DNA of 64,000 bases, taken from contig OY969416.1 in NCBI GenBank assembly GCA_963699145.1, forward strand, positions 453,293-517,292. The letters run 5' to 3'. This stretch comes from an uncultured Verrucomicrobiae bacterium (GTDB lineage Bacteria; Verrucomicrobiota; Verrucomicrobiia; Limisphaerales; DASXHY01). Positions 1-64,000 of the stretch are shown here, one piece after another. Numbering within the stretch: position 1 is the first letter of the stretch; every line of letters starts with the position of its first letter. The translations under genes were made by a program, and so were the position numbers. Below the pieces are notes generated by a model, which was not told where the DNA came from, searched no databases, and worked only from the letters and a program-made list of their open reading frames with translations.

Positions 1-2487
1 AATTTCGATTTGTCTTTCCGCACCCGGGACCCGCTGGTGGCGTTGCAATTCAACGGATTCATCGACGCGCCTTCGGACGGCCGCTACCGCTTCAGCACTT
101 CTTCCGATGACGGCAGCATGCTGTTCATCGGGCCGCCGACGATGAAAGTAACCCGGCTGGATTCGGCCGGCGTGCCGCCGGCGGCCGGGGCCATCATCGG
201 TGAATCGATGATCACCAATACCTGGCAACGCTGGTTGAGCGTCGAGGGCCGCGTCAATTTTGTATCGCCGTTGGGCAACGGGCTGGAATTGAAATTGCGC
301 TCGCAGGGAGATTCGATGCTGGTGCGCATCGCAGACGCGACCGGATTGGATGCCACGCGGCTGATGAATTCCCGCGTGCGCATCACCGGCGTCGGCTTCG
401 GCATTTTCAATCTGGACCAGCGTATCGTGCTCGGCGAATTGTTCGCCACGACCGCGCGGGATTTGAAGGTGCTCGACGTCACGCCCGGGCAATCGGCGGA
501 AGGGGTGCCCTTGCTCACGGCGAAGGAAGTCCAGAGCCTGCCTTTGGAGGATGCCACCAATAATTTGCCGGTTCACCTGCGGGGAGTGGTGACGAGCACG
601 GGCCCGCGTTATGACCGCTGGCTTTCCATCCAGGACGATACGCGCGGCATCTTTGTGAACCTGCGCGCCATTTCGAATAACTTTCCGGTGCCGGGAGATT
701 TTTGTGAGATCGTGGGCCACTCCGCCTCGGGTGATTTTGCTCCCATCGTCATGGCGGACGCCATTCAGCGTCTGGGCCGCGGCGATTTTCCGGAGCCGGC
801 GCGCCCGGCCTGGCATGATTTGATCAATGGCAGCATGGATGTGCAATGGGTCGAAATCCAGGGACTGGTCACGGATGTCCATAGCAACGCGCTTTCCATG
901 CTGCTGGCCGGCGGGCAATTGGATGTGCAGGTGGACCAGTACGAAGCGCGCCTGGCGCAATTCGAAAAATCCGTCGTTCGCGTCCAGGGCGTGTTGTTCG
1001 CGGATTATTGGACGAATCGCGAAGTGCGCGTGGGAAATGTGCGCGTGCGCAATGCAAGCATTACCGTGGACGTGCCCGCGCCGAGCGATCCGTTTGACGC
1101 CGCCGTGAAAACGCCGCGCGAATTGTTGCAATTCGACACACAAGCCACCGCGTTTCGTCGCGTGAAAGTTCCCGGGCAGGTGGTTCACGCCGACGCCAAG
1201 CAAATTTTCCTCGCGGAGGATGGGTTGGGCATCCGCGTGTTGCCCACGGAGACGAACACATTGAGCACCGGCGATATGATCGAAGCGGTCGGCTACCCGG
1301 ATATCACCGGGACCACCTTGATGTTGCGCGAAGCCATTGTTCGGAAAACCGGCCACCGGGATTTGCCGCCGGCGAAAAGCCTGAAGGAAACGGAACTCAC
1401 CGATGAAGGCCTGGATTCCACGCGCGTGAATGTGGAAGGAACGCTGCTGGAATGGCATGCCGAGCAAGGTTTTCCCGTGTTGGAAATGAAGTCCGGACAG
1501 TATCTGTATCTCGCCCGCCTTCCCCGTGGTGAATCGGTGCAAATGTCCCTGCGGCCCGGCAGCGAGCTGGCGCTCAACGGCATTTACGTCAGCCACGGGC
1601 GCAATTACCGCCCGGGCGCAGAGGCGGAATCGTTCGAACTCCTGCTCAATTCGCCCGGAGACGTCGCGGTGCTTTCGCAGCCGCCGTGGTGGACGTTGCA
1701 ACGGATGCTTGTGATCGTGGGTTTGTTGCTGGTTGTTTTGACCGTCGCCGTGATTTGGATCTCGCAACTGCGCCGGCTGGTTGAGCAGCGCACCGCGCAA
1801 CTCCGCCAGGAAACCCGCGAACGCGAACGCGTGGAACGCCAGCATGCCCTGGAAGCCGAACGCACCCGCATCGCGCGCGATCTGCATGATGATCTCGGCT
1901 CCAGCCTCACGGAAATCAACGTCCTCGCCAGCACCGGCCAGCGGCCGCATTCGGACGAGGCCAGCCAGGTGAATCTGTTTCACGCCATCGCCGGCAAGGC
2001 GCGCAGCCTGGTGGCCGCCCTCGACATCATCGTGTGGGCGGTCGATCCTGAGGATAATTTACTGCAATCCCTGGCCGATTATCTCACGGGTTACACGGGG
2101 GAGTTCTTTTCGCACACGAACGTCGCCTGCCGGTTCAAGGTGCCCGTGTCTTTCCCGGCGATAAATCTGGATGGCCGCGTGCGGCACGATTTGCTCATGG
2201 CCGTGAAAGAGGCGCTGAATAACGTCGTGCGCCACGCCGAAGCGACCGAGGTGGAATTCCGCATGGAAGTCGCCAGCGGCGGCCTGGAGATTGAAATCAT
2301 CGACAACGGGAAAGGCTTTGAAACCGGCTCGGAAAAAGGCCGGCACGGGTTGAAGAATCTTTCGTCCCGGTTGCTGACCCTGGGCGGCAGTTGCACCGTG
2401 GAATCGCGCGTGGCCGGCGGCACCGTGGTCACGATCCGCCTCCCGCTGCCTGCGCCTTTGTCAAAATCGGCACTGGGTGCGAATTAG
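1..2487 (+). CDS. Membrane sensor histidine kinase (HisKA_3/NarX-like) with large extracytoplasmic region (PA14-like and OB-fold-like repeats); 5' end lies outside the window
   Basis: Frame is open from base 1. PA14-like GFIDAPSDGRYRFSTSSDDGS; TM segment MLVIVGLLLVVLTVAVIWI; H-box ERTRIARDLHDDLG; N-box KEALNNVVRHA; DNGKGF and GLKNL G-boxes. Confidence 0.9.
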   Translation, partial: NFDLSFRTRDPLVALQFNGFIDAPSDGRYRFSTSSDDGSMLFIGPPTMKVTRLDSAGVPPAAGAIIGESMITNTWQRWLSVEGRVNFVSPLGNGLELKLRSQGDSMLVRIADATGLDATRLMNSRVRITGVGFGIFNLDQRIVLGELFATTARDLKVLDVTPGQSAEGVPLLTAKEVQSLPLEDATNNLPVHLRGVVTSTGPRYDRWLSIQDDTRGIFVNLRAISNNFPVPGDFCEIVGHSASGDFAPIVMADAIQRLGRGDFPEPARPAWHDLINGSMDVQWVEIQGLVTDVHSNALSMLLAGGQLDVQVDQYEARLAQFEKSVVRVQGVLFADYWTNREVRVGNVRVRNASITVDVPAPSDPFDAAVKTPRELLQFDTQATAFRRVKVPGQVVHADAKQIFLAEDGLGIRVLPTETNTLSTGDMIEAVGYPDITGTTLMLREAIVRKTGHRDLPPAKSLKETELTDEGLDSTRVNVEGTLLEWHAEQGFPVLEMKSGQYLYLARLPRGESVQMSLRPGSELALNGIYVSHGRNYRPGAEAESFELLLNSPGDVAVLSQPPWWTLQRMLVIVGLLLVVLTVAVIWISQLRRLVEQRTAQLRQETRERERVERQHALEAERTRIARDLHDDLGSSLTEINVLASTGQRPHSDEASQVNLFHAIAGKARSLVAALDIIVWAVDPEDNLLQSLADYLTGYTGEFFSHTNVACRFKVPVSFPAINLDGRVRHDLLMAVKEALNNVVRHAEATEVEFRMEVASGGLEIEIIDNGKGFETGSEKGRHGLKNLSSRLLTLGGSCTVESRVAGGTVVTIRLPLPAPLSKSALGAN

Positions 2488-2634
2488 AATTTTTTAAAGA
2501 TTCCAAAATACGACATTTGACGGATACTTTACCTTAAGCACTGAACTAATGTGGTCATTGAACCGTAAGGCCCTCAGGGCGCGCGGCGAAATGACATGTC
2601 GGCACAAGCAACACAAAGCATCGGCCAGGATTTA

Positions 2635-3297
2635 ATGACGAAAGTCGCCATTGTCGAAGACAACGCCACGCTCCGCAAATATCTTGCCGAGGTGATCAAC
2701 AACACTCCCGCGCACCGCTGCGTTTGCACCTGCGAATCGGCTGAGGAAGCGCTCGTGCAGATTCCCCTCCAGCGCCCCAACGTCGTGCTGATGGACATCC
2801 ACCTGCCGGGCGAATCGGGCATCGCCTGCACGGCGCGCTTGCGCGAAAAGCAGCCGAACCTGCAGGTGATCATGCTGACCGTCTACAAGGACATCAAAAT
2901 GATTTTCCAGGCGCTCAAGGCGGGGGCGTGCGGTTACGTCTTGAAACGGTCGGATGACAACGAAATTTTGGAAGCCATCGCGGAAGTCCGCGCGGGCGGC
3001 GCGCCGATGACCAGTGAAATCGCGCGGATGGTTGTGCGCTCGTTCATGGAGCCGGCGAAAACCGCGGATGCCAACGGCACGGAACAATTGTCCGCGCGCG
3101 AAATGGAAATTCTCGCGCTCGTCGCCGAAGGCTGTCCGAACAAGGAAATCGCCTCGCGCCTGTTCATCAGCAACGCCACGGTGCGTACGCACTTGATGCA
3201 CATTTACGAAAAGCTGCACGTGCGTTGCCGGACCGAAGCCGCGGCCAAATACCTTCGCTCCAATCCCTCCGGCCCGGTCTCCAAGCAAGCCGGGTAG
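2635..3297 (+). CDS. NarL/LuxR-family response regulator (alternative start 2596)
   Basis: Receiver VAIVED..LMDIHLP..GYVLK; LuxR HTH LSAREMEILALVAEGCPNKEIA. Confidence 0.93.
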   Translation: MTKVAIVEDNATLRKYLAEVINNTPAHRCVCTCESAEEALVQIPLQRPNVVLMDIHLPGESGIACTARLREKQPNLQVIMLTVYKDIKMIFQALKAGACGYVLKRSDDNEILEAIAEVRAGGAPMTSEIARMVVRSFMEPAKTADANGTEQLSAREMEILALVAEGCPNKEIASRLFISNATVRTHLMHIYEKLHVRCRTEAAAKYLRSNPSGPVSKQAG

Positions 3298-3302
3298 GAC
3301 TA

Positions 3303-3369
3303 AACCGCAAAGAACGCAGAGATCGCCAAGAGATTTCAATTCTTTGTGCTCTCTGCGTTCTTTGCGGTT
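3303..3369. repeat. Palindromic element with ~9-bp-period arms
   Basis: Perfect 20-bp inverted repeat aaccgcaaagaacgcagaga / tctctgcgttctttgcggtt; near-identical inverted copy at 47738-47801. Confidence 0.9.
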
Positions 3370-3470
3370 AAAGTCCACGGCAAGGTTGGATTGTCCACGT
3401 GTAGATTCTTCAATGTTTTCTGCTAAAATTCAAAGTTCCTTCCCTCGGCGTACCCCTCCATAATGGCGCT

Positions 3471-4970
3471 GTGTTCGACATCCATTTTAAAAATGCTCTC
3501 AGCTTGTTATTCGCATTCACCATTTGTGGATGCGCCAGCGTCGGCGTGAAACAAGTCTCTCCCGCCTCGCCGGCGATTCCCGCCTACTCGGTCACGTTGA
3601 CAGAGTTCGGCGCGGTGGGAGATGGCCTGACGCCGAACACCGGCGCGTTTGCAAAGGCCTTCGCCGCGTTGGCAGCACACGGTGGCGGCCGCCTCATCGT
3701 GCCTCCGGGCATTTGGCTCACGGGTCCCATCAAGCTCGCCAGCCACACCGATCTGCACCTCGAAACCGGCGCGTTCGTCAAATTTTCCGGCGATTACAAA
3801 TTGTACCCGCTCACCGTGATCGACCTGAAAGGCGAAAAGGAAGTCGATTCCACTTCGCCGATCATGGGCGAAAATCTGGAGGATGTCGCCATCACCGGCA
3901 ACGGCATCCTGGACGGCGGCGGCGATGCGTGGCGGCCGATTAAAAAGAATAAATTGCTCGAAGACGACTGGAAGAATCTCGTGAAATCCGGTGGCGTGTT
4001 GAGCGAACGCGGCGACACCTGGTATCCGAGCCGCGACGTCATGACCGGCGAACGAGTCGTCCAGGCGTTGCGCAAAAAAGAATCTCTTAACCTGGAAGAC
4101 TACGAACCGGCGCATCAATTTCTCCGCCCGAAAATGCTCCGTCTCATCGGCTGCAAAAAAGTCCTGTTGCAGGATTTCACGATCCAGAATCCGCCGAATT
4201 GGACGATGAACCCCGTGTTGTGCGATGACGTTTCCATCTTGAAGGTGCAGGTCCGCAATTCGCCCATTGCCCAGAACAGCGATGCGCTCGATCTCGAATC
4301 GTGCCGCCACGCGGTCATACGCGATTGCATTTTTGACGCCGGCGACGACGGCATTTGCATCAAATCCGGCAAGGACGCCGCAGGACGCCGCATTGGCGTG
4401 GCCACGGAGGATGTGCTAGTCGAGGGCTGCACGGTGTATCACGCGCACGGCGGCTTCACCATCGGCAGCGAAATGTCCGGCGGTGTGCGTGACATGCGCG
4501 TGAGGAACTGCACGTTCCTCGGCACGGATGTCGGCTTGCGCTTCAAGAGCACGCGCGGCCGCGGTGGCGTGGTGGAACGCATCGATATCTCGAACATCCG
4601 CATGGAGGGAATCACCGGCGACGCGATTAATTTCAATCTCTATTACGGCGGCCAATCCAGTCTCGAACAGGGCTCCGGAAACGGCGATGGAAGTTCAGTG
4701 GCCGTGAACGAAGGCACGCCGCAATTCCGCGACATCCATATCGAGGACGTGATTTGCCGCGGTGCGCGCAAAGCCATCGTGCTGCAAGGCCTGCCTGAAA
4801 TGCCGGTAAAAAATATCACGTTGAAAAACGTGGACATCACGGCGCAGGAAGGCGTTTTTGTGACGGACGGCGACAATATCTCCTTCGACCACGTGCGCGT
4901 GGAAAATAAATCCGGCGCCCCGCTCACCGAGACGCGCGTGAAGAATTCCCGGCTCGACCTGTTGCAATGA
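3471..4970 (+). CDS. Glycoside hydrolase family 28 (polygalacturonase-like), probably exported
   Basis: FGAVGDG beta-helix cap; GH28 motifs NSD, GDD, HAHGG, RFKS; N-terminal signal/lipobox-like segment. Confidence 0.9.
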   Translation: MFDIHFKNALSLLFAFTICGCASVGVKQVSPASPAIPAYSVTLTEFGAVGDGLTPNTGAFAKAFAALAAHGGGRLIVPPGIWLTGPIKLASHTDLHLETGAFVKFSGDYKLYPLTVIDLKGEKEVDSTSPIMGENLEDVAITGNGILDGGGDAWRPIKKNKLLEDDWKNLVKSGGVLSERGDTWYPSRDVMTGERVVQALRKKESLNLEDYEPAHQFLRPKMLRLIGCKKVLLQDFTIQNPPNWTMNPVLCDDVSILKVQVRNSPIAQNSDALDLESCRHAVIRDCIFDAGDDGICIKSGKDAAGRRIGVATEDVLVEGCTVYHAHGGFTIGSEMSGGVRDMRVRNCTFLGTDVGLRFKSTRGRGGVVERIDISNIRMEGITGDAINFNLYYGGQSSLEQGSGNGDGSSVAVNEGTPQFRDIHIEDVICRGARKAIVLQGLPEMPVKNITLKNVDITAQEGVFVTDGDNISFDHVRVENKSGAPLTETRVKNSRLDLLQ

Positions 4971-6382
4971 AGAAAGTCGGAAATACGCGCTGGGTGATTT
5001 GCGGATTGTTGTTCGCACTCGTCGCGCTCAGTTACATCGACCGCCTCATCATCGGCATTCTCAAAAACCCGATCGGCGAAACACTCGGCTGGTCGGACAC
5101 GGATTACGGCTACATCGCCGCGGGTTTTTCTTTTGCGTACGCGTTCGGTTATCTGTTTGCCGGGCGCGCCATGGATCGCCTGCGCGTGAAACGCGGCCTG
5201 CCGATGTTTTTCTGTGTGTGGTGCCTCGCGGTGGCCTCGCATGGCTTCATCAGCTTCATCGGCAAAGACGAAATGATGCGCCTGCATTACCCCTGGTTCT
5301 CGTGGACCGAAAAAGGTTTTCAAGGGATGACGCTCATCATGCCGATGACTGCGTTCGGGTTTGTGATGGCCCGGGTGGTTCTGGGTTTGGCCGAAGGCGC
5401 GAATTTCCCGGCGGCCATTCGCACCGTGGCCGAATGGTTTCCGGTGAAGGAACGCGCTCTGGCGACGGGATTGTTCAATGCCGGCACCAATGTCGGCGCC
5501 GTTCTCTGCCCCATCGCGGTGCCGTGGATTTATAAAAGAATCGGCTGGCCGCCGACGTTTTATTTGACCGGTGCTCTGGGTTTTCTCTGGCTGATCGGTT
5601 GGTGGTTTCTCTACGACGAACCGGAAAAGCATCGCCTGTTGACGCCGGAAGAACTGGCGTACATCCGCAACGGGCAACCGCCCATCGTGCAGGCCCAGCG
5701 CGTCCCCTGGCTCGCCTTGTTCGGCTACCGGCCGGTTTGGGCGTATCTGTTGGCCAGCATTCTCGCCGCCCCGGCGTGGGGCTTCTATCAATTTTTCGTT
5801 CCGGATTTTCTGCAAAAGCGTTTTGGCTTGAGCCTGCAGGAAACCGGCTGGTGGACGGGCGGATTCTTTGCCCTCACGGCGATTGGCGGAATCAGCGGCG
5901 GTTGGCTGGCGGGAGCCTTGCTCAGCCGCGGTTGGAGCCTGAACTCAGCCCGAAAAATCTCCCTGCTGCTCTGCGCCGCGGCGGTGGTTCCGGTGTTCAC
6001 GGCGCCGTTTGCCGGAACCGTGCTGCTCGCCGTGCTGATCGTCGGTCTCGCCGGGGCCGCGCATCAGGGCTGGTCCGCGAATCTCTACAGCGTGGTTTCC
6101 GATACGATGCCCAAAGAGACGATCAGCTCGGTCATCGGGCTGGGTGGGTTCGTTGCTTATTTCACCGGCGGTTTTGTCAATGGCCTTACGGGCATCATCC
6201 ATCAAAAAACGGGCAGCTACGTCTACGTGTTCGCATACTTCTCGGGCATGTACGTGCTTTCGCTCATCTTTCTGCAACTGCTGATTCCGCGCATTGGCAA
6301 TGATCAGCCCAAACCACCGGACGCCGGTGCGCCCGCAATTTCCGCCGAACCCGTCGGCGGCCGGATCAAAGCGAGTCCTTGA
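4967..6382 (+). CDS. MFS transporter, ExuT/hexuronate-like
   Basis: RWVICGLLF..SYIDR, GLAEGANFPAAIRTVAEWFP.KERALATGLFNAGTNVG, AAHQGWSANL; ATGA overlap with GH28 gene. Confidence 0.88.
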   Translation: MKKVGNTRWVICGLLFALVALSYIDRLIIGILKNPIGETLGWSDTDYGYIAAGFSFAYAFGYLFAGRAMDRLRVKRGLPMFFCVWCLAVASHGFISFIGKDEMMRLHYPWFSWTEKGFQGMTLIMPMTAFGFVMARVVLGLAEGANFPAAIRTVAEWFPVKERALATGLFNAGTNVGAVLCPIAVPWIYKRIGWPPTFYLTGALGFLWLIGWWFLYDEPEKHRLLTPEELAYIRNGQPPIVQAQRVPWLALFGYRPVWAYLLASILAAPAWGFYQFFVPDFLQKRFGLSLQETGWWTGGFFALTAIGGISGGWLAGALLSRGWSLNSARKISLLLCAAAVVPVFTAPFAGTVLLAVLIVGLAGAAHQGWSANLYSVVSDTMPKETISSVIGLGGFVAYFTGGFVNGLTGIIHQKTGSYVYVFAYFSGMYVLSLIFLQLLIPRIGNDQPKPPDAGAPAISAEPVGGRIKASP

Positions 6383-6386
6383 TTTG

Positions 6387-7937
6387 ATGCACACAGTTTC
6401 CCCTACTCAACCCGTAGTCAAGCCCGCCAGCGCGGCCGCAGGTTCGTTCCCGTGGCAGCCCGATTGCGGCGACGGCACGTACCGTAATCCAATTATTTAC
6501 GCGGATTATTCCGACCCGGACGTCGTTCGCGTCGGTGACGATTTTTATCTCGTCGCGTCCAGTTTCAATTGCACGCCCGGCCTGCCGATTCTGCATTCCA
6601 GGGATTTGGTGAACTGGACAATCATCAATCACGCGGTAAAAAACCTTCCGCATCCGCGCTACGCCGAAGTTCAGCTCGGTTGCGGCGTCTGGGCGCCCGC
6701 GATTCGTTTTCATGACAACAAGTTTTGGATTTTTTTTCCAACGCCCGACGAAGGCATCTACGTGACGACCGCGACTCATCCCGCCGGCCAATGGAGCGAA
6801 CCGCATTTGCTGCAGGCCGGCAAGGGGCTGATTGATCCCTGCCCGTTGTGGGATGACGACGGCCAGGCCTTTCTCGTGCACGCCTACGCCGGATCGCGCG
6901 CGGGCATCAAGCATCGCCTGCGCGTCTGCCCGATGGCGCCGGACGCATCGCGTTTGTTGGGCGAAGGCAAAATCGTTTTTCACGAACCGGAAAAACATCC
7001 CACTCTCGAAGGCCCAAAATTTTTGAAACGCGATGGCTGGTATTATATCCTCGCACCGGCGGGCGGCGTGGAAACCGGCTGGCAATTGGCCTTGCGCTCG
7101 CGAAATATTTACGGGCCTTACGAATGCAAAATCGTCCTTGAACAGGGCAATACACCCGTCAACGGTCCGCACCAGGGCGCGCTCATTGACACGACCGATG
7201 GCGAATGGTGGTTCGTGCATTTTCAGGACGCCGGCATCTACGGCCGGGTGACCCATCTGCAACCCGTCCAATGGCGCGACGGCTGGCCGATGATGGGCGA
7301 AAGCCGCGATGGCCTCGCCGTGCCGGTGCTGCATCACGCCAAGCCCGCCGCCAATGGCCCACTGCTCGCCCCGCAGACGAGCGATGAATTCGATTCGTCC
7401 ACGCTCGGCCTGCAATGGCAATGGCACGCCAATCACCTCGACTCCTGGTGCGAGCTTGGCCGCAGAAAGAGCTGGCTGCGATTGCATTCGCAATTCGTCG
7501 TTCACGAAAAGCTCGCGCACATTCCGAATCTGCTGTTGCAGAAATTTCCTGCGCGCGCGTTTACCGTGGAGACGGCCTTGGATTTTTCACACGCACAACC
7601 GGGCGAAGAAGCGGGGTTGATTGTCGCCGGCGAATCTTCCGTGGTCCTGGCGCTCGAAAAAACCGCTGCCGGCACGCAGCTCATTCTCCGCAACGACTCC
7701 GGAAAAAAAGTTTTGCAAAGCGGCGTGCCCGACAGCATTCGGTTGCAGGCAACCGTAGAGGACGGCGGACGTTGCACGTTCAGTTTCGCTTTCGCCGAGG
7801 GACTCGTTCCGGTCAGCGAAACATTTCAGGCAAAAAAAGGCGTGTGGATCGGCGCGAAGGTTGGCTTATACAGTGTGCGCCGACAGGAACCTGAATCCGC
7901 CGGCCACGCCGATTTCGATTATTTCCTCTTCAAATAA
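6387..7937 (+). CDS. Glycoside hydrolase family 43 (beta-xylosidase/arabinofuranosidase-like) with C-terminal beta-sandwich
   Basis: NPIIYADYSDPDV, SRDLVNW, WAP, IDP, EGP, HQG motifs; C-terminal SDEFD..LGLQWQW. Confidence 0.9.
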   Translation: MHTVSPTQPVVKPASAAAGSFPWQPDCGDGTYRNPIIYADYSDPDVVRVGDDFYLVASSFNCTPGLPILHSRDLVNWTIINHAVKNLPHPRYAEVQLGCGVWAPAIRFHDNKFWIFFPTPDEGIYVTTATHPAGQWSEPHLLQAGKGLIDPCPLWDDDGQAFLVHAYAGSRAGIKHRLRVCPMAPDASRLLGEGKIVFHEPEKHPTLEGPKFLKRDGWYYILAPAGGVETGWQLALRSRNIYGPYECKIVLEQGNTPVNGPHQGALIDTTDGEWWFVHFQDAGIYGRVTHLQPVQWRDGWPMMGESRDGLAVPVLHHAKPAANGPLLAPQTSDEFDSSTLGLQWQWHANHLDSWCELGRRKSWLRLHSQFVVHEKLAHIPNLLLQKFPARAFTVETALDFSHAQPGEEAGLIVAGESSVVLALEKTAAGTQLILRNDSGKKVLQSGVPDSIRLQATVEDGGRCTFSFAFAEGLVPVSETFQAKKGVWIGAKVGLYSVRRQEPESAGHADFDYFLFK

Positions 7938-7940
7938 ATC

Positions 7941-10900
7941 TCAGTGCACCGGCTGAAGTTGGATCATACCGGCATCGATGGGTGTCCAAGCTTGACCCGC
8001 GGGCACGGTAACCGGGACCTCACCTTCGAGCGCGATGATCCGTGCCGGAGCGTTCGAGCCGGTGAGTTCGTACACAAATACGGAAAACCGGTATTGGCCC
8101 GGTTGCACTTCATTCGCGACCAGCTCATTTTCGCCGACCTGCGTGGCCTCAAACGAGTGGGATTTTTCCAAAGCCGCCTGGTATTCAGGCCTGTCAATAT
8201 AAGCCTTCCGTGCCACGTCGTTGGTCCGAATGGCGAACGGCATCGGCGGCAGAGTGGCCACGAACCCGCCGATGCGCCAGTCCGGCATCCGCTGCATGCC
8301 CGCAGGCCACTGAAAGTGCGCCGTCACAGTGTGCTCCAACGCGCCAAAGTCGAGCGTCGTGGTTTCGCCCGGGCGGATTTCAAACGGAGTTTCATCGCCG
8401 GTGGACCACGATTTCTCTGTGGGCGAGGTGATGGTTATATGGATCCGCGCCAGCTTGTGATTTCCGGGCGGCAGTTTGTCGACGACGATGCGACCATTGG
8501 CATCCGGTTCGAGTTGTGCGATGCCGTAATCGAAATAAGCCGTTTGCAGGGAACCGCCGCCGAATTCCACCTCGTAATCGCGTGCTTCTGAATTTGTGGC
8601 GGGGCTGCACATGACTTCCAGCCGACCGAGCGGTTGCAAGTGCATCACGGGATGGGCGAACAACTCGGCAGGTTTGGCTTCCGCATATCCGTCGAGTGTG
8701 TAGACGATCACGCGTTGGATCGAGTCATCGGGCTGTAGTTTGAATTGACCGTTGCCGTCGGTGACGAGCAGCGTGCCGGCGCTCTGGATGTTTGCGTGGG
8801 AGATGCCGCCGAAAAACAGCCGCAACTGCGAGAGCGGTTGAACCAGGCCCACGTCGGCATGGATGGCCAGTTGCGCGTTCGGGTTGTATACGGTCACCGT
8901 CACTTCCTTGGCAGGGCGCAAGCTCACGTCCAGTTGCACATGGCCTTCGTCCGGCCCAAGCACGCGCGAAATGAACGGCGCGTAACCTTCCGCCGTGAAT
9001 TTCAAAATGTAACCGGCATTGGTGGCCTCGACGATTACCGGCTCGTCAAAGGTCTGGTGATAGCTGCCACCGGCATATCTGTGGCGAAAACGGTCCAAGG
9101 TCGACCAGGTCGGATTGGTTGCGCCCTCCGTGGAATCCCAGGGATATCCTTCCAGCATCTGGAATTGCGGTATCAATTCTCCCGTCGAGGCATCCCGCAC
9201 CGTCCCGGAAACCACCAACTCAGATTGCTGTTTCAAGGTAATGACGTGATCTTCGCCATCCGCGGTTACCTGCGCATCCGCTTCGGCAAATCCGTTCGCG
9301 GAGATGTTGAATTTCAATTCGCCCTCGGGCGCATTGGTCCAGACAGCTTGACCATTTTTATCGGATGTGAACGATGCATCGGCTTGAACCCGGCTGGGTT
9401 TTCTCAGATCCGACTCCTGCGGCTCGTAACCGACATAAGCGTCCGGAATGGGATTTCCGTTCTGGTCCGCAACGTGAAAGCGCAGAATTTTGCCGGGTCG
9501 CAAGGTGAGGCGAATAGGTTCGGAATCGTCGCCTAAATTGGCGTCCACAGTCGTCACGGCCAGGCCTTTCACCTCGGCGCTCACCATTTGTTTACCGGGG
9601 CCGCAGCCGGCGATGGAAAAGGTGCCATCGCCGGCCGTTTTCGCGCTCCGCGAATCTGAATCATGGATTCGTCCCACCGTTACCTTGGCGTCTGAAATCG
9701 GATTTCCGTCCGCGTCGACCACGAGACCGCGCGCGATGACCGCGTGTCCGAGTTTAAATACCAGGCTTCCGTCGCGCAGTTGATCTTCCGGTTTGCGATC
9801 GTTGCCGGAAGAAACCAACGTGCTGCGCGTAAAGTTACTGTGGCTCGCACGACCAAAAAGATGGGGGATGAGCTCTTCGGCGATGCGGTTGATTTGCCAG
9901 CGTCCATCCTGATCGGTGGTGGCGTTGATGCCCTCGGCAACGTGGCTTTCCGGTGCCTGGAGTGTGCTAATGAACATGAACCCTTGGTCCTGTTGAAAGT
10001 CGACATTCGCGCCAGCCACAAGATTGCCATCCGGGTCCACCACCCGGCCGCCAATCATCACCGCTCGATCCACTTTGAGAACGTAGTTGGTCGGAATCAA
10101 ATCGCCATTCGGTGTCTGCCAGGTCAGGCGCGTATCGGCAAAGCCTTCGATTTGCGACGTTAATTGCAGCTCGGTGATGTTCGTCGGATAACGAACCTCG
10201 CAAACGCCGAGTTGATTCGCCTTCAGCTGCTGGTCGCCCAGGTAATCTTCCCCGCTAAAGGCGCGATATTGAATCAAGGCGAAGGAAATTGGCCGCCCGC
10301 TTTCTTTGGCGACGATTTCGAGATGCACCATTGGGCCTTCCGCGCGCTGCGAAGCTGCCGATGCATCGACTGAAGTCTCAGGTGAATTCGCATTCGAAGT
10401 TGCCTCAACCATAGCCGGAGTATTGGTGGACGCGATTGCGGGAGCCGGCGAAGTCGCCTCGGTCCGCCGGGGATGCTGCGCCTGACGCGCGGTCAAAATA
10501 ATCGCCGCCGCGGCCGCGATGACAATCGCACCAGTCACCAGTTGAACTTTGGAAAGCGCCAATACCTTCGCGATGAGAAGAGAAGCGCCGCCGGCGGCAG
10601 AGGCGGTGATTGCTGTTTGCGCGACTTTCGCAGCCAGTTGAATCGGCGCGGTTCCAACTGCATGCGCGGTGAGCAGCCCCGCCAGCACCAGCGCGGTCGA
10701 CGTGACGCCGCGTTTCGCCAGCGCCGCGTGCAATTTCCCCAGCGCGCGATCCACCCGCATGCGCGCGGTATTTTCGTTTAGGCCGAGCCGCACGCCGATG
10801 TCCGCGTAGGAACAGCGCTCGAAGTGGCGCAGCAACACGGCTTCGCGGTCGTCCGCGTCCAGCGCGTGCATGGCTTCGTCGAGCAGCGGGCGAATCCGGC

Positions 10901-11249
10901 CCCAATCGGGTTCCGGCTCGGGATAATTAAGAATGGAATTCATAGCGTGAGCCTCCTGTTCACGAGAGCGGCGGCGCTGCTCGGTGCGGCGAACCGTCGT
11001 GGCGGCGAAGCGCGTGCTGGTGTAGAGCCAGCCGAGCAGCGAGGTGTGTCGGACGAGGCTGGACGCCTTGCGCGCCAAATCCGTGAAGACCGCCTGGGTC
11101 ACGTCTTCGGCCAGTTGCGCGTCGCCGCTGACCTGGCGGAGCGCCGCCGAATAAACCAGGTTGATGTGGCGCTGCACCAATTCTCCGAACGCCTCTTCGG
11201 ATTGCCCGCTGGCGTAGCGCTGGAGAAGTTCACCATCATTCGCGTTCAT
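7941..11249 (-). CDS. ECF sigma-70 factor fused via a TM helix to a long extracytoplasmic region with carboxypeptidase-regulatory-like repeats
   Basis: Sigma region 2 AEDVTQAVF; region 4 [33 protein letters not shown]; [18 protein letters not shown]; repeats G.VVD.DGNPI..A.V. Confidence 0.88.
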
Positions 11250-11293
11250 CTCATCTACCTAACAGCCGCCGAATTCCAAACCGCACAACTTTT

Positions 11294-12064
11294 TCAATGC
11301 CTGGAAGAATCGCTCACAAAGTAATTATCGTGTCCGGGAATGATCAGGTCCGCCAATTCCGCGATTTTGTTCATGGTCGCGCCTCCCTGTTTGGGATCGG
11401 TCGCATTGTAGAAGTTTTGCCGATTCCGAAAGAAATCGTGGGTCGCAATGGCATCGCCGGCCGCAATGACCGAAAGCCCGTCGCAATCAAAACGCAGGCT
11501 ATGGTGGGACGGCGTATGGCCTGGGGTCGGTAGAACTTCAATCGCTTCAAAGAGCTTGCCGGTGACGGGCTCAACGCGTCGCGTCAATTTGCCGGTTTTA
11601 TTCAAAATCTCCGCTGCGCCCGGCCCCGCCATCCATTGCGCTTCGGGGAAATGCACCAGTCCGGGCCAGTGATCCGAATGATCGTGGGTGACAAACACCG
11701 CGGTGATGTCTGCCAATTTCAGTCCGGTGCGGCGATCCAGTTCGCGCGCCATATCCGCAACTTCGGTTTCAGACGGGTCGACCAGCAGTCGAAAGCCGTC
11801 GCCGCTGATGAGTGTGCAGGTGCAAAGCACCTTGCGGACGGCTTTGTCGTTGGGCTCGCCCCAATATTGATTGCGCGAAAGATTTCCAATCGTGATGACA
11901 TCCCAGCGTTTTACTTTGGAATTCGCAGTGCTTTTTGCAGAGCGCAGCGAGGGTGCTGTCTCGGCGGCCAGGATGCGAGCGGCGGTCAAAGTGCCGGCCA
12001 ACGCAGCGCCTGTTTGAGCCAGGAAACGGGCGCGGGAATATTTGGAAGTGTTGGTTGGATTCAT
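11294..12064 (-). CDS. Metallo-beta-lactamase-fold hydrolase with Tat-like leader
   Basis: THDHSDH, TPGHT, AGDA, IIPGHD motifs; leader SRARFL. Confidence 0.85.
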   Translation of the reverse strand: MNPTNTSKYSRARFLAQTGAALAGTLTAARILAAETAPSLRSAKSTANSKVKRWDVITIGNLSRNQYWGEPNDKAVRKVLCTCTLISGDGFRLLVDPSETEVADMARELDRRTGLKLADITAVFVTHDHSDHWPGLVHFPEAQWMAGPGAAEILNKTGKLTRRVEPVTGKLFEAIEVLPTPGHTPSHHSLRFDCDGLSVIAAGDAIATHDFFRNRQNFYNATDPKQGGATMNKIAELADLIIPGHDNYFVSDSSRH

Positions 12065-12081
12065 AAACGAGATCGCCTTGG

Positions 12082-13839
12082 CTATTGAAAAGTGGCTCCG
12101 CCAAAATCGAGTTGGTACAGCATTCCTTCGTAGCCGACGATGTAGATGTTCCCGCGTTCATCCGTGCCAAACGAGGCGATGCTTTGCGGGCAGGTCCCAA
12201 TTTGCCGCACGGTATCCAGCAGGCGATCGTGTTGTTTCAAAGCGAAGATGCGCTTGGAAGTATAATCGGCGAAGATATAGGCGCCATAAAACGGTGAGGA
12301 TTTGTCACCGCGATAAACGAACCCGCCGACCACGCAAAATCCGTAGCGTCGGTTGTAAGCAAAGACCGGCGGCACGTAGCTCTCGCCTTCCTTCCGATGG
12401 TCATTAGAGAAAGGTTCGAATCCTTCGTAAACATTCCAGCCGTAATTCTCCCCACGGCGGACGATATCCACTTCTTCAATTCGATCCTGTCCCACGTCAC
12501 CGACCCATAAATCGCCCGTGACGGGATCGAAACTGAATCGCCAGGGTTCGCGCAGGCCGTAAGCCCAAATTTCGGGCCGAGCGTTCGGTCGTCCTCGAAA
12601 CGGGTTGTCTTTGGGGACGGCGTACCCGAGTCCTGCATCCTGGTGGTCCACATCAATGCGCAGCATTTTGCCGAGCGGCAGTGAAAGGTTCTGTCCGTGG
12701 CCTTCCGGATCGCCTTGCGGGCCAGTGTCGCCCATTCCGATATAAAGATACCCGTCAGGACCAAAAGCAATCCCGCCGCCCGTGTGGTTTTGCGTCGAGG
12801 TGCCGGATTTCCAAATCAGCCGCGAGGGCTTGCTTGCGTCCGCGCGAAAATCCGCTGACGCTTCGCGTTCCATGACCGTGGACACGATGTTGTCGTCTTC
12901 GAGGATTTGGTAATTGAGGTAGTATTTGTGGTTTTGCCGGAAGTTCGGATGAAACGCGATGCTCAACAAACCGTTTGGTCCGCGCTCGCTGAAGATTTCC
13001 TTGGAAAGATCGACGAATAAAGTTTTGGTTTCATTAGTGGCGTTCTTTTCCAGCAACCAAATCTGTCCAGTTTCATGAACCACCAGAAACGTGTTGCTGA
13101 TCCCTGGCAACTGGCCAAACCAGGTCAACCCGGAGCGCACACCTTGTCCGTTCTCCACGACGGAATGCGGAAATCGCAGCTCTTCACCGATGAACGGCCG
13201 CACCACGATGGGTTTGGGAATTTCTGGAACGTTCGCGGGCATGCCGCGATTACTGCTGATGGCTGAGGCCGGTTGTTTCAGCGAGGCGAGATATTCAATG
13301 AGATCAGTGAAATCTTGCGGGGACATAACGGCGTACAAACCCGCCGGCATCAGAGAAATTTTATTGCCGTGCCGGGAGGCGATGTCGCTGGTCGAAAAGC
13401 GAACAAGTTTGCCATCGATATTCATCAAGCCGAGATACGATTCGTTGGCCTGTTTGATGACGCCGGTGTATTCCTCGCCGGATTTCGTTTCGATGGTGGT
13501 GGACTCATAACCAATCGCAATGGTTGCTGACGGATCGAGAATCGCCGTGATCAAATCGTGACGCGGGAATTTGTCACCAATGAATGAGAGGTCCGGCCCC
13601 GCTTTGCTGCTCGATCCATCCACGGTGTGACACTTGATACACAGCATCCTCTGCCCATTGTTGAAGAGCTCCTTGCCGTGAGCCACGTCGCCTTGATTAC
13701 GCATGGCGAAATCAGAGTAGCGCGCCAAATCAGATGGCAGGTTGGTTTGCGCCGCACCCGTTAAAACGCACGCGAACAGGAAAACGCAGCAAACTTGTAA
13801 CGGGCAGCGAAGGCCCGTGCGATTATTTGGTGGTGGCAT
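12082..13839 (-). CDS. Cytochrome c (PVC-type CxxCH) domain fused to PQQ-dependent glucose/sorbosone dehydrogenase beta-propeller
   Basis: CIKCH...GPDLS...SLMP; ERGPNGLLSIAFHPNF, NHTGGGIAFGPDGYLYIGMGD, EIWAYGLREPWRFSFD. Confidence 0.88.
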   Translation of the reverse strand: MPPPNNRTGLRCPLQVCCVFLFACVLTGAAQTNLPSDLARYSDFAMRNQGDVAHGKELFNNGQRMLCIKCHTVDGSSSKAGPDLSFIGDKFPRHDLITAILDPSATIAIGYESTTIETKSGEEYTGVIKQANESYLGLMNIDGKLVRFSTSDIASRHGNKISLMPAGLYAVMSPQDFTDLIEYLASLKQPASAISSNRGMPANVPEIPKPIVVRPFIGEELRFPHSVVENGQGVRSGLTWFGQLPGISNTFLVVHETGQIWLLEKNATNETKTLFVDLSKEIFSERGPNGLLSIAFHPNFRQNHKYYLNYQILEDDNIVSTVMEREASADFRADASKPSRLIWKSGTSTQNHTGGGIAFGPDGYLYIGMGDTGPQGDPEGHGQNLSLPLGKMLRIDVDHQDAGLGYAVPKDNPFRGRPNARPEIWAYGLREPWRFSFDPVTGDLWVGDVGQDRIEEVDIVRRGENYGWNVYEGFEPFSNDHRKEGESYVPPVFAYNRRYGFCVVGGFVYRGDKSSPFYGAYIFADYTSKRIFALKQHDRLLDTVRQIGTCPQSIASFGTDERGNIYIVGYEGMLYQLDFGGATFQ

Positions 13840-14341
13840 GTGGGAACTGGTTGGTCGCAGTCTTCAAATCGTGCGGGTACACTTTGATCACGTAATACGT
13901 CACCGGCGCTGAACTGCTATTGCGCCAGCCGTGCCATTCATTTGAAGCACAAAAAACCATTCCGCCCGCGCTCACCTGGTTGGTGACGCCGTTCTGCATC
14001 ACTTCGAGCGTTCCTTCCTTGATGACGAGCAATTCCTCCTCCGGATGCTGGTGCGGAGGATGCGGTTCTTTGCCGGGATTCAACGTCGTAATATGGCAGG
14101 AATAGCGGTCGAGTGTCGCGGTGGGAGAATCAAAAACATTTCGAACAGTGCTGATGTCAGAGGAACTTGCCTGCATCTGGCTCCATTGAAAAACGCGCGA
14201 GCGCATCGGCGGCTGGGCCGGGTCGAAAGGAGGATCGCTCATCACAGAAGTAGAGGATGAACTGCGGCGTCCTTGAGCGCAGCCGCTCAGCAAGGCGATC
14301 AACAGAAATCCGTGCCAGGCGTAGATGCTTCGAGCTTTCAT
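13823..14341 (-). CDS. Cupin-domain lipoprotein
   Basis: Lipobox LLSGC; cupin PHPPHQHPEEE..EG and H-G motif. Confidence 0.8.
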   Translation of the reverse strand: MKARSIYAWHGFLLIALLSGCAQGRRSSSSTSVMSDPPFDPAQPPMRSRVFQWSQMQASSSDISTVRNVFDSPTATLDRYSCHITTLNPGKEPHPPHQHPEEELLVIKEGTLEVMQNGVTNQVSAGGMVFCASNEWHGWRNSSSAPVTYYVIKVYPHDLKTATNQFPHATTK

Positions 14342-14387
14342 AGGCGTTATCACGAGTCGGAAACAGACATTCGGCATTCTTGGAAGC

Positions 14388-14490
14388 TAAATACTTTGTG
14401 TCTCACATGTTCAACGTTAAATACTTTGTGTCTCACATATTGATATTTGTGAGACACAAAAATTTTGATGTCCCAAACATGAGACTCAAA
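14388..14490. repeat. Direct and inverted repeats of the tttgtgtctcaca motif just downstream of fic
   Basis: 21-bp taaatactttgtgtctcacat at 14388 and 14418; inverted tgtgagacacaaa at 14448-14460; degenerate atgagactcaaa at 14479-14490. Confidence 0.85.
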
Positions 14491-15604
14491 AAACCTTCTT
14501 GCCTTCGGCGATATTTACTAGCTCACGGAACGCATAAATTCCCGCGCGCCGCCCTCTACCTTGCCGCAGAGGAACCAAAAGTTTTTTGTTTCGAAGCACG
14601 CTAAGAATACGTGCCGCAGTCGGTTTCGGGATTTTAGAATGATCAGTAAACATTGGAGCTGTGAAAATAGGCGTCTCAAAAATAAAATCCACCGCACGAA
14701 TAGCATGTTGCGAGTGAGTCAAATCAACCACCTCGGTCTTCAATCGATTGTAGAGCGTAAGAATTGCCCGTGCCTTCTGTTCATTTTCAGCAGACTGCTG
14801 AACCACTCCTTTTAGAAAAAATTCACACCAATCAGTCCAGTTATTATCGCGTGACACTGCTCGCAAGCGCTCTTGATATTCTTCGCGGTTGGACTCCATA
14901 TAGCCGCTCATATAGAAATCGGGACTGGAAAGCATTTTACGCTGAAACAGAAAGAGAGGTAGCAGCATTCTTCCTAAACGTCCATTGCCATCCTTAAACG
15001 GATGCAATGCCTCGAATTCAACGTGGATAATTGCCAATTGCGTGAGCGCATCCGGCTCTTCGATGCTGCCAAAATATTTTTCCCAATCATCCATACCCGA
15101 TTGCAAGTGCGCCACACCGATAGGCACAAAACTGGCCTCTGTGATCGGACAACCTGTCGGACCAATCCAATTCTGATCGGTGCGATAACTGCCAGGATTT
15201 TTATCCCGCCCACGTACACCTTTCATTAGCAGTGCATGTGCCGATCTCAAAATCTGTTGCGAGAACGGGCGCTGCCCCATTTCGCTCACACAGGACCGCA
15301 TCGCATTCCGGTAATTTAAAACCTCCTCCGCTTCGTCACGCTTCGTTTGTGTAAAAAGTTCTGGTTGGACCGCCGCTTCGATTTCCAACACCTCACCCAT
15401 TGTGACATGGGTGCCCTCAATCTTTGAGGATAACACCGCTTCTTGTGTTGTTAGTGGTGATAGCAGCACGTGAACATTCGGTATGGCTGAAAGCAGACCC
15501 TCATAACGAGCCAGTCCGGCATTTGCCGGTCCAATCAAAGGAATGAGCTTTGCCCAATCAATCTCCTTCGGGGGAAATTTACCGAGATGATATCTAACTG
15601 GCAT
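14486..15604 (-). CDS. Fic-family protein (class II-like, internal inhibitory helix) with possible C-terminal HTH; low GC
   Basis: HPFKDGNGRLGR catalytic motif; SSKIEG inhibitory motif N-terminal to it. Confidence 0.92.
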   Translation of the reverse strand: MPVRYHLGKFPPKEIDWAKLIPLIGPANAGLARYEGLLSAIPNVHVLLSPLTTQEAVLSSKIEGTHVTMGEVLEIEAAVQPELFTQTKRDEAEEVLNYRNAMRSCVSEMGQRPFSQQILRSAHALLMKGVRGRDKNPGSYRTDQNWIGPTGCPITEASFVPIGVAHLQSGMDDWEKYFGSIEEPDALTQLAIIHVEFEALHPFKDGNGRLGRMLLPLFLFQRKMLSSPDFYMSGYMESNREEYQERLRAVSRDNNWTDWCEFFLKGVVQQSAENEQKARAILTLYNRLKTEVVDLTHSQHAIRAVDFIFETPIFTAPMFTDHSKIPKPTAARILSVLRNKKLLVPLRQGRGRRAGIYAFRELVNIAEGKKVF

Positions 15605-15815
15605 AGATTCAATATTTATCGAAATGGCATCAAATCACCAGCAAAGATGGCAGGCACCGGCAGACAGCTCAACTTGCCCACAGTTACTGAATTGGAGTCA
15701 TCCGCGCAGTGGCAAAAGAGGGTGATCTGACGCCTTGTTCATTCAGAAAAGAGAAAGCATTTTATGGAAGCGTACGTCTGGATCATTGCACGCGCATCAC
15801 AGAAGACTCAAGAAG

Positions 15816-15892
<77 letters not shown>

Positions 15893-16011
15893 GACCAACG
15901 AGCCGTAAAAGTTAATGGCCGAACGCGCGCCATGCAAGTATTTTATGGCTTTCCTCAGTTTCGGCGTGCGTTTCCTGGCCTCGCTTCCTATCCTCCCCGC
16001 TTCATTTATTT

Positions 16012-17226
16012 ATGGCTACTTTGAGACCTTTTGCAGCGTTGCGCCCGAAATCGGACCTCGCCAGTCGAGTTTGTGAACTGCCTTACGATGTGATGTCGTC
16101 GGACGAGGCGCGCGCCATGGCTGCCGGCAATCCGCTCAGCTTTTTGCACGTCAGCAAACCTGAAATCGATCTGCCGGCGGGCACGAATCTTTACTCGCCC
16201 GAGGTTTACGCCAAGGGCAGGGAAAACTTTCAATCGCTCATCGCCCAGGGCGCGCTGCGGCAGGACGCCCAGCCGTGTTTTTATCTGTATCGCCAAATCA
16301 TGGGCCAACACGCGCAGGTGGGATTCGTCGCCGTCGCCAGTTGCGAGGAATATCTCAGCGGCATCATTAAGAAACACGAGTTGACTCGCGTGGATAAGGA
16401 AGACGATCGCGTGCGCCACATCGAAGCGCTCAATTCCCAGACTGGTCCGGTGTTCCTGACGTATCGCGCACAGGCGGCGCTCGACGAGTTCATCGCCAAG
16501 AAAACTGCCGAGCAGCCGGATGTGGATTTTACCGCGGCTGATGGCGTGCGTCATACGTCCTGGGTCGTGAACGATCCGGCGCAAATCAAGTTTATTGAAA
16601 CTGAATTCGCACGCGTTCCCGCACTTTACATTGCGGACGGGCATCATCGCAGCGCCGCGGCAGGGCGCGTTTTCCAGGCGCGCAAGGGCGCGGGCGGGAG
16701 CGGTTATTTTCTCAGCGTGATTTTTCCGCACAACCAAATGCAGATTCTGCCCTACAACCGTGTGTTGAAGGATTTGAACGGGCTCTCGCCGGAGCAATTG
16801 TTGGAAAAGCTCGACGGCGTGTTCATCATCAAATCGCCCGGCGCAGCGACGCCGGTGCGGAAACATGAGCTGGGTTTTTATCTGCAAGGCCAGTGGCGCA
16901 CGCTGAATTTTCGCCCGCGCTTTGCGGCGACGACGGATCCGATCGAAAAGCTCGACGTGACCTTGCTGCAAAAGTACGTGCTCGATCCGATTTTCGGCAT
17001 CAACGATCCGCGCACGAGCACACGCATCAATTTTGTCGGCGGCATTCGCGGGACGGCGGAATTGGAGAAGCTGGTGAAGAGCGGCGCGTATGCGTGCGCG
17101 TTTTCCATGTTTCCGACGAGCATTGAGGATTTGATGGAGATCGCGGACGCGGGTGGCATCATGCCGCCGAAAAGCACCTGGTTTGAGCCGAAGCTTCGCG
17201 ACGCCATGTTTTGCCACTTGATTTGA
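16012..17226 (+). CDS. DUF1015 family protein
   Basis: PYDV, IKKHELTR.DKE.DR, LYIADGHHRSAAA, IMPPKSTWFEPKLR motifs. Confidence 0.88.
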   Translation: MATLRPFAALRPKSDLASRVCELPYDVMSSDEARAMAAGNPLSFLHVSKPEIDLPAGTNLYSPEVYAKGRENFQSLIAQGALRQDAQPCFYLYRQIMGQHAQVGFVAVASCEEYLSGIIKKHELTRVDKEDDRVRHIEALNSQTGPVFLTYRAQAALDEFIAKKTAEQPDVDFTAADGVRHTSWVVNDPAQIKFIETEFARVPALYIADGHHRSAAAGRVFQARKGAGGSGYFLSVIFPHNQMQILPYNRVLKDLNGLSPEQLLEKLDGVFIIKSPGAATPVRKHELGFYLQGQWRTLNFRPRFAATTDPIEKLDVTLLQKYVLDPIFGINDPRTSTRINFVGGIRGTAELEKLVKSGAYACAFSMFPTSIEDLMEIADAGGIMPPKSTWFEPKLRDAMFCHLI

Positions 17227-17229
17227 TTT

Positions 17230-17301
17230 GCGAGTTCAAGTGGCGCATGGAACAGGAGGCGGGATGCCTCCTGAACTCGCAGGCGAGGACGCCAGCGTTA
17301 C
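17230..17301. repeat. REP-like palindromes between convergent genes
   Basis: caggaggc-gggat-gcctcctg hairpin nested in gcgagttc/gaactcgc, followed by cgcaggcgaggacgccagcgttac. Confidence 0.65.
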
Positions 17302-17315
17302 CTGCGCTGATGTTA

Positions 17316-17837
17316 TTATTTTTCTTCTTTGCGTTTGGGCGCGCTGAAGCCAATCACGCGGGGTTGCAGCAGCCAATCGAGCGTGGCGCATTTGCCGCAA
17401 CTTAACACCTGCAAATCCAACCGGCACAAGGCGCCTTTCTTGAAGACGATCGGCAATCCGGGTCCGCCGGTGATGAGCAGCGAAATGAACCCGCTGAGAT
17501 AGGGCTCGTGGCCGACGAGCATGATCGCTTTTGGCGACGGGCGGATCGTGTTCAACTGGTGCACCAGGTCTTCCATGTTCCCCGATGGCGCGAGGTGTTC
17601 GCTCGTGCGCAAATCTTTTTCGATCTTCAATCCGTGCGCCATGATTTCCGCTGTTTCCCGCGCGCGCGTCAGCGGGCTGGTGACGATGGCGTCCATGGTG
17701 ATCTCCATTTCGCGGAGCGCATGCGCGAGTTGCTTGGTGCGCTGAATGCCCTTCGTCGTCAGCGGCCGTTCTGCGTCCTTGTAGCGCGGATCGCCGGCCT
17801 CACCGGCATCGCCATGGCGTAGAATGTAAAGTTTCAT
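17316..17837 (-). CDS. sixA: Phosphohistidine phosphatase SixA
   Basis: MKLYILRHG, RPLT..G, TSPLTRARETA, LVGHEP. Confidence 0.92.
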   Translation of the reverse strand: MKLYILRHGDAGEAGDPRYKDAERPLTTKGIQRTKQLAHALREMEITMDAIVTSPLTRARETAEIMAHGLKIEKDLRTSEHLAPSGNMEDLVHQLNTIRPSPKAIMLVGHEPYLSGFISLLITGGPGLPIVFKKGALCRLDLQVLSCGKCATLDWLLQPRVIGFSAPKRKEEK

Positions 17838-17841
17838 AGGC

Positions 17842-18726
17842 TCAAATATGTAATTCAGCGGCGCCGGGCCGTGGATCTTTCGGCTCGAATTCCATAAGTT
17901 CGTGGATGCGTTCCATCAGCGCATCGATGGCCCGCTGTTCGCATCGCTGCAATTCTCCTCGCAAATTTTTCACGCACTCGGCGGGGATTTCCTTGTGCTT
18001 GATGTCCTTATCGACCCGCTCCAGCAGCACGGCCACGTCCTGGATATTTCCGGCGGCGTCCTGGAAATCCTTCATGCGCTCGAGCCGTTGCGGCGTGAAA
18101 TCCGGCAGAAACGGCTGCAGCAACTCCGCGGTGTAACGGAATCGTTTGAAGGCCACGCGCATGCGGTGAATAGTGGCGGGTTTGCTCCGGCGAATTTGCC
18201 GGCGCAACGCCAGCACGCGACGGAACGCGCCGCCCAGCAGGAGTTGCGATTGCGGGCCGCTGGCGCCGGTGGGCCGGCGGGTGGCGCATTGGCGCAGGCA
18301 TTTTTCAAGGTCCTTCAGACACCGGTTCAGTTTTCCGGATTTCGCGGTCTTGATGTGGCGCGACATCTCGCACTCGAGCCGTTTTTCGCATTTCCGCAAA
18401 TGCCTTTTGAAGTCGCGCGCCTCCGGAAACTTGTCCCACATCGGTTTCAACAGCACGCGCTGCACATGCGTGTCGCGCAGGTCATCGAAGGCATCGAGGC
18501 GCTTTTTGAATGTCTTGCTGAGCTTGGCGGGAGACTCGCCGAAGTGAAGCGCCTCGAGCAAATCCAGCAGCGCGAGGATGCGGCGGGTGTCGATGCGCAG
18601 ATCGTGAACGGCCTTTTCCGAAAAATTTTTCTGGCAACACCCCAACCGCTTGCGGTAGCGGCGCCGAGCGGCCCGGACACTCTCCGCCAGGTGGGCGGCG
18701 AGTTTGGGAGGAAAGGTCGGGTTCAC
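17842..18726 (-). CDS. CHAD-domain (polyphosphate-binding) protein; start uncertain (GTG 18726)
   Basis: VHDLRIDTRR..., LRDTHV, IHRMRVAFKRFRY..E, FQD..G.IQD; very basic; adjacent to sixA and ppk. Confidence 0.85.
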   Translation of the reverse strand: MNPTFPPKLAAHLAESVRAARRRYRKRLGCCQKNFSEKAVHDLRIDTRRILALLDLLEALHFGESPAKLSKTFKKRLDAFDDLRDTHVQRVLLKPMWDKFPEARDFKRHLRKCEKRLECEMSRHIKTAKSGKLNRCLKDLEKCLRQCATRRPTGASGPQSQLLLGGAFRRVLALRRQIRRSKPATIHRMRVAFKRFRYTAELLQPFLPDFTPQRLERMKDFQDAAGNIQDVAVLLERVDKDIKHKEIPAECVKNLRGELQRCEQRAIDALMERIHELMEFEPKDPRPGAAELHI

Positions 18727-19068
18727 AGGCTTGCCCAAACATAAAGGATTCGCCGCAAAGTGAAAAGTGACGATTCTTGCTCGAATCGTGCCCTGAAAAT
18801 CCAAGAACGCGGAATAAAGCCGGGAACTTTGAACATCGAAGGACCGATTGCCCAAGCTAAATCGGGCAAGATGAAAAAAAACCTGTCACCTCCGGGCGTG
18901 ACTCGACCACTTATGTTTGATATAATAACCAGCAAAGCCATGCCGATCGCAGCGCCAAATGATGCAATTGGTCGACCAAATCACGGTGAAACGATTTCCA
19001 GTTTGAATTCATTTACAAGAAGCAGTTGCATTCTGAAGGAATGTGACTTTTGATGTGTTTCTGGCTTT

Positions 19069-19524
19069 ATGAAGCAAGCTTTGCAACTTTGGCTAATAAC
19101 ATTGTTGACGTGCCTTTCCACCTCTTGTGCAGTGTCAACCCCTGAAGGGCAGATACGTCGGAGAATACCCGTCGCAGTTGAGAGTGGCAAACCGATCAAG
19201 GTAAAGATCAGTGTTAACAGTCCCAGCGGTTGCAGTGAGGTCGGCATTCGTTGTCCGGATCGGTTGTGGAATATCCTGACTAACAGTCCACAGGATATCG
19301 ATGTTCGCCTCATATCATCGAGATGGAAGGGCGTTAGGGTCCAAAAAATTGCACCAATATATGGTCCAACTAATGCCATAAAGTCACTTCACCCATTGTT
19401 CTTTTTAGTTGGGAATAACAAACTTTTTAGCAGCGCTATAGTACAAATTGTATTTCCAGTTGCGCCGCCAGGGATTACGGAGGCAGAAATTCTAGTGTGC
19501 GGCATGCCACAGGACACCCTTTGA
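19069..19524 (+). CDS. Hypothetical exported protein/lipoprotein in a low-GC islet
   Basis: 151-aa ORF with hydrophobic leader and Cys (LSTSC); AT-rich relative to flanks. Confidence 0.5.
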   Translation: MKQALQLWLITLLTCLSTSCAVSTPEGQIRRRIPVAVESGKPIKVKISVNSPSGCSEVGIRCPDRLWNILTNSPQDIDVRLISSRWKGVRVQKIAPIYGPTNAIKSLHPLFFLVGNNKLFSSAIVQIVFPVAPPGITEAEILVCGMPQDTL

Positions 19525-19552
19525 CTTGTAGGAAAGATCTGAATTTTGATTG

Positions 19553-19693
19553 TGCGTCGCGTTTGCTTTTTCGTCATTCGCGTCTACCGGGGGCGAATGA
19601 CGAAAAAGTGGGTTAATTTGGGCGGTTACCCAGAGTTGCGGCTGCTCCGCAGCCTCACTCTGGGCTACCATCTGCCGCCCCTCCGGGGCTTCA
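19553..19693. repeat. ~140-bp composite hairpin element, copy 1
   Basis: tttttcgtcattcgc/gcgaatgacgaaaaa hairpin plus gttacccag..ctgggcta..gccgccc arm; inverted near-copy at 43860-44004. Confidence 0.85.
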
Positions 19694-19792
19694 TAACGGT
19701 CGCCGAAGGTCCGCGAGGGCATTTTCTGCTGGACTGGCTCGCAGGGACGGGCGTAGATGTTGTGAGTGGGCAAAAGTTGGTCTCGTCAGCCT

Positions 19793-21329
19793 ATGAAATT
19801 CAACCTCTCTATTGCGATTATCACCATGTCCGCATTGCTCTCCACGGGAATTCGTTCGGCCGCAGCCGAAGCCACTTCGTTGGGATTGTTTGAAGCGAAT
19901 GTGGATGTGGGCGCGCCGAAGCTGGCGGGCTCAGCGGGCTATGACGCGGCCAGGAATGAATACACGCTTTCCGGCGGCGGCTCAAATATGTGGACGACGA
20001 ACGACCAGTTCCAATTTCTTTATAAAAAGATGAAGGGCGACTTCATTCTGCGCGCCCGCGTGGAATTTATTGGCGCCGGAAAAAATCCGCACCGGAAGAT
20101 TGGCTGGATGGTCCGGCCGAACCTCGAGGCGAACGCGCCGTATGTGGATTGCGCGCGCCACGGCGTGGATCTGACGTCGCTGCAATATCGTCTAACCGCC
20201 GGCGCGATCACGGCGCAAAAACAACTCACGATCAAGAACCCGGATGTGATCCAGTTTGAGCGGCGCGGCAGCAATTACATTTTTTCAGCGGCGCATTCGG
20301 GTGAGATCATGGAGAGCACGAATTTTTCCGGCATCGATCTTCCCGATGAAGTGTACGTCGGTCTGTTCATTTGCGCGCACGAGGGGGACACCGTGGAGAA
20401 GGCGATTTTCCGCGACGTCCAAATCATCACGCCGATTCGGGCGAATTTCACGCCATATCGCGATTATATTGGCAGCGTGCTGCACATCCTGGACGTGAAA
20501 AGCGGGAAGCTGGAGGACATTTACAGCGGCACAGTGCCGTTTGAGGCTCCAAATTGGACGCGTGACGGGAAATCGCTCATTTACAACGTGAGCGGCCGAG
20601 CGGCGGGATGGGGTGGATTGATGAAGTTCGATCTCGCGACGCGCACGCCCACGCTGATTGACACCGGTGCGAACAACAAGAACAACAATGACCACGTGCT
20701 TTCGTTCGACGGCAGGATGCTGGGCATCAGCGACCAGAGTGCGGGCGGAAGCAGTTCCATTTATGTGGTGCCGGTGGAAGGCGGAACGCCCCGGCGGGTC
20801 ACCAGCAAGACGCCGTCTTATCTGCACGGTTGGTCGCCCGACGCAAAGTTTCTGGTGTTTGCCGGCCAGCGGCCAATCAATGGGACGAACAAGTTCGACA
20901 TCTATAAGATTCCCGGTCGAGGGCGGGGAGGAAATCAAGCTGACGGATGCGCCGGGGGTGAACGACGGCCCCGAATTTACTCCGGACGGCAAATACATTT
21001 ATTTCAATTCTTCACGCACTGGCCGGATGCAAATCTGGCGGATGAAACCGGACGGGCAGGAACAGGAACAGGTCACGCATGACGATTTCAACAACTGGTT
21101 CCCGCACATTTCGCCGGACGGAAAATCCATGGTGATCATCAGTTTTCCGGCAGACATTCCTGCCGGCGACCATCCTTATTACAAGCACTGCTATCTCCGG
21201 CTCATGCCGCTCACGGGCGGCGAACCGAAGGTGATAGCCTATCTCTACGGCGGCCAGGGATCCATCAACGTTCCCTCGTGGTCGCCGGACAGTGAGAAAA
21301 TCGCTTTTGTCAGCAATACCGGGATGTAA
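19793..21329 (+). pseudogene. TolB-like PD40 beta-propeller exported protein split by a single extra base near 20912-20916
   Basis: ORF1 ends ..FDIYKIP; ORF2 frame continues PVEGGEEIKLTDAPGVNDGPEFTPDGK; PD40 repeats on both sides. Confidence 0.8.
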
Positions 21330-21379
21330 GTGTGAGGCTGAGTATCGATTGACAAGTTTTCAGGGGCAACCCCCTTATG

Positions 21380-21423
21380 ATCCCGAAGGGATGTCCGAAA
21401 ATAGCCCGGCGATTTATCGCCGG
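21380..21423. repeat. REP-like double hairpin between convergent genes
   Basis: atccc-gaa-gggat and ccggcgat-tt-atcgccgg. Confidence 0.6.
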
Positions 21424-21436
21424 TGGAACTTATCCC

Positions 21437-23566
21437 TCAAAACGGTCGCTCGGCGACTTTCACGGTGGGGAATTTGTTTTTGGCGGAATTTTTTCCGGCG
21501 CCGTTTTCCTGGCCGGTGGCGAGGGCGATGAATTCGAACTGGCTGCGGTGCGCTTTGCCTTGCTTTTCCATCAACTCATACGTGCCGTCGCTCGAGAGTA
21601 TTCGCGCGCGCGCGTTGTCGGCCATCGTGATGGACAGGACTTCGTTGATGATGCGCTCGCGCAAGTTGCCGTCTTCGATGGGGAACACGACTTCGATGCG
21701 CCGGAATAAATTGCGCGGCAGCCAGTCGGCGCTGCCTACGTATACTTCCGGCTGGCAGGCGTTCTCAAAATAATAAATCCGGCTGTGCTCCAGAAAACGG
21801 TCGATGATGCTGCGCACGGTGATGTTTTCGCTGAGGCCTTTCACGCCCGGTTTCAGGCAGCAAATGCCGCGCACAATCAAATCGATTTTCACGCCGGCTT
21901 GCGACGCCTTGTACAACGCCTCGATAATTTGCGGTTCGGCGAGTGAATTCACCTTGGCGATGATGCGCGCCGGCAAATCCTTCTTCGCGTTTTCGGCTTC
22001 ACGCTCGATCAACTTCAACATGCGCGCGTGCAATTCAAACGGCGCGACCAGCAGTTTGCGCATCGGTTGGTATTGGCAAATGCCGGTCAGCAGGTTGAAA
22101 AAATTCGTCGCGTCCTCGCCGAAATCCGGGCGGCTGGTGAGCAGGCCGATGTCGGTGTAGAGGCGCGCGGTGCTGGGATTGTAATTGCCGGTGGCCAGGT
22201 GCACGTAGCGGCGGATGTGATGTCCCTCGCGGCGTACGACGAGGCAGGCTTTGGCGTGAATCTTGTAACCGACCAGGCCGTAGACCACGTGCACGCCGTT
22301 TTCTTCAAGGCGCCGCGCCCATTGGATATTGTTCGCTTCATCGAAACGCGCGCGCAACTCCACCACGGCGGTGACCTGTTTGCCGTTGTTCACGGCGTTT
22401 TCGAGCGCGCCGATGATGCGCGGATCGCCGCCGGTGCGATACAACGTCTGCTTGATGGCCAGCACATCCGGATCGGCTGAGGCTTGCTCGAGGAAATCCA
22501 CGACGCTGTTGAAATTTTCGTACGGGTGATGCAGCAGAATATCGCGCTCGCGAATGGCCGCGAACAAATCCGCCTTGCCGCGCAGCGCCGGCGCGACGGG
22601 CGCGACGAAGGGCTTGTAACGCAGCTCGGGCGAATGATCACCCTGCGTCAACGTCATCAGGCGCGTGGGATTCAGCGGGCCGTCCACGAGGTACAAATCG
22701 TCCTCCGTGAGCCGGAGTGTTTTGAGCAGCGCATCGCGAATGTGGCGCGGACAATCGTGTTCGATTTCGAGGCGGACGGCGTCGCCCTTGCGGCGGTTGT
22801 GCAATTCGTTTTCGACGGCCTTGAGCAGATTCGCGGTTTCTTCCTCGTCGATGTAAAGCTCGCTGTTGCGCGTGACGCGGAACGGCCAGCAGCCGAGAAT
22901 TTTTGTGCCCGGAAATAAATCGGCGAGGTTGTGGCTGATCAATTGGCCGAGATACACGTAATCCTGGCGGGCGTCCGTGCGCGGGAGTTGAATCATGCGC
23001 GGGAGGATGCGCGGGATTTGCACCACGGCCATGTGCTTGAGCATTTCCTGGCCGCGCGCCAGTTCGAGGCGGACGATGAGGTTCAGCGATTTGTTGAGCA
23101 ATTGCGGAAACGGATGCGCGGGATCGATCGCCAGCGGCGTCAGCACGGGCCGGACCTGGGCGTGATAATATTCCTGGAGCCACGCGAAATCCTCGCGGTC
23201 GAGGTCGGTGATTTCCAGAAGCCGAATGCCGTTTTTGGCGAGATTCGGCTGAATGTCTTCGCGCCAGCAGGTGTATTGATCGTTGACCATGCGCCGCACG
23301 CGCGTGCTGACGGCTTTGAAAATTTCGGTCGCCGTAAGCCCGTCGATGCTGCGGGAAACGATGTCGCTTTCGATCTGCTGTTTCAGGCCGGCGACGCGCA
23401 CCTCGAAAAATTCATCGAGATTGGAGCTGACGATGCAGAAGAATTTCAGCCGTTCGAGGAGCGGATTGTCGCCATTGCGGGCCTCGTCCAGCACGCGCTG
23501 GTTGAATTCGAGCCAGCTCAACTCGCGGTTGAGAAAGTGTGCGGGTTTGGCGGTATTGGCGCTCAT
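21437..23566 (-). CDS. ppk1: Polyphosphate kinase 1
   Basis: NRELSWLEFNQRVL, SSNLDEFFEVRVAGL, DILLHHPY, ELRARFDE, KIHAK, RFLEHSRI. Confidence 0.97.
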   Translation of the reverse strand: MSANTAKPAHFLNRELSWLEFNQRVLDEARNGDNPLLERLKFFCIVSSNLDEFFEVRVAGLKQQIESDIVSRSIDGLTATEIFKAVSTRVRRMVNDQYTCWREDIQPNLAKNGIRLLEITDLDREDFAWLQEYYHAQVRPVLTPLAIDPAHPFPQLLNKSLNLIVRLELARGQEMLKHMAVVQIPRILPRMIQLPRTDARQDYVYLGQLISHNLADLFPGTKILGCWPFRVTRNSELYIDEEETANLLKAVENELHNRRKGDAVRLEIEHDCPRHIRDALLKTLRLTEDDLYLVDGPLNPTRLMTLTQGDHSPELRYKPFVAPVAPALRGKADLFAAIRERDILLHHPYENFNSVVDFLEQASADPDVLAIKQTLYRTGGDPRIIGALENAVNNGKQVTAVVELRARFDEANNIQWARRLEENGVHVVYGLVGYKIHAKACLVVRREGHHIRRYVHLATGNYNPSTARLYTDIGLLTSRPDFGEDATNFFNLLTGICQYQPMRKLLVAPFELHARMLKLIEREAENAKKDLPARIIAKVNSLAEPQIIEALYKASQAGVKIDLIVRGICCLKPGVKGLSENITVRSIIDRFLEHSRIYYFENACQPEVYVGSADWLPRNLFRRIEVVFPIEDGNLRERIINEVLSITMADNARARILSSDGTYELMEKQGKAHRSQFEFIALATGQENGAGKNSAKNKFPTVKVAERPF

Positions 23567-23617
23567 AAGGAGTTCAAAGTATCCGCGAATCATGCCCCAG
23601 GCAACCCTCGCGGGAAA

Positions 23618-23635
23618 GTTACGATACGGTGACGG
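23618..23635 (-). promoter_or_regulatory. Pho-box-like tandem half-sites upstream of ppk1
   Basis: Minus strand CCGTCAC-cgta-TCGTAAC with 11-bp period; a further 11-bp-period ccggtgaa pair at 23714-23732. Confidence 0.55.
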
Positions 23636-23789
23636 GTTATTCACCGGAAGCAGTAGAACACCCCAGGAAGAACGTCAATTTGTTGGGGAAAACGCTGTTT
23701 TTTGGAGATTTAGCCGGTGAATAACCGGTGAACGGAGGTTCACTCCTTTTTAACTTGGGCTGAGCCGCCCGGATTGCTCTAATTGCGGC

Positions 23790-24743
23790 ATGTCGTACAC
23801 CCGCCGCGCCGTGATTGACGTCGGCACCAATTCAGTGAAGTTGCTCGTGGCCGATGTCGAGGGTCACGATGTTCGTCCCGTTTGTGAAGAGAGCAAGCAG
23901 ACGCGGCTCGGGCGGGGGTTTTACGAAACGCATCAGTTGCAACCGGAGCCGATTGCCAAGACAGCCAGGGCGGTGATGAATTTTTCAAACCAGGCGCGCG
24001 AGTTGAACGCGGCTTCGATCCGCGTGATTGCCACCAGCGCGGCGCGCGATGCGGTGAACCCGCAAGAGTTGATCTCCGCCATCGAGACGGCCGCGGCGTT
24101 GAAAGTGGAGATCATCTCGGGCGATCAGGAGGCCGAATGGGCGTTCCAGGGTGTGACGACGGACCCGGAACTGGCGAAGCTGCCGTTATTGCTGCTGGAC
24201 GTCGGGGGCGGCAGCACGGAGTTCATTCTGGGCAAGGGCGAACGCAAACATTTTCGGCACAGCTTTCCGCTCGGCACCGTTCGCCTGATGGAAAAAGTGC
24301 CGCACGGCGACCCGCCGAGTTTGGAGGAATTGGCCCAGTGCCTCGATTGGTTGAAAACATTTTTAAAAAAGGAAGTCCTGCCGAAACTCGGCCCGAAAAT
24401 GGATTCGGAAAAAAAGGCCGACAAGACGAAGGCGGGTTTGCAATTGGTCGGCACGGGCGGCACGGCGAGCATTCTCGCGCGCATGGAATTGAAGGCGGAC
24501 GATTACGATCGCGAGCGCATCGAGGCGACGCGCCTCAGCCTGGAGTGCGTGCGCTGGCATGTGGAAAACCTGTGGAGTGTGCCGTTGGAAAAGCGGCAGC
24601 AAATCGTGGGGCTGCCCAAAAAGCGCGCGGACGTGATTTTGACGGGCGCGGCGATTTATGAAGCCGTGATGGAACAGTTCGGTTTTTCGGAATTGCGCGT
24701 GAGCACGCGCGGGCTGCGCTACGCAGCCGTGATGGAAACGTGA
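23790..24743 (+). CDS. ppx: Ppx/GppA family exopolyphosphatase
   Basis: AVIDVGTNSVKL, IATSAARDA.N, DVGGGSTE, RADVI, GLRY. Confidence 0.92.
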   Translation: MSYTRRAVIDVGTNSVKLLVADVEGHDVRPVCEESKQTRLGRGFYETHQLQPEPIAKTARAVMNFSNQARELNAASIRVIATSAARDAVNPQELISAIETAAALKVEIISGDQEAEWAFQGVTTDPELAKLPLLLLDVGGGSTEFILGKGERKHFRHSFPLGTVRLMEKVPHGDPPSLEELAQCLDWLKTFLKKEVLPKLGPKMDSEKKADKTKAGLQLVGTGGTASILARMELKADDYDRERIEATRLSLECVRWHVENLWSVPLEKRQQIVGLPKKRADVILTGAAIYEAVMEQFGFSELRVSTRGLRYAAVMET

Positions 24744-24931
24744 ATTTCCGTCGATTGCTAAAAATAAATTTCCGAAATGGTGGGGCAAACCTGCGGGTTT
24801 GCCTCGATTCCCCGCAGAATCGCCACCATTTCGGAAATCTATTTTGGCAATCGCTATAAAACCGTAAAAATAGACCGGTGTTTAACCGCGAAAAGCGCAA
24901 AAGGATTCAGCGCCGGTCAAAACGCACCTTC

Positions 24932-25729
24932 TCAGTGGGCGGTGGCCATGGCGGGCTCGGAGGTTTGCTTTTCCGCTGTCATTACGGAGGCGATTTCCTT
25001 CTGGGCCGCGACAAAATCCGAACGAAATTTATCGTTGGTCTTCAATTCTTTCACAATGGCTTGTGCCAGCACGCGGCCCGCATAGATATCGGTTGGATAA
25101 TGCCGCGCGATTTCCACGCGGTGCCAGCCGATTTCCCGGCCCACCGCGAGAATAGCGTCGCGTTTCTCCGGAAATAGTTCCACCAACACCAGCGCGAACA
25201 CGGTGCCGCGAGTCGAATGCCCGCTCGGATAGCTGAAGGTCTTCTCGAGATCAGTGGCCCCGCGCGCAAGGTCCGGATTCACCGTGTACGGACGCGGCCG
25301 TTTAAAATATTCCTTGCCCGTATCCTCCACCGCTTCTGTGTCCTCCTGGACTTTTTTCAAAAATGCTTCGGTCTCCGGTAATTTGCCGGGTTGAAAAATG
25401 GAGCCTATCACCGGTGTGAACGCAAAAATCGAAAGTTTCTGCTCGGCTTTTGCCGCGGCGTCACCCGCCGGCCTGGGTTGCTCATGGATGGCCACGGTTT
25501 CGGCCATGTCAGCGGATTGCTCCGCTGAACCCGCAATGGGTGGCGGCGCCAAAAGCGTGATGACGTCGGGCTTTTGCGGCGATAGATAATGGAGCTCGGA
25601 GTGTTTGGCGGCTTTTTTGGCGCCTGCTTTCGTGTCCTGCGCATGCGCCGGCAGGGTGCCGACGGCCACCAGTGATACGGCGAGAATCAAACTGCTAAGC
25701 GATTGAAAGCGTTTTTTGGCGGGGAACAT
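24932..25729 (-). CDS. Exported class A non-specific acid phosphatase (PAP2 fold)
   Basis: K..FKRPRP, SYPSGHS, HRVEIARHYPTD; signal peptide. Confidence 0.9.
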   Translation of the reverse strand: MFPAKKRFQSLSSLILAVSLVAVGTLPAHAQDTKAGAKKAAKHSELHYLSPQKPDVITLLAPPPIAGSAEQSADMAETVAIHEQPRPAGDAAAKAEQKLSIFAFTPVIGSIFQPGKLPETEAFLKKVQEDTEAVEDTGKEYFKRPRPYTVNPDLARGATDLEKTFSYPSGHSTRGTVFALVLVELFPEKRDAILAVGREIGWHRVEIARHYPTDIYAGRVLAQAIVKELKTNDKFRSDFVAAQKEIASVMTAEKQTSEPAMATAH

Positions 25730-25764
25730 GGGTATTGAGTGGGGTTGGACTACGGTGGCGAAAA

Positions 25765-26625
25765 TTACGGAACTCTCAGGCCGTCGGCATCCCAATTAAC
25801 CTCCGGATTGCCGGGGTCCTTGCCGGGCGCAATGTTGGGGTTTTGAATGCCGTCGTTCACAATATCTGTGTATTTATAAAACGCGGAATGCCCGTCGCTA
25901 AACGTGATGTTTCCCCCTTTGTTGTGGCGCGAAGAAAAGCGCGTTGTGTAGCTATGCGGCGTGGCGAGATGGGTGACGTTGTCCGCCGCTCCGTAATACG
26001 GCGTTTCCGCCGAGCGCCAGCGCACGTCCGAGAACAGCACAAATTGCGAAGGGTGGGCGACCACGGCCGTTTTTAAAACTGCATTCACGTTGTTGATCTG
26101 CTCATTCGCAAGTGATTTCGAATTCATGCCGTAGCCAAATAACGGGCGCTGCTTGGGATCCATGTCTTTGCTGCCGTCGGTTGTGGGAGTCGCATCGTTG
26201 GGATCGATGCCTTGGTTGACGGCTGTCGGGCAGGTGAAAATGGACTTGGATTCACCAAACGTCACCGGATCGTACGCCCACACGTACATCGGCTTATTGC
26301 CGACATAGCCTGGCAGAGCATTGAACCACACATCGTTGCCCTGGCCGAGATTGTGATAGCCGTTAATCGCCAGCCACGACGGGGTATCCTGGTCCTGGAT
26401 GCCGGAGACTTGAAACCGCGGCAGGGGAAAAGCCTCCGCGTTGTCGTTCACGTACATGGTGTCCGCCAATCCCCATTGCCGGGTGTTGCTCAGGCACGAC
26501 GCCTCATTCGCGCGATTTTTGGCCTTTGCGAGAGTGGGAAGCAGCATCGCCGCGAGGATGGCAATGATGGCGACGACCACCAGTAATTCGATCAATGTAA
26601 AACCGCGCTGGCGCTTAAAGTTCAT
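25765..26625 (-). CDS. Prepilin-type N-terminal cleavage/methylation protein with H-X9-DG motif (DUF1559-like)
   Basis: [24 protein letters not shown]; [14 protein letters not shown]. Confidence 0.92.
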
Positions 26626-26708
26626 AATAGAAATCAACACTTCACCACGCGACGGCTTTTTCAATGAAAAGCCGCCTTGCCTATAAGGAACAAGTCTGGG
26701 ATTTCAAT

Positions 26709-26759
26709 GTTACGAATTGGTGGCTGCGTTACGACAAATGGGTGACAAACTCATGATCA
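26709..26759 (-). promoter_or_regulatory. Array of five Pho-box-like half-sites at 11-bp period
   Basis: Minus strand TGATCAT-gagt-TTGTCAC-ccat-TTGTCGT-aacg-CAGCCAC-caat-TCGTAAC. Confidence 0.65.
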
Positions 26760-26902
26760 AAAATTAATATTGATTTCTAGTCATTTTCGGAACAAAGAAT
26801 CGTCGCCCAGTTTGGCTCCGCTGGGAAGGGGAAGCAGCGGAAATCTGCCACCAAAATATTGATAAACCTTTTATTTTACCGGGCCTTTTAGAAATCGCCC
26901 AT

Positions 26903-26931
26903 TTGTCACAGAATCGCCATAGGTTTGTTTC
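26903..26931 (+). promoter_or_regulatory. Pho-box-like half-sites upstream of the large secreted protein
   Basis: TTGTCAC-agaa-TCGCCAT-aggt-TTGTTTC, 11-bp period. Confidence 0.5.
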
Positions 26932-26972
26932 CTGCCTCAGTTCTTCTAGGCGCTTGCTGTCACCTTTTTAAC

Positions 26973-29900
26973 ATGAAAACAATTATATTCGCGCTCAGCG
27001 TCGCTGCGCTGATGACTCTCGGAGTACATGCCGACACAACCATTACCGCATGGACTTTTGACAATGTTTCCCCAGGTCTTAATGCCAGCCCGCAGGCTTC
27101 CACGGGCTTGGGGACGGCCAGTGCCTTGGGCATGGGCAATTCGTTCAACAATACCAATAGCGTCAGTAATCCGGACGTGCAGTCTTTGGCTGGCAGTTCC
27201 ACCGATCCCGTAGGCCCGAATGCCTGGCGCATTCGCGGCTTTGGCGCGGCTCCGAACGGCGGCAACGGTTGGTCGACCAACGCCCCCATCGGCACGCAAG
27301 GCGCCAGGTTCGCCGCCAGCACGGCCGGTTTTTACAAAATCAAAGTTGCCTTTGATGTGAATGCGACGCCCGACGCCGAGGCCAATCTTTTGATTCAATA
27401 CACCACCGAAGGCAGCATCTGGTTCAATGCGTCCACCATTTCGGTGGGCACATTGGGAGTTGTAGCCACGAACTCGCTGACCAACAGCACGGTCATGGGC
27501 ACCTACGTGATCCTGACCAACAACGGCGCCACGGGTTGGAACAATCATATCGTGGCCGACCTGAGCGGCATCTCGGGCGTGGATAACAATCCGAATTTCG
27601 CCGTGCGCATCGTGAACGCTTCCACCGGCACCAATTGCGTGGACACGACGGGCGCGCCATTCACCGGCGTTTCGGGAAATTGGAGCTTCGATAACGTGAC
27701 GATTTCGGGTGTCTCCTTCGACACCGTCGCGGGCTGGACATTCGAAAGCGAAGGCACCACGGCCTTTGCTCCGCATCCAGTGCCGGAATTTGGTTCGGGC
27801 ACGGCGACGTCGATTGGTTTCGACACGAGCTATCATTTTGCGGATGGCTCAATCGGCAGCACTAACAAACCTGATATTCTCGCCAACGGTGTGCCGTTTA
27901 GCTCGTCAGGCGCTTCCGGCCAGTTCGTCTGGCGCGTGCGCGGCCAGGGTCCGGGCAACGGCTGGGACACCCAGGCCCCCATTGGCACCCAGGGTGGGCA
28001 GTTCGACGTGCCGACGGCCAATTACAACGACATCATGGTTTCGTTCGACCTCTTCTTCACTTCGCAGGGCGAGGCGAAAATGTGCGTTCTTTACACGACC
28101 GACGGCTGGGCCACGACGAATGTAGCGAACAACTTGTTCTACGCGTCCAACCCCACGTTCATTTTAACGAACTCGGTCTCGAGCGTGCTCTATAGTCCGG
28201 ACACCGTCAACGGAACCTATTTCTATCAGACCGTTGGCCAGAATTTTTACAACAATCTGGTCGTTGATTTCACTGGCGTGCCCAACGTGGCGAACAATCC
28301 GCTGTTCGGCTTCCGCATCGTGAACGCCGCGCAGAACGGCGATTGCGTCGCTTTCAACGGCGGCACCTACAACAACTCCTCAGGCAATTGCCGATTCGAC
28401 AACGTCATCGTCAGCGGCACCTTTGTCGGTTCGACGGCCCCCGCGATCACTGCCGATCCGAACGCCACGGTGGATGCCCCGTTCACCAATACGTTTACGG
28501 ATAATCCCGCCTGGCGCGCGGCTATTACAGCGATCTACGTCAATGGCACGCAGCTGACGAATTCCGCTTATAGTCTCACGACTCCGGGACAGATTGTTTA
28601 TACGCCTTCGGCTTCTGCTCTCCTCAAAACCAGCGGCACCAAGAGCATCGTGATCTTTGCGACGGGCTTCAGCAACGGCAAGGTCTCGCAGCCGCTTTCG
28701 GCGGGCGTGGCGACAAAACTTTCGCTCCTCACCCAGCCGTCGGCGCCTTCGGCCAGCGGCGGCACACTGGTCGTTAATCCCGCCTTGTCCATTACCGACC
28801 AATACGGCAACGGCACCGCTGCCGCGCCGAATACCAACGTCACGGTCATCGCAACGGTCGGCGGCACCGGCGCATGGAAGCTGGGCGGTTCCACAAACCA
28901 GGTGGCGACGAATGGTTTCATGTTCTTTACGAACCTGACCGCAACGGTAAATGGAACTACGAATGTCGCCGGCGCGTTCATCACGTTTACCGTGAATGGA
29001 TTTGGCGGTGCGGGACAGATTACCACCACGAATTCCTCGACGTTCACCATCGGCGCGCCGCCGGCGAATTTCACGCGCGGCAATCTCGCCGTCATCCAGA
29101 TCGACAGCATTTCGAACAACACCACCTTCAGCGTCATCGAAATCAAACCGTCAGGTAACAAACAGACGGCGCCCGTGAACATCATTCCGATCAGCGCCAC
29201 GGGCACCAATGCTCTGCGCATGACCACCGCCGGAAGCGCGGGCCGGTTGTCGCTCAGCGATGACGGCACGTTGATTTCGTTCGTCGGTTTTGCGGATGAA
29301 AGCTCGGTGTCGCCTGACGAAACCTTCATCCAGGATCGCGCCGTGGGAACGCTCAATTATACCAACGGGTTCACTGCGCCGATTAAATACTCCTCCATTT
29401 CGTTTGGCGGCAGCCAGGGCCGCTCCTGCACCACGGCAGACGACGTCAACTGGATCGTCGTCGACAAAGGCGGCCTCTACATCGACAACTCCCTGTGGAG
29501 CGCCCAGAACAACGTGGTCGCCCGCACCTTCGGTGGAACTCACTATGTCGAAACACAGAAGACTGCCGCGGGTTCGCCCATCCCGGTGGTTTACGCGCTG
29601 GCGATGAGCAACCCGGCTAACATCGATCATGCGGTTCCCAACAACCTGCTGACGGATCCGATCGCGGTCGATTTCTACCTGGTCTCGACCAACGGCGGCA
29701 GCAGCTACGACGTGCTGTATATCCTCGACCAGATCGGTTCGGCGCAGGGCGTGATCCATAAGTTTTCATGGGTCCCGGATAGCAGCCAGATCCTGGGCTT
29801 CGGCTGGGCGGACAATGGCTCCGTCACGAACAACAACGGCGCGGACAGCCTCTTTGCCACGACCAATGGCAACGGCGGCGTTTACCTGTATTACACGACG

Positions 29901-30908
29901 GGCGGCGGCGGCACGGCGGGCAACAGCGTCGTTCGCCTCACCGATTCCGGCACGTTCAACGCGCCGATCAACATCATCTCGAGCAATGTGATCTATACGG
30001 CATCGTCAGTGACCTCGATCAAGGGGCTCACGTTCGTTCCGCAGCAAACAGCTCACGGGGCTGAACTCATCCCGCCGCCGGTGCTGGTGCCGCAGAACAA
30101 CGCTTCCGTCAGCAGCACGTTCACCGTCACGAACAGCCCGGATGACCCAGCCTGGCGCACGAACATCACCAGCGTTACGGTCAACGGCACGGTGTTGCCT
30201 CCGTCCGCCTACGACCTGACGCAAGCCGGCCAGATCGTGTTTAACCCGGCTCAATCAGCGCTGCTGCAAACTTCGGGCACCAAGACGATCGTGTTGAGCG
30301 CGCCCAATTACAGCACCAACTCGGTCGCGCAACCGCTCGTAGCGGGCGCGGCCACGCAATTGGTGATCACCAAACAACCCACCGCGCCCGCTGGTGACGG
30401 CGGTGCTCTCGCCCAGCAACCGGTGGTTGTGGTGAAGGATCAACTCGGCAATACGGTGACCAACAACGTCACGATCACTGCGGCCGCAGTCCTGCCAGCT
30501 CCGGTGAATTGGACACTGGGAGGCACCAAGACGCTCACCACGAGCGGTGGCACGGCGACGTTCACCAACTTGACCGCGTTCAGCACGAACTCAGTCACGG
30601 GCGCGGCGATCTCGTTCACGTCCAGCAGCATGTCAATCACCAGTTCGCCGGCGTTTAACATCCCGGTGCCGATCCAATCGACGTTGACTGGAGCGGCGGA
30701 AGTCGCGGCTGGCAAATTCGCGTTCAACTTCACCAACGCCACCGGATTGAGTTTCTCGATCCTCGCGACCAATGACATTACGGCGCCCATCGCGACGTGG
30801 CCGGTGATTGGAACGGCAGTCGAGAGCCCGGCAGGTTCAGGCCACTATTCGTACACGAATTCGGCCGCGACCAATGGCCTGCAGTATTTCATCCTGCGCC
30901 AGCCATAA
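26973..30908 (+). CDS. Large secreted beta-rich protein: duplicated N-terminal domain, two DUF1533-like/Ig-like modules, probable C-terminal sorting-type domain
   Basis: Signal peptide MKTIIFALS..VHA; repeats WTF..GNGW.T.APIGTQG..F; repeats D.PAWR..IT...VNGT.L....Y.LT..GQIV; Asn/Thr/Gly rich. Confidence 0.85.
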   Translation: MKTIIFALSVAALMTLGVHADTTITAWTFDNVSPGLNASPQASTGLGTASALGMGNSFNNTNSVSNPDVQSLAGSSTDPVGPNAWRIRGFGAAPNGGNGWSTNAPIGTQGARFAASTAGFYKIKVAFDVNATPDAEANLLIQYTTEGSIWFNASTISVGTLGVVATNSLTNSTVMGTYVILTNNGATGWNNHIVADLSGISGVDNNPNFAVRIVNASTGTNCVDTTGAPFTGVSGNWSFDNVTISGVSFDTVAGWTFESEGTTAFAPHPVPEFGSGTATSIGFDTSYHFADGSIGSTNKPDILANGVPFSSSGASGQFVWRVRGQGPGNGWDTQAPIGTQGGQFDVPTANYNDIMVSFDLFFTSQGEAKMCVLYTTDGWATTNVANNLFYASNPTFILTNSVSSVLYSPDTVNGTYFYQTVGQNFYNNLVVDFTGVPNVANNPLFGFRIVNAAQNGDCVAFNGGTYNNSSGNCRFDNVIVSGTFVGSTAPAITADPNATVDAPFTNTFTDNPAWRAAITAIYVNGTQLTNSAYSLTTPGQIVYTPSASALLKTSGTKSIVIFATGFSNGKVSQPLSAGVATKLSLLTQPSAPSASGGTLVVNPALSITDQYGNGTAAAPNTNVTVIATVGGTGAWKLGGSTNQVATNGFMFFTNLTATVNGTTNVAGAFITFTVNGFGGAGQITTTNSSTFTIGAPPANFTRGNLAVIQIDSISNNTTFSVIEIKPSGNKQTAPVNIIPISATGTNALRMTTAGSAGRLSLSDDGTLISFVGFADESSVSPDETFIQDRAVGTLNYTNGFTAPIKYSSISFGGSQGRSCTTADDVNWIVVDKGGLYIDNSLWSAQNNVVARTFGGTHYVETQKTAAGSPIPVVYALAMSNPANIDHAVPNNLLTDPIAVDFYLVSTNGGSSYDVLYILDQIGSAQGVIHKFSWVPDSSQILGFGWADNGSVTNNNGADSLFATTNGNGGVYLYYTTGGGGTAGNSVVRLTDSGTFNAPINIISSNVIYTASSVTSIKGLTFVPQQTAHGAELIPPPVLVPQNNASVSSTFTVTNSPDDPAWRTNITSVTVNGTVLPPSAYDLTQAGQIVFNPAQSALLQTSGTKTIVLSAPNYSTNSVAQPLVAGAATQLVITKQPTAPAGDGGALAQQPVVVVKDQLGNTVTNNVTITAAAVLPAPVNWTLGGTKTLTTSGGTATFTNLTAFSTNSVTGAAISFTSSSMSITSSPAFNIPVPIQSTLTGAAEVAAGKFAFNFTNATGLSFSILATNDITAPIATWPVIGTAVESPAGSGHYSYTNSAATNGLQYFILRQP

Positions 30909-30931
30909 TTCAGAATCATCAACATTACGCG

Positions 30932-30967
30932 ACGGGCGGGGAATTTTTCCCCGCCCGTTTTATTTTC
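30932..30967 (+). terminator. Intrinsic terminator
   Basis: acgggcggggaa-ttt-ttccccgcccgt followed by tttatttt. Confidence 0.85.
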
Positions 30968-31007
30968 GACACCTCGCTGGTTCGCGCTTAGATTGCGCCG
31001 ACAGGCG

Positions 31008-33335
31008 ATGTCTGCCACCAGTCTGACAACTGAACTCTCCGTTTCGGGAATGACGTGCGGCAATTGCGCGCGCCACGTCACCGAGGCCATCCAGAGCGTG
31101 CCCGGCGTTCACAGCGCGACGGTCAGCCTGGATTCTCACAGCGCTGCCGTGCGATGGTCGGCGGGCAGTTCGCGCAATCCCACAGCGGTGGTCGCTGCCA
31201 TCGAAAAAGAAGGCTACCGCGCCAAGGTGATTGAGGCTCACGAACCCGATGCCGCACAGCACGCGCTGGCGGGCTGGCACTTTAACCTCGTCATCGCTGT
31301 GCTCGGCACTGCGCCGCTGATGATTGGCGAATGGGTTTTTCAACAGGGCATGAGGCCGTGGTTCCAGTGGTTTTCCTTCGTGCTAGCCACCATCGTGCAG
31401 ATTTTTGCCGGCGCGCAATTTTATCGCGGCGCGTGGAACCAATTAAAAGTCCGCAGCTCGAACATGGACACGCTGGTGGCGCTGGGCTCGACCACCGCTT
31501 ACGCGTTCAGCGTCTGGGCGTTGTTCAGCGGCTTCAAGACGCACCTCTATTTCATGGAAGCCGCGTCGATCATTACGCTGATCAGCGTGGGGCATTGGAT
31601 TGAATCGCGCGTGACCGTGCGTGCCTCTGATGCGCTGAAAAAATTGCTGAACCTTGCGCCGCCAACCGCGCGGCGCGTGGGTGGCAGTGGCACGGGCGTC
31701 TCGCCCGTGAGTTCCGATTCGCACGGGCAGGATGCCCGTGCCACTAATGGCGTCGAAGAACAAGTTCCCGTGGCAGATTTGAAAATCGGCGATCTCATCG
31801 TGCTCCGCCCCGGCGACGCCGTTCCCACGGACGGCAAAGTTATCGAAGGCGCTTCCGCGGTCGATGAAGCCATGCTGACCGGCGAATCCGCGCCGATTGA
31901 TAAAACCACGGGCAGCGATTTGTTTGCCGGCACCGTCAATCTCAACGGCCGGCTCGTCATGCGCGTGACCGCCATGGGCGATGAAACCGCGCTCGCGCAC
32001 ATCATTGCCTCCGTGCAACGCGCCCAGACCAGCCGCGCAAACATCCAGCGGCTCGGAGATCGCGTCAGCAGCGTGTTCGTCCCGATCGTGGCGTGCATCG
32101 CGTTGGCGGCGGGATTGTGGTGGGGACTGAATCCCGCATCCGCCAATCACGCGCATCAGTGGCTTGCGAAATTCCTCTGGCACGCGCACCCGCCGGATCC
32201 AACGGCGGCGGGGTTCATCATCGCGGCGGCGGTTTTGATTATCGCTTGCCCGTGCGCGATGGGTCTTGCCACGCCGGCAGCCATCATGGCCGGGTCGAAT
32301 GCCGCGGCGCGGCGCGGGATTTTGATTCGCGATGGTGTGGCGCTCGAAAAGGCGGGACAAATCACCGCGGTGATTTTTGACAAGACCGGCACGCTGACTT
32401 TTGGCAAGCCGGAGGTTGCGGCCATCGCCGCGCCGAATACTGCCGGTGGCTGGGAGACTGTGCCGCCATCCGGCGCGCCAGTCGCGCTTGCGGCTGCGCT
32501 CGCGCGTCATTCCACTCATCCCATCAGCCAGGCCATTGCAAAATTGTCCGGCGAAAAAATTGAGGTGAATGAGTGGAAAGAACTTCGCGGGGCGGGAGTG
32601 GAAGGAAACATCGAACGCCGAACGCTGAACGCCGAACGCCGAAGTGAAAAATTGCGGCTCGGATCGTTGCGATGGTTGCGCGAGACGGGATTAAGCGTTT
32701 CCGTTGCGGAAAATTTCATCAAGGAATGGTCGGAGCAAGGCGCGACTATTGTCGGCCTGGCGAATGACACGAGTTGGCTCGCCCTGTTTGCCGTAAAAGA
32801 CACCGTCAAGCCCGGCTCGGCGAAAGTCGTCGAACAGCTTTCGCGGCAGGGTTTCAAAACCTATCTGGTTACCGGCGATAACGCGTTGACGGCGGCAGGC
32901 ATCGCGCGGCAAACCGGCATTTTAGCCGAAAATGTTTTTGCGGAAATCCGACCGGAACACAAAGCGGAGTTCGTCAAAAAACTGCAGGCGCAAGGTGAGC
33001 GCGTGGCGTTTGTAGGCGACGGTATCAATGACGCACCCGCGCTGGAGCAGGCGGACCTCGGAATCGCCGTGAGCCGCGCGAGTGATGTCGCGCGCGAGGC
33101 GGCGGACATTATTTTGCTGAAATCGGATATCGAAGCGGTGCCGGAAGCGCTCGGGCTCGCGCGGGCGACGTTGCGGACCATCAAACAGAATTTGTTTTGG
33201 GCCTTCTTCTACAATTGCATCGGGATTCCACTCGCGGCGTTGGGGTTCATGAGCCCGATTTTGTGCGCGGCTGCGATGGGATTCTCGGACCTGATCGTGA
33301 TCGGAAACGCGCTGCGGTTGCGGGGAAGAAAGTAG
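31008..33335 (+). CDS. copA: Cu(I)-type P1B heavy-metal ATPase carrying in-frame repeat-derived insertions
   Basis: GMTCGNC, NMDTLVALG, TGES, ACPCAMGLATP, DKTGT, GDGINDAPAL, FFYN. Confidence 0.92.
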   Translation: MSATSLTTELSVSGMTCGNCARHVTEAIQSVPGVHSATVSLDSHSAAVRWSAGSSRNPTAVVAAIEKEGYRAKVIEAHEPDAAQHALAGWHFNLVIAVLGTAPLMIGEWVFQQGMRPWFQWFSFVLATIVQIFAGAQFYRGAWNQLKVRSSNMDTLVALGSTTAYAFSVWALFSGFKTHLYFMEAASIITLISVGHWIESRVTVRASDALKKLLNLAPPTARRVGGSGTGVSPVSSDSHGQDARATNGVEEQVPVADLKIGDLIVLRPGDAVPTDGKVIEGASAVDEAMLTGESAPIDKTTGSDLFAGTVNLNGRLVMRVTAMGDETALAHIIASVQRAQTSRANIQRLGDRVSSVFVPIVACIALAAGLWWGLNPASANHAHQWLAKFLWHAHPPDPTAAGFIIAAAVLIIACPCAMGLATPAAIMAGSNAAARRGILIRDGVALEKAGQITAVIFDKTGTLTFGKPEVAAIAAPNTAGGWETVPPSGAPVALAAALARHSTHPISQAIAKLSGEKIEVNEWKELRGAGVEGNIERRTLNAERRSEKLRLGSLRWLRETGLSVSVAENFIKEWSEQGATIVGLANDTSWLALFAVKDTVKPGSAKVVEQLSRQGFKTYLVTGDNALTAAGIARQTGILAENVFAEIRPEHKAEFVKKLQAQGERVAFVGDGINDAPALEQADLGIAVSRASDVAREAADIILLKSDIEAVPEALGLARATLRTIKQNLFWAFFYNCIGIPLAALGFMSPILCAAAMGFSDLIVIGNALRLRGRK
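31686..31745. repeat. 60-bp REP-like palindrome inserted in frame in copA
   Basis: Terminal IR agtggcacgggc/gcccgtgccact; right arm matches intergenic 47816-47839 at 23/24 nt. Confidence 0.88.
32607..32643. repeat. Heptamer tandem array inside copA
   Basis: aacatcg aacgccg aacgctg aacgccg aacgccg aa. Confidence 0.8.
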
Positions 33336-33362
33336 GAGACGACGCCTGCCTCGCCGTAGTTC

Positions 33363-33543
33363 TAGAGCGTTGACAGAAATGATGTAGCGGTGTGCAGCGA
33401 GGATTTTTGATTTTTGGCAAGGCTTCGGCGAAGGAGCAGGTTTGATAAACCCTGTGACTGAGCCGAAACGAAGCCAAAAATCAAAAAGACCGCTGTTCAC
33501 ACCACCAACAACACACCGCTACAGCATTTATGGAAACGCTCTA
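33363..33543. mobile_element. ~180-bp MITE/REPIN-like long hairpin
   Basis: Terminal IR tagagcgtt/aacgctcta; inner IRs tgtagcggtgtg/cacaccgctaca and tttttgatttttggc/gccaaaaatcaaaaa. Confidence 0.7.
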
Positions 33544-33889
33544 ACGAAGGCGGGTGAGGAGTCTCTGAAACTCAAAACATCGTCAGAACAACTCTCTGGA
33601 TCAATCGCGAAATACCCCGGCTTGTGCGGCAGTCTCGCCTCGTTCAGCAAGCACGCGCATGATCCACTTAACGACCTGGTCCAGGTATTGGGGATTCTCC
33701 AGATCAACGTGATCATTTAACAAAACCTCCAATGTGTCCTCTCCAACCTTCGACACTTCAGCAACCATGTCCTCATGCTCCTCCAAACACGATTGCACGA
33801 GAGACGCTTCACGTAACCCGGACAATTGCAGCCTGGTCTTGCGCGTAGGATGGAGTGGTCCGCTCACATGATTTCGCGGAACGGTGGCT

Positions 33890-34396
33890 TTAAGACGCTG
33901 GATGCCGCAGGGTAATGGAGCACATGTTCGTGCAGCTTTCCTCTTCCAGCGCTTGCGGCGGCGCGTTGGTGGCGGCCGGCTTCTTGTGCTGCTGCTGCTT
34001 CTTCATGAGGTCGTCGAAAGTCTTCTTCTGGTCCGGCGTCAATTCCTGGCAGACTTTTTTCTGAACATCATCGTATTCGTCATGGATGTCCGGCGCCACT
34101 TGGTCCCAAAGATCGCGAATGCGTCCCTGCGAGTCCTCGATGATTTTTTCGATGCGCGCGTGTTGTTCCGGAGTGAGGTCGAGATCCTTTTGCACGCGAC
34201 CCATCAATTCCACCTTGCGCAGTTGCTCGAGCGAAAGCGGCGGTTGCGAGGGATGGTTGCCCGCGTGGAGCGCGTTGGCAGCGATGGGTGCGGGCACGGG
34301 CTTGGCCGCTTCAGACATCCGGGTCGCGACGTGGCCGGTGACGAATCCGGCGCCGAAAATCACCAGCACCGCAAGAATGGCTTTCCAGGTGTTCAC
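33890..34396 (-). CDS. Membrane-anchored periplasmic helical protein (Spy/CpxP-like), third gene of the ECF cluster
   Basis: N-terminal WKAILAVLVIFGAGFVTG; LDLTPEQ and LTPDQ motifs. Confidence 0.75.
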   Translation of the reverse strand: MNTWKAILAVLVIFGAGFVTGHVATRMSEAAKPVPAPIAANALHAGNHPSQPPLSLEQLRKVELMGRVQKDLDLTPEQHARIEKIIEDSQGRIRDLWDQVAPDIHDEYDDVQKKVCQELTPDQKKTFDDLMKKQQQHKKPAATNAPPQALEEESCTNMCSITLRHPAS

Positions 34397-34716
34397 TGGG
34401 CCGAGTTATCGCTCTGGTCCACCGCTGCGAGCAACGTGTTGTCCAATTGCTGAGCCAGGTCCACCGTGGGAGTTTGGTTGTTTTTGGAGGATTCGACGAA
34501 AGCCCAGCCGCTGAAGAGGAGCATGATCGCCACGCAGGGTGCGGCCGCATACCAAAGAGCCTTGGCCCAGACCGCCCAGACGTCCTGCACCGGCCGTCCC
34601 GTGAGAAGAGCCATGATGCGTTTCTCGAACGCCAGCGGCACGCGGTCGCTCGGCGGATTCGCGCGCGCAACGGCGATCAACTTTTTTTCCAGATCAATCA
34701 GCTTCATACTGCTCAT
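34393..34716 (-). CDS. Putative single-TM anti-sigma factor
   Basis: Directly downstream of ECF sigma; VPLAFEKRIMA then a TM helix; GTGA overlap with next gene. Confidence 0.7.
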   Translation of the reverse strand: MSSMKLIDLEKKLIAVARANPPSDRVPLAFEKRIMALLTGRPVQDVWAVWAKALWYAAAPCVAIMLLFSGWAFVESSKNNQTPTVDLAQQLDNTLLAAVDQSDNSAQ

Positions 34717-34745
34717 AACTTTAGACGCCTCGTATTTTAGTACAG

Positions 34746-35321
34746 TTACAGATACTTATCTTTTGCGATTTTCGCCAAAATCTTGCGCATTTCCGCCCGG
34801 GCGCGAAAGGCCCGCACCTTCACCAGCGGCACCGACCAGCCGGTCAATTTTGATATCTCTTTCACCGAACGGTCTTCGATTTCAAGTAGGGTAATCACCA
34901 GCCGCGCTGGCGGCGATAGATGTTGCAGCACGCGCTGGACCAATTGTTGAGCCGCCTCCGCATCTTCCCGGATGGCGCCCGGCTGATGGATGAATCGATC
35001 CAACCAATCGTCCTCCGGCTCGCTCAAGTCCGAAAACGCCGATTCCCGGTTGCGCTGGTGGCTGCGCAAAAAGTCGTAGCACGTCCGCACCGCCAGGCGC
35101 ATCAGCCAATGTTCGAACGGCGCTTCGCCGCGAAAACTCCCCAGTTTTTGATAGGCTTTGAGCCAGACCTCCTGGACGATGTCCTCGATCTCGCTCTCGC
35201 GGCGGGCGTACCGCCGGGCGGTGGCAAAAACGCGGGGGGAATACTTCTCAATTAACGGCTCGAAGCTCGCGGCATCGCCTTTCAAGACTGCCGCGATCAG
35301 TTCGGCTTCGGTCCGTTCCAT
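34746..35321 (-). CDS. ECF RNA polymerase sigma factor
   Basis: EDIVQEVWLKAY..L.SFRGEA.FEHWL; SVKEISKLTGWSVPLVKVRAFRAR. Confidence 0.93.
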   Translation of the reverse strand: MERTEAELIAAVLKGDAASFEPLIEKYSPRVFATARRYARRESEIEDIVQEVWLKAYQKLGSFRGEAPFEHWLMRLAVRTCYDFLRSHQRNRESAFSDLSEPEDDWLDRFIHQPGAIREDAEAAQQLVQRVLQHLSPPARLVITLLEIEDRSVKEISKLTGWSVPLVKVRAFRARAEMRKILAKIAKDKYL

Positions 35322-35774
35322 TGATTGCGAACTATGCCAGACTGTTGCTGAAGTCCAAAAGGGGTTTTTTTTGCAGGCCGTTTAAAAAACACCAAATCCT
35401 TACCGCTCCGGGGAACTGAACTTCGTGGGATCGAAGAGAACGGGCCTGGATCTGAAGCGAGCGGGTGGGGCGAGCGTCACTGCCATTAAATTAAGGAAAA
35501 AAATGATGCGAAATAATCGAGACGCATGTTCGACTCCCTCCCCGTGAACCTCAGGGCAAACGCATCTAAATTTCATTAACACCGCGGCTTTAGCCCGGTG
35601 TCTGAGGGGTTTCGCTCATTATTTTGGGGCGGTTCCATCTGTTCCAAAGTAATTATTTTGTATATTGAAAATCCCCCTCCTCCTTAACTTAATGGCCGTG
35701 GGGCGGCGTCCTCGCGAGCCGAGCCGCAGATGAGCGGCTTGTCCGGAGGTTCAACCGAACTTATGAAACCACTT

Positions 35775-36248
35775 CTAAATCTTTTGCGAGTAACGCAGAA
35801 TCTTGAAATCCGGCGTGTCGCGAATTTCTTCCGCCAACTCGAACCGATCCTCAAACGCCGGGAAAAAAGCGTCGCCCTCCACCTCGCGTTTCACCAGCGT
35901 CAGATACAAATCCGAGCACAGCGGCAACGCCTGCGCATACACCTGCGCGCCGCCACAGATGAACACCTCGCGCGCTTCGTGCACGACATCGATCTGGCTC
36001 AAATCCGAAACCGTGCGCACGCCGGGATAGGCAAATTGCGAGCGGCTGAGAATGATGGTCTCGCGATTCGGCAACGGCTTGCCGATGGATTCAAACGTCT
36101 TGCGCCCCATCACCACCACGTTGCCGGTGGTGAGTTGTTTGAACCACTTGAAATCCTCCGGCAAATGCCAAGGGATCCGGCTCCCCGCGCCAATGACGCG
36201 GTTAAGCGACATGGCAGCGATGGCTTTGAAGTGTTTGTTGGAGTTCAA
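35775..36248 (-). CDS. folA: Dihydrofolate reductase
   Basis: IAAMSLNRVIG..IPWHLPEDF, VVMGRKTFESIGKPLPNR, ICGGAQVY, EGDAFFP. Confidence 0.95.
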   Translation of the reverse strand: MNSNKHFKAIAAMSLNRVIGAGSRIPWHLPEDFKWFKQLTTGNVVVMGRKTFESIGKPLPNRETIILSRSQFAYPGVRTVSDLSQIDVVHEAREVFICGGAQVYAQALPLCSDLYLTLVKREVEGDAFFPAFEDRFELAEEIRDTPDFKILRYSQKI

Positions 36249-36461
36249 GCTTCAGCTTGTTTGATTTCGGACTACGAAAATCGTTTTAAAATCTGGCGCA
36301 CCGCCGCTTCGCACACGTCAGCAAAAATGCCCGGTCCCCGTTGGAATTCAAGCTTGTTGCTTAGTCGGGGATGAAGCTTCGGCTTGTTGCATGGTTGGAG
36401 TTCAAGCTTTAGCTTGTCCCTCCTCAATGGCGTGAACGAACAAGCTAAAGCTTGAACTCCA
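36237..36461. repeat. Cluster of REP-like units between thyA and folA
   Basis: gttggagttcaagctt(c/t)agcttgt at 36237 and 36394, degenerate copy at 36340, inverted copy at 36440-36461. Confidence 0.85.
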
Positions 36462-36462
36462 G

Positions 36463-37257
36463 CTACACCGCAATCGGAGCCTTGATGCCCGGATGCGGAT
36501 CGTAACCCTCAAGCGTGAAATCCTCGAACTTGAAGTCGTGGATGTTCTTCACCGCGGGATTCAATTTCATCGTCGGCAACGCGCGCGGCTCGCGGCTGAG
36601 CTGCAACTTCGCCTGCTCCAAGTGATTCGCATACAGATGCAGATCGCCAAACGTGTGGACAAATTCGCCGGGCTTCAGGTCGCAAACCTGCGCAACCATC
36701 AGCGTCAACAACGCGTAACTCGCGATGTTGAACGGCACGCCCAAAAATAAATCCGCGCTGCGCTGGTAGAGCTGGCAGCTCAATTCGCCGTCCACCACGT
36801 AAAATTGAAACAACGCATGGCACGGCGCTAGATTCATCTTATCGATCTCACCGGCATTCCACGCGCTCACCATGTGGCGGCGGCTGTCGGGATTTTTTTT
36901 GATCTGCTCGATGACCTGGTCCACCTGGTTGATGGAGCGACCATCGGGCGTGCGCCAATCCGACCATTGCGCGCCGTAAATGCGCCCGAGATCGCCCTTT
37001 TCATCCGCCCATTCGTCCCAGATGGTCACGCCGTGCTCGTTGAGATATTTGACGTTCGTCTCGCCGCGCAAAAACCAGAGCAACTCGTAAATGATGGATT
37101 TAACGTGCAGCTTCTTCGTAGTGAGCAGCGGGAAATTCTTTTGCAACGGAAACCGCGCCTGCGCACCGAACACGGAATACGTGCCCGTGCCCGTGCGATC
37201 GGACTTGAACCTGCCCTGATCGAGCACGAGGCGGAGGAGATCGTGATATTGCTTCAT
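36463..37257 (-). CDS. thyA: Thymidylate synthase
   Basis: [38 protein letters not shown]. Confidence 0.97.
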
Positions 37258-37314
37258 CTGCGCGGCTGATTAAATCGGCAAAAGGAAATTTCTGCAAGCT
37301 CGGGACTGATTGGG

Positions 37315-37647
37315 CTAAGCGCTCGGTGGCTCAATCAATCGGCGCGGTAAATCGCGGGAGCCATGGACGAGACGCCAAGCTTGTAGAACATTTCCTTCAA
37401 TTTTGTAAAAAACAAGTAAGTTCTGAAATGGCCGACCGACGTGAAATGAACGAAGATTTTGAAGCAAAGGGTGTCGAAATCTCTGTAGGCGTCCAAGTTC
37501 AGGCTGGGTTGCCAACAGCGGCAAAGTATCAGCCACCGCGCGCAGAAAGCGCTCTGCCACCGTCGCATCGGCCTTAATTAAGTACCAACGGTATTGCTGG
37601 TCGAAGTCGGCGTTGAAATCATCGGAGCGCTCTATCGACAGCTTCAT
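37315..37647 (-). CDS. ParE/RelE-family toxin
   Basis: 110 aa; D.D....WY...A...VAERF, P.LGR, LRSF, LVFY, RLVHGSRD. Confidence 0.8.
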   Translation of the reverse strand: MKLSIERSDDFNADFDQQYRWYLIKADATVAERFLRAVADTLPLLATQPELGRLQRFRHPLLQNLRSFHVGRPFQNLLVFYKIEGNVLQAWRLVHGSRDLPRRLIEPPSA

Positions 37648-37913
37648 TTCTGTCGTTTTGCTCTGTGTTCACGCAATGCTTCGTCGGCAATCTCGCGAAG
37701 CTCACCTTCGCGATAAGGCCTGAAGGGGCCATTGGCTGCTTTTAGCAATTCTGCCTCGAGTTCCGGACTATCTTCGTCCAAATCCAAAGCCACACCGGGA
37801 AACAGCGTCACTTTTTTTTCACCATCCGAAACGACAATGATTTCGCCTTCGAGCGCTTGGGCAATAAGTTTACCGAGCTGCCCCTCAGCTTCCTGGACGG
37901 TTACGGCTTTCAT
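37644..37913 (-). CDS. Phd/YefM-like antitoxin
   Basis: MKAVTVQEA...LGKLI..A..GE.I.V; ATGA overlap with toxin. Confidence 0.72.
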   Translation of the reverse strand: MKAVTVQEAEGQLGKLIAQALEGEIIVVSDGEKKVTLFPGVALDLDEDSPELEAELLKAANGPFRPYREGELREIADEALREHRAKRQK

Positions 37914-37965
37914 GGCTTCATTCTACCCTTGCGCAGGCAGTGCTGCAAGCGGCTTCGCTGCCGCT

Positions 37966-39204
37966 TCACTCCCCAAAAAACTTCTGAATTTCCTTCAACA
38001 CCTCCACGAGCCGATCGATTTCCTCCGTCGTGTTGTAGAAATAAAAGCTCGCGCGCGAAGTCGATTCCACGCCCAGCTTGTGCATCAGCGCCTGCGTGCA
38101 ATGATGCCCGCCGCGCAGCGCAATGCCGCGCTGATTGGCCAACTCCGTCACGTCATGCGCATGCACGCCATTCAGCAGAAAACTCACCAGTCCCGCGCGA
38201 CCCACGTGCGGGCCGAACAGCCGAATGTTTTTCAGGCCGGAAAGTTTTGCGAACGCATACGCCCCCAATTCCAAATCATGCGCGGCAATTTTGTCGCGGC
38301 CAATGGCATCGAGATAATCCATCGCGGCGCCCAAACCGATGGCTCCCGCAATGTCCGGCGTGCCCGCCTCAAACTTATGCGGCGCGTGTTTCCAGGTGCT
38401 CTTCTCGTATTCGACGTTCAGAATCATTTCACCGCCACCGTGGTACGGCGGCATTTTATCCAGAACCTCGTAGCGACCGTAAAGCGCGCCGATGCCCGTC
38501 GGTCCGCACATCTTGTGGCCGGACAACGCGAGAAAATCGCACCCGATTTCCTGCACGTCGAGCGGGCGATGCCCCGCGCTCTGCGCCGCATCCACAAACG
38601 TCGTCACACCCAGCTTGCGCGCGCGCGCACACAACTCGACCAGCGGGTTGATGGTCCCCAGCGAATTCGAAATGTGCACCAGCGAGAACATCTTCACGCG
38701 CGAGGTGAGAAATTCATCCACGCGGTTCATATCCAACTGCCCGATGTCGCCCGTCACCGGCAGGAACGCCAGCTTCGCGCCCGTGCGTTCAGCCAGCATC
38801 TGCCACGGCACGAGATTGCTATGGTGCTCCATTTCCGTGAGCAAAATCACATCGCCGTCCTTGACGTTCTGATTGCCCCACGCGGTCGCCACAAGATTCA
38901 TGCCCTCGGTGCTGCCGCGCGTAAAAACGATTTCGTCCGCGCTGCGGGCATTCAGGAATTTCGCCGTGCGCGTGCGCGCCGCTTCAAACGCGTTCGTCGC
39001 GCGATTGCTCAACTCATGGATACCGCGGTGGACATTCGCATTGTCGTGCTCGTAATAATGCACCAGCGCATCGATCACCGCGCGCGGTTTCTGCGACGTG
39101 GCGGCGTTGTCGAAATAAATCAGCGGATGCCCATGCACCTTTTGGTCGAGGATGGGGAAATCCTTCCGCAGGCTGGAAAAATCGATTGTCTTTGGGTCTT
39201 TCAT
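37966..39204 (-). CDS. sufS: Cysteine desulfurase SufS
   Basis: YFDNAATSQKP, NVHRG, EHHSN, SGHKMCGPTG, RGGHHC. Confidence 0.95.
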   Translation of the reverse strand: MKDPKTIDFSSLRKDFPILDQKVHGHPLIYFDNAATSQKPRAVIDALVHYYEHDNANVHRGIHELSNRATNAFEAARTRTAKFLNARSADEIVFTRGSTEGMNLVATAWGNQNVKDGDVILLTEMEHHSNLVPWQMLAERTGAKLAFLPVTGDIGQLDMNRVDEFLTSRVKMFSLVHISNSLGTINPLVELCARARKLGVTTFVDAAQSAGHRPLDVQEIGCDFLALSGHKMCGPTGIGALYGRYEVLDKMPPYHGGGEMILNVEYEKSTWKHAPHKFEAGTPDIAGAIGLGAAMDYLDAIGRDKIAAHDLELGAYAFAKLSGLKNIRLFGPHVGRAGLVSFLLNGVHAHDVTELANQRGIALRGGHHCTQALMHKLGVESTSRASFYFYNTTEEIDRLVEVLKEIQKFFGE

Positions 39205-39213
39205 CTAAAAATC

Positions 39214-39293
39214 AACCACGGATAAACACCGATGAACACAGATAAAAACTAAAGCCAATCTTCATCCGTGTTTATCCGTGTCCATCCGTGGTT
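39214..39293. repeat. Inverted decamer arrays filling the sufT-sufS spacer
   Basis: aaccacggataaacaccgatgaacacagat / atccgtgtttatccgtgtccatccgtggtt. Confidence 0.88.
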
Positions 39294-39297
39294 AAAA

Positions 39298-39852
39298 TTA
39301 CATTAATCCGAGCTGCAGTTTCGCCGCTTCGCTCAGCATGCTCTGGTTCCACGGCGGTTCCCAAACAAGTTCCACCGCCACGTCATCCACCGACTCGAGG
39401 CTCAGCAATTTATTTTGCACGTCCTGTTGCAACACCGGGCCCATGCCGCAACCGGGCGCGGTCAACGTCATCTTTACCCCCACGCGATAACTGCTCTCCG
39501 CGATCGGCTCGATGTGGCAATCATAAATCAACCCCAGGTCCACCACGTTCACCGGAATTTCCGGATCGTAACACGTGCGCAATTGATTCCAGATTTCCTT
39601 CTCGACCTGTTCCTGCGTGACGGGGCCGGACGCTGTGCCGGTTTCCTGCTGCGCGACTTGCATGCCCAGCGCGTCGGCGTCCTTGCCCTCGATGCGGAAC
39701 ATATTTCCATTCACGACCACGGTATAACTGCCGCCGAGCGACTGCGTGACGGTCGCCTGCTCGCCTTTTTGCAGCGTGACCTTGGTGCCGATGGGAATGA
39801 CCGACGCCTCCACATCGCGGCTCAACGTGATTGGTTCTGAGTTGCCATGCAT
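39298..39852 (-). CDS. sufT: Fe-S assembly protein SufT (DUF59)
   Basis: TQSLGGSYTV, CYDPEIPVNVVDLGLIY, MTLTAPGCGMG, LVWEPPW. Confidence 0.9.
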   Translation of the reverse strand: MHGNSEPITLSRDVEASVIPIGTKVTLQKGEQATVTQSLGGSYTVVVNGNMFRIEGKDADALGMQVAQQETGTASGPVTQEQVEKEIWNQLRTCYDPEIPVNVVDLGLIYDCHIEPIAESSYRVGVKMTLTAPGCGMGPVLQQDVQNKLLSLESVDDVAVELVWEPPWNQSMLSEAAKLQLGLM

Positions 39853-39906
39853 AAATCCAAAATAAACCGATTTCCGGTCTTTGCCAGTTTGTAAATCTGC
39901 CAAGGT

Positions 39907-39966
39907 GGTAGGGCGCGTCGCTCCGCGCGCGCTGCGGCGTGTGTCCGCTTAACGGCGCGCCCTACC
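39907..39966. repeat. REP-like palindrome in the sufU-sufT spacer
   Basis: ggtagggcgcg / cgcgccctacc. Confidence 0.8.
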
Positions 39967-39998
39967 CGCCACAGGCCAACAGCTCATTTTCCGCAGGT

Positions 39999-40457
39999 TT
40001 AAACCTGCTCGTTCTCCGTGCTCACCGGTTGCTGCCCCTCGCCCTTCAGCGCCGCCATCAACGCATGCCACGAAAGAATCGCGCACTTCACCCGCGCGGG
40101 ATATTTGTGCACACCCGCGAACACCGCCAGCTTGCCCACGTCGCCATTCACCTTGCCCGTCATCACCATTTCATGGACGAGATCGAACATCGCCTGCACT
40201 TCCGCCTTCGATTTGCCTTTGATGTTATCCGTCAGCAACGACGCCGACGCTTTCGAAATGCAACAACCCTCGCCGACGAAACTGGCGTCCGCGATTTTAT
40301 CGCCCTCCACCGTCAAAAAGAGCTTCAATCGATCGCCACACAACGGATTGTGCCCCTGGGCCGAGCAAGTGGCCGCCGGCGCTTCGTGAAAATTGCGCGG
40401 CTTCTTGCAGTGATCCAGGATGACCTGCTGATAAAGATCGTTTAGGTCGTCGAACAT
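39999..40457 (-). CDS. sufU: SUF system NifU-family protein SufU
   Basis: LYQQVILDH, NPLCGD, GCCISKASAS, RVKCA. Confidence 0.93.
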   Translation of the reverse strand: MFDDLNDLYQQVILDHCKKPRNFHEAPAATCSAQGHNPLCGDRLKLFLTVEGDKIADASFVGEGCCISKASASLLTDNIKGKSKAEVQAMFDLVHEMVMTGKVNGDVGKLAVFAGVHKYPARVKCAILSWHALMAALKGEGQQPVSTENEQV

Positions 40458-40464
40458 CGTGAAT

Positions 40465-40597
40465 AAAGCTCCAAATCCCAAGCTCCAAGATCCAGAGAAG
40501 CTCCAAATCTAAAACACCCACCCGGCGGCTTGCTCCGAGCTTTGGTGCTTGGAGCTTGGTGTTTCTCTGGAGCTTGGATGTTGGTGCTTGGAGCTTT
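40465..40597. repeat. Inverted heptamer arrays filling the sufD-sufU spacer
   Basis: aagctcc-type left arm 40465-40518 and ttggagc-type right arm 40541-40597; single-arm copy at 44388-44442. Confidence 0.9.
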
Positions 40598-41952
40598 CAT
40601 TTCTGCTCCGTCACATGCGGATTCGCCTCAATCCGGTCCCACACCAGCTTGTCCAATTCCTCGCGCGCGCCCCGGCATTGGATGCGCTCGATGATTTCAC
40701 CCGCGAACGCATGGATCAACATGCGCCGCGCCGTCTCCATGCTCAGACCGCGGGAACGGAGATAAAAAATCGATTCGTCGTTCAATTGCCCGATCGTCGC
40801 GCCGTGCGTGCATTTCACGTCATCGGCATAGATTTCCAACTGCGGCTTCGTGTCCGCCGTGGCGTCGTCGGAGAGCAAAAGGTTTTTGTTCGTCTGCTTG
40901 GCGTCGGTCTTCTGCGCGATTTGCCGCACCAGAATGCGCCCGTGAAAAACACCCTTCGATTTGTCATCAAGGATGCCGTTGAAATATTCGTGGCTCGCAC
41001 AATGCGGCTGCGCGTGCTCCACGATCATATGATGATCCGCGAGCTGCTCATCCTTCGTGAGATACAAGCCGTTCAAAATGCACTCGAGCCCTTCACCGGC
41101 CAGCTTGGCGCGGATGTTATTGCGCGACAGCTTCGCGCCCATCGCGAACGAATGCACGTTCACGTGGCTGGTGCGGCCAAATTCCCCCTGAATCGTGGCG
41201 ATGTGATACGCCGCCGCGGATTCATCCTGAAATTTCACATGCTCGATACGCGCATTCTCGCCGGCCACAATTTCCGTGACCGCATTGGTGAAATACGCCG
41301 CATTGCCGGAGCTCAAGTAAGTTTCCAACACCGTCGCGCTGCTGTTCGCCTCAGCGATGATCAGGTTGCGCGGATGGATGGTATCCCCGGCTTGTTTCGC
41401 CGTGGAAAGGAACACGAGCTGAATCGGCTCCTCCACCGCGGCACCCTTGGGCAGATAAATAAACGCGCCATCGGAGAAGAACGCCTGGTTCAACGCCGCG
41501 AACGCATTGCCCTCGCCAATCGCGTAACGGCCCAGATGTTTTTCCACCAGCGCCGAATCGTGGGCGAGCGCGGAAACGAGATTCGAAACCTTCGCGCCCG
41601 CCGGCAGCTTGCCGACGGAGGACAATTCCGAGGCGAAATGGCCATTCACGAAAATCAAGCGGCTGCCCCCCAATTTCGTGAACGCCGCGCAGGAAAGGAT
41701 ATCCGAGCCGGACTTATCTTTCGCGCTTTCGAGCATGGGCTTGAAAGGCAGGCTCGCGATCGGAGCCACGTTCGTGAAACGCCAGTCCTCATCCTTGAGC
41801 GTGGGAAAACCCTGCTCGGCAAAGCAGGAAATGCCAGCTTTACGCAGGGGGAAAAGCCATGCGGGCTGGTTCGATTGCTTTTCGAACCGCTCGAAGTTTT
41901 TAAGATACGGGTCGGTGCCGTTCATTGAGCCATTGTCCATCGTCTGAGCCAT
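40597..41952 (-). CDS. sufD: Fe-S assembly protein SufD
   Basis: FPTLKDEDWRFT, AQKTDA.Q.NKNLLLS, KPQLEIYADDVKCTHGAT. Confidence 0.95.
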   Translation of the reverse strand: MAQTMDNGSMNGTDPYLKNFERFEKQSNQPAWLFPLRKAGISCFAEQGFPTLKDEDWRFTNVAPIASLPFKPMLESAKDKSGSDILSCAAFTKLGGSRLIFVNGHFASELSSVGKLPAGAKVSNLVSALAHDSALVEKHLGRYAIGEGNAFAALNQAFFSDGAFIYLPKGAAVEEPIQLVFLSTAKQAGDTIHPRNLIIAEANSSATVLETYLSSGNAAYFTNAVTEIVAGENARIEHVKFQDESAAAYHIATIQGEFGRTSHVNVHSFAMGAKLSRNNIRAKLAGEGLECILNGLYLTKDEQLADHHMIVEHAQPHCASHEYFNGILDDKSKGVFHGRILVRQIAQKTDAKQTNKNLLLSDDATADTKPQLEIYADDVKCTHGATIGQLNDESIFYLRSRGLSMETARRMLIHAFAGEIIERIQCRGAREELDKLVWDRIEANPHVTEQK

Positions 41953-42044
41953 AAATTGAAAAATCGAAATCACGCGAATTGGGCCGCGTCAAGCCACCTA
42001 GTGTTCCATGACCGGGGGTGGAGCGCAAGTACGCGTAGGGCGCC

Positions 42045-42413
42045 GGGTGCGACAGAAAGTGAGGGTCATTTGACGGCAACTTCGGCTCCGTCTCCCTCTC
42101 CGCGCGCAGCGCGCCACACGGACGACACCAACGGTGTCGAAGCACTTAGCCCAGGGTTGGCCGAGTCGGCGAGGCCTACCCTGGGTACCCGGTCGTTGCG
42201 ACCCATCCATCTCGCGCGCAGCGCGGCGAACGCAGTGAGCGTATCGGGCCATGCGATCAATCGAAAACCCAAATTTCCCGCCCGCGCAGCAGCGGGCGGA
42301 ACTTCTGCCCACCACGGTGGCAATCACGCCCCACGTTGCGCTGCTGAACCCAGCGCCAACGGCGCAAGCGCGCCGTCCCTACCCTGTCATGACCCTCAGC
42401 TTCTGTCACACCC
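42045..42413. repeat. Pair of 25-bp inverted repeats enclosing a REP-like hairpin
   Basis: Reverse complement of 42045-42069 (atgaccctcactttctgtcgcaccc) vs 42389-42413 (atgaccctcagcttctgtcacaccc), 22/25 identical. Confidence 0.75.
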
Positions 42414-42492
42414 TGGGGCGACTTTTAGTGAGCGGCGGACTCCGTAGTTGCACGATATTGACGGCCAAACGAGGTTGAAGCAAAATCGCGGC

Positions 42493-43833
42493 ATGGCCCC
42501 CGACGGAAAACCAAAATCCGCGCTTTTGCTTTGTATTCAGGGTCCCGACGCCGGCAAGCGTATCTCGGTCTCGGAACAGCCAGCCACCATTGGCCGGACG
42601 AGTGCGTGCGAAATTGCGAGCGACGATCCGGAAGTGGGTCAACAGCATCTGACGCTTCTACTCGAAGGCGAAAAAGTAACCTTCAACACTTCACCAGACT
42701 GCCTGACGTTCCTGGATGGACAGCGTCTTGCCAAGGGAAACATCAACCCGGGGCAACAATTGCGCATTGGCCGGTCGCTCTGGCAAATCCAGGCTGGCGC
42801 CGCCGCTGAGGTGGCCGGCGCCAAAGGGGATCTCTATTCGTTTCTCGGCGGACTGGGAGATCGGATCAGCGAAGTGGCCGGAGGTGAGAAAATCGAAGGA
42901 TTCAAGATTTCAGAGATGTTTTCCGAAATCTGGCGTAAACGCACGGATGAAGACATGGAGAGCTATTTCGCGGTCGGCACGCCGTGCAACACGCCCAAAC
43001 TCACGGAGGTCGACCCGAGCTGGCCAAAACCCTGGTTTTTCTTTAAGACGTTCATTCTGGCCGTTTTCGTTTATTGGGCATTCGTCTTCGCCTATGACCA
43101 GTTTAAGAATGACAACCTTCTGCCCGGCCTGTTGGTCATGGGCTCTTTCGTGATGCCAACGACGTTGCTGATTCTGTTTTTCGAAATCAACGTCTTGCGC
43201 AATGTGCCACTCTATCAGGTTCTGAAACTGGCCCTTCTGGGTGGCATTCTATCGCTGATTCTTTCCCTGTTTCTTTATCAATGGACCAAGCTGGGCGGCA
43301 CCGACAACTGGTTCGGGGCGCTGGGCGTCGGACTGGTGGAAGAAACCGGCAAGGCCGCCGCCCTGTTGCTGGTTTTGAATAAATTAAAATATCGATGGAT
43401 CCTCAATGGCATGCTGTTCGGGGCCGCCATCGGGGCGGGTTTCGCCGGTTTCGAGTCCGCGGGCTACGCCTATCGTTACGGGCTGGACGTGATAACCACC
43501 CGCGGCGCGCTGGCGATTTGCGGCGGCCACGTCCTGTGGACCGCCCTGGTCGGCGGGGCTTTATGGCGCGTGCGGGGAGATCAGAAATTTGAGTGGCGAA
43601 TGTTGTCGGACCCTCGCTTCCTGCGAGTCTTCGGTTTGGCGGTGGCCATGCACATGGTTTGGGATTCTCCATTGGATCTACCCCTCCACCTGAAAAGCAT
43701 CGCGCTCGGCTTCGTAGTTTGGGTCGCGTTGCTGAGTTACATCCAGACCGGACTGCGCCAGATTCGCGCCGCGCAAACCGCCGGCGCCACCGAATTCTTC
43801 AAACGCGAGAAGGAATTGCTGGCACAGGCATAG
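42493..43833 (+). CDS. FHA-domain PrsW-family intramembrane glutamic protease
   Basis: FHA-like TIGR...D..V...H; PrsW motifs VEETGK, GFAGFES, GHVLWT, MHMVWD; multiple TM helices. Confidence 0.85.
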   Translation: MAPDGKPKSALLLCIQGPDAGKRISVSEQPATIGRTSACEIASDDPEVGQQHLTLLLEGEKVTFNTSPDCLTFLDGQRLAKGNINPGQQLRIGRSLWQIQAGAAAEVAGAKGDLYSFLGGLGDRISEVAGGEKIEGFKISEMFSEIWRKRTDEDMESYFAVGTPCNTPKLTEVDPSWPKPWFFFKTFILAVFVYWAFVFAYDQFKNDNLLPGLLVMGSFVMPTTLLILFFEINVLRNVPLYQVLKLALLGGILSLILSLFLYQWTKLGGTDNWFGALGVGLVEETGKAAALLLVLNKLKYRWILNGMLFGAAIGAGFAGFESAGYAYRYGLDVITTRGALAICGGHVLWTALVGGALWRVRGDQKFEWRMLSDPRFLRVFGLAVAMHMVWDSPLDLPLHLKSIALGFVVWVALLSYIQTGLRQIRAAQTAGATEFFKREKELLAQA

Positions 43834-43859
43834 GCGACGACGTTTTCCCATCCATTCTC

Positions 43860-44004
43860 AAGCCCTGTAAGGGCGGCACATGATAGCCCAGGGCAAGGCT
43901 GCGCAGCAGCCGCCGCCCTGGGTAACGAACCAAATATGACTCTGCTTTTTTCGTCATTCGCCCCCGGTAGAGGCGAATGACGAAAAAAGCAAACGGTCGA
44001 CGCG
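43860..44004. repeat. ~140-bp composite hairpin element, copy 2 (inverted relative to 19553-19693)
   Basis: Reverse complement aligns with 19553-19693 along its length. Confidence 0.85.
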
Positions 44005-44503
44005 ACCTGACCTAAAACAACAATCCGGATCTTTGCCCCGAAGCGCCCGAAGACATTTGACACCCATGGTATAAACATTGCCCTGGAAGGAGGGCAGAAG
44101 GGACAAATGGAAATGGACACGTCAGCCGAAGCCGGGTGCCTCCGGGCAACCCGAAACTCAGTCCTGCTCCCATCCGAGGTGCCAGCCTATTCCAACCCTT
44201 GCCACCGGGTGCAGCCGGTCCCGCTATCAACCATCAACTCTCAACCATCAACCAATCGCAACTCGCAACTTGTTATGATTCAACGTCCATCGTGCCCGAT
44301 CGTGCCGGATCGTAGTGGCGGAGGAAAGGCACGACCGGCATCCGCAACCCGAGGTCAGTTCCAAACCACACCACCCCCGTCGGTTCATTGGAATTTGGAC
44401 CTTGGAACTTCTCTGGAGCTTGGAGCTTGGGATTTGGAGCTTCGCAACCGAACTTTCAAACGCCTTGCGTTCACTTGAGACTCGGGCACAGTGTATCACC
44501 TTT

Positions 44504-45547
44504 ATGCCGACAGAAGATGACATTAAAAACGCGTTGAAAGCGGTCAAATACCCAGGCTTTTCGCGCGATATCGTTTCGTTTGGCCTGATCAAAGAGATTT
44601 CCTCCAGCAATGGCGCGGTGACCGTCTCCATGGAATTGACCGGCACTCCGGAAGCCGCCCAGCAAGTCAAAACCGAGAGCGAACGGGTATTGAAGAATTT
44701 GCCCGGCGTGAGCGCGGCCTTTGTGCAAATCAAACAAAAAGCCGGCGGACCCTCCGCAGGTGGCGGCCAATCTCCGTGGGCAAATCAAAACAAAGTCCCG
44801 GGCATCCGCCGCATCATCGCCATCGCCAGCGGCAAGGGCGGCGTGGGCAAATCAACCTGCTCCGTCAACCTCGCCTGCGCGTTGACCTACCTCGGCCATC
44901 GCGTCGGCATATTGGACTGCGATATCTACGGCCCGAGCATCCCGCTGATGATGGGCGTTCACGAAAAACCGACCATCAGCGCCGACGAAAAGCTGGTCCC
45001 GCCCTCGAATTATGGCGTCAAACTGATGAGCATGGGCTTCCTGCTCGAGGACGATCAACCGGTGATTTGGCGCGGGCCGATGATTCAAAAGACCATCCAG
45101 CAGTTCGTCATGGCCGTCGATTGGGGCGAGCTCGATTTCCTCCTCGTCGATTTGCCGCCCGGCACCGGCGATGCCCAACTCTCCTTGTGCCAAATCGTAC
45201 CGTTGGATGGCGGGGTCATCATTACCACGCCGCAGGAAGCGTCGCTGGGCGTGGTGCGCAAAGGAATTGCCATGTTCGAGAAAGTGAACGTGCCGATTCT
45301 CGGCATCGTGGAGAACATGAGCTATTTCACCACGCCGAACGGCGAGCGGGTGGAGATTTTTGGCCACGGCGGCGGCCGGCACGAAGCCGCGCGGAAGGAT
45401 GTTCCCTTCCTCGGCGAGGTGCCGATCTTCATCGAAATCCGGGAGGGCGGGGACGCCGGACACCCCGTTGTTGTGTCCTCCCCGAACAAACCCTCGGGGC
45501 AGGCATTTATTCACATTGCCGAGGCGCTCAAGCAACGATTCCGTTAA
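44504..45547 (+). CDS. mrp: Mrp/NBP35 (ApbC) Fe-S carrier ATPase
   Basis: IASGKGGVGKST, DCDIYGPS, VIWRGPM, VDLPPGTGD, GIVENMS. Confidence 0.93.
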   Translation: MPTEDDIKNALKAVKYPGFSRDIVSFGLIKEISSSNGAVTVSMELTGTPEAAQQVKTESERVLKNLPGVSAAFVQIKQKAGGPSAGGGQSPWANQNKVPGIRRIIAIASGKGGVGKSTCSVNLACALTYLGHRVGILDCDIYGPSIPLMMGVHEKPTISADEKLVPPSNYGVKLMSMGFLLEDDQPVIWRGPMIQKTIQQFVMAVDWGELDFLLVDLPPGTGDAQLSLCQIVPLDGGVIITTPQEASLGVVRKGIAMFEKVNVPILGIVENMSYFTTPNGERVEIFGHGGGRHEAARKDVPFLGEVPIFIEIREGGDAGHPVVVSSPNKPSGQAFIHIAEALKQRFR

Positions 45548-45726
45548 AACCCCCGTCAATACCCCCCTTTCGGGGGGTTGCACCCCAGCGAATATAATGT
45601 AAATTGCCCGTGAAAAGTGTGAGAATAACATGATGATAACATCTCACAAACCGTTGCAATTAAAGGTTGTCACCGACGGCAACCCTGTCTAGACTTTCAT
45701 TCCACCAAGACACTTTCGGTCTGACT

Positions 45727-45948
45727 ATGCCTAACGATGCTAAAGAGCCAGTTCAGCCAAACGACCTGCTGAAGAATTCTTCGCTTTACCGCGAATTTCA
45801 GGCCGAGCGCGAAGAGATTTTACGGCACAAATGGATCGAATCCGAGAAGGCCGGCCGCGACATCGGTTTCGAGCGAGCCCTGACCGATTGGATCATTAAG
45901 CACCGGTCCAAATGGCGCAAGGCCCGGCAGCCGGTTGGTAGTCATTAA
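45727..45948 (+). CDS. Small DUF4032-like protein
   Basis: SSLYREFQAEREEILRHKWIESEKAGRDIGFERAL.DW. Confidence 0.75.
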   Translation: MPNDAKEPVQPNDLLKNSSLYREFQAEREEILRHKWIESEKAGRDIGFERALTDWIIKHRSKWRKARQPVGSH

Positions 45949-45972
45949 CTGAATTTTTAAGCCGGTAAACGC

Positions 45973-46066
45973 TCCTTTAACGCAACCCCGCGAGGTTGCG
46001 AAGGAATGATGAAAACTGAATTTATAGCCACGAACAACCCCGCCCGGGTTTGTTCGTTTTTTATTT
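45973..46066 (+). promoter_or_regulatory. PyrR-binding loop and attenuator terminator in the pyrR leader
   Basis: tcctttaa-cgcaacc-ccgcga-ggttgcg-aagga (PyrR stem-loop pattern), then terminator acgaacaaccc..gggtttgttcgt-ttttta at 46030-46066. Confidence 0.85.
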
Positions 46067-46114
46067 TCGGTATGGGCCTTCACCCCTCGACCCTCGACCC
46101 CCTCACCTCCTTCG

Positions 46115-46642
46115 ATGCCTGACCCCGCCATCATCCTGAACGCCCAGGCGACGCAACGTGCGCTCACGCGCATCGCGCACGAAATCGCCGAGCGCAACGA
46201 AACCAGCAACGAAATCGTGCTGGTGGGCATCCAACGCGGCGGCATCCCGCTCGCGACCAAGCTCGGCGAACTCCTCGCCGACATCTGGAAACACCCGGTG
46301 CCGACCGGCCAATTGGACGTCTCCATGCATCGCGACGACCTCGGCCAGCGCGCCGCTCCCGACGTGAAGCCCACCGTCATCCCGTTCGATATCACCGGCA
46401 AGACGGTCGTGCTCGTGGACGACGTGCTGTTCAGCGGCCGCACGATTCGCGCCGCCCTGGATGCGTTGAACGATTTCGGCCGGCCCAAACGCATTCAACT
46501 TGCCGTCTTGATCGACCGCGGCCATCGCGAACTGCCGATCAAGGCTGACTTCGTTGGCAAGAATGTCCCGACCTCGCTCGATGAAAAAATTTCCGTGCGT
46601 GGCAATGAAGTGCTTTTGGAGAAAGGAGGAGCAGCTAAATGA
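46115..46642 (+). CDS. pyrR: Pyrimidine operon attenuation protein / uracil PRTase PyrR
   Basis: [48 protein letters not shown]. Confidence 0.96.
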
Positions 46643-46769
46643 GTTCTGCTGGTTAAATAAGTAATTCGTTAAATGGGTTAAATGAGTATTCGGCTCCCGT
46701 GTGTTCAAACTTATCTAACTGATTTAACCAATCACTTATTTAACTCATTTCAAGAATTACTCATTTAAC
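46634..46769. repeat. Inverted AT-rich nonamer arrays in the pyrR-pyrB spacer
   Basis: gttaaatga-type units facing tcatttaac-type units; same family at 61455-61546. Confidence 0.8.
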
Positions 46770-46778
46770 TGACACCCC

Positions 46779-47720
46779 ATGCCCTGGACCCGCAAACATC
46801 TGCTCGACATCGAATCGCTCACGGCGGAGGAAATCTCGACCGTGCTCGACACCGCGCGCGCGTTCAAGGCCGTCGGCGAGCGCGCCATCAAAAAAGTTCC
46901 CGCGCTGCGCGGCAAAACCGTGGTGAACCTCTTCGTCGAGCCTTCCACCCGCACGCGCATCAGTTTCGAATTGGCCGAACAACGGCTCTCGGCGGATGTG
47001 ATTAATTTTTCCACGGAAGCGTCTTCGTTCAAGAAAGGCGAAACGCTCAAGGACACCGCGCTGAACCTGCAGGCGTTGAACGCGGATTTCATCGTCATTC
47101 GCCACAGCGCCTCCGGCGCGTCCCATTTTCTTTCGCGCGTGCTCGACGCGAGCGTCATCAATGCCGGCGACGGCGCGCACGAGCATCCCACGCAGGCGTT
47201 ACTGGACGCGTTCACCATCCGCGAGCGGAAGGGAAAGATTGAAGGGCTGAACGTCACGATTCTCGGCGATATTCTTTACAGCCGCGTGGCGCGCTCGAAT
47301 ATTTGGGCGCTGACCAAACTCGGCGCGAAGGTCACGCTCTGCGGGCCATCCACCCTGGTGCCGCGCGTGTTCGAGCAGATGGGTTGCCGCGTCACCTACA
47401 ACGTGGAAGAGGCGATTCGCGATGCGGATATCATCAATCTCCTGCGCATCCAGCACGAGCGCCAGCGCAAGACGATGTTCCCGAGCATCAACGAATACAC
47501 CACGCTCTTCGGCCTCAACAAGGCGCGCCTCGAGAAAACCAAACCCGACGCGCTTATCATGCATCCGGGTCCCATCAATCGCGGCGTGGAGATCGACAGC
47601 GAAATCGCGGACGGCGATCGCTCCTTGATTCTGGACCAGGTCACCAACGGCCTCGCGGTCCGCATGGCCGTGTTATTCCTCGTCAATGGCGGCAAAGGCC
47701 CGCAGGAAATCGCCGCGTAG
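46779..47720 (+). CDS. pyrB: Aspartate carbamoyltransferase catalytic subunit
   Basis: [38 protein letters not shown]. Confidence 0.97.
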
Positions 47721-47737
47721 CCCACGCTAATTTAATT

Positions 47738-47839
47738 AACCGCAAAGAACGCAGAGAACACAAAGAAAATTCCTCTTTGCGATCTCTGCGTTCTTTGCGG
47801 TGAAAAAGTTCATCACACGGGCAAGATGCCCGTGCCACT
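47738..47839. repeat. Palindromic 9-bp-period element (47738-47801) plus REP arm (47816-47839) between convergent genes
   Basis: First part is an inverted near-copy of 3303-3369; second part cacgggcaagatgcccgtgccact matches the copA insertion. Confidence 0.88.
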
Positions 47840-47841
47840 AT

Positions 47842-50800
47842 TCACTTCTCCGGCACATCAATCACATCCCCATCGCGCAGCCAGAGATCGGCCTGAGTGG
47901 GATTCGTGCAATCAATGGTCCACTCCATTTTCTTTTTTGTTTCCGGATCGATGCGCGTGACTTTCACGCGGGACAAATCGGAGGAGACGCGGACCAATTT
48001 TGAATTATCCAGCACCGAGCGAAGCATGAAGGAGGCGTGTGCAACTTCAAGCCTATCATTCTCTGCGGGAGTGGAGGTGGATTGTACCGTAAATTCGGGC
48101 TTGAGTTGCAATGTCGTACGAACGCCCTTTACCGTAACGGTCACCTGCCGAGCGAGGCAGTTCGTCAAAGCCGTTACTGTTGGATTCATTAATCCCGGCC
48201 AATGCTGATCCACCGGATGATCCGACTCAGGGATTTCAACGACATCGCCCCATTCCAGCCACATATCCCGCGAACAGTCGCCGCTGTTTAGGATATCCTC
48301 CACATTGACGTCGATGGCCTTTTGCTTGGCTGATGCCTCCGTGCGCCGGTAAATGATGACGTTCTTAAAATCCGGAAAGTGCAAATCTTTGGCCCATTGA
48401 AGCTCTCGAATAGCCCCGTATCTGTCCCATTCACCGGCCACGTTCTGGCTAAGCAGGCCGTACTCGCCGGCAACCAATTCCAGCAGACTGTAACGATTCC
48501 AGCCATGTGAATCTTTGGTGAAGACCATCATCCCTCCCGTCGAAGCCCGCCGCACTTCGATACGATTGCGTTTGGGCAGATTCGCCAGGCCGCCTGCTTG
48601 TATCAGGAGATCAGCGATGTCCTTCTCGTATGCGCGATTGACGCCAATCCCCGCAGAATTCGCAGTCCACAATCCACCTTCGACAACGCCGTTGATTGAA
48701 CCGCTTTTGGCAAGGTCGAGGGGGGTGTAGCCGGCGTTATTTTGAATGTTCGGATTGGCTTTGTACTCGAGCAACACGGCAACTGCCCCGAGTTGGGCGC
48801 TAATCGTCCGGTGATGCAGGGCGGTGTTTCCGTTGGTATCCTGCAAGTCGGGTTTAGCGCCGGCTTCGAGGAGAAACCGGACATAATTTGTCTCGTAGCC
48901 AGTCATGAGAGGGGTCAATTGACCTTGGAAGCGGGCGTTCACATTCGCTTTGTGGCCAACGAGCCAGCGCCCAACTTCGGGATCAGAAGTGCGGGTTAAA
49001 GGAATATATCCATCTTTGTCTTTCGCACTCGCATCCGCGCCCTTGTCCAATAGCAACCGGACGATCCTTTTGTCTCTTCCTGCCGTTAAAACCTTGCTCA
49101 ACGGCGGACTCCCGTCTCGATCCGGGCTATTGGGATCGGCTCCGTGTTCGAGCAACGTCTGGACGGCGTCGACGCGATTATGCTGGATGGCGGTGAATAG
49201 CGGGACCTCATACTGCCAGTCGCGGTTCGGGTTGGCGCCGCTATCGAGCAACAATTTCACGATGTCATCGTTGCCCTTCCAGATCGCAAAAAGAATCGGC
49301 AGCGATCGCTTCCATTGGTTTTGATCAAAAGGGTCCGGGCCCCTGCCTTCACGGTTAGGATCGGCCTTGTGCTGACACAGCACGCGCGTCGCGCTGGTCC
49401 TGTCGTTCGCCACCGCGAGCATCAATGGAGTCGTGTCCTCGCTGTTTGTAGGATCCACGGTGGCACCGGAGTCCAGTAAAAGGTAGGTCATCTCCGCCTT
49501 GCCCGCCCGCGCCGCCTCGTGCAAAGGCGTATTTCCGGAACGATCTTTTGCGTTAATGTCCGCCTTCGAAGCAAGCAACAATTTGGCAGCGTTCGTATTG
49601 TTTTCCCCGGCCGCAATTTCCAGCGCGGTCCAAGTGTTGGCGTTTCGGGCATTCACCTCAGCGCCATGCTGGATCAGCAGCTTGAGGAGTTCGGTCTGGC
49701 CGTTCTCCACCGCCGCAATCACAGGCCCGCCGACAGACGGCGAATTCACATCCGCCTTATTCGCCAGCAACACCTCGGCGACCGCCATGTAACCGTTCTG
49801 AACCGCCTCAATGAGAGGATTGACGCCGCCACGACCGTTCACATCTGCACCGCGCGAGAGCAACAACTCCACCATGGCTTTGTGGCCGTTCTTCGCCGCC
49901 GCTGACAATGCCACATAAAAATGATTGCGGGTGGAGGCATTCACGTCCGCACCATGATCGAGCAGATATTTCGCCACTACCATCTGGCCTTTAGTCGCAG
50001 CAACGATCAACGGCGTGTTGCCGTCGCCATCCGGCGCATTAATCAAATCCGGGCTGTTTTGGATCATGAGCTGTATCCGCCGGATTTCCTGCTGCTCCTC
50101 GTCGGTCGTTACCGGATTCCCGCCTTCCGCCGCGACGCCTTGCGAGGCCTGCAGTTTCTCTTCGAGCAAAGCCAGACTCGCATTTTCCGCATCGATTCTT
50201 TTCTTCAAATCAACGACACGGGCATTGGTCGGGAGAAACATTTTCGAAAGTTCCTGCAGATCCCCTAGGTCGCTGGCGATTTGCTCGCGGGTCCGCTCAA
50301 TTTGCAAGCGTAACAAGGCGTCGCTTAAAGTCGCCGGCCCATTGCCTCCGCCTGACGCCGATTGCTCCGTTTCGAGTGTGAGCGCGCGCGACATTCCGTC
50401 CAGCCGCTCTTTGATTTTATCCTGCAACGCGGCTTGAATGGCTTTTTCTTTTTTGACTTCCGCTTGCTCCTCGCCATGATCGACTCGCAGCCGAATCAGG
50501 TCGAGTTCGCCCTGGTTATACTGATAAATGAGATTGATGAGCGTGGCGTCCGTTAAGACCGTGGGAGCCACCTGCCTGACCTCGCTGAGCGGCATCGCCT
50601 GAAGTTTTTTCACCCATTCCAACTGCCGCACCTGCTCGGACACGATTGGATTCGACGCCGCTACCGCTGCCCCGCCACCCAACCCCGCCAGATTTTGCCG
50701 GCTCAACGTCACCAGCGTGTCCTGGTCGCTGAACTCTTTAATGATGCGTTGATACTCGGCCGATGCCTCGTTGGTCTTGTTGAGTTTGCGATAGCATTCG

Positions 50801-51012
50801 CCCAGGCGGAAAATGGCCGTGGCGGCCAGTTGTCGATCCTTGTCGAACGCGCTCGCGAGCGATTGGTAATTCGCGATGGCCGCCGGTAAATCGCGATTGG
50901 CTTCCTCCTCAAACAATCCTTTCTGCAACAAGCCGGTAAGGTCATTGGTCGCGCCGCGCGCCACAGTGGCGAGCGCGAGCATCATGGCGAGCATTAAAAA
51001 TTTCAATTTCAT
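47842..51012 (-). CDS. Exported protein: TPR-like N-terminus, coiled-coil module, long ankyrin-repeat array, C-terminal SLBB-like domains
   Basis: Signal MKLKFLMLAMMLALATVARG; AIFRLGECYRKL; many TPL..A...G....V..LL..GADVN repeats; WLEWGDVVEIP and LWLRDGDVIDVP. Confidence 0.88.
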   Translation of the reverse strand: MKLKFLMLAMMLALATVARGATNDLTGLLQKGLFEEEANRDLPAAIANYQSLASAFDKDRQLAATAIFRLGECYRKLNKTNEASAEYQRIIKEFSDQDTLVTLSRQNLAGLGGGAAVAASNPIVSEQVRQLEWVKKLQAMPLSEVRQVAPTVLTDATLINLIYQYNQGELDLIRLRVDHGEEQAEVKKEKAIQAALQDKIKERLDGMSRALTLETEQSASGGGNGPATLSDALLRLQIERTREQIASDLGDLQELSKMFLPTNARVVDLKKRIDAENASLALLEEKLQASQGVAAEGGNPVTTDEEQQEIRRIQLMIQNSPDLINAPDGDGNTPLIVAATKGQMVVAKYLLDHGADVNASTRNHFYVALSAAAKNGHKAMVELLLSRGADVNGRGGVNPLIEAVQNGYMAVAEVLLANKADVNSPSVGGPVIAAVENGQTELLKLLIQHGAEVNARNANTWTALEIAAGENNTNAAKLLLASKADINAKDRSGNTPLHEAARAGKAEMTYLLLDSGATVDPTNSEDTTPLMLAVANDRTSATRVLCQHKADPNREGRGPDPFDQNQWKRSLPILFAIWKGNDDIVKLLLDSGANPNRDWQYEVPLFTAIQHNRVDAVQTLLEHGADPNSPDRDGSPPLSKVLTAGRDKRIVRLLLDKGADASAKDKDGYIPLTRTSDPEVGRWLVGHKANVNARFQGQLTPLMTGYETNYVRFLLEAGAKPDLQDTNGNTALHHRTISAQLGAVAVLLEYKANPNIQNNAGYTPLDLAKSGSINGVVEGGLWTANSAGIGVNRAYEKDIADLLIQAGGLANLPKRNRIEVRRASTGGMMVFTKDSHGWNRYSLLELVAGEYGLLSQNVAGEWDRYGAIRELQWAKDLHFPDFKNVIIYRRTEASAKQKAIDVNVEDILNSGDCSRDMWLEWGDVVEIPESDHPVDQHWPGLMNPTVTALTNCLARQVTVTVKGVRTTLQLKPEFTVQSTSTPAENDRLEVAHASFMLRSVLDNSKLVRVSSDLSRVKVTRIDPETKKKMEWTIDCTNPTQADLWLRDGDVIDVPEK

Positions 51013-51036
51013 AAATTTCTCCACCCTTCGCTCCAC

Positions 51037-51082
51037 ACCTTAAAATCTTTGCCTAACTCAGTTGTCACGCTTTTGCAAAATC
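51037..51082 (-). promoter_or_regulatory. Conserved regulator box plus -10-like hexamer upstream of the ankyrin gene
   Basis: Minus strand gattttgcaaaagcgtgaca-N20-TAAGGT; same architecture at 54632-54677. Confidence 0.7.
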
Positions 51083-51093
51083 GGGCCGGGCTC

Positions 51094-51194
51094 AACGCAG
51101 AGGCGCGGAGAGCGCAAAGATTCGCAGAGAAAAACCAAATCTTGCCGAATTCTTTCCCCTCTGCGCTTCTCCGCGTCCTCCGCGTCTCTGCGTT
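51094..51194. repeat. Inverted 9-10-bp-period arrays
   Basis: aacgcagaggcgcggagagcgcaaaga.. / ..ctccgcgtcctccgcgtctctgcgtt. Confidence 0.82.
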
Positions 51195-51201
51195 AATTTG
51201 G

Positions 51202-51882
51202 TCATACATCCAACCGATACCCCACCCCATGCACCGTCTTGATCCACTTCGGCGCCTCCGGGTCCGCCTCGATTTTTCCCCGCAGGCTGGCGATGTGATT
51301 ATCCACCGTGCGCGTCGTCGGAAACGACGCGTAGCCCCACACCACATCCAGGAAACGCTCGCGCGTGACCGGTTCGCCCGGCGATTCCGCCATCAACCGC
51401 AACATCGCGAATTCTTTCGCCGTCAAATGAATCGCTTTCCTCCCGCGCATTGCCGTCTGCCGCGCGAGATCGATTTCCACATCGCCCAATTTCAGTTTCG
51501 CGAGCGACTTGGCGTGCTTCTGAAACCGGCGCAGCAACGCCCGCACGCGCGCCAGCAATTCCTCCGTGCTGAACGGCTTCACCAGGTAATCATCCGCGCC
51601 CGCGTCCAGCCCGGACACGCGATCTTCGATCTGTCCCTTCGCGGTGAGCATCAGGATCGGCACCGGATTCGCCAGGCGCCGCAATTCCGCGCAGACCTCG
51701 TAGCCATCGAGCTTCGGCATCATCACATCGAGCAGCACGAGATCGGGCTTTTCCTCCAGCGCGCGTTTCAACCCGCTCTCGCCATCCGCGGCCGTGATGG
51801 CGCGATACCCTTCCGTCTCGATAACGTCCTTCAACGCGGTGCGCATCGGCGTTTCGTCTTCGATGATCAAAATTCTCGGCAT
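51202..51882 (-). CDS. OmpR/PhoB-family response regulator
   Basis: ILIIEDE, LLDVMMPKLDG, GADDYLVKPF, TRTVDNHIASLR.KIE, TVHGVGY. Confidence 0.95.
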   Translation of the reverse strand: MPRILIIEDETPMRTALKDVIETEGYRAITAADGESGLKRALEEKPDLVLLDVMMPKLDGYEVCAELRRLANPVPILMLTAKGQIEDRVSGLDAGADDYLVKPFSTEELLARVRALLRRFQKHAKSLAKLKLGDVEIDLARQTAMRGRKAIHLTAKEFAMLRLMAESPGEPVTRERFLDVVWGYASFPTTRTVDNHIASLRGKIEADPEAPKWIKTVHGVGYRLDV

Positions 51883-51924
51883 AGCTTTTAACCGTGGATG
51901 CGCGCAGAGGCACGCAGAGGCAAA

Positions 51925-52003
51925 GGAGCGCGGGCTTTAGCCCGCTTCAGCTCACGCGCGCCTGCTGCACAATTTTGGGCTGAAGCGTGATCAACTCCAC
52001 GCT
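51925..52003. repeat. REP-like element (same family as 59861-59964)
   Basis: ggagcgcgggctttagcccgcttcagc ... gctgaagcg; related ggagcacggcgttcacgccgcttcagc ... gttgaagcg at 59861. Confidence 0.65.
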
Positions 52004-52020
52004 GCCCGTTTCGATTCGTC

Positions 52021-54587
52021 TTATCTGCGTTCATCTGCGTTCATCTGCGGTTTAATAGTCACCGGCAACACAATCGTAAACCGGCTTCCTTCCCCAATGT
52101 TGCTGCGCACGGTGACGTCGCCACCGTGCGCCGCAACGATATGCCTCACAATGCTGAGGCCGATCCCCACCCCCTGCGTCTCCCGGCGCAGCTCAGAGCC
52201 GAGCCGGTAAAATCGCTCAAAAATTTTCTCGTGCTCCGCCGGCGGAATGCCCGGGCCGTGATCCTCCACATAAAGTAGGACAGGCCTCCTGCCTGTCTCT
52301 GAAATTTCTTTTTGAAGCATTGCGTCCGGAGTGCCGCCTTGAATATCAGAGACAGGCGGGACGCCTGTCCTACAGTCCGCATCCAATCCAATCGTCACGG
52401 CCTGTCCCTTGGCGGAATGCTTGATGGCATTATCAATCAGGTTCACCAACGCCTGTTGGATGGCGCGCCCGTCGATTTCCAATTCGATGTTGGATGTTGG
52501 ATGTTGGATGTTCCCGCCTTCGCTGCGCTCCGGCGCGGCAAGCGATGTTTCTAATCTGAGTTGAACCCCTTTCTCCTCCGCGTACGGCTCCATCAACTTC
52601 ACCGTTTCGCGGGTGAGCGCGAGCAAGTCCGTGGGCTCGAATTCATATTGCTTGCGGCCCTGTTCAATCCGCGAAAAATCCAAAACGTTCTCAATGAGCG
52701 ACGACAGCCGCCGGCATTCCTGCACGATGAAGCGGAAATATTCGCTCTGCTTCGCGCCCCCCGCGACCTTGCCGCGCTCCAGGCTCTCCGCCATCAAACG
52801 CACGGAAGCTATCGGCGCGCGCAACTCGTGCGACACACTGGAGACGAAATTGGACTTCTGTTCATTCAATGATTGCTGCCGAATCAAGGAACGGCGCAAA
52901 ATAATCGCCGACGCCAGGCCCGCCAGCAACGCGCCGATGATGAGAGCGGAAAACAAAAATTGCCGGCGCTGCACCGCGCGATAATACGTCTCAGGATCCT
53001 GCAACTGGACGATCAAGCTGATGGGGAGATTCGCAGAATGCAGTTGCTGCATATCACCAGATGCGCGTCCTGCCGCGACGGCAAACGCGTTGTTCAAAGT
53101 CCGCGGTGACCACCCGCCAGACAATAAAAGCATTTTCCCTTCAATCACAACCCTGATGACAAAATCATGATGACGATCCAACTCCTGCCAGCGATTCGAA
53201 AGCTGCTGCAAAAGCCATTCGTACCTAATGATTGCGTAAATCGTTTCGTCAGTCTTTTCCATCGCTCCCGCGGGCCAACCAGCCGGCGGAGTTTGCTTCA
53301 CAGCCAGCCACGATTCCGGCCCTTCGCCCCAAAAAACCTCCGGCCAAGTGTTCGTGCCCATCTGCGCCACCGCTTCACCGTAAAATTGCCTTGCTTCTTC
53401 AGAGCGATCCCAGAGATCGAAAAGCGTGTTGGTCGAGAGCGGCGGTGTCGCCGCGCTTATCAGGGCGGGCGCAATCCGCCGCAACCGCTGAATCGCCTCC
53501 TCGGTAATAGGTGACGCCGGGCCGTTTTGCGCGAGCATGGAAACGACAAATTGCGGATTGCGTCGCCAGTCGTCGGGCAGCGCTTCGGGATTGTCTTTGG
53601 CCAAATCGAGAATTTTCAAAACCGCCAGCGGCATCAATCCGACTCCGGATTCCGAAAGCTCCTCCCCCCCAAAGTGAAGCCGTCAAAAACATCGTTGTAA
53701 GCCGCGATGGCGCCCGGCACATCACCGGATTTTTCCACGGACGCCGCCCGCCGACTCAATGCAATTGGCCGAAAACGGCTGTCGGCAATCCCCTCATAAA
53801 AATCCGCCATCGGCTGAGACCCCGTGTGCCGGCGCCCGCCGAGAAATGCCAGGTAAAGATCCGCCGCCCGCTTCCATTCACCGGCGGCAAAAGCGTTTTC
53901 CGCCTCGTTCCACTGCGACAGTTTGTTTGATTTCAAGTTGCTGAAATCCCTCGCCGTCAGCGGAGCCGGTTGCGGCGGCCAGACCCACGGTCGCGGTTGA
54001 ACCAGGTCACGGTTGCGATTCACCGCGATGATGTTTTGCCCTTTGGTCACCCCGTAACCGTTGGTTTCGAACCGAACAATTTTCAAATCATCTTCCGCTG
54101 AGGACATGACGGCGGAGGCGATTTCATCGGCGCGAGCCTTGGCCTCCTGCCGTGCCAAACGGCGATCCGAATTCAGCGTCCAAACCGCGAGCACACCCAG
54201 GACCACTAGCGGCGCGAGCACGACGACGAGCGGCCAGAGAAGTCGGGGAAATTTCAACAGAGCAATCGTCCGGGGTTCTTCAACCGAAACGTTGGAACGC
54301 TGCCGATACAGCTCGCGGCAAGTGAATGCCACCGCCAACGCAATGCTGGCAAGCGACAAGATTTGCATCCAACCGAAGTGACCAGATCGCGAATGGAGAG
54401 AGGTGAAAACAACAGCTAGAGCGGTGATCGGCAACCAAATTACAGTGAAAATTTGGATGCGGTATTTAAACCGCAGCGGTCTCCTGCTCCGCATCATGCC
54501 CACCCGCGCCAGCATTGCTACCAGAAGGATGGCCACAAAAAGCATTGCCACCAAAACGAGCCCCGCCAAGTGTGAGTTCAAACTCAT
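52021..54587 (-). pseudogene. Membrane sensor histidine kinase split at a G7 run (53664-53670) into ORFs 53634..54587 and 52021..53637; kinase half carries in-frame repeat insertions
   Basis: N-half has TM helices and a periplasmic region; C-half has a TM, H-box FVSSVSHELRAP, N-box NLIDNAIKHS, VEDHGPGI, GVGIGLSIV; one extra G joins the frames as FTLGGEELSESGVGLMPLA. Confidence 0.8.
52275..52373. repeat. 99-bp REP-like palindrome in frame inside the kinase ATPase domain
   Basis: Terminal IR gtaggacaggc/gcctgtcctac; inner IR gcctgtctctga/tcagagacaggc. Confidence 0.88.
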
Positions 54588-54631
54588 CTTCCGGCGCCAG
54601 CTTGGCGTTTGCGTTCCAATTGCACAAGGGC

Positions 54632-54677
54632 ACGCTAATCCGAGCGCGCCTCGCAATTGTCACGGTTTTGCAAAATC
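54632..54677 (-). promoter_or_regulatory. Conserved regulator box plus -10-like hexamer upstream of the kinase gene
   Basis: Minus strand gattttgcaaaaccgtgaca-N20-TAGCGT. Confidence 0.7.
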
Positions 54678-54687
54678 CTCCAATGCA

Positions 54688-57600
54688 TCACTCCGCGACC
54701 TGACCGGTCTTTTGCGCTTCTGCGAAGTTTTTCCTCAAGGTATCGATGGACGAAAGTTCGATCGCCAGTTCCGCATCCCACCCCATCATAATCCCATCCA
54801 TCCGCTCATCGATTTTCTGCCGAAGCTCTTTTATCACGCCCTCCTCACTTTCAAAGTTCGTGTGTTGCGCGGGAAAACTCGAGCGGGCCTTGGCAAATAA
54901 ATTTTCGTAAGAGTCCAAATTCTCCGTCAGGGCTTTGAGTTGTACGTCGGTAGAAACTTTCGGCAGTGTCTGCTTGAAATCTTCCCGGCTCATCGACTTC
55001 AATTTGTCATAAAGTGTTTTCTTCTGGTTGTATTCCGCCTCTTTCTGCACGAGCAAGGCCGAGAGTTCTTTCAGCCTGTCTGCGTTGATCGCAACCGTAT
55101 TCGTCCCGAAATTCGCCGGACGTAATTGAGCATCTGCGACCAGATTTTTCTCCAGATCGCGAAAGACCCCGTTCTTTGGATCAATGATCGCCGCCGCATG
55201 CACCATCGCCAGCGCATCCGCTTTGCGACCTGATTTCACCAGAAAGTCCGCATAGCGAAACACCACTTCAGGCGAGGAAGGGCAAATGACGAAGGCCTGC
55301 TTGAACGCTAAATCAGCCGCCCGCGACAGCTTTTGTTTTTCCGTATCGCTCTTCGCCACATATTCCGAGGGCATCTGAACCATGCCGAACCCGAGCCGTG
55401 ACATATAAACACCCGCGATGGAACTCCGCCACTTCGAAAACATTTTCGGCGCGTAAGCATCGGAAACAAATTCGGGATCGCCCGTGAACCCATCCAGATT
55501 TTTGCGCCCGTAAACCTTCGTCGCAAAATCAATCACCGTTTCCAGGGATGTGTCCGGCGTCAACCACTTGCCCAGCCAGCCATCCACGTGGCTCTGCCAG
55601 TAATCCAGATCTTTTTGAATGACGTCATCCGGCAATTGTGCCACCGGCTCGCGATTGATTTTCATGATCAACCCATTCGGCTCGAGGTGCGGATACATCC
55701 AATCGAGCGGAAAGCTTTCCTCCACGTAAAAATCGCGATTGGGATTTTTGTCGAAGATAAGTTTCGCCACCCGCGCATTGATGGCCATGACGGCGACCTG
55801 GCCATTGGCCTGCACCTGGCCGTTGGTGTCCACTTTCACGTCTTCTCCGGGCTGCAACTTCTTTTCCGCAATCCGTTTTTTCGCGTCTGCGGAATAATCC
55901 GCAAACGCTTTCTGCACGTCGTCGGTGCTGGGCATGTAAATCACCTTGTCCGCAGGCCACGAATTTGCCGCGGCGGAATTATCATTGGTCGCAATTGTTT
56001 TTTGCACACGAGCCAGCGCCCCCTTGATGTTCGAATTCAAATCCTCCACCGCCTTGTCCGCCGCTATGCGCGCCGCATCGTCGTCCGGCTTGCTCATCTC
56101 GAGCGAAAGCGCCTTTTGCTCCGCCACCCGCAACTGCCGGTCGAGCTTCGACAATTCCTGATCCACGTGCCGGGCTGCTCCCAGTTGGGCCAGCGTGCGC
56201 CGTTCTTCACCGTACATCTTCCGCAGATACTCCTCATACGTGCCGTCGGCGAGTGGATTTTGCGAAATGGTATAGAACGGGTCCGCGTCCACGTGCGATT
56301 TGGAAAATGCCGTCGGCAAACCGCGCCCGGGATCCGTCCCGCCAAAATAAATCGCACCCGCCGGGATGAAATCAATGATGCCGCGCGCCGCCTCCTGGGT
56401 GTATTTCGAATCACACATCGCGAATTGATCATAAACCAGTCCGAGTTCCAGCATCGGTTGCCAGTAACTCGTCCGATACGCCGGGCGCTCGTCCTGTGCA
56501 CCAGCACGTTGATACTGAGGATGGTGCTCCTTGAAATCTGCAAACATGTTCGTGACCGTTTGGAAATCTCCCTGCTTGGCGGCGTCAAAATACTTCTGGA
56601 ATTGTGGGACAATGGTTTCACCCGCTGCCGCCGCCAACATCCTGGCTTGCGCCTCTTTTTCCATCGCGAAGTTTTCGATCTGCGTCAGCGTTTCTTTACT
56701 GACCGAACTGGCCCGGTCGTTGTCCGCCGCATTCGTTTTGTAGCCGCCGATGTAGAGAACCACCGCCGCGGTCGAAATCAAAATTCCCACCAGCCCGGCC
56801 GGCCGCGATTGCCGCGCGCGCGAAACATCCACGATCGCCGTGACGCGTTGCTCCAGGTTCGAACTCCGCGCCATCGCAATTCCCGCCGCCTGCGGCGCGC
56901 GCCGAAACGTCGTCGCGATGTCCACCAGGTGCCCCGCGTACTCCGACGCCTTGCAGCCGCCGTTCAGCACCAAATCATCGCACGCGCGCTCGCGCTCGAC
57001 GCGCATTTGCCGCGCCGCAATCCATGCCAGCGGATTGAACCAATACAGCGCGCACACGAATCGCGTAATGCTTTGCGTGAGGCAATCCCGCCGTTTCACA
57101 TGCGCCAGTTCGTGCAGCAAAACAATGCGTCGCCGCTCGGCCGGCCATTGCTCCGCTTCCACCGGCATCAACACCTTTGGCCGCAGCCATCCCCACGTCA
57201 GCGGCATCACGTTGATGCGCGCTTGCCAGAGCGCGACTCGCCGCCGCAGGCCGAGCAGCTCGGAAGTTTCCGCGAGCAGCGCAGTCCATTCAGCCGTGTT
57301 CAATGCGCCCGCATTTCCCGCGATTTTTCCCAGTTGAATTCGCCCAACCATCGGATAGAGCAAAACGAGCCCTGCGCCCAATGCCCAAATTCCAAAACCG
57401 AATGCAACCCAATTGCGCCTCACCCGCGCTTTGAACAATTGCCGCCCGCTCGCGGGCGCCGCTCGCACCGCTGAACGCTCCGCCCGAGCAGCTTCGGCGG
57501 ATGCCGGCGCCGGTTTCGCCGGTCCCAGTTCCAGTGACAACGCAATTTCATTTCCGGAAACGTGTCCGCCCGAAACCGTCCAAAGCGGGCGCGGAGTCGT

Positions 57601-57804
57601 CGGCAGCACAAACGGAAGCAGTGGCAATAAAAGCAATCCGGCGATGCCCAAAAACCAAATCAAATGCCGCGTGGCCGCCGCCGCCCGCCGCCACGCCAGG
57701 CACAGCCCGCCCACAAACGCGAGCACCACAAAACTTTTCACCAGCGCATCCAGCCACACCGTGGCGAGCCACGGATTCAAGTTCGATTCCATCCAGGCGT
57801 TCAT
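54688..57804 (-). CDS. BlaR1/MecR1-like M56 metallopeptidase with a large, non-penicillin-binding C-terminal sensor region
   Basis: AAATRHLIW, MPLTWG..RP.V.MP, LLHELAHVKRRD, YWFNPL.W, ERERACDDLVL. Confidence 0.9.
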   Translation of the reverse strand: MNAWMESNLNPWLATVWLDALVKSFVVLAFVGGLCLAWRRAAAATRHLIWFLGIAGLLLLPLLPFVLPTTPRPLWTVSGGHVSGNEIALSLELGPAKPAPASAEAARAERSAVRAAPASGRQLFKARVRRNWVAFGFGIWALGAGLVLLYPMVGRIQLGKIAGNAGALNTAEWTALLAETSELLGLRRRVALWQARINVMPLTWGWLRPKVLMPVEAEQWPAERRRIVLLHELAHVKRRDCLTQSITRFVCALYWFNPLAWIAARQMRVERERACDDLVLNGGCKASEYAGHLVDIATTFRRAPQAAGIAMARSSNLEQRVTAIVDVSRARQSRPAGLVGILISTAAVVLYIGGYKTNAADNDRASSVSKETLTQIENFAMEKEAQARMLAAAAGETIVPQFQKYFDAAKQGDFQTVTNMFADFKEHHPQYQRAGAQDERPAYRTSYWQPMLELGLVYDQFAMCDSKYTQEAARGIIDFIPAGAIYFGGTDPGRGLPTAFSKSHVDADPFYTISQNPLADGTYEEYLRKMYGEERRTLAQLGAARHVDQELSKLDRQLRVAEQKALSLEMSKPDDDAARIAADKAVEDLNSNIKGALARVQKTIATNDNSAAANSWPADKVIYMPSTDDVQKAFADYSADAKKRIAEKKLQPGEDVKVDTNGQVQANGQVAVMAINARVAKLIFDKNPNRDFYVEESFPLDWMYPHLEPNGLIMKINREPVAQLPDDVIQKDLDYWQSHVDGWLGKWLTPDTSLETVIDFATKVYGRKNLDGFTGDPEFVSDAYAPKMFSKWRSSIAGVYMSRLGFGMVQMPSEYVAKSDTEKQKLSRAADLAFKQAFVICPSSPEVVFRYADFLVKSGRKADALAMVHAAAIIDPKNGVFRDLEKNLVADAQLRPANFGTNTVAINADRLKELSALLVQKEAEYNQKKTLYDKLKSMSREDFKQTLPKVSTDVQLKALTENLDSYENLFAKARSSFPAQHTNFESEEGVIKELRQKIDERMDGIMMGWDAELAIELSSIDTLRKNFAEAQKTGQVAE

Positions 57805-57805
57805 T

Positions 57806-58189
57806 TTAACGGCCCTCCTTTTTGGCTTGTTTGATCATCTCCTGCAGCTTGTTCAATTCCGCATCGGAAATTTCCGCATCGGAATTTTCCAGTAACGCCG
57901 CCATCGCCTCCGAAATCGAGCCCTTGAAAAAAGTGGAGACCACCCGCCGCAACGCCGATTTGCTCGCCACCTCGCGCGAGGCCCGCGGCAAATAGACATA
58001 ACGCGCGCCATCCCGATGATGTTTCGCGTGCCCTTTATCCTCCAGAATGCGCAACAAAGCCCGCACGGCGGAATAGCTGGGCGGATTCGGCAGCGCGGCC
58101 AAAACTTCGGCCGCCGTGGCCTGGCCGCGCGCATGCAGCACATCCATGATTTGTCGCTCGCGACGGCTGAGGTGAGTTTCGGTGTTCAT
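57806..58189 (-). CDS. BlaI/MecI/CopY-family repressor
   Basis: LSRRERQIMDVL, YSAVRALLRILEDKG, FFKGS; abuts the M56 gene. Confidence 0.92.
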   Translation of the reverse strand: MNTETHLSRRERQIMDVLHARGQATAAEVLAALPNPPSYSAVRALLRILEDKGHAKHHRDGARYVYLPRASREVASKSALRRVVSTFFKGSISEAMAALLENSDAEISDAELNKLQEMIKQAKKEGR

Positions 58190-58194
58190 TGGAA

Positions 58195-58253
58195 TGCTAA
58201 AAAATTAGCAGACGTGTTCGCGGCGTCAACAAAAAAGTGCTAAAAAATTACCA
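58195..58253 (-). promoter_or_regulatory. Two palindromic operators overlapping or flanking the blaI promoter
   Basis: TGCTAA-aaaa-TTAGCA at 58195-58210 and TGCTAA-aaaa-TTACCA at 58238-58253; minus strand TTGACG-N16-TAATTT between them. Confidence 0.75.
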
Positions 58254-58302
58254 CCTTCGTTTCCTCGAATGATTGGCGGGTCTAAACGTAATTCAGCATC
58301 AA

Positions 58303-59169
58303 CTATCTCCGCGACCCGATGATGCAGGCGTGCCGGGCTCGCGTTGGGATGGCCGGACCGTTCAAAGCATTATCCTGTTTTCCCGTCGCAACTGTCTGGC
58401 AATCGTCGATCTCGAATCCGCCCTGTTCAAAAAGCCCCGCCAACTCCTCTTCGGTGAGCGCATAACCGATCAACCGTTGCACATAGATACTCGCACGCGC
58501 AAGAATGCCGGCCCAGTCGGCTTTTGGGATGGAATCATTCGCCCGAAGTTTTCCTTCCAACGCTTCGCAAAATTCCCGCCCCTGTTGTTCAGAAAATTTT
58601 GTTTCCGCTCCCGACGGCGCGGGCCGCACGCGATTCACCAGGAACACCTTTCCGCCGGGGACGAGCGAGCGCGACCATCGCCGCAGCAGTTCCGCCCTGC
58701 GTGTCGGGGGAAATTGACTCAGGAAACCGTGGCTGCAAATGACGTCGAAAGGAGTTTCAAAACGATGCTGAAAAATGTCGGCCTGGATCGTTTCAATCTG
58801 CACTCCAGCCTGCTCCGCATACCAGCGATTGAAATACAGCGGAGTCTCGCATAGATCCGCCACCGTGATCTTTGCCGTCAAACCATTTTCCGAACACGCT
58901 GGAAGAACGTGGTCGAGAATCGCATAATCCGCCGAGCCGGAAATCAACACCCGCACCGGCCCGCGCGGAAGCCGCGCGAAAGCGTTGCGAAAAAAATCCG
59001 CTTGTTGCTCCGGCGTCGCCGCAAGGCCGAGCAGGCGCAAATCCTGCCACAGGCCGTGATACCACGAGCAATCTTCCCCCTGCGCCGGGCCTTTCCGGCA
59101 CAGTTGTGGCGCCAGCCGCCGGGCCAGCGCCGCGCCCTGCGCGAACATTTCATGAGATGGCGAAGGCAT
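58303..59169 (-). CDS. Class I SAM-dependent methyltransferase
   Basis: RVLISGSAD, ITVADLC, ADIF....FDVI, LVPGG. Confidence 0.75.
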   Translation of the reverse strand: MPSPSHEMFAQGAALARRLAPQLCRKGPAQGEDCSWYHGLWQDLRLLGLAATPEQQADFFRNAFARLPRGPVRVLISGSADYAILDHVLPACSENGLTAKITVADLCETPLYFNRWYAEQAGVQIETIQADIFQHRFETPFDVICSHGFLSQFPPTRRAELLRRWSRSLVPGGKVFLVNRVRPAPSGAETKFSEQQGREFCEALEGKLRANDSIPKADWAGILARASIYVQRLIGYALTEEELAGLFEQGGFEIDDCQTVATGKQDNALNGPAIPTRARHACIIGSRR

Positions 59170-59759
59170 TATATTTTCCGGCAGACCAATTCTCCCCGGC
59201 CAATCGGCACCACCACGGCATCCACTCTCTCATCGGCCAACGCGCGCTGGATCATCGGCCGCAGCGCCTCCTCGTGGCTGGTCACATTATCCGCGGCCAA
59301 TATGCCGCCCGGAACCAGCTTGGGAACGATCGCCTCATAGCAAGGCGTGTAAGTGTCCTTGTCGGCATCGAGAAAACAAAACGCGATATTTTTCAGATTC
59401 GCGACCTGTTGCAACGCGTCGCCGTGAACGAAGTGGATGAAATTCTCCATGCCGGTGAGGCGGAATGTTTCGCGGGCGAGCGCCGCCTTCTCGGGCAAAA
59501 TTTCAAACGTGGTCAATTTGCGCCCGGACAATCGGCACGCCATCGCCAGCCAAAGCGTGGAATACCCGGCGCTGGTGCCGATCTCAATGCAGTCGCCGGG
59601 CGGCGCCGACGCCGCCAGGATGGCCAGCAATCGGCCCACTTCCGGCGTGACTTGCTTGAGACGTTTGGCGAGGGGCGTTCCGTCAGCCCGGTCGCGCGCA
59701 TCCGCCTCTTCCAGGAATTTCATCCGGCGCTGAACGGCTTCAGAAATCTGGTGGAACAT
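59169..59759 (-). CDS. O-methyltransferase (COMT/CCoAOMT-like)
   Basis: [30 protein letters not shown]. Confidence 0.88.
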
Positions 59760-60011
59760 AGAACGTAAAATATCACACGTACCAAGTGTCCGATGGAACT
59801 GTCACGTTTTTAATCGCCGCCCCACGCACGCAGGCGCAACCTGGCACACCCGCCATTTCAGGAGCACGGCGTTCACGCCGCTTCAGCGCCCGCATCGAAT
59901 CGCTTTGGAATAATCCGGAGTCTCTCTTGCCGGTAGAGTTGAAGCGGGATAAATCCCACCCTCCAATGCGCGTGCCCGGTTACCCCGCCACGCAACACCC
60001 GCGACGCGCCT

Positions 60012-60827
60012 CTATTTGAAATATTGATAAAGCCCTTCCGCCCGATAACGCCGCCCCGCCACTTTCTGCGGGTCGCTGGAAGCCGTGACGCCGCCCGTGG
60101 TTTTATTGGCATCCAGCAGGACGGGTTTTCCTTCGTGAATCACGTAATCGAATTTGCCGTAATCAAACTTCATGGCCCTGGCCATTTTCATGATTTCCGG
60201 ATGCGGCTCGACTCGCTCCGAGCTGATCTGTGTCGAACCGTTGACGATCGGCTCCCTCGAAGCGAAACGCGTGCACGTCGCGCGATCTCCCAGAAACAGC
60301 ATCGCGCGCATGAAATAAATCCCGTCTTGAAACTCCGGCTGAAATTTTTCAACGACGACATTCGGGTCGTTGAAAAGCCGGGGATGCACCGCGTCCGGGC
60401 TGTCGTAAACCTGGTAGTCCAATGGAGAACCAAAATAGGAACTCGAGACGCCGCGCGGATCCCACGGCTGCCCCAACGCGCGCTCCGGTGTGCCCGCGAA
60501 ATTGTAGTTGGATTTGACGATCACTTTTCCCTGGTAACCGTCTCCCGCTTTCACCAGCGATTGGCTGATGGTGGATTTCCGGATATCCCGGACCTCGCCG
60601 TTGAGCACAATCGGGAAGCGCCGCGCAAAATCAAGATACTCCTGCGGCACCACCGTCAAGTCCACATGCACAATCACGAGATCCGCCGGAACAAATTCCT
60701 CCGTGCCAAAAATAAAAACGACTTCGTGCCCATCCTCCCGCCAGAATTCAGCGTAATGATGAATGAGATAATTCATCTGCTGCCCCCGCTGTTTTTGATG
60801 GAACAGAACGGCAATTTTGCGCGTCAT
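60012..60827 (-). CDS. ATP-grasp-like protein
   Basis: VIVKS, VVEKF, YGKFDY...PVLLDANKT pattern resembling RimK-type ATP-grasp folds. Confidence 0.6.
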   Translation of the reverse strand: MTRKIAVLFHQKQRGQQMNYLIHHYAEFWREDGHEVVFIFGTEEFVPADLVIVHVDLTVVPQEYLDFARRFPIVLNGEVRDIRKSTISQSLVKAGDGYQGKVIVKSNYNFAGTPERALGQPWDPRGVSSSYFGSPLDYQVYDSPDAVHPRLFNDPNVVVEKFQPEFQDGIYFMRAMLFLGDRATCTRFASREPIVNGSTQISSERVEPHPEIMKMARAMKFDYGKFDYVIHEGKPVLLDANKTTGGVTASSDPQKVAGRRYRAEGLYQYFK

Positions 60828-60966
60828 CACCGCAGGTTCCAAAATCACACCAGACGAGGACAAGAACAAACATCAGGAAACCCTCCGTGTGGACCGGAGC
60901 GCGAGTTGTCTTCGGGGAATTCTCTGCCGGATAAAACCGCAAACTGCGTTCCCAGAATGCCTTGAA

Positions 60967-61013
60967 TTAGAATTATTCCAAATCTTGACAAGGACAGGGA
61001 GGAGCCATAAGTT
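60967..61013 (+). promoter_or_regulatory. Per/Fur-type 7-1-7 box next to a sigma70 promoter
   Basis: TTAGAAT-t-ATTCCAA (60967-60981); TTGACA (60985)-N17-TAAGTT. Confidence 0.7.
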
Positions 61014-61022
61014 AGCCCAGGA

Positions 61023-61463
61023 ATGTCGCGAGTCGAACACAAAAAGTTGGATGAACATTTGAGCCGGCAGCTCTCCACGAGCGGCTTTCGGTTCACGCCG
61101 CAGCGTCAGCACGTCTATGATGTGCTGATCGAGGAGCGCGATCATCCCACGGCCGAGGAAGTCTTCATCCGCGCCAAGCGCGAGATGCCCGATATTTCCA
61201 TGGCGACGGTTTACAACTGCCTGGATGCCCTGGTGCAATCCGGCATGGCGCGCCAGGTGAACGTGGACCGCGGCGCGACCCGTTTTTGCCCGAACATGCG
61301 CGAGCATTGCCACTTTTATTGCGACACTTGCGCAAAAGTGTTCGATATTGATTTGCCCAGCGAGGGACCGGAAGGCATCACTTTGCCCAAGGGATTTAAA
61401 GCCGCACGTTTTGAGATTGCGATCCACGGCCTTTGCGCCAAGTGCGGCAGTCCCATTAAATAA
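61023..61463 (+). CDS. Fur-family (PerR-like) transcriptional regulator
   Basis: RFTPQR, HPTAEEV, SMATVYN, HCHFYCDTC, CAKC. Confidence 0.92.
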   Translation: MSRVEHKKLDEHLSRQLSTSGFRFTPQRQHVYDVLIEERDHPTAEEVFIRAKREMPDISMATVYNCLDALVQSGMARQVNVDRGATRFCPNMREHCHFYCDTCAKVFDIDLPSEGPEGITLPKGFKAARFEIAIHGLCAKCGSPIK

Positions 61464-61546
61464 AGATAACCGGTTAAATGAGTTAAATCCGCGAAGAGAC
61501 CCATTTAACTCGTTTAACCCATTTAACGGATTTAACCGATTTAACG
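61455..61546. repeat. Inverted nonamer arrays in the fur-sufB spacer
   Basis: ggttaaatgagttaaat / ccatttaac tcgtttaac ccatttaac ggatttaac cgatttaac. Confidence 0.85.
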
Positions 61547-61552
61547 AACAGC

Positions 61553-63001
61553 ATGAGCACGGCAACAGAGACAATTGAAGGTCTAGTCCAGCAGGAATAC
61601 AAATACGGATTTGTCACGGACGTCGAAACCGAGTCCGCGCCGCCCGGCTTGAACGAGGACATCATCCGGCTGATCTCGCACAAGAAAAAAGAGCCGGAAT
61701 GGCTGCTCGAATGGCGCCTCAAGGCGTTTCGTCACTGGCTGACCATGAAGGAGCCGAAGTGGCAGTTCGTGAAATATCCGCCGATCAATTTCCAGGACAT
61801 CACGTATTACTCCGCGCCGAAGCAAAAAACCGACGGCCCGAAAAGCCTCGATGAAGTCGATCCCAAGCTGCTCGAGACCTACGAGAAACTCGGCATCCCG
61901 CTGCGCGAACGCGGACGGCTCGCCGGCGTGGCGGTGGATGCGGTGTTTGATAGCGTATCGGTCGGCACCACCTATCGCGAAACGCTCGCCAAGCAGGGCA
62001 TTATCTTCTGCTCCATGAGCGAAGCCGTGCAGGAGCATCCCGATCTCGTGCGCAAATATCTCGGCCTGGTAGTGCCGTATACGGATAATTATTACGCGGC
62101 GCTGAACTCCGCGGTCTTCACCGACGGCTCGTTTTGCTACATCCCCAAGGGCGTCCGTTGCCCGATGGAACTCTCGACTTACTTCCGCATCAACGCGGCC
62201 AAGTCCGGCCAATTCGAGCGCACCCTCATCATCGCGGACGAAAGCGCGCAGGTGAGTTACCTCGAAGGTTGCACCGCGCCGATGCGCGATGAAAATCAAT
62301 TGCACGCGGCCGTCGTCGAACTCATCGCGCTCGACAACGCGCAAATCAAATATTCCACCGTGCAAAACTGGTATCCCGGCGATGCGCAGGGACGCGGCGG
62401 CATCTATAATTTCGTGACCAAACGGGGTTTGTGCCGCGGGCGGAAATCCAAGATTTGCTGGACGCAGGTCGAGACCGGCTCGGCCATCACCTGGAAATAT
62501 CCGAGCTGCATTTTGCAGGGCGACGATTCCGTGGGCGAATTTTATTCCGTCGCCGTCGTGAACAACTTCCAGCAAGCCGATACCGGCACGAAGATGGTGC
62601 ACATCGGCAAAAACACGCGCAGCACGATCGTCTCCAAAGGCATTTCGGCGGGCCGCGGCCAAAATAGTTATCGCGGACTCGTCAAAATCCAGAAGACCGC
62701 CGCGAACGCGCGCAATTTCTCGCAATGCGATTCGATGCTTATCGGCGACCGCTGCGGCGCGCACACGTTCCCTTACATCGAAGTGAAAAACACGACCGCG
62801 TCGGTGGAACATGAAGCGACCACGTCCAAAATCGGCGAGGACCAGATATTCTACTGCAACCAGCGCGGGCTTTCCACGCAGGACGCCGTGAACATGATCG
62901 TGAACGGCTTCTGCAAGGAAGTCTTCAAGGAACTCCCGATGGAATTCGCCGTCGAAGCCCAAAAGCTGCTCGGCGTGAGCCTCGAAGGCAGCGTAGGATA
63001 A
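61553..63001 (+). CDS. sufB: Fe-S assembly protein SufB
   Basis: [47 protein letters not shown]. Confidence 0.97.
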
Positions 63002-63005
63002 GACC

Positions 63006-63191
63006 ATGAACGATAAGCAAGTCGCCATCGAAACGATCAATCATTTGCCCGAAGGCGCATCCATGGAGCAAATCGCCGAGGAGTTGCATATCATGGCGGC
63101 GCTTCGCAAAGGCAAAGAAGACGTTAAAGCTGGGCGCACGAAATCTCATGCTGAAGTCGAAAAATTAGTCGAGGCATGGATTTCAAGATAA
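63006..63191 (+). CDS. Small putative antitoxin
   Basis: 61 aa, LPE..S.E.I.EEL...G.EDVKAGR..SH.EV; overlaps the toxin start. Confidence 0.7.
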   Translation: MNDKQVAIETINHLPEGASMEQIAEELHIMAALRKGKEDVKAGRTKSHAEVEKLVEAWISR

Positions 63192-63478
63192 TCTGGACCG
63201 AATCCGCGATTGATGACTTGAAGGATATTTGCACGTATATCTCACGCGATAATCCTTCGGCGTCAGCGACTACGGGAAAGGGAATTCTAGGTCACGTTAA
63301 AATTCTTGAGACATTTCCGTTAATCGGTCCTGCGTATCCGCGCCGTTCCAGCGGGGTGATTCGCGAAATTGTTTACGGCAACTATCGAATTTTTTACGAA
63401 GTGTTGAACGAAACAAAGACTGTTCACATCCTGCGCGTGTGGCATGGCGCGCGGGGCGAACCAAATTTTAGAAAATGA
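63176..63478 (+). CDS. RelE/ParE-family toxin
   Basis: KIIWTESAIDDLKDI..YI..DNP.A, L.TFP.IG, REI.YGNYRIFY, ILRVWHGAR; low GC. Confidence 0.85.
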   Translation: MDFKIIWTESAIDDLKDICTYISRDNPSASATTGKGILGHVKILETFPLIGPAYPRRSSGVIREIVYGNYRIFYEVLNETKTVHILRVWHGARGEPNFRK

Positions 63479-64000
63479 GCAAACCTATTCTTGAAATCAA
63501 AGACCTCCATGCGGGGGTCGAAGGCAAACAGATCCTCAAGGGCGTCAGCCTGACCATCAATGCCGGCGAAGTCCACGCCGTGATGGGCCCGAACGGCAGC
63601 GGCAAGAGCACGCTCGCGGCGGTGCTCGCCGGCCGCGATGGCTATGATATCACCGGCGGCGAAGTGACTTACAACGGCCACGACCTCCTCGATCTCGATC
63701 CCGAAGAGCGCGCCCGCGAAGGCTTGTTCCTCGCGTTCCAATACCCCGTCGAAATTCCCGGCGTCAACAGCACCTATTTCCTCAAGGCCGCGCTCAATGA
63801 AATCCGCAAGGCCAAAGGCCAGCCCGAACTCGACGCGATGGAATTCCTCGCGCTCGTGAAGGACAAAATGAAACTGCTCGAGCTCAAGGATGATTTGCTC
63901 AAGCGCTCCGTCAACGAAGGTTTTTCCGGCGGCGAAAAGAAGCGCGCCGAAATTTTCCAAATGGCCGTGCTCGAACCCACACTTGCGATTCTCGACGAAA
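63475..64000 (+). CDS. sufC: Fe-S assembly ATPase SufC (runs off the window end)
   Basis: Manual translation from ATG 63475: MSKPILEIKDLH..GEVHAVMGPNGSGKST..FLAFQYPVEIPGV..RSVNEGFSGGEKKR..LDE. Confidence 0.95.
   Translation, partial: MSKPILEIKDLHAGVEGKQILKGVSLTINAGEVHAVMGPNGSGKSTLAAVLAGRDGYDITGGEVTYNGHDLLDLDPEERAREGLFLAFQYPVEIPGVNSTYFLKAALNEIRKAKGQPELDAMEFLALVKDKMKLLELKDDLLKRSVNEGFSGGEKKRAEIFQMAVLEPTLAILDE

What the first reader, a model, noticed from the sequence alone, without database searches (positions are those of the whole stretch)
31686..31745. REP-like palindrome inserted in frame into copA adds 20 residues
An exact 60-bp palindromic element starts on a codon boundary and encodes SGTGVSPVSSDSHGQDARAT between ARRVGG and NGVEEQVPV, a short actuator-domain loop in typical CopA. 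Its right arm is 23/24 identical to a free intergenic copy at 47816-47839. This is direct in-window evidence of an extragenic repeat colonising a coding sequence without breaking it, as Rickettsia palindromic elements do.
Basis: partly seen in the sequence, partly recalled or inferred. Interest (0 to 1): 0.75.

Follow-up and report, generated by a model that had tools for sequence, protein, structure and literature searches.

The report
REP palindrome pair translated inside copA
A 60-base pair of small mobile DNA hairpins, from a repeat family scattered through this soil bacterium's genome, sits in frame inside its copper-pump gene and adds a 20-residue loop; this is real, but the same behaviour of the same repeat family was catalogued in this phylum in 2013.

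Summary
Window 31686-31745 is a 60-bp inverted doublet of a hairpin unit, with 24-nt arms that are 21/24 complementary (not exact) and a 12-nt spacer. It lies in frame in a complete copA and encodes SGTGVSPVSSDSHGQDARAT.

The unit (TAGTGG + CACGGGC-N5-GCCCGTG) is a GTGG-headed REP. The 5.9-Mb genome holds 260 hairpin cores. 204 of them have a good head and form 157 elements. All 47 doublets are head-out, as in REPINs.

Solved CopA structures and seven relatives lack the 20 residues. The insert falls in the first beta-hairpin turn of the actuator domain.

It is not a one-off. At least eight other genes in this genome carry in-frame copies: trpC, ileS, leuS, dus, prpD, tilS, prmC and a GH3.

Di Nocera et al. 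2013 list the same peptides (GTGVPPV…HGRDARAT) for intragenic REP dimers in Opitutus terrae. This scan has also met such cases in other genomes.

One result goes beyond that paper. The same CopA loop carries different REP families in same-genus relatives, and 77% of 120 homologs have an insert there, with at least 12 gains or losses.

No cognate RAYT was found. Translation of the insert is inferred, not shown.

The parts
30993..33335 (+). copA, a P1B-type Cu+ ATPase ORF of 780 aa from the TTG start (the database version is 775 aa). It is the host gene of the insert.
   Evidence: ORF. Pfam finds HMA, E1-E2_ATPase and Hydrolase. The GMTCGNC, TGES, CPC, DKTGT, HP and GDGIND motifs are read in the translation. 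Homologs are named Cu+-exporting ATPase.
31686..31745 (+). REP doublet (REPIN-like), 60 bp, in frame. It encodes SGTGVSPVSSDSHGQDARAT (residues 232-251).
   Evidence: Borders confirmed by loose ends of metagenome contigs. A 21-residue gap against A. fulgidus CopA.
31686..31709 (+). Left REP unit: head AGTGG (family consensus TAGTGG) plus hairpin CACGGGCG-TCT-CGCCCGTG (31691-31709).
   Evidence: Family consensus.
31710..31721 (+). 12-nt spacer AGTTCCGATTCG. In the family the tail runs CGWWYC.
   Evidence: 12 nt is the commonest spacer among the 47 doublets.
31722..31745 (-). Right REP unit in inverted orientation: hairpin CACGGGCA-GGA-TGCCCGTG followed by CCACT.
47816..47839 (-). Free single REP unit of the same family, 23/24 identical to the right arm. 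It lies between convergent genes, 2 nt from the stop of the minus-strand ORF 47842..51036.
32598..32663 (+). A second repeat-derived coding stretch in the same copA (VEGNIERRTLNAERRSEKLRLG). Its DNA matches a heptamer-like GAACGCC repeat found elsewhere in the genome. This is variable site 3 of the CopA alignment.
   Evidence: blastn-short gives at least 24 other genome places. The 24-mer has 15 copies at up to 2 mismatches. 64% of 120 homologs have an insert of at least 8 aa here.
32424..32495 (+). Variable site 2 in the N-domain loop (IAAPNTAGGWETVPPSGAPVALAA). It looks like a decayed relative of the GTPNSxSARF...EIGAP inserts of orthologs. Its DNA no longer matches any repeat in this genome.

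Best explanation
The 60 bp are a doublet of a GTGG-headed REP element, built like a REPIN: two inverted hairpin units, heads outward. It comes from a family of about 200 units in this Verrucomicrobiae genome. A copy landed in copA, in the turn of the first beta-hairpin of the actuator domain. It survived because three things coincide. Its length is a multiple of three. The frame in use avoids the TAG of the head. The site is a loop that tolerates extra residues. The element is then simply transcribed and translated as a 20-residue, probably disordered, surface loop of a working copper pump. Shown here: family membership, the insertion relative to relatives and to solved structures, an intact frame and intact catalytic motifs, retention in orthologs of 86-90% identity, and parallel in-frame copies in at least 8 other genes. 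Inferred: that the peptide is made, that the pump works, and that spread is by a Y1 (RAYT-type) transposase acting in trans.
For: Family:
- 110 exact hairpin cores occur in the genome.
- Allowing 1 mismatch per stem arm gives 260 cores; 163 of them carry the full TAGTGG head, and 204 have a head matching at least 4/6.
- Those 204 form 157 elements: 110 singles and 47 doublets. All 47 doublets are head-out, with spacers of 10-75 nt.
- The headed pattern occurs 172 times in G000 against 0 for the reversed control.

Insertion:
- A. fulgidus CopA (3J08, 3J09) aligns on both sides with 4 residues where the query has 25.
- copA of L005, L006, L007, L009, L010, L012 and L039 reads RRxDAxGxExEVPV with no insert.

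Persistence:
- P0002 (90% identical) has GTGVSPVSSDSRGQNARAT, P0003 (87%) has GMGVLPVRNETHRQDARAT, and P0050 has GTGVSPVRTETPGQDSGAT.
- A soil-metagenome contig bridges the element into copA, covering 31688-31838 with 5 differences.

Not a one-off:
- Pfam-confirmed ORFs carry in-frame copies: trpC, ileS, dus, leuS, prpD, a GH3, tilS and prmC.
- For trpC, four same-genus genomes lack the insert, G006 shares it, and G005, G008 and G003 show decayed remnants.

Published precedent:
- The O. terrae GTAG-19 dimers GTGVPPVMADQPHGRDARAT (Oter_1564) and GTGVPPVDSGSASDDHGRDARAT (uvrA, Oter_3168) are listed in Additional file 3 of PMC3733652.
Against: No RNA or protein data exist: no RNA run holds the stretch. 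Translation and activity are therefore inferred.

No cognate RAYT was found. Of 10 Y1_Tnp matches, none is flanked on both sides by this family. One has a single unit 115 bp away but is bounded by an unrelated 20-nt inverted repeat. The others carry inverted repeats of their own or none.

The AlphaFold model is poor (mean pLDDT 63.7; the actuator domain is below 50). It says only that the insert lies between strands 225-229 and 255-259 with no predicted structure.

In the homolog tree the nearest clades carry a different insert class, or none, at the same site. It therefore cannot be settled whether this was a clean insertion into an empty loop or a replacement of an older element.
Confidence: 0.87

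Rival explanations
1. The insert has been co-opted. The strong hairpin in the mRNA, or the extra loop in the protein, serves copA. It might pause ribosomes about 27 codons after transmembrane helix 2, or tune mRNA stability. That would explain why most Verrucomicrobiae CopA keep some palindromic insert at exactly this loop.
For: 77% of 120 homologs carry at least 8 extra residues at this site. Inserts of several different families sit here. The hairpin is very stable. Di Nocera et al. argue that many REPs act as RNA elements (passages seen).
Against: 27 of 118 homologs have essentially no insert, and absence recurs across the tree with at least 12 changes. The sequences are not conserved between classes. 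In trpC the same family is seen decaying and being deleted, as neutral passengers do. Two other CopA loops are equally variable, which suits tolerance better than one special function.
Confidence: 0.1
2. The insertion inactivated copA, so the gene is a young pseudogene with an open frame.
For: Nothing direct. The insert lies in a catalytic domain, and expression was not observed.
Against: The 780-codon frame is open and the TGES, CPC, DKTGT, HP and GDGIND motifs are intact. The same insert persists in orthologs that have diverged 10-13% yet keep full-length frames. Within this genome the next best match to CopA is only 33% identical, so there is no obvious replacement.
Confidence: 0.04
3. The 60 nt are removed before the mature protein is made, by RNA excision, translational bypass or protein splicing.
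For: A stable hairpin bounded by GGC codons on both sides faintly recalls a bypass site.
Against: There is no stop codon at the would-be take-off site, no intron or intein features, and no Rfam match. Orthologs change residues inside the insert while keeping it in frame, which excised sequence would not need to do. By the review passages I saw, Rickettsia elements inserted in ORFs modify the gene product as in-frame translational fusions.
Confidence: 0.02

Closest known systems
GTAG-tagged REPs of Opitutus terrae (family labelled GTAG-19 in Additional file 3 of Di Nocera, De Gregorio & Rocco 2013, BMC Genomics 14:522, PMC3733652)
   Same: Same phylum. The head is degenerated to GTGG; the paper's text says so for an O. 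terrae family. The stem-loop is a short GC-rich one. Dimers sit in frame in ORFs and encode 20-30 residues. The REP-encoded peptides are the same (GTGV[PS]PV, HG[RQ]DARAT, VARASRP, TGxTPVP), and some are in tRNA- and DNA-handling enzymes.
   Different: A different genome and order. No P-type ATPase appears in that table: searching the four supplementary files for 'copper', 'ATPase' and 'heavy metal' gave 0 hits. I read part 1 of 3 of the table itself. I could not see the paper's Figure 1 consensus. The family number differs between its text (GTAG-20) and its table (GTAG-19). Identity of the family therefore rests on the peptides and the architecture.
REPIN-RAYT systems (Bertels & Rainey 2011, PMC3116915; search listing and abstract seen)
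   Same: Two inverted REPs separated by a short spacer form one long hairpin. There are hundreds of copies, mostly extragenic. Y1 (HUH) transposase genes are present in the genome.
   Different: No RAYT flanked by this family was found. Singles outnumber doublets by 110 to 47. REPINs are described as extragenic, whereas here 6-8% of elements lie in frame in genes.
Rickettsia palindromic elements (RPE; Ogata et al. 2000 and 2002, recalled; summarised in PMC10969869 and PMC3733652, passages seen)
   Same: Palindromic repeats inserted in frame into unrelated housekeeping genes, and tolerated as additions to the protein.
   Different: RPEs are about 100-150 bp, unrelated in sequence, and occur in an alphaproteobacterial intracellular parasite. 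This element is a 60-bp REP dimer in a free-living soil verrucomicrobium. It works alike but is not a member.

Membership tests
GTAG-tagged REP superfamily (Di Nocera 2013) | Terminal GTAG-type tetranucleotide (GTRG variants allowed) next to the stem-loop | tested here: met
   The head is GTGG inside TAGTGG. 163 of 260 cores have all six head bases and 204 have at least 4/6.
GTAG-tagged REP superfamily (Di Nocera 2013) | Short GC-rich stem (6-9 bp) and small loop, in many dispersed and mainly intergenic copies | tested here: met
   7-9-bp stems with 3-5-nt loops. By my codon-usage classifier, 137 of 157 elements have coding sequence on at most one side.
GTAG-tagged REP superfamily (Di Nocera 2013) | Same family as the published O. 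terrae intragenic REPs | tested here: met
   The peptide strings match on both arms and the dimer layout is the same. The published DNA consensus (a figure) was not seen.
REPIN-RAYT system | Inverted REP pair able to form one long hairpin | tested here: met
   47 of 47 doublets are head-out. The copA copy folds as one hairpin.
REPIN-RAYT system | A cognate RAYT gene flanked by REPs of the family | tested here: not met
   10 Y1_Tnp matches, none flanked on both sides. The nearest candidate (312 aa) scores 63 bits against a cut-off of 80 for NF047646. The genome is estimated 90% complete, so a missed gene is possible.
Rickettsia palindromic elements | In-frame insertion in ORFs of unrelated function | tested here: met
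   copA plus 8 Pfam-confirmed genes.
Rickettsia palindromic elements | Sequence and size class of the RPE families (about 100-150 bp, Rickettsia) | tested here: not met
   60 bp, a different sequence, and phylum Verrucomicrobiota. The RPE size is taken from passages.
MITE | Terminal inverted repeats with target-site duplication, mobilised as a whole unit of 70-300 bp | tested here: inconclusive
   The consensus ends TA...TA could be read as a TA duplication. But two thirds of elements are single units with one head only, and the doublet is 60 bp.
P1B-type Cu+ ATPase (CopA), the host gene | HMA CxxC, TGES, CPC, DKTGT, HP and GDGxND motifs, and the domain order | tested here: met
   Translation. 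Pfam. Alignment to solved CopA structures.

The most novel reading that the evidence does not exclude
The first beta-hairpin turn of the CopA actuator domain, together with two N-domain loops, is a recurrent landing pad for REPs across Verrucomicrobiae. Three same-genus genomes carry three different genome-wide REP families at this one loop. Composite (nested) inserts occur. The site has gained or lost inserts at least 12 times among 117 homologs. If this reflects more than tolerance, two readings are open: REPs insert preferentially into earlier REPs or into a DNA structure at this spot, or the mRNA hairpin is useful just after the membrane helices. Either way, REP turnover would be a directed and major source of loop-length evolution in these proteins.
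Probability: 0.2. Interest if true: 0.6.

Novelty: new member of a known kind. Interest (0 to 1): 0.35.

Why it matters
This is a clean, datable example of selfish palindromic DNA becoming protein sequence in a free-living bacterium. It also shows the whole life cycle within one genus: fresh insert, shared ortholog, decayed remnant, and replacement by another family. For annotators, it explains odd low-complexity loops and length variation in Verrucomicrobiae proteins. It also warns that motifs such as GTGVSPV / HGQDARAT are repeat-derived and are not functional signatures. The hotspot pattern in CopA offers a natural experiment on which loops of a P-type ATPase tolerate insertions.

Tried and rejected
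1. DNA of the closest orthologs. My one metagenome scan returned mostly distant CopA genes (about 33-40% identity). Only L037 was close, and it is cut at the insert. The DNA of P0002 and P0003 was therefore not obtained, and compensatory changes in the stems could not be tested.

2. A protein-level palindrome test, scoring how far each insert peptide could be back-translated into a palindrome, against 40 control windows per protein. It has low power: the known palindromic window insert itself scored no better than 19 of 40 controls. 17 of 78 inserts beat all their controls. I do not lean on it.

3. Expression. No RNA holder is listed. The runs laid were DNA contigs only, and no contig joins across the element.

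4. Binding or fold claims. The AlphaFold2 model of the whole protein with 36 sequences was poor (pLDDT 63.7, pTM 0.41). I ran no fold search on it.

5. Rfam at permissive threshold over 30500-33800 gave nothing on the element.

6. A cognate RAYT was not found.

7. Rejected ideas. An assembly artefact is excluded because the junction is seen in an independent metagenome contig and in orthologs. Translational bypass is rejected because there is no stop at the take-off site. The idea that the repeat family arose from the gene is rejected because the family is spread over 37 of 301 sampled genomes of the phylum.

8. Script mishaps. One search timed out and was rerun with faster settings. My first regex anchors failed and were fixed. 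The regex found no anchor in L003, L008, L042 and L043, so their state at site 1 was not read.
Full report
**1. What is at the coordinates**

Window 31686-31745 reads AGTGGCACGGGCGTCTCGCCCGTG, then AGTTCCGATTCG, then CACGGGCAGGATGCCCGTGCCACT.
- The two 24-nt arms are 88% complementary (21/24) and lie 12 nt apart. Each arm is itself a perfect small hairpin. The element is a strong palindrome, but not an exact one.
- As RNA, an 80-nt stretch (31676-31755) around it folds at -50.6 kcal/mol, against -32.5 +/- 3.2 for 200 dinucleotide shuffles. None of the shuffles folds as well.
- It lies in the ORF 30993..33335 (+, 780 aa), starts on a codon boundary, and encodes SGTGVSPVSSDSHGQDARAT between ARRVGG and NGVEEQVPV.
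- The ORF is a complete P1B copper ATPase. Pfam finds HMA, E1-E2_ATPase and Hydrolase. The GMTCGNC, TGES, CPC, DKTGT, HP and GDGIND motifs are readable.
- The right arm matches 47816-47839 at 23/24. The 24-mer has 3 matches in the window at up to 3 mismatches, against 0.00 expected.
- That free copy sits between convergent ORFs ending at 47720 and 47842. This is the classic place for a REP.

**2. The repeat family**

The window is G000:C1:453293-517292, in a single 5,922,632-base contig of 56.7% G+C.
- The exact core CACGGGC-N3-7-GCCCGTG occurs 110 times.
- Allowing one mismatch per stem arm and at least 6/7 pairing gives 260 cores. 163 of them carry the full head TAGTGG on one side, and 204 have a head matching at least 4/6.
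- Those 204 form 157 elements: 58 singles on one strand, 52 on the other, and 47 doublets. All 47 doublets are heads-outward, with spacers of 10-75 nt. The commonest spacer is 12 nt, as in copA.
- The headed pattern counts 172 in G000, against 0 for the reversed control.
- A GTGG head, a 7-9-bp GC stem, many dispersed copies and inverted dimers together define a GTAG-type REP and a REPIN-like dimer.
- With a codon-usage classifier trained on 1061 long ORFs (91% frame recovery on 300 test windows), 57 of 157 elements have no coding flank, 80 have one, and 20 have two.
- Soil and mine metagenome contigs pile onto 31686-31746 alone. In run X3 the depth is 78-144 there, against about 5 on most of the flanks. 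Their loose ends fall exactly at 31686 and 31746/31747. This marks the borders of the mobile unit independently of my own parsing.

**3. It is an insertion**

- Against A. fulgidus CopA (3J08, 3J09), query residues 1-27 and 53-168 of the stretch align to chain residues 109-135 and 140-255. Four residues in the solved protein thus face 25 in the query. The site is the turn between the first two strands of the actuator domain.
- At DNA level, copA of seven relatives has a short loop of the type RRxDAxGxExEVPV. These are L005, L006, L007, L010 and L012, and L009 and L039.
- L007 reads RRVSANGEES, which fits the window's RRVGG|NGVEEQ once the insert is removed.
- The insert is not an assembly artefact. 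P0002 (90% identical) has GTGVSPVSSDSRGQNARAT, P0003 (87%) has GMGVLPVRNETHRQDARAT, and P0050 has GTGVSPVRTETPGQDSGAT.
- A 151-base contig of run X4 covers 31688-31838, running from the element into copA with 5 differences.
- The AlphaFold2 model is poor overall (mean pLDDT 63.7, pTM 0.41). It shows only that residues 231-252 lie between strands 225-229 and 255-259, without predicted structure.

**4. Not a lone event**

I scanned every element for stop-free frames inside long ORFs and checked the flanks for coding potential. I then ran Pfam on 16 candidate stop-to-stop ORFs. This confirmed in-frame copies in eight genes:

| Gene | Evidence |
|---|---|
| trpC | IGPS profile spans the insert SGTGVSPVRSPTETHGQDARAT |
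| ileS | in-frame copy in a Pfam-confirmed ORF |
| dus | in-frame copy in a Pfam-confirmed ORF |
| leuS | insert in the editing domain |
| prpD/mmgE | in-frame copy in a Pfam-confirmed ORF |
| GH3 glycosidase | a single unit, ASGTGVSPVRT |
| tilS | in-frame copy in a Pfam-confirmed ORF |
| prmC | SSGTGVSPLRTDPHRQDARAT just before FDLIISNPPY |

- Five of the 16 ORFs had no Pfam family. Three further ORFs were not counted: the second leuS piece, and two in which the element lies near the N-terminus.
- With copA that makes at least 9 of 157 elements (about 6%).
- Bacterial genomes are mostly coding (general knowledge). Such a low share therefore implies strong filtering against genic insertions, or targeting away from genes. 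This step is inference.

For trpC the genus shows the whole life cycle:
- G006 shares the insert (SGTGILPVRLQKETHGQDARATM).
- G005 and G008 carry decayed versions.
- G003 keeps only QDASSAL.
- G002 has a different palindrome at the same spot.
- G007, G009, G010 and G011 have short native loops.

**5. What is already known**

Di Nocera, De Gregorio and Rocco (BMC Genomics 2013, PMC3733652) sorted REPs into GTAG- and CGTC-tagged superfamilies. I saw passages and Additional file 3, part 1 of 3.
[quoted passage not shown] - Their table lists, for O. terrae 'GTAG-19', the peptides GTGVPPV, GTGVSPV, HGRDARAT, HGQDARAT, VARASRP and TGGTPVP.
- It includes the dimers GTGVPPVMADQPHGRDARAT (Oter_1564) and GTGVPPVDSGSASDDHGRDARAT (uvrA, Oter_3168). 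These are the same strings and the same layout as in copA.
- The text says the GTAG head is mutated to GTGG in an O. terrae family, which it numbers GTAG-20. The table numbering differs, and I could not see the figure with the consensus.
- No copper or P-type ATPase appears. Searches of the four supplementary files for 'copper', 'ATPase' and 'heavy metal' gave 0 hits.
- The Rickettsia precedent is summarised in PMC10969869 (passages). I recall the original Ogata papers but did not read them; PMC186582 is not held.
- The family is patchy in the phylum. 37 of 301 sampled genomes (31 of 149 genera) have at least one headed unit. Only a few have many: 227, 172 (G000), 31, 22, 20, 18, 16 and 10. 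Reversed controls give 0-1.
- Within the genus the counts are 172, 141, 8, 1 (a genome that is only 52% complete) and 0.
- This scan has met the phenomenon before in other genomes, including one note of two elements in a P-type ATPase and one in metH of a verrucomicrobium. I saw those notes only after reaching my own reading.

**6. What goes beyond the 2013 catalogue**

In an alignment of the 120 closest CopA homologs, the site is hypervariable.
- Against the shortest reference, 77% of homologs carry at least 8 extra residues there (median 24, maximum 97).
- Of the 118 homologs with recognisable anchors, the extra length is at most 3 residues in 27, 4-9 in 13, 10-19 in 27, 20-39 in 45, and 40 or more in 6. 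One of those 6 is a regex artefact.
- The inserts fall into recognisable classes: GTGVxPV...DARAT; SRREEA...LLTSAAT; RRPPAR...GDRRS; FDLR...SEIGNRKSE; and GAPASG...EAGAP. There are also composites.
- This classification is my own rough regex scheme. It leaves 22 inserts as 'other'.

At DNA level three same-genus genomes carry three different families at this loop, and each family is abundant in its own genome:

| Genome | Family at the copA loop | Copies in that genome | Reversed control |
|---|---|---|---|
| G000 | this family | 172 | 0 |
| G006 | GTAGCAGCCGACGTGAGGAGGC dimer | 146, including the two in its copA | 0 |
| G005 | GGARCGCCGAGCACC..CTCGGC dimer | 52 in half a genome, including the two in its copA | 0 |

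- I built a FastTree tree of 117 homologs from 720 well-filled columns, so the loops were left out. P0047 and P0077 were dropped for lack of anchors, and P0050 because it is truncated.
- On that tree, presence or absence of an insert needs at least 12 changes, and at least 8 are forced by well-supported branches. The shuffled mean is 24.6.
- The class labels need 49 changes, where the minimum possible is 7 and the shuffled mean is 72.8.
- Two further CopA loops behave alike. At site 2 in the N-domain, 82% of homologs have at least 8 extra residues, and five homologs carry this same family there (RTGVAPVSN...ETGRMPVPL).
- At site 3, 64% do. In the window this stretch is encoded by a heptamer-like repeat that recurs in the genome.
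- Whether the hotspots reflect tolerance alone or also targeting, for example REPs inserting into earlier REPs, I could not decide. The insertion points in the three genomes differ by one or two codons, which fits tolerance at least as well.

**7. Mechanism and its limits**

- The most likely course is this. A REP dimer copy landed in the loop. The only insertions that persist are those with a length that is a multiple of three, a frame that avoids the head's TAG, and a permissive site. The insert is then translated as a floppy loop and drifts.
- The mobilising enzyme is unknown. Ten Y1_Tnp matches exist, but none is bracketed by this family. Each that has flanking inverted repeats has its own.
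- The nearest candidate reaches only 63 bits against the 80-bit cut-off of NCBIfam's REP-associated tyrosine transposase model.
- No expression data could be had.

**8. Verdict**

The kind, and very probably the family itself, is already published. The CopA hotspot and the visible turnover are a modest extension of what is known.

Noticed in passing
window 32598-32663: A second repeat-derived coding stretch in the same copA (NIERRTLNAERRSEK). Its DNA is a heptamer-like GAACGCC/GAACGCT run that matches at least 24 other genome places. Orthologs have NIEHRTSNIEHP-type inserts of varying length at the same spot.
   Followed up: partly
window 32424-32495: The N-domain loop APNTAGGWETVPPSGAP looks like a decayed relative of the palindromic GTPNSxSARF...EIGAP inserts of many orthologs. 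Five homologs (P0041, P0045, P0052, P0054, P0059) carry the GTGG-CACGGGC family at this second site instead.
   Followed up: partly
window 47740-47800: A perfect 18-bp-arm hairpin (CCGCAAAGAACGCAGAGA ... TCTCTGCGTTCTTTGCGG) lies just upstream of the free REP copy. Its arm recurs 10 times exactly and 40 times with up to 2 mismatches in the genome, so it is a further repeat family.
   Followed up: partly
G000:C1:2122934-2124319 and 2121316-2123499 (loci L026, L031): leuS is read in two overlapping frames. The frame changes within an A/T-rich run about 230 nt downstream of its in-frame REP insert. This is either an assembly indel or a real frameshift in an essential gene.
   Followed up: partly
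G000:C1:137057-137690 (locus L014): A 156-aa IS200-like Y1 transposase is bracketed by two nested inverted repeats (GCGCCGTAGGCGC... and GCTCCGTAGGAGC). This is a REPtron-like unit of a different family, lying next to the REP-bearing trpC. Other Y1 genes have flanking repeats of their own, one of them GTAG-headed (TGTAGCGGCGGTCTGTGACCGCCGC at 1687918).
   Followed up: partly
G000 genome-wide; G006; G005: The genome holds several coexisting REP families: 172 headed units of the GTGG family, 74 of GTAGCAGCCGACGT.AG.AGGC, and 17 of GGARCGCCGAGCACC..CTCGGC. Copy numbers differ sharply between same-genus genomes; the first family ranges from 0 to 172.
   Followed up: yes
window 26925-30908: A 1327-aa ORF directly upstream of copA is rich in N-x-T/S and in repeated Ig-like segments. 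It is probably a large secreted or surface protein.
   Followed up: no

Follow-up and report, generated by a model that had tools for sequence, protein, structure and literature searches.

A TMEM260-type sensor on an atypical BlaI/M56 pair beside a kinase-regulator-ankyrin trio: two candidate envelope-signalling modules in a soil Verrucomicrobium

Gene content, candidate cis-elements and distribution among relatives indicate that a gene cluster of a soil Verrucomicrobium (genome 5.92 Mb) is two separately wired modules, a blaI-M56 pair and a kinase-regulator-ankyrin trio, rather than one obligate five-gene unit. The cluster spans positions 47842-58253 of the window (the whole 64,000-nucleotide stretch of DNA that was analysed). 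All of its genes lie on the minus strand, in the order blaI, M56 protein, histidine kinase, response regulator and exported ankyrin protein, with families assigned by Pfam; the co-oriented five-gene content described in the initial annotation was thus borne out, with the kinase reading as two ORFs. We consider it somewhat probable that the locus represents two adjacent, separately wired envelope-signalling modules, placed in a slot of variable content that this group of Verrucomicrobiota has between the fur-suf operon and pyrB. What is new here is a TMEM260-type sensor on an atypical BlaI/BlaR pair, together with a candidate kinase-regulator-ankyrin regulon.

The first module (module A) begins with blaI (57806..58189, minus strand), which encodes a 127-aa winged-helix repressor of the BlaI/MecI family (PF03965, E 1.2e-27, profile positions 1-115 of 115). 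One base separates its end (57806) from the M56 start (57804). Upstream, two palindromes flank a -35-like TTGAC read from the sequence (58225..58229, minus strand): a distal candidate operator on its upstream side, GCTAA-N4-TTAGC with one mismatch (58239..58252), and a proximal, exact copy (58196..58209) located 7 nt upstream of the blaI ATG. A -10-like hexamer, TAATTT, can likewise be read 16 nt downstream of TTGAC, within the proximal palindrome; the list produced by a simple consensus promoter scan did not include the blaI promoter. The 5.92-Mb genome has a single exact palindrome, the one at this promoter, versus 3.9 copies expected from base composition, and two of the seven genome-wide copies with at most one mismatch and an A/T spacer are found here. 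The blaI promoter carried two palindromes both in the window and in each of the nine other M56-type loci (9/9), as well as the palindrome-TTGAC-palindrome layout, with CTTGC replacing TTGAC in one of them (L033). No second exact operator exists in the genome, so no output gene other than the module's own is evident for module A; where M56 loci lack the trio, the downstream genes vary (an M48 peptidase, PGI and an oppositely oriented MlaA).

The adjoining gene (54688-57804, minus strand) encodes a 1038-aa M56 protein with PF05569 on residues 20-324 (E 1.5e-32). Pfam, hydrophobic segments and motif content define a BlaR1-type membrane zinc-protease module at residues 1-355 (56740..57804, minus strand), in which the HEXXH motif is HELAH (residues 231-235) and the last membrane helix spans approximately residues 336-354. 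An extracytoplasmic sensor domain follows at residues 370-895 (55120..56697, minus strand), delineated by homology and a structure model (pLDDT 92.1, pTM 0.89). Its predicted layout comprises a helical N-part and an alpha/beta core, together with a coiled-coil hairpin insertion (residues 533-606; 55987-56208, minus strand) and a TPR-like end (residues 719-894). Structure searches returned solved counterparts for the TPR end and the hairpin only; none was found for the alpha/beta core, which therefore offers no structural pointer to a ligand. Free-standing copies of the sensor carry signal peptides or lipoboxes, which places the domain in the periplasm.

The resemblance of this region to DUF2723/TMEM260-like proteins, suggested in the initial annotation, proved to be strong: residues 484-879 align with the soluble domain of a PF11028 (TMEM260-like/DUF2723) protein at 41% identity over 422 columns (E 4e-85), and the four motifs on which the resemblance had been based (residues 485-494, 513-523, 668-676 and 692-707) all lie inside the PF11028-alignable stretch. 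The helical N-part (370-483) is not common to the glycosyltransferases. PF11028 was carried by 13 of 40 scanned sensor matches, and the genome's own TMEM260-like enzyme (L001:541-4611) also has a sensor-type domain. Because Pfam detected no PF11028 membrane GT-C module on the M56 protein, the latter is not an enzyme of the TMEM260-like family. A tree of 158 sensor copies placed all 18 enzyme-linked copies within their own 32-leaf clade (support 0.92), which makes the M56 sensor a distant paralogue rather than a recent copy.

The repressor and the protease belong to the BlaI and BlaR1 families, as they would in a beta-lactam-sensing resistance switch. We regard such a switch as highly improbable, given that the domain content contradicts it: Pfam placed no penicillin-binding or transpeptidase family on the M56 protein at E <= 0.01, in agreement with the initial annotation, and the region in question holds the TMEM260-type domain, a different, all-new sensor. 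Neither the cluster nor its flanks contain a beta-lactamase or PBP gene.

The M56 protein ends in a coiled-coil tail (residues 897-1033; 54706..55116, minus strand) that is homologous to the periplasmic coil of a Wzc-type co-polymerase, a 726-aa Wzz+GNVR+P-loop protein whose gene adjoins a Wza-like gene (36% identity over 137 aa, E 4e-24). The coil of the ankyrin protein matches the same co-polymerase coil (E 2e-7; E 4e-14 for the ankyrin protein of L021), and a coil common to the M56 and ankyrin proteins, as had been proposed, is evident from their direct comparison (M56 934-1005 against ankyrin 144-215, E 6e-5). Pfam gave no Wzz (PF02706) or GNVR (PF13807) match on either protein. The co-polymerase origin of the coil was not named in the initial annotation.

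We propose that module A is a proteolytic switch of the BlaI/BlaR1 type. BlaI would repress its own promoter through the two palindromes, one upstream of the -35 element and the other over the -10, and the M56 periplasmic domain, paralogous to the TMEM260-like soluble domain and followed in this lineage by the coil, would act as the sensor. By analogy with BlaR1, ligand binding would activate the zinc protease, leading to cleavage of BlaI and opening of the promoter. Domain ancestry suggests exported proteins, glycans or lipid-linked sugars as candidate ligands.

The second module (module B) begins with a histidine kinase (52021..54587, minus strand, the start at 54587 being a prediction) that contains HisKA and HATPase_c by Pfam. 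Its four N-terminal membrane helices are followed by a periplasmic domain of ~405 aa, one further membrane helix, HisKA and HATPase_c; the periplasmic domain matches no named family in Pfam and is weakly conserved (18-26% identity). In this assembly the kinase is split into two ORFs (53634-54656 and 52021-53637) because of a run of seven G at 53664-53670. The kinase of relatives is encoded by one ORF (719-838 aa) that is collinear with both pieces, and all three metagenome contigs spanning the site (3/3) have eight G, one base more, which yields a single kinase frame. The kinase is followed by an OmpR/PhoB-type response regulator of 226 aa (51202..51882, minus strand; Response_reg and Trans_reg_C by Pfam), which is 65-92% identical among relatives.

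Two copies of a 21-bp box are candidate sites for this regulator. One, ATTTTGCAAAACCGTGACAAT (54656..54676, minus strand), sits within the 31 bp that separate the kinase from the M56 stop, a position suggestive of autoregulation; the other, ATTTTGCAAAAGCGTGACAAC (51061..51081, minus strand), lies 49 nt upstream of the ankyrin ATG. Allowing at most one mismatch, these two, ahead of the kinase and ahead of the ankyrin gene, are the only matches in 5.92 Mb. Read on the other strand, the box contains the direct repeat TTGTCA-N5-TTGCAA. Of 17 distinct trio loci, 16 had at least one box and 11 had both; the three trio-less M56 loci had none (0/3). Position, conservation and rarity point to both elements, the palindromes and the box, as candidate regulatory sites. 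Between the regulator stop and the box of the ankyrin gene is a long, near-perfect hairpin (51082..51201, minus strand) with a fold of -65.8 kcal/mol (z -6.7; equalled by 0 of 200 shuffles). The hairpin probably acts as a terminator or insulator and is one member of a family of dispersed palindromic repeats, the arm motif of which occurs 38 times in the genome.

The last gene (47842..51012, minus strand; the ORF is also given as 47842-51036) encodes an exported ankyrin protein of ~1056 aa, characterized by Pfam, homologues and profile-profile comparison. It has a signal peptide (residues 9-28), a highly conserved TPR region (30-118), the co-polymerase-like coil (~144-300), ankyrin repeats (~329-800) and two SLBB-like domains (820-940 and 955-1064). 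A database copy, P0153, begins at an internal ATG. The SLBB-like C-terminus suggested at the outset gained moderate support, all of it from profile-profile comparison: against bona fide SLBB_2 of Wza-like proteins, domain 1 reached 92.9% (E 3.6e-7) and domain 2 reached 95.5% (E 1.3e-8), and controls with a reversed template or an unrelated alignment gave at most 0.4% probability. The SLBB Pfam score, at 17.2 bits, falls below the cut-off of 27, and homologues with matches at E <= 0.05 numbered 3 of 31 for SLBB and 2 of 31 for SLBB_2. A genome-wide HMM search with the C-terminus returned a Wza-like ORF as its best non-self match (E 0.013), and the same profile found nothing among PDB sequences. 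We assign the C-terminus as two SLBB-like domains with moderate confidence. The three resemblances proposed in the initial annotation (TMEM260-like domain, shared coil and SLBB-like C-terminus) are therefore all supported computationally, and so is its description of the cluster as built from glycan-machinery-like parts: strongly for the TMEM260-like domain, also for the coil, and moderately for the SLBB-like domains.

Module B would then be an autoregulated two-component system, in which the kinase senses via its ~400-aa periplasmic domain. Judging from the placement of the 21-bp box, the OmpR-type regulator would bind ahead of the kinase-regulator operon and ahead of the ankyrin gene, and the exported protein, with its TPR region, co-polymerase coil, ankyrin repeats and paired SLBB-like domains, would be the main and perhaps the only other output.

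Comparison with relatives bears directly on whether the two modules are coupled. Kinase, regulator and ankyrin genes occur together in 12 of the 13 loci fetched around ankyrin C-terminus matches, and also in L021, L022, L035 and L040. In seven loci (L072, L073, L074, L078, L079, L080 and L082) the trio has at least 5 kb of upstream DNA free of any sensor gene; conversely, three of the six M56 sensor loci with 10 kb of downstream DNA lack the trio. Away from the trio, the sensor is either free-standing or fused to M56, and all of these arrangements occupy one syntenic slot, flanked by fur-sufB and pyrB. The earlier proposal of two linked regulatory layers stands as regards the layers, each of which has its own conserved cis-element; their linkage is a possibility, trio and sensor each occurring alone.

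These distributions also weigh on the idea of a single integrated five-gene pathway, in which the M56 sensor and the kinase respond to the same cue and the ankyrin protein, as common output or partner, reports on glycan or glycoprotein assembly. Such a pathway seems to us possible, if rather unlikely. It would accord with a co-directional sensor gene immediately preceding the kinase in seven distinct loci, fused to M56 in four (the window, L021, L022 and L035) and free-standing in three (L027, L040 and L070), at sensor identities of only ~34-54%; with a distance of only 31 bp from the M56 stop to the kinase region, where a sequence scan found no terminator-like site; with the co-polymerase-type coil shared by the M56 tail and the ankyrin protein in this genome; and with the derivation of all parts from glycan or protein export machinery. 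However, each module occurs without the other at the loci just listed, and the two have separate cis-elements. Loci with both modules share one syntenic slot, fur-sufB to pyrB, so their adjacency may be inherited and is no proof of a shared pathway. The shared coil is lineage-specific, the other cluster-linked M56 proteins (L021, L022 and L035) ending in a SecDF P1-head domain in its place. With two separately wired modules, the arrangement we prefer, coupling of A to B could occur by read-through across the 31-bp gap or through one common cue, and would be optional, given that A and B are each found alone.

The sensor might instead be primarily an accessory periplasmic co-sensor of the kinase, much like a binding protein that partners a kinase, with the free lipoprotein as the basic form and the BlaI/M56 fusion as a later addition linking the same binding domain to a second output. 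In G003 and G004, two relatives from the same genus, the sensor at this place is a free-standing lipoprotein, and the seven cluster-linked copies fall in a 59-leaf group whose mixture of 27 M56-fused and 25 free-standing copies fits repeated fusion or fission. We nevertheless find this scenario doubtful: the group has a support of 0.14 (0.78 for the enclosing 66-leaf clade), many free-standing copies sit beside fur-sufB without a kinase (L023, L024, L030 and others), and the kinase periplasmic domain is only 18-26% identical.

Monitoring of glycan or glycoprotein assembly by the cluster is something we infer from domain ancestry. A more speculative extension, which we hold to be improbable, is that the TMEM260-type soluble domain is a widespread unnamed periplasmic module that reads protein O-glycosylation or unmodified exported proteins and has been repeatedly wired into signalling, the present locus being a glycosylation or secretion surveillance system that tunes an ankyrin/SLBB scaffold. 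The wirings behind this idea are M56 fusions (followed by a SecDF P1-head or the coil), a free lipoprotein beside a kinase, and fusions of the sensor domain to TIR and MacB-type domains.

Among known systems, the BlaR1/BlaI proteolytic mechanism is established (PMC9834060), and atypical BlaIR systems have been described in C. difficile (CenIR; PMC13492132) and P. aeruginosa (PvmSR; 10.64898/2026.08.03.742534). In humans, TMEM260 acts as a protein O-mannosyltransferase, with a luminal C-terminal domain thought to recognise substrate (PMC10214176). The M56 protein resembles TMEM260-like (PF11028, DUF2723) GT-C enzymes in ~400 residues homologous to the bacterial PF11028 soluble domain, both having a TPR-like end, but it lacks the GT-C membrane module and its sensor is a distant paralogue. 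As in BlaI/BlaR1 and MecI/MecR1 of Staphylococcus and Bacillus and in the atypical BlaIR systems, the repressor gene directly precedes that of an M56 protease with HEXXH; as in BlaI/BlaR1, the promoter has two dyad operators (candidates here) and the sensor faces outward behind the last membrane helix. BlaI/MecI operators are TACA/TGTA dyads, whereas the candidate operator here is GCTAA-N4-TTAGC; moreover, the sensor is a TMEM260-type soluble domain plus co-polymerase coil rather than a penicillin-binding domain, and no resistance gene follows.

Relative to Wza/Wzc export (OPX = Poly_export + SLBB; PCP-2a), both coils, in the M56 tail and in the ankyrin protein, match the periplasmic one of the Wzz+GNVR+P-loop protein, and the two C-terminal domains of the ankyrin protein match SLBB_2 of Wza-type proteins by profile-profile comparison. 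Unlike in Wza/Wzc, there is no Poly_export, Wzz, GNVR, Wzc-type kinase domain or outer-membrane helix barrel here, and the parts occur alongside TPR and ankyrin repeats within an exported protein that is soluble. Lastly, CpxAR with CpxP is a two-component system with a dedicated exported accessory protein under its own control. Module B is similar in being a candidate autoregulated pair with a neighbouring exported-protein gene preceded by the same box; the ankyrin protein is far larger than CpxP and of different make-up.

All genes of the cluster lie on the minus strand, between positions 47842 and 58253. A BlaI-family repressor (57806-58189; Pfam PF03965, E = 1.2e-27) precedes a 1038-aa M56 protein (54688-57804) that carries PF05569 at residues 20-324 (E = 1.5e-32) and the sequence HELAH at residues 231-235. 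A histidine kinase follows, then an OmpR-type regulator (51202-51882) and a 1064-aa TPR/ankyrin protein (47842-51036), both assigned by Pfam. The ATG at 51012 is the likely true start of the ankyrin protein; the signal-peptide-like stretch MKLKFLMLAMMLALATVARG follows it, and P0153, the database copy of this protein, begins there. The flanks consist of housekeeping genes, namely pyrB (46779-47720, convergent), two methyltransferases, a Fur-family regulator gene (61023-61463, plus strand; PF01475, E = 1.2e-22) and, just downstream of the latter, sufB. The methyltransferase genes and a 285-aa ORF without a Pfam family occupy 58303-60869, between the fur-suf genes and blaI; in the related locus L021, blaI directly follows the fur-suf genes at the same place, and the segment looks like an insertion into a variable slot. 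A 233-aa ORF on the minus strand (60873-61574) has conserved 'homologues' in many loci; we rejected it as a gene, as it is the opposite-strand shadow of the Fur-family gene. Elsewhere in the window, 42448-43833 (plus strand) encodes a 461-aa protein in which an FHA/YscD-type cytoplasmic domain is joined to a PrsW-family intramembrane protease.

The genome of the window is a single contig of 5.92 Mb, and its titled relatives are mostly Verrucomicrobiota MAGs, several of them labelled Limisphaerales or subdivision 3. Six contigs that carry close relatives of the locus (L034, L035, L037, L039, L041 and L043) are titled Methylomirabilota, Bifidobacteriaceae, Acidoferrum or Limnocylindria. They may be mis-binned; in the two of them where sufB was found (L034 and L035), it is 86% identical to that of the window.

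The kinase, with HisKA and HATPase_c domains by Pfam, appears in the window as two ORFs (53634-54656 and 52021-53637) whose frames overlap around a run of seven G at 53664-53670. Three lines of evidence indicate that it is one gene: the kinase of relatives is a single ORF of 719-838 aa; that of locus L022 aligns collinearly with both window pieces; and, among soil-metagenome contigs from the four runs compared, all three runs that cover the site have one extra base in the G run, one of these contigs being otherwise identical to the window. With eight G, the kinase frame is single and continuous. The most likely cause of the split is therefore a homopolymer error in the assembly or a strain variant. 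The protein has four N-terminal hydrophobic segments, about 405 aa between the fourth and fifth segments, and then the kinase core. No Pfam family matched its periplasmic region, and an ESM Atlas search with the periplasmic domain of the L021 kinase returned unnamed clusters only.

The extracytoplasmic domain of the M56 protein (residues 370-895, hereafter the sensor) follows the last M56 membrane helix (residues 336-354) and should thus face the periplasm. When 1.84 billion cluster representatives were searched with residues 370-900, 1308 proteins matched at E ≤ 0.001, 406 of them at E ≤ 1e-30. We scanned 40 of the 150 matches listed, picked to span lengths, against Pfam. Thirteen of the 40 (1110-1506 aa) carried an N-terminal PF11028 module (TMEM260-like, formerly DUF2723), and nine were M56 fusions, including three with a SecDF P1-head domain at the end. 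Single cases joined the domain to TIR (P0029), to a MacB-type periplasmic core (MacB_PCD; P0100), or placed it between ankyrin repeats and a Kelch propeller (P0063); the rest were short or TPR-only proteins. We considered P0063 as a fusion linking the M56 and ankyrin proteins of the cluster and rejected it: the ankyrin similarity is generic and the TPR/coil N-terminus is unshared. The initial annotation had proposed, from four motifs, that the sensor resembles the soluble region of DUF2723/TMEM260 glycosyltransferases, and this resemblance was borne out: M56 residues 484-879 and residues 836-1227 of P0076, a PF11028 protein, are 41% identical in a pairwise alignment (E = 4e-85) that takes in all four motifs. 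The genome of the window itself encodes a TMEM260-like enzyme (L001:541-4611, 1356 aa), which carries the domain, as do three shorter paralogues. Free-standing copies have signal peptides or lipoboxes at their N-termini. One of these, in the same-genus genome G003 (L070:5249-6616), shows a frame change near the TPR end, with the last 67 aligned residues in another frame.

An AlphaFold2 model of the sensor built from a 58-row alignment (pLDDT 92.1, pTM 0.89) predicts a helical N-terminal part, a core of alpha/beta type, a coiled-coil hairpin inserted at residues 533-606 and an end that resembles TPR repeats; folding without an alignment gave an unusable model (pLDDT 45). Foldseek found nothing in the PDB at E ≤ 0.001. 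In a wide VIA search, matches (Z ≤ 9.9) were confined to the TPR end and the hairpin, the alpha/beta core being barely probed, and a sensor profile recovered only TPR proteins among PDB sequences. The helical part of the sensor (residues 370-483) is not one that the enzymes share. In a tree of 158 C-terminal subdomains, all 18 enzyme-linked copies fell in one 32-leaf clade (support 0.92), and the M56 and cluster-linked copies lay outside it. Given this separation, the sensor and the domain in the enzymes are distant paralogues, and the sensor is no recent copy.

The M56 and ankyrin proteins also share a coiled-coil module, as had been proposed, with M56 residues 934-1005 matching ankyrin protein residues 144-215 (E = 6e-5). 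The M56 tail around it (residues 897-1033) is 36% identical (E = 4e-24) to part (residues 217-353) of a Wzc-type co-polymerase, a Wzz + GNVR + P-loop protein of 726 aa that adjoins a Wza-like gene in a relative from the same genus. The ankyrin protein matches this co-polymerase stretch as well (E = 2e-7), and its L021 orthologue does so more strongly (E = 4e-14). In L021, L022 and L035 the M56 tail is a SecDF P1-head domain instead of the coil; the co-polymerase-type tail is specific to the lineage of the window.

The proposal that the ankyrin protein ends in SLBB-like domains held at the level of profiles. Pfam matched SLBB in the window's protein below threshold only, and a profile of the C-terminus had no match among PDB sequences at E ≤ 10. 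Among 31 homologues, SLBB was matched in three and SLBB_2 in two. For the ankyrin C-terminus, the top three ESM Atlas clusters were SLBB (score 0.80), which we treat as a lead only. The family alignment contains two units, each ending in GDV[IV]E[IV]PE. When the genome's 26,865 ORFs were searched with an HMM of unit 1, the best non-self match was a Wza-like protein (E = 0.013), at the end of its SLBB_2 domain. Comparison by hhalign with 28 Wza-like C-termini gave probabilities of 92.9% for unit 1 (E = 3.6e-7) and 95.5% for unit 2 (E = 1.3e-8), with 96.6% between the two units and at most 0.4% for controls (a reversed template and an unrelated alignment). Because of the two-unit alignment, the HMM match and the controlled hhalign comparison, we accepted the C-terminus as SLBB-like at the profile level. 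Within the length range searched, exported TPR/coil/ankyrin/SLBB proteins gave 385 matches. Two adjacent Wza-like genes, each with Poly_export and two SLBB domains, lie at G000:C1:4570229-4574836; the first of them is extended at its N-terminus by about 440 aa.

To interpret the locus, we lean, with modest confidence, towards two separable modules. In the first, BlaI and M56 would form a switch that represses itself and carries a sensor derived from a glycosyltransferase; in the second, a two-component system would regulate its own expression and have the exported ankyrin/SLBB protein as its main target. Of 13 loci retrieved from relatives by their ankyrin C-terminus matches, 12 contain the kinase, regulator and ankyrin genes together (the trio); in the other (L075), the regulator is present as fragments only. 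The trio is also found in L021, L022, L035, L040 and, with a short ankyrin gene, L027. A sensor-domain gene lies directly upstream of the trio in seven distinct loci, fused to M56 with blaI in four (the window, L021, L022 and L035) and free-standing in three (L027, L040 and L070). Such adjacency could point to an obligate five-gene pathway, a reading we consider unlikely: seven trio loci lack a sensor gene over at least 5 kb, and of the six M56-sensor loci for which 10 kb of DNA downstream was available, three lack the trio and differ in the genes that follow. Of 40 relatives searched, three (G008, G022 and G038) had full or partial fusions of the sensor to M56; most showed the enzyme and free-standing sensor copies alone. 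Upstream sensor copies might alternatively act as co-sensors of the kinase, which we hold to be improbable. A complex prediction for the sensor and kinase periplasmic domains, both from L021, gave no answer (score 0.00) and weighs on neither side. In many of the compared genomes, fur-sufB and pyrB bracket the whole arrangement, and because of this common slot the adjacency of the two modules may be inherited.

Each of the two favoured modules has its own candidate control sites. Upstream of blaI, two GCTAA-N4-TTAGC palindromes flank TTGAC, the proximal one covering a -10-like TAATTT. This two-palindrome layout recurs in all nine other M56-type loci, eight of which have TTGAC. The exact palindrome has one genomic copy, and of seven copies with at most one mismatch, two are at the blaI promoter. 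A 21-bp box, ATTTTGCAAAAnnRTGACAAC, lies 49 nt 5' of the ankyrin ATG and again in the 31 bp that separate the M56 stop from the kinase; the 5.92 Mb contains no other match with at most one mismatch. Of 17 distinct trio loci (L071 duplicates L040 and was counted once), 16 have one box or more and 11 have both; the three M56 loci without the trio have none. No DNA-binding protein other than the regulator is conserved together with the box, whose opposite strand reads TTGTCA-N5-TTGCAA; from these two observations we infer that the regulator binds the box. As a sigma-54 site, the box was rejected by eye: it lacks the -24 GG, its spacing differs by one, and its strand is wrong for the genes. In a promoter/terminator scan, sites were no commoner than in shuffles, with none in intergenic gaps.

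Between the regulator and the ankyrin box, a near-perfect hairpin of about 45 bp (within 51082-51201; -65.8 kcal/mol, z -6.7) is built of GCAGAGACGCGGAG-like units. With up to two mismatches, the arm motif has 38 genomic copies, mostly in facing pairs, so the hairpin belongs to a dispersed palindromic (REP-like) repeat family. Related units occupy the same intergenic position in several relatives. At L072:5039-5330 (genome G006), a second copy of the box and of the ankyrin gene start lies about 290 bp from the first, on the other side of a palindromic repeat, in what looks like a local duplication.

The anatomy of the cluster is solid, and its function is what we infer. By sequence, a large domain family, whose core has no Pfam model, is common to GT-C glycosyltransferases and to signalling or transport proteins of at least four kinds. 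Our literature search gave no paper on the bacterial sensor domain, the DUF2723 paper it found being on the human enzyme, and, judging by titles and abstract openings, none on a bacterial TMEM260 homologue. The sensor domain is a possible way into what bacterial TMEM260-like enzymes recognize. A search combining 'ankyrin repeat', 'SLBB' and 'periplasmic' likewise found nothing on the exported TPR/coil/ankyrin/SLBB proteins, an unstudied family. The putative dual operator and the 21-bp box, with its two genomic copies, make the regulons directly testable. Non-antibiotic BlaI/BlaR systems are already in print, namely CenIR (PMC13492132) and PvmSR (10.64898/2026.08.03.742534); the locus described here would represent another design of such a switch.

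What the first reader, a model, noticed from the sequence alone, without database searches (positions are those of the whole stretch)
52021..52542. Histidine kinase ATPase domain carries four repeat-derived coding segments
Within ~520 bp: a decamer array supplies the C-terminus KPQMNADERR and the TAA stop (52021-52054); a 99-bp palindrome sits in frame between the N and G1 boxes (52275-52373); a heptamer array encodes NIQHPTSNIE (52483-52512); and a REP-like unit encodes LAAPERSEGG (52514-52542). All keep the frame and spare catalytic motifs. With copA, this points to lineage-wide peptide accretion from several repeat families, or a local insertion hotspot.
Basis: partly seen in the sequence, partly recalled or inferred. 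Interest (0 to 1): 0.75.

Follow-up and report, generated by a model that had tools for sequence, protein, structure and literature searches.

The report
Repeat DNA translated inside a kinase
A sensor kinase gene of an uncultured soil Verrucomicrobium carries four pieces of the genome's own dispersed repeat DNA, translated in frame as floppy surface loops and a new tail, a Rickettsia-like case of selfish DNA lengthening proteins.

Summary
All four repeat segments are present at or within one base of the stated coordinates, and each belongs to a dispersed repeat family of this 5.9-Mb genome.

- **Heptamer array.** It is a canonical 37-nt AACATCN array, the commonest heptamer family here (79 arrays).
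- **99-bp palindrome.** It is a doublet of GTAG-headed REP hairpins, REPIN/BIME-like.
- **Decamer array.** It is the terminal inverted repeat of a 169-bp MITE-like element that fills the kinase-regulator spacer. Its unit closes every reading frame within nine codons.

The inserts map to two beta-hairpin turns of the ATP-binding domain and to the C-terminal tail. All three places have low model confidence, and the catalytic boxes are intact. Some orthologues have short loops; others carry the same or different repeat families at the same two loops.

Across the genome, 68 of 445 heptamer arrays lie inside coding sequence. All 17 hand-picked hosts had Pfam domains, among them MutS, Mfd, GlnE, RecG, CopA and four aminoacyl-tRNA synthetases.

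My reading is tolerated selfish DNA, a new member of a known kind (RPEs, heptamer arrays). This scan noted the same kind earlier in other phyla.

The parts
52021..53637 (-). Histidine kinase, C-terminal reading frame (538 aa): periplasmic/linker part, HisKA (DHp) and HATPase_c (CA) domains
   Evidence: ORF list. Pfam HisKA 7e-18 and HATPase_c 1.5e-27. 4112 homologues at E <= 0.001 among 8000 candidates scored. The best solved relative is HK853, 2c2a/3dge.
53634..54656 (-). N-terminal part of the same kinase (membrane and sensor region), in another frame
   Evidence: 79% identical to residues 1-306 of the 836-aa homologue P0002. The closest full-length homologues listed are mostly about 730-840 aa.
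53664..53670 (-). Run of 7 G (gene sense) where the frame changes; reading the DNA by eye, an eighth G would give FTLGGEELSESGVGLMPLAV, which matches the homologues
   Evidence: Three-frame translation and the homologue alignment. Probably an assembly indel, because the essential LeuRS gene is also frameshifted in this assembly.
52543..52549 (-). First unit (AACATCG) of the 37-nt heptamer array, cut off from the rest by the nested 30-nt unit
   Evidence: Codon-level comparison with L004, L005 and L036, which carry an uninterrupted array of about 37 nt at this site.
52513..52542 (-). 30-nt dispersed unit CTTGCCGCGCCGGAGCGCAGCGAAGGCGGG (LAAPERSEGG), nested in the heptamer array
   Evidence: 14 places at up to 3 mismatches over the 21-nt core. 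Several abut or interrupt tandem arrays (genome 929687, 1390097, 1921407, 4817080). The unit is also at this site in L002 and L009.
52483..52512 (-). Remaining 30 nt of the heptamer array (AACATCC x3, AACATCG, AA), encoding NIQHPTSNIE, residues 376-385
   Evidence: Tandem Repeats Finder. The family has 79 arrays, canonically 37 nt and often in inverted pairs.
52275..52373 (-). REP doublet (REPIN/BIME-like): GTAG-GACAGGCGTCCCGCCTGTC, spacer, GACAGGCAGGAGGCCTGTC-CTAC, translated as residues 422-455 in the beta3-beta4 turn
   Evidence: Inverted repeat and fold. Family members carry GTAG/CTAC ends. The family is in 17 of 41 relatives. pLDDT is below 50 at residues 423-444, between strands 413-419 and 453-458.
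51887..52055 (-). 169-bp MITE-like element with decamer-array ends and TTAA-type flanks; it fills the kinase-regulator spacer and supplies the last 10 codons and the stop of the kinase
   Evidence: Arms 51887-51918 and 52024-52055, 32 nt, 78% complementary. The canonical module is TTAAC-CGCAGATGAACGCAGATGAACGCAGAT. The script listed 47 arrays of this and sister decamer families, many in inverted pairs 60-110 nt apart. The fold of 51875-52070 has z = -3.07.
52021..52054 (-). Kinase-proximal decamer arm, encoding KPQMNADERR and TAA (residues 529-538)
   Evidence: Reading the tandem unit by hand, all three frames reach TGA within 9 codons; here that codon reads TAA.
51202..51882 (-). OmpR-type response regulator immediately downstream
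   Evidence: Pfam Response_reg 6.5e-33 and Trans_reg_C 1.7e-26. The kinase-then-regulator order is seen in orthologous loci.

Best explanation
The kinase has accumulated in-frame pieces of at least four dispersed, non-coding repeat families of its own genome. The pieces persist because they sit where the protein tolerates extra, disordered residues.

Shown:
- A canonical 37-nt AACATCN heptamer array lies in the beta1-beta2 turn of the ATP-binding domain.
- A 30-nt dispersed unit lies inside that array, after its first heptamer.
- A GTAG-headed REP doublet lies in the beta3-beta4 turn.
- A 169-bp inverted-repeat element with decamer-array ends occupies the spacer before the response-regulator gene. 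Its inner arm replaces the kinase tail.

Inferred:
- The elements arrived by transposition or copying from other genomic copies. A Y1/RAYT-type enzyme is a candidate for the REP doublet; the agent for the arrays is unknown.
- Selection then kept only copies that preserve the frame, contain no stop, are read on the strand that gives a polar peptide, and lie in permissive loops.

Later change happens in frame-preserving steps. One relative (G008) lacks exactly three heptamers, 21 nt. A heptamer array gives the same 7-residue periodic peptide in every frame. The decamer unit carries TGA in every phase, so it ends any incoming frame within nine codons and rewrites the C-terminus.

I expect no role in catalysis. 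The insertions are old: they are shared, decayed or replaced in other species.
For: Family membership.
- AACATCC is the commonest heptamer unit (79 of 448 period-7 arrays) and AACGCAGATG the commonest decamer unit (21 of 140).
- The canonical array forms are shown.
- The GTAG-GACAGGC hairpins are listed.
- The 30-nt unit has 14 places genome-wide.

Nesting. G000 reads AACATCG, then the 30-nt unit, then AACATCC x3, AACATCG, AA. L004, L005 and L036 have the array uninterrupted.

Slippage. L002 keeps the unit but lacks 21 nt of the array.

Empty sites. Loop 1 has its 18-residue form in L007, L011, L037 and in P0019, P0027, P0118. Loop 2 is short in L008, L009, L010, L037, L038 and L044.

Structure. 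pLDDT is below 50 at residues 369-380, 423-444 and 532-538, flanked by confident strands. HK853 aligns with a 14-residue gap at loop 1 and a break at loop 2.

Catalytic residues are invariant.

Selection filter.
- Heptamer arrays are coding-internal in 68 of 445 cases, against 1545 of 3000 random 37-nt windows.
- In-gene AACACGC arrays are read 15:0 on the NTQHATR strand, ACCCTCG 9:2 and AACATCC 3:0.

Generality. All 17 chosen host ORFs have Pfam domains. REP doublets lie in MutS, GlnE and Mfd.

Age.
- P0002 and P0003 share both REP arms. P0004, P0005, P0007 and P0009 keep the 3' arm only.
- The MutS insert region is present in all 9 genus relatives that gave a match (of 11 searched). Its arms are recognisable in 3 to 4 of them.
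Against: - No insertion event was seen directly and no transposition intermediate or cognate enzyme was tied to any family. None of the 10 Y1_Tnp genes lies within 1.5 kb of a GACAGGC hairpin.
- Without a species tree I cannot say whether shared loop contents reflect one old insertion with turnover or repeated insertions.
- Some features hint at more than neutral decay. The REP arms are nearly identical among G000, P0002 and P0003, while by eye at most about 2 of roughly 14 spacer residues match.
- The G008 orthologue has a hairpin at the same place that differs from the G000 stem by four double, pair-preserving changes and is unique in its genome.
- Every orthologue with a tail has some hairpin spanning the kinase stop.
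- The coding classifier is home-made: on 60-codon test windows the 95th percentile of the non-coding (wrong-frame) scores was 8.6, against a cut-off of 10.
- The 17 Pfam-checked hosts were picked by eye, not at random.
- In this assembly the kinase is frameshifted, so a pseudogene cannot be excluded.
Confidence: 0.78

Rival explanations
1. The inserted sequences are kept because they work as nucleic-acid structures. The long hairpin across the kinase stop and the spacer would set mRNA stability, processing or the translation ratio of kinase to regulator. The in-gene REP doublet would be bound by a REP-recognising protein or would pause ribosomes.
For: - The palindrome folds far better than shuffles (z = -7.15) and the spacer element moderately better (z = -3.07, 2 of 200 shuffles as good).
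- Orthologues L003, L005 and L010 have different array sequences but again an inverted pair spanning the stop.
- The REP arms are conserved while the spacer diverges.
- Four pair-preserving double changes appear in the G008 hairpin.
Against: - Several orthologues have no insert in loop 2 and a plain short tail with almost no spacer (L004, L008, L012, L037, L044), so the structures are dispensable.
- No Rfam family matches.
- Hairpin elements gather at gene ends genome-wide whatever the gene.
- Pair-preserving changes can arise from template switching within a palindrome, without selection (general knowledge, not tested).
Confidence: 0.13
2. The two loops are active insertion hot spots. The different repeat families seen in different species are independent, recurrent insertions targeted to these sites or to arrays already there, not descendants of single old events.
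For: - Loop 2 holds a REP doublet in G000, heptamer arrays of the ATCAACC/CCATCCA type in L004, L006, L008 and L036, and an inverted decamer-array pair in L102.
- Loop 1 holds AACATCN, GAAACTN or AAACTCG arrays, with or without the 30-nt unit.
- The 30-nt unit sits inside or beside arrays at four other genomic places.
- The G000 array is 100% perfect although the host genes are only 56-78% identical in protein.
Against: - The array length and position are constant across species, which fits one old event.
- Unit variants (C or G at position 7) also vary within single genomic arrays, so in-place change or conversion could explain the differences.
- No tree was built.
- This is a rival only on history. 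It shares the 'tolerated selfish DNA' mechanism.
Confidence: 0.35
3. The repeats in the gene are assembly or sequencing artefacts of a long-read metagenome assembly.
For: The assembly has indel errors. The kinase and the essential LeuRS gene are frameshifted at short homopolymers. The genome is one contig with 90.3% completeness.
Against: Independent assemblies and metagenome proteins carry the same segments at the same sites: P0002-P0010, L002, L004, L005, L009 and L036.
Confidence: 0.02

Closest known systems
Rickettsia palindromic elements (RPEs; Ogata et al. 2000, as summarised in the MITE review PMC10969869, passages read)
   Same: Short palindromic, non-autonomous repeats inserted in frame into unrelated housekeeping genes and translated. 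They sit where the fold tolerates them. Several families occur in one genome and are shared between related species.
   Different: - No sequence relation was tested or is expected.
- The host is a free-living soil Verrucomicrobium with a 5.9-Mb genome, not a reduced intracellular one.
- The elements here are GTAG-headed REP doublets and tandem arrays, not 100-150-bp RPEs with a conserved peptide.
REP / BIME / REPIN elements and their RAYT transposases (PMC3333891 and PMC3116915, passages read)
   Same: An imperfect palindrome with GTAG 5' of its foot and CTAC on the inverted copy. Two inverted REPs with a spacer fold into one long hairpin. The family is dispersed, shared across relatives and varies strongly in copy number (19 to 113 pattern matches).
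   Different: - REPs are by definition extragenic: in P. fluorescens SBW25 only 14 of 1,067 REP 16-mers overlap genes.
- Here 7 of 15 GACAGGC hairpins, and 4 of 5 doublets, lie inside genes.
- No flanking RAYT was found.
Heptanucleotide tandem repeats of bacteria: TAACTGA arrays of Beggiatoaceae (PMC4679880), GGGAATC and GGGGAYT arrays of Xanthomonas and Nostoc (PMC4692102), cyanobacterial STRR arrays with nested small dispersed repeats (Mazel 1990, Elhai 2008: recalled and named in earlier scan notes, not read)
   Same: Hundreds of short arrays of a few heptamer families, mostly intergenic. Some overlap stop codons or lie inside ORFs (25 ORFs in the Beggiatoa genome; by subtraction from the 68% intergenic reported, about 32% intragenic in Anabaena). 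A very small unit is nested inside an array.
   Different: - Different phylum and different unit sequences.
- Here the arrays have a sharp canonical length (37 nt, 5.3 units) and commonly form inverted pairs.
- The in-gene copies sit in core enzymes with a strong strand bias.
[quoted passage not shown]
   Same: The 169-bp spacer element has terminal inverted repeats and no ORF. Its end module has many copies, its flanks are TTAA-like, and it fuses to the host ORF.
   Different: The terminal repeats are themselves tandem decamer arrays. The interiors differ between copies. No target duplication or parent transposon was shown.

Membership tests
REP / BIME / REPIN | Imperfect palindrome of about 20-40 nt | tested here: met
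   GACAGGC-N5-GCCTGTC hairpins: 17 strict hits, and 36 hits at 31 loci with a looser pattern.
REP / BIME / REPIN | Conserved GTAG 5' of the palindrome foot, CTAC on the inverted copy (definition read in PMC3333891) | tested here: met
   The window copy begins GTAGGACAGGC and ends GCCTGTCCTAC. Most family members listed do the same.
REP / BIME / REPIN | Two inverted REPs with a spacer, forming one long hairpin | tested here: met
   32-nt arms, 35-nt spacer; a single hairpin of -58.3 kcal/mol; five such doublets in the genome.
REP / BIME / REPIN | Extragenic location | tested here: not met
   The window copy is inside the kinase. 7 of 15 hairpins of this family are coding-internal, against 5 of 95 for the main CACGGGC family. 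Pfam confirms MutS, GlnE and Mfd as hosts.
REP / BIME / REPIN | A cognate REP-associated tyrosine transposase flanked by the REPs | tested here: inconclusive
   There are 10 PF01797 matches in the genome. No GACAGGC hairpin position lies near any of them. Only two have a hairpin of the wider GGCR-RGA-YGCC type nearby.
Rickettsia palindromic elements | In-frame insertion into unrelated conserved genes at sites compatible with the fold | tested here: met
Rickettsia palindromic elements | Sequence membership in an RPE family | not tested
   No RPE sequence was at hand. The resemblance is in behaviour only.
Heptanucleotide tandem-repeat (STRR-like) arrays | Many dispersed arrays of tandem 7-nt units of a few families, far above chance | tested here: met
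   448 period-7 arrays against 1 in a Markov-3 simulation. The top units are listed.
Heptanucleotide tandem-repeat (STRR-like) arrays | Cyanobacterial STRR unit sequences | not tested
   No STRR sequence was compared here. The units seen (AACATCC, AACACGC, ACCCTCG and others) differ from the STRR units as I recall them.
MITE | Terminal inverted repeats, small size, no ORF | tested here: met
   51887-52055: 32-nt arms, 78% complementary, 169 bp.
MITE | Target-site duplication and a related autonomous element | tested here: inconclusive
   TTTAA lies at both ends and many copies have TTAAC flanks, but no empty site was compared. No transposon was sought.
Class I histidine kinase (HisKA + HATPase_c) | H, N, G1, F and G2 boxes present | tested here: met
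   Pfam; invariant columns; HK853 alignment.
Class I histidine kinase (HisKA + HATPase_c) | One uninterrupted reading frame | tested here: not met
   The frame changes at a 7-G run, 53664-53670. This is probably an assembly error.

The most novel reading that the evidence does not exclude
The repeats are not passive litter but a self-renewing system of loop evolution. Tandem arrays act as landing pads for very small mobile units, which insert at unit boundaries. In-gene hairpins are kept paired by templated correction or conversion from other copies. Arrays at a given loop are rewritten from one unit family to another. If so, the same protein loops across the Pedosphaerales stay occupied by young-looking repeat DNA for far longer than neutral sequence would last.
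Probability: 0.22. Interest if true: 0.7.

Novelty: new member of a known kind. Interest (0 to 1): 0.48.

Why it matters
The result shows on one gene, and then on a whole genome, that a free-living soil bacterium lengthens conserved proteins with its own intergenic repeat DNA. The affected proteins include DNA-repair enzymes and aminoacyl-tRNA synthetases.

- **Annotation.** Odd low-complexity peptides such as NIQHPTS, NTQHATR, STLDPRP or PQMNADERR are repeat read-through.
- **Alignment and phylogeny.** These loops are not homologous residue by residue.
- **Structure prediction.** The segments are low-confidence inserts.
- **REP biology.** One REP family here survives mainly inside genes.

The kinase family offers a natural series of empty, filled, nested and decayed sites on which mechanisms could be tested.

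Tried and rejected
- **Sequencing runs.** I asked for public runs holding the locus, to check the homopolymer frameshift and array-length polymorphism.
- **Metagenome scan.** It returned mostly distant kinases. Only L036, L037, L038, L044 and L102 were useful. The DNA of the closest homologues (P0002-P0009) was not obtained, so covariation of the REP arms could not be tested on DNA.
- **First coding test.** A pure open-frame test (80 codons open on both sides) called 128 of 448 heptamer arrays internal. Many of those flanks were plainly not protein-like. I replaced it with a dicodon test.
- **Stop-free units.** The idea that stop-free units are much more often internal got only weak support: 53 of 305 against 15 of 132.
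- **RAYT adjacency** for the GACAGGC family: none found.
- **Rfam:** no family matched.
- **G008 hairpin.** The idea that it belongs to another REP family of that genome is rejected, because it is unique there.
- **Literature.** One search returned only V(D)J papers. Elhai 2008 is not held. 'Heptanucleotide repeats' plus 'Verrucomicrobia' gave 0 papers. That is the only search behind my statement that I found no description for this phylum.
- **Frame-breaking insertions** were not counted.
Full report
**The locus.** The window is bases 453293-517292 of a single-contig 5.92-Mb genome with 56.7% G+C. Source names given to homologues point to Pedosphaera-like Verrucomicrobiota.

- On the minus strand, ORF 52021..53637 (538 aa) carries HisKA (residues 260-327) and HATPase_c (389-527).
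- An OmpR-type response regulator follows at 51202..51882.
- The closest full-length homologues listed are mostly about 730-840 aa.
- The upstream ORF 53634..54656 is 79% identical to residues 1-306 of the 836-aa homologue P0002. The gene is therefore split by a frame change at a run of seven G (53664-53670). Reading the DNA by eye, an eighth G would give a sequence that matches the homologues.
- The essential LeuRS gene is likewise frameshifted in this assembly, so I take this for an assembly indel. A pseudogene is not excluded.

- Tandem Repeats Finder finds the decamer (52023-52049, 2.7 copies, 100% matches) and the heptamer (52486-52512, 3.9 copies, 100% matches).
- The repeat finder gives palindrome arms at 52275-52306 and 52342-52373: 32 nt, 91% complementary, 35 nt apart.
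- The palindrome folds as one hairpin of -58.3 kcal/mol, z = -7.15.
- In the whole genome there are 448 period-7 and 144 period-10 arrays. A third-order Markov simulation of the same length gives 1 and 8.

**What each segment is.**

*1. Heptamer array.*
- AACATCC is the commonest heptamer unit of the genome, with 79 arrays.
- Its typical form is 37 nt (5.3 units, with AACATCG, AACAACC and AACACCC variants mixed in). It often occurs as two inverted arrays 20-25 nt apart.
- 37 nt is the modal length of all period-7 arrays, with 46 arrays.

*2. Nested 30-nt unit.* At codon level the kinase reads GA-AACATCG, then the 30-nt unit CTTGCCGCGCCGGAGCGCAGCGAAGGCGGG, then AACATCC x3, AACATCG, AA.
- Orthologues L004, L005 and L036 have the array uninterrupted (about 37 nt).
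- L002 has the 30-nt unit but lacks exactly three heptamers (21 nt).
- L009 has the unit after AAACTCG-type heptamers.
- The unit has 14 places genome-wide at up to 3 mismatches. At four of them it abuts or interrupts tandem arrays.
- One of those copies, followed by a TCGACCC array, is translated in another protein as APKRSEGG-STLDPRPS.

*3. The 99-bp palindrome.* It is two inverted hairpins, GTAG-GACAGGC-N5-GCCTGTC and its complement ending CTAC.
- This is the anatomy of a REP with its GTAG head, paired as a BIME/REPIN. I read the definitions in PMC3333891 and PMC3116915.
- The hairpin belongs to a wider set with the apex GGCR-RGA-YGCC (323 hits). Its main family is GCACGGGC...GCCCGTGC-CACTA.
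- The GTAG-GACAGGC pattern (up to 1 mismatch) occurs in 17 of 41 related genomes. The counts are 113, 86, 72 and 45 matches in G013, G002, G008 and G040, and 19 in this genome. The reversed control pattern gave 0 matches everywhere except G028, where it gave 2.

*4. Decamer array.* It is one arm of a 169-bp element (51887-52055). The other arm (51887-51918) is a diverged inverted array, and both ends carry TTTAA.
- The canonical module is TTAAC-CGCAGATGAACGCAGATGAACGCAGAT (27 nt).
- The script listed 47 arrays of this and sister decamer families, many as inverted pairs 60-110 nt apart.
- Read by hand, the tandem unit reaches TGA within nine codons in all three frames. The kinase uses the longest of these frames, with TAA in place of that TGA.

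**Where the inserts lie in the protein.** An AlphaFold2 model from a 41-sequence alignment (mean pLDDT 79.6) has pLDDT below 50 at four places:
- residues 369-380;
- residues 423-444;
- residues 477-490, which from general knowledge of this fold I take to be the ATP lid;
- residues 532-538.

The inserts occupy residues 366-385, between strand 359-364 and the short strand before the N-box helix; residues 422-455, between strands 413-419 and 453-458; and the tail, 529-538.

The closest solved kinase, HK853 (2c2a, 3dge), aligns with a 14-residue gap opposite ERSEGGNIQHPTSN. Its match breaks across the palindrome. The H, N, G1, F and G2 residues are invariant.

**Orthologues.**

*Loop 1.*
- It has an 18-residue basic form in L007, L011, L037, P0019, P0027 and P0118.
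- It holds AACATCN arrays in G000, L004, L005 and L036, and as NIQHPTSN or NIEHRTPN in P0002-P0010.
- It holds GAAACTN or AAACTCG arrays in L003 and L009.

*Loop 2.*
- It is short in L008, L009, L010, L037, L038 and L044.
- P0002 and P0003 share both REP arms (RTGVPPVSD ... SETGRMPVLL), with an almost wholly different spacer.
- P0004, P0005, P0007 and P0009 keep the 3' arm only.
- L004, L006, L008 and L036 carry ATCAACC/CCATCCA-type heptamers.
- L102 carries an insert of roughly 100 residues that contains an inverted pair of decamer arrays.

*Tails.* They vary likewise. P0004 and P0009 end KPQ(M/I)NTDEHR and L011 ends PRMNMDERG. L003, L005 and L010 have other arrays, with the inverted partner in the spacer. 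L004, L008, L012 and L037 have short tails.

**The rest of the genome.** I trained a dicodon test on 823 ORFs of 600 codons or more. The test required an open frame plus a coding-like score in the 60 codons on each side.

| Set | Inside coding | At gene ends | Other | Total |
|---|---|---|---|---|
| Non-redundant heptamer arrays | 68 | 52 | 325 | 445 |
| Random 37-nt windows | 1545 | 215 | 1240 | 3000 |

I then picked 17 host ORFs by eye, and all 17 have Pfam domains:
- REP doublets lie in MutS (residues 419-452), GlnE (586-615) and Mfd.
- Single REPs lie in a xanthine-dehydrogenase-like protein, UvrD and a TPR protein.
- Heptamer arrays lie in LeuRS, ValRS (two), ArgRS, RecG, Mfd, a Ser/Thr kinase, a DinG-like helicase, AddB, two peptidases, homoserine dehydrogenase and the window's CopA-like ATPase (window 32612-32643).

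Of the five GACAGGC doublets, four are in genes. Of hairpins with at least a 4-bp extended stem, 7 of 15 GACAGGC copies are coding-internal, against 5 of 95 of the main family.

In-gene arrays are read on one strand: AACACGC 15:0 as NTQHATR rather than ACCVLRV, ACCCTCG 9:2, AACATCC 3:0. This is what a filter for polar, loop-compatible peptides would give.

The MutS insert region is present, at similar length, in all 9 genus relatives that gave a match (of 11 searched). Its arms are recognisable in G003, G002 and G006 and decayed in the others. These are old insertions.

**Mechanism.**

Shown:
- family membership;
- nesting;
- empty and filled sites;
- loop location;
- a frame-preserving 21-nt loss;
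- depletion of arrays in coding sequence and the strand bias.

Inferred:
- arrival by copying or transposition;
- survival only of in-frame, stop-free, polar copies in permissive loops.

A heptamer array cycles through all three frames every 21 nt. It therefore yields the same periodic peptide whatever the entry frame, and only its total length must fit.

**Unexplained.**
- The G008 hairpin TTTGGGC-GTCTC-GCCCAAA sits where G000 has GACAGGC-GTCCC-GCCTGTC. The two differ by four double, pair-preserving changes, and the G008 hairpin is unique in its genome.
- The G000 array is perfect although the host proteins have diverged 22-44%.
- A hairpin spans the kinase stop in several species, with different sequences.

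These points keep alive the rival readings: a structural RNA role, recurrent targeting, or templated correction.

**Comparison with what is known.**
- In-frame palindromic repeats in housekeeping genes are the hallmark of Rickettsia RPEs (PMC10969869, passages read).
- Heptamer arrays overlapping stops or lying in ORFs are reported for Beggiatoaceae and Anabaena (PMC4679880 and PMC4692102, passages read).
- Nested very small repeats in cyanobacterial heptamer arrays (Elhai 2008) I know only from recall and from earlier notes of this scan. The paper is not held.
- A search for 'heptanucleotide repeats' with 'Verrucomicrobia' found 0 papers.
- Earlier notes of this scan describe the same kind of thing in CPR bacteria, Omnitrophota and Acidobacteria.

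**Verdict.** The feature is real and well documented, and it is a new member of a known kind. It is of moderate interest, mainly for the REP family that lives largely inside genes and for the nested, recurrently occupied kinase loops.

Noticed in passing
window 53664-53670: A run of 7 G (gene sense) splits the kinase into two frames. The upstream ORF 53634..54656 is the N-terminal 306 residues of the homologues.
   Followed up: yes
L024 about 1600-1650 (G000:C1 near 2122933): The essential leucyl-tRNA synthetase gene is frameshifted in the assembly near a short A run (NPVTNRKYSDLDR* against ...ENIPIWIADYVL in the next frame). This points to indel errors in the genome sequence.
   Followed up: partly
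window 32612-32643: An in-frame CGAACGC heptamer array (IERRTLNAERRS) lies inside the hydrolase domain of a CopA-like P-type ATPase (ORF at window 30909-33335).
   Followed up: partly
window 40466-40596, 44226-44442, 47741-47799, 61499-61546: Further clusters of heptamer, nonamer and decamer arrays, some as inverted pairs (for example CGCAAAGAA x3 facing TCTTTGCGA x3). Not examined.
   Followed up: no
L002 (G008:C168) 1081-1097: At the site of the 5' REP of the kinase palindrome, the G008 orthologue has a hairpin whose stem differs by four pair-preserving double changes. The hairpin is unique in that genome.
   Followed up: partly
L102 (metagenome contig), loop 2 of its kinase: A more distant kinase (44% identity) carries an insert of roughly 100 residues in the same beta3-beta4 turn. 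It includes an inverted pair of CCTTTGTCGC decamer arrays translated as LCRRLCRRLCRK...DKGRDKGRDRD.
   Followed up: no
G000:C1 1346583-1350125 (L031): The Mfd/TRCF gene carries both an 80-nt GACAGGC REP doublet (genome 1347897-1347976) and a heptamer array (residues 547-559, inside the CarD_TRCF_RID match).
   Followed up: partly
G013, G002, G008, G040 (relatives): The GTAG-GACAGGC REP family has 45-113 pattern matches in these genomes, against 19 here and none in 24 of the 41 genomes searched. This is a patchy, expansion-and-decay distribution.
   Followed up: no
G000:C1 1598984-1599172, 2011123-2011306, 1792851-1792999: A few AACATCC-type arrays are expanded to 150-190 nt (21-27 units), unlike the canonical 37 nt.
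   Followed up: no
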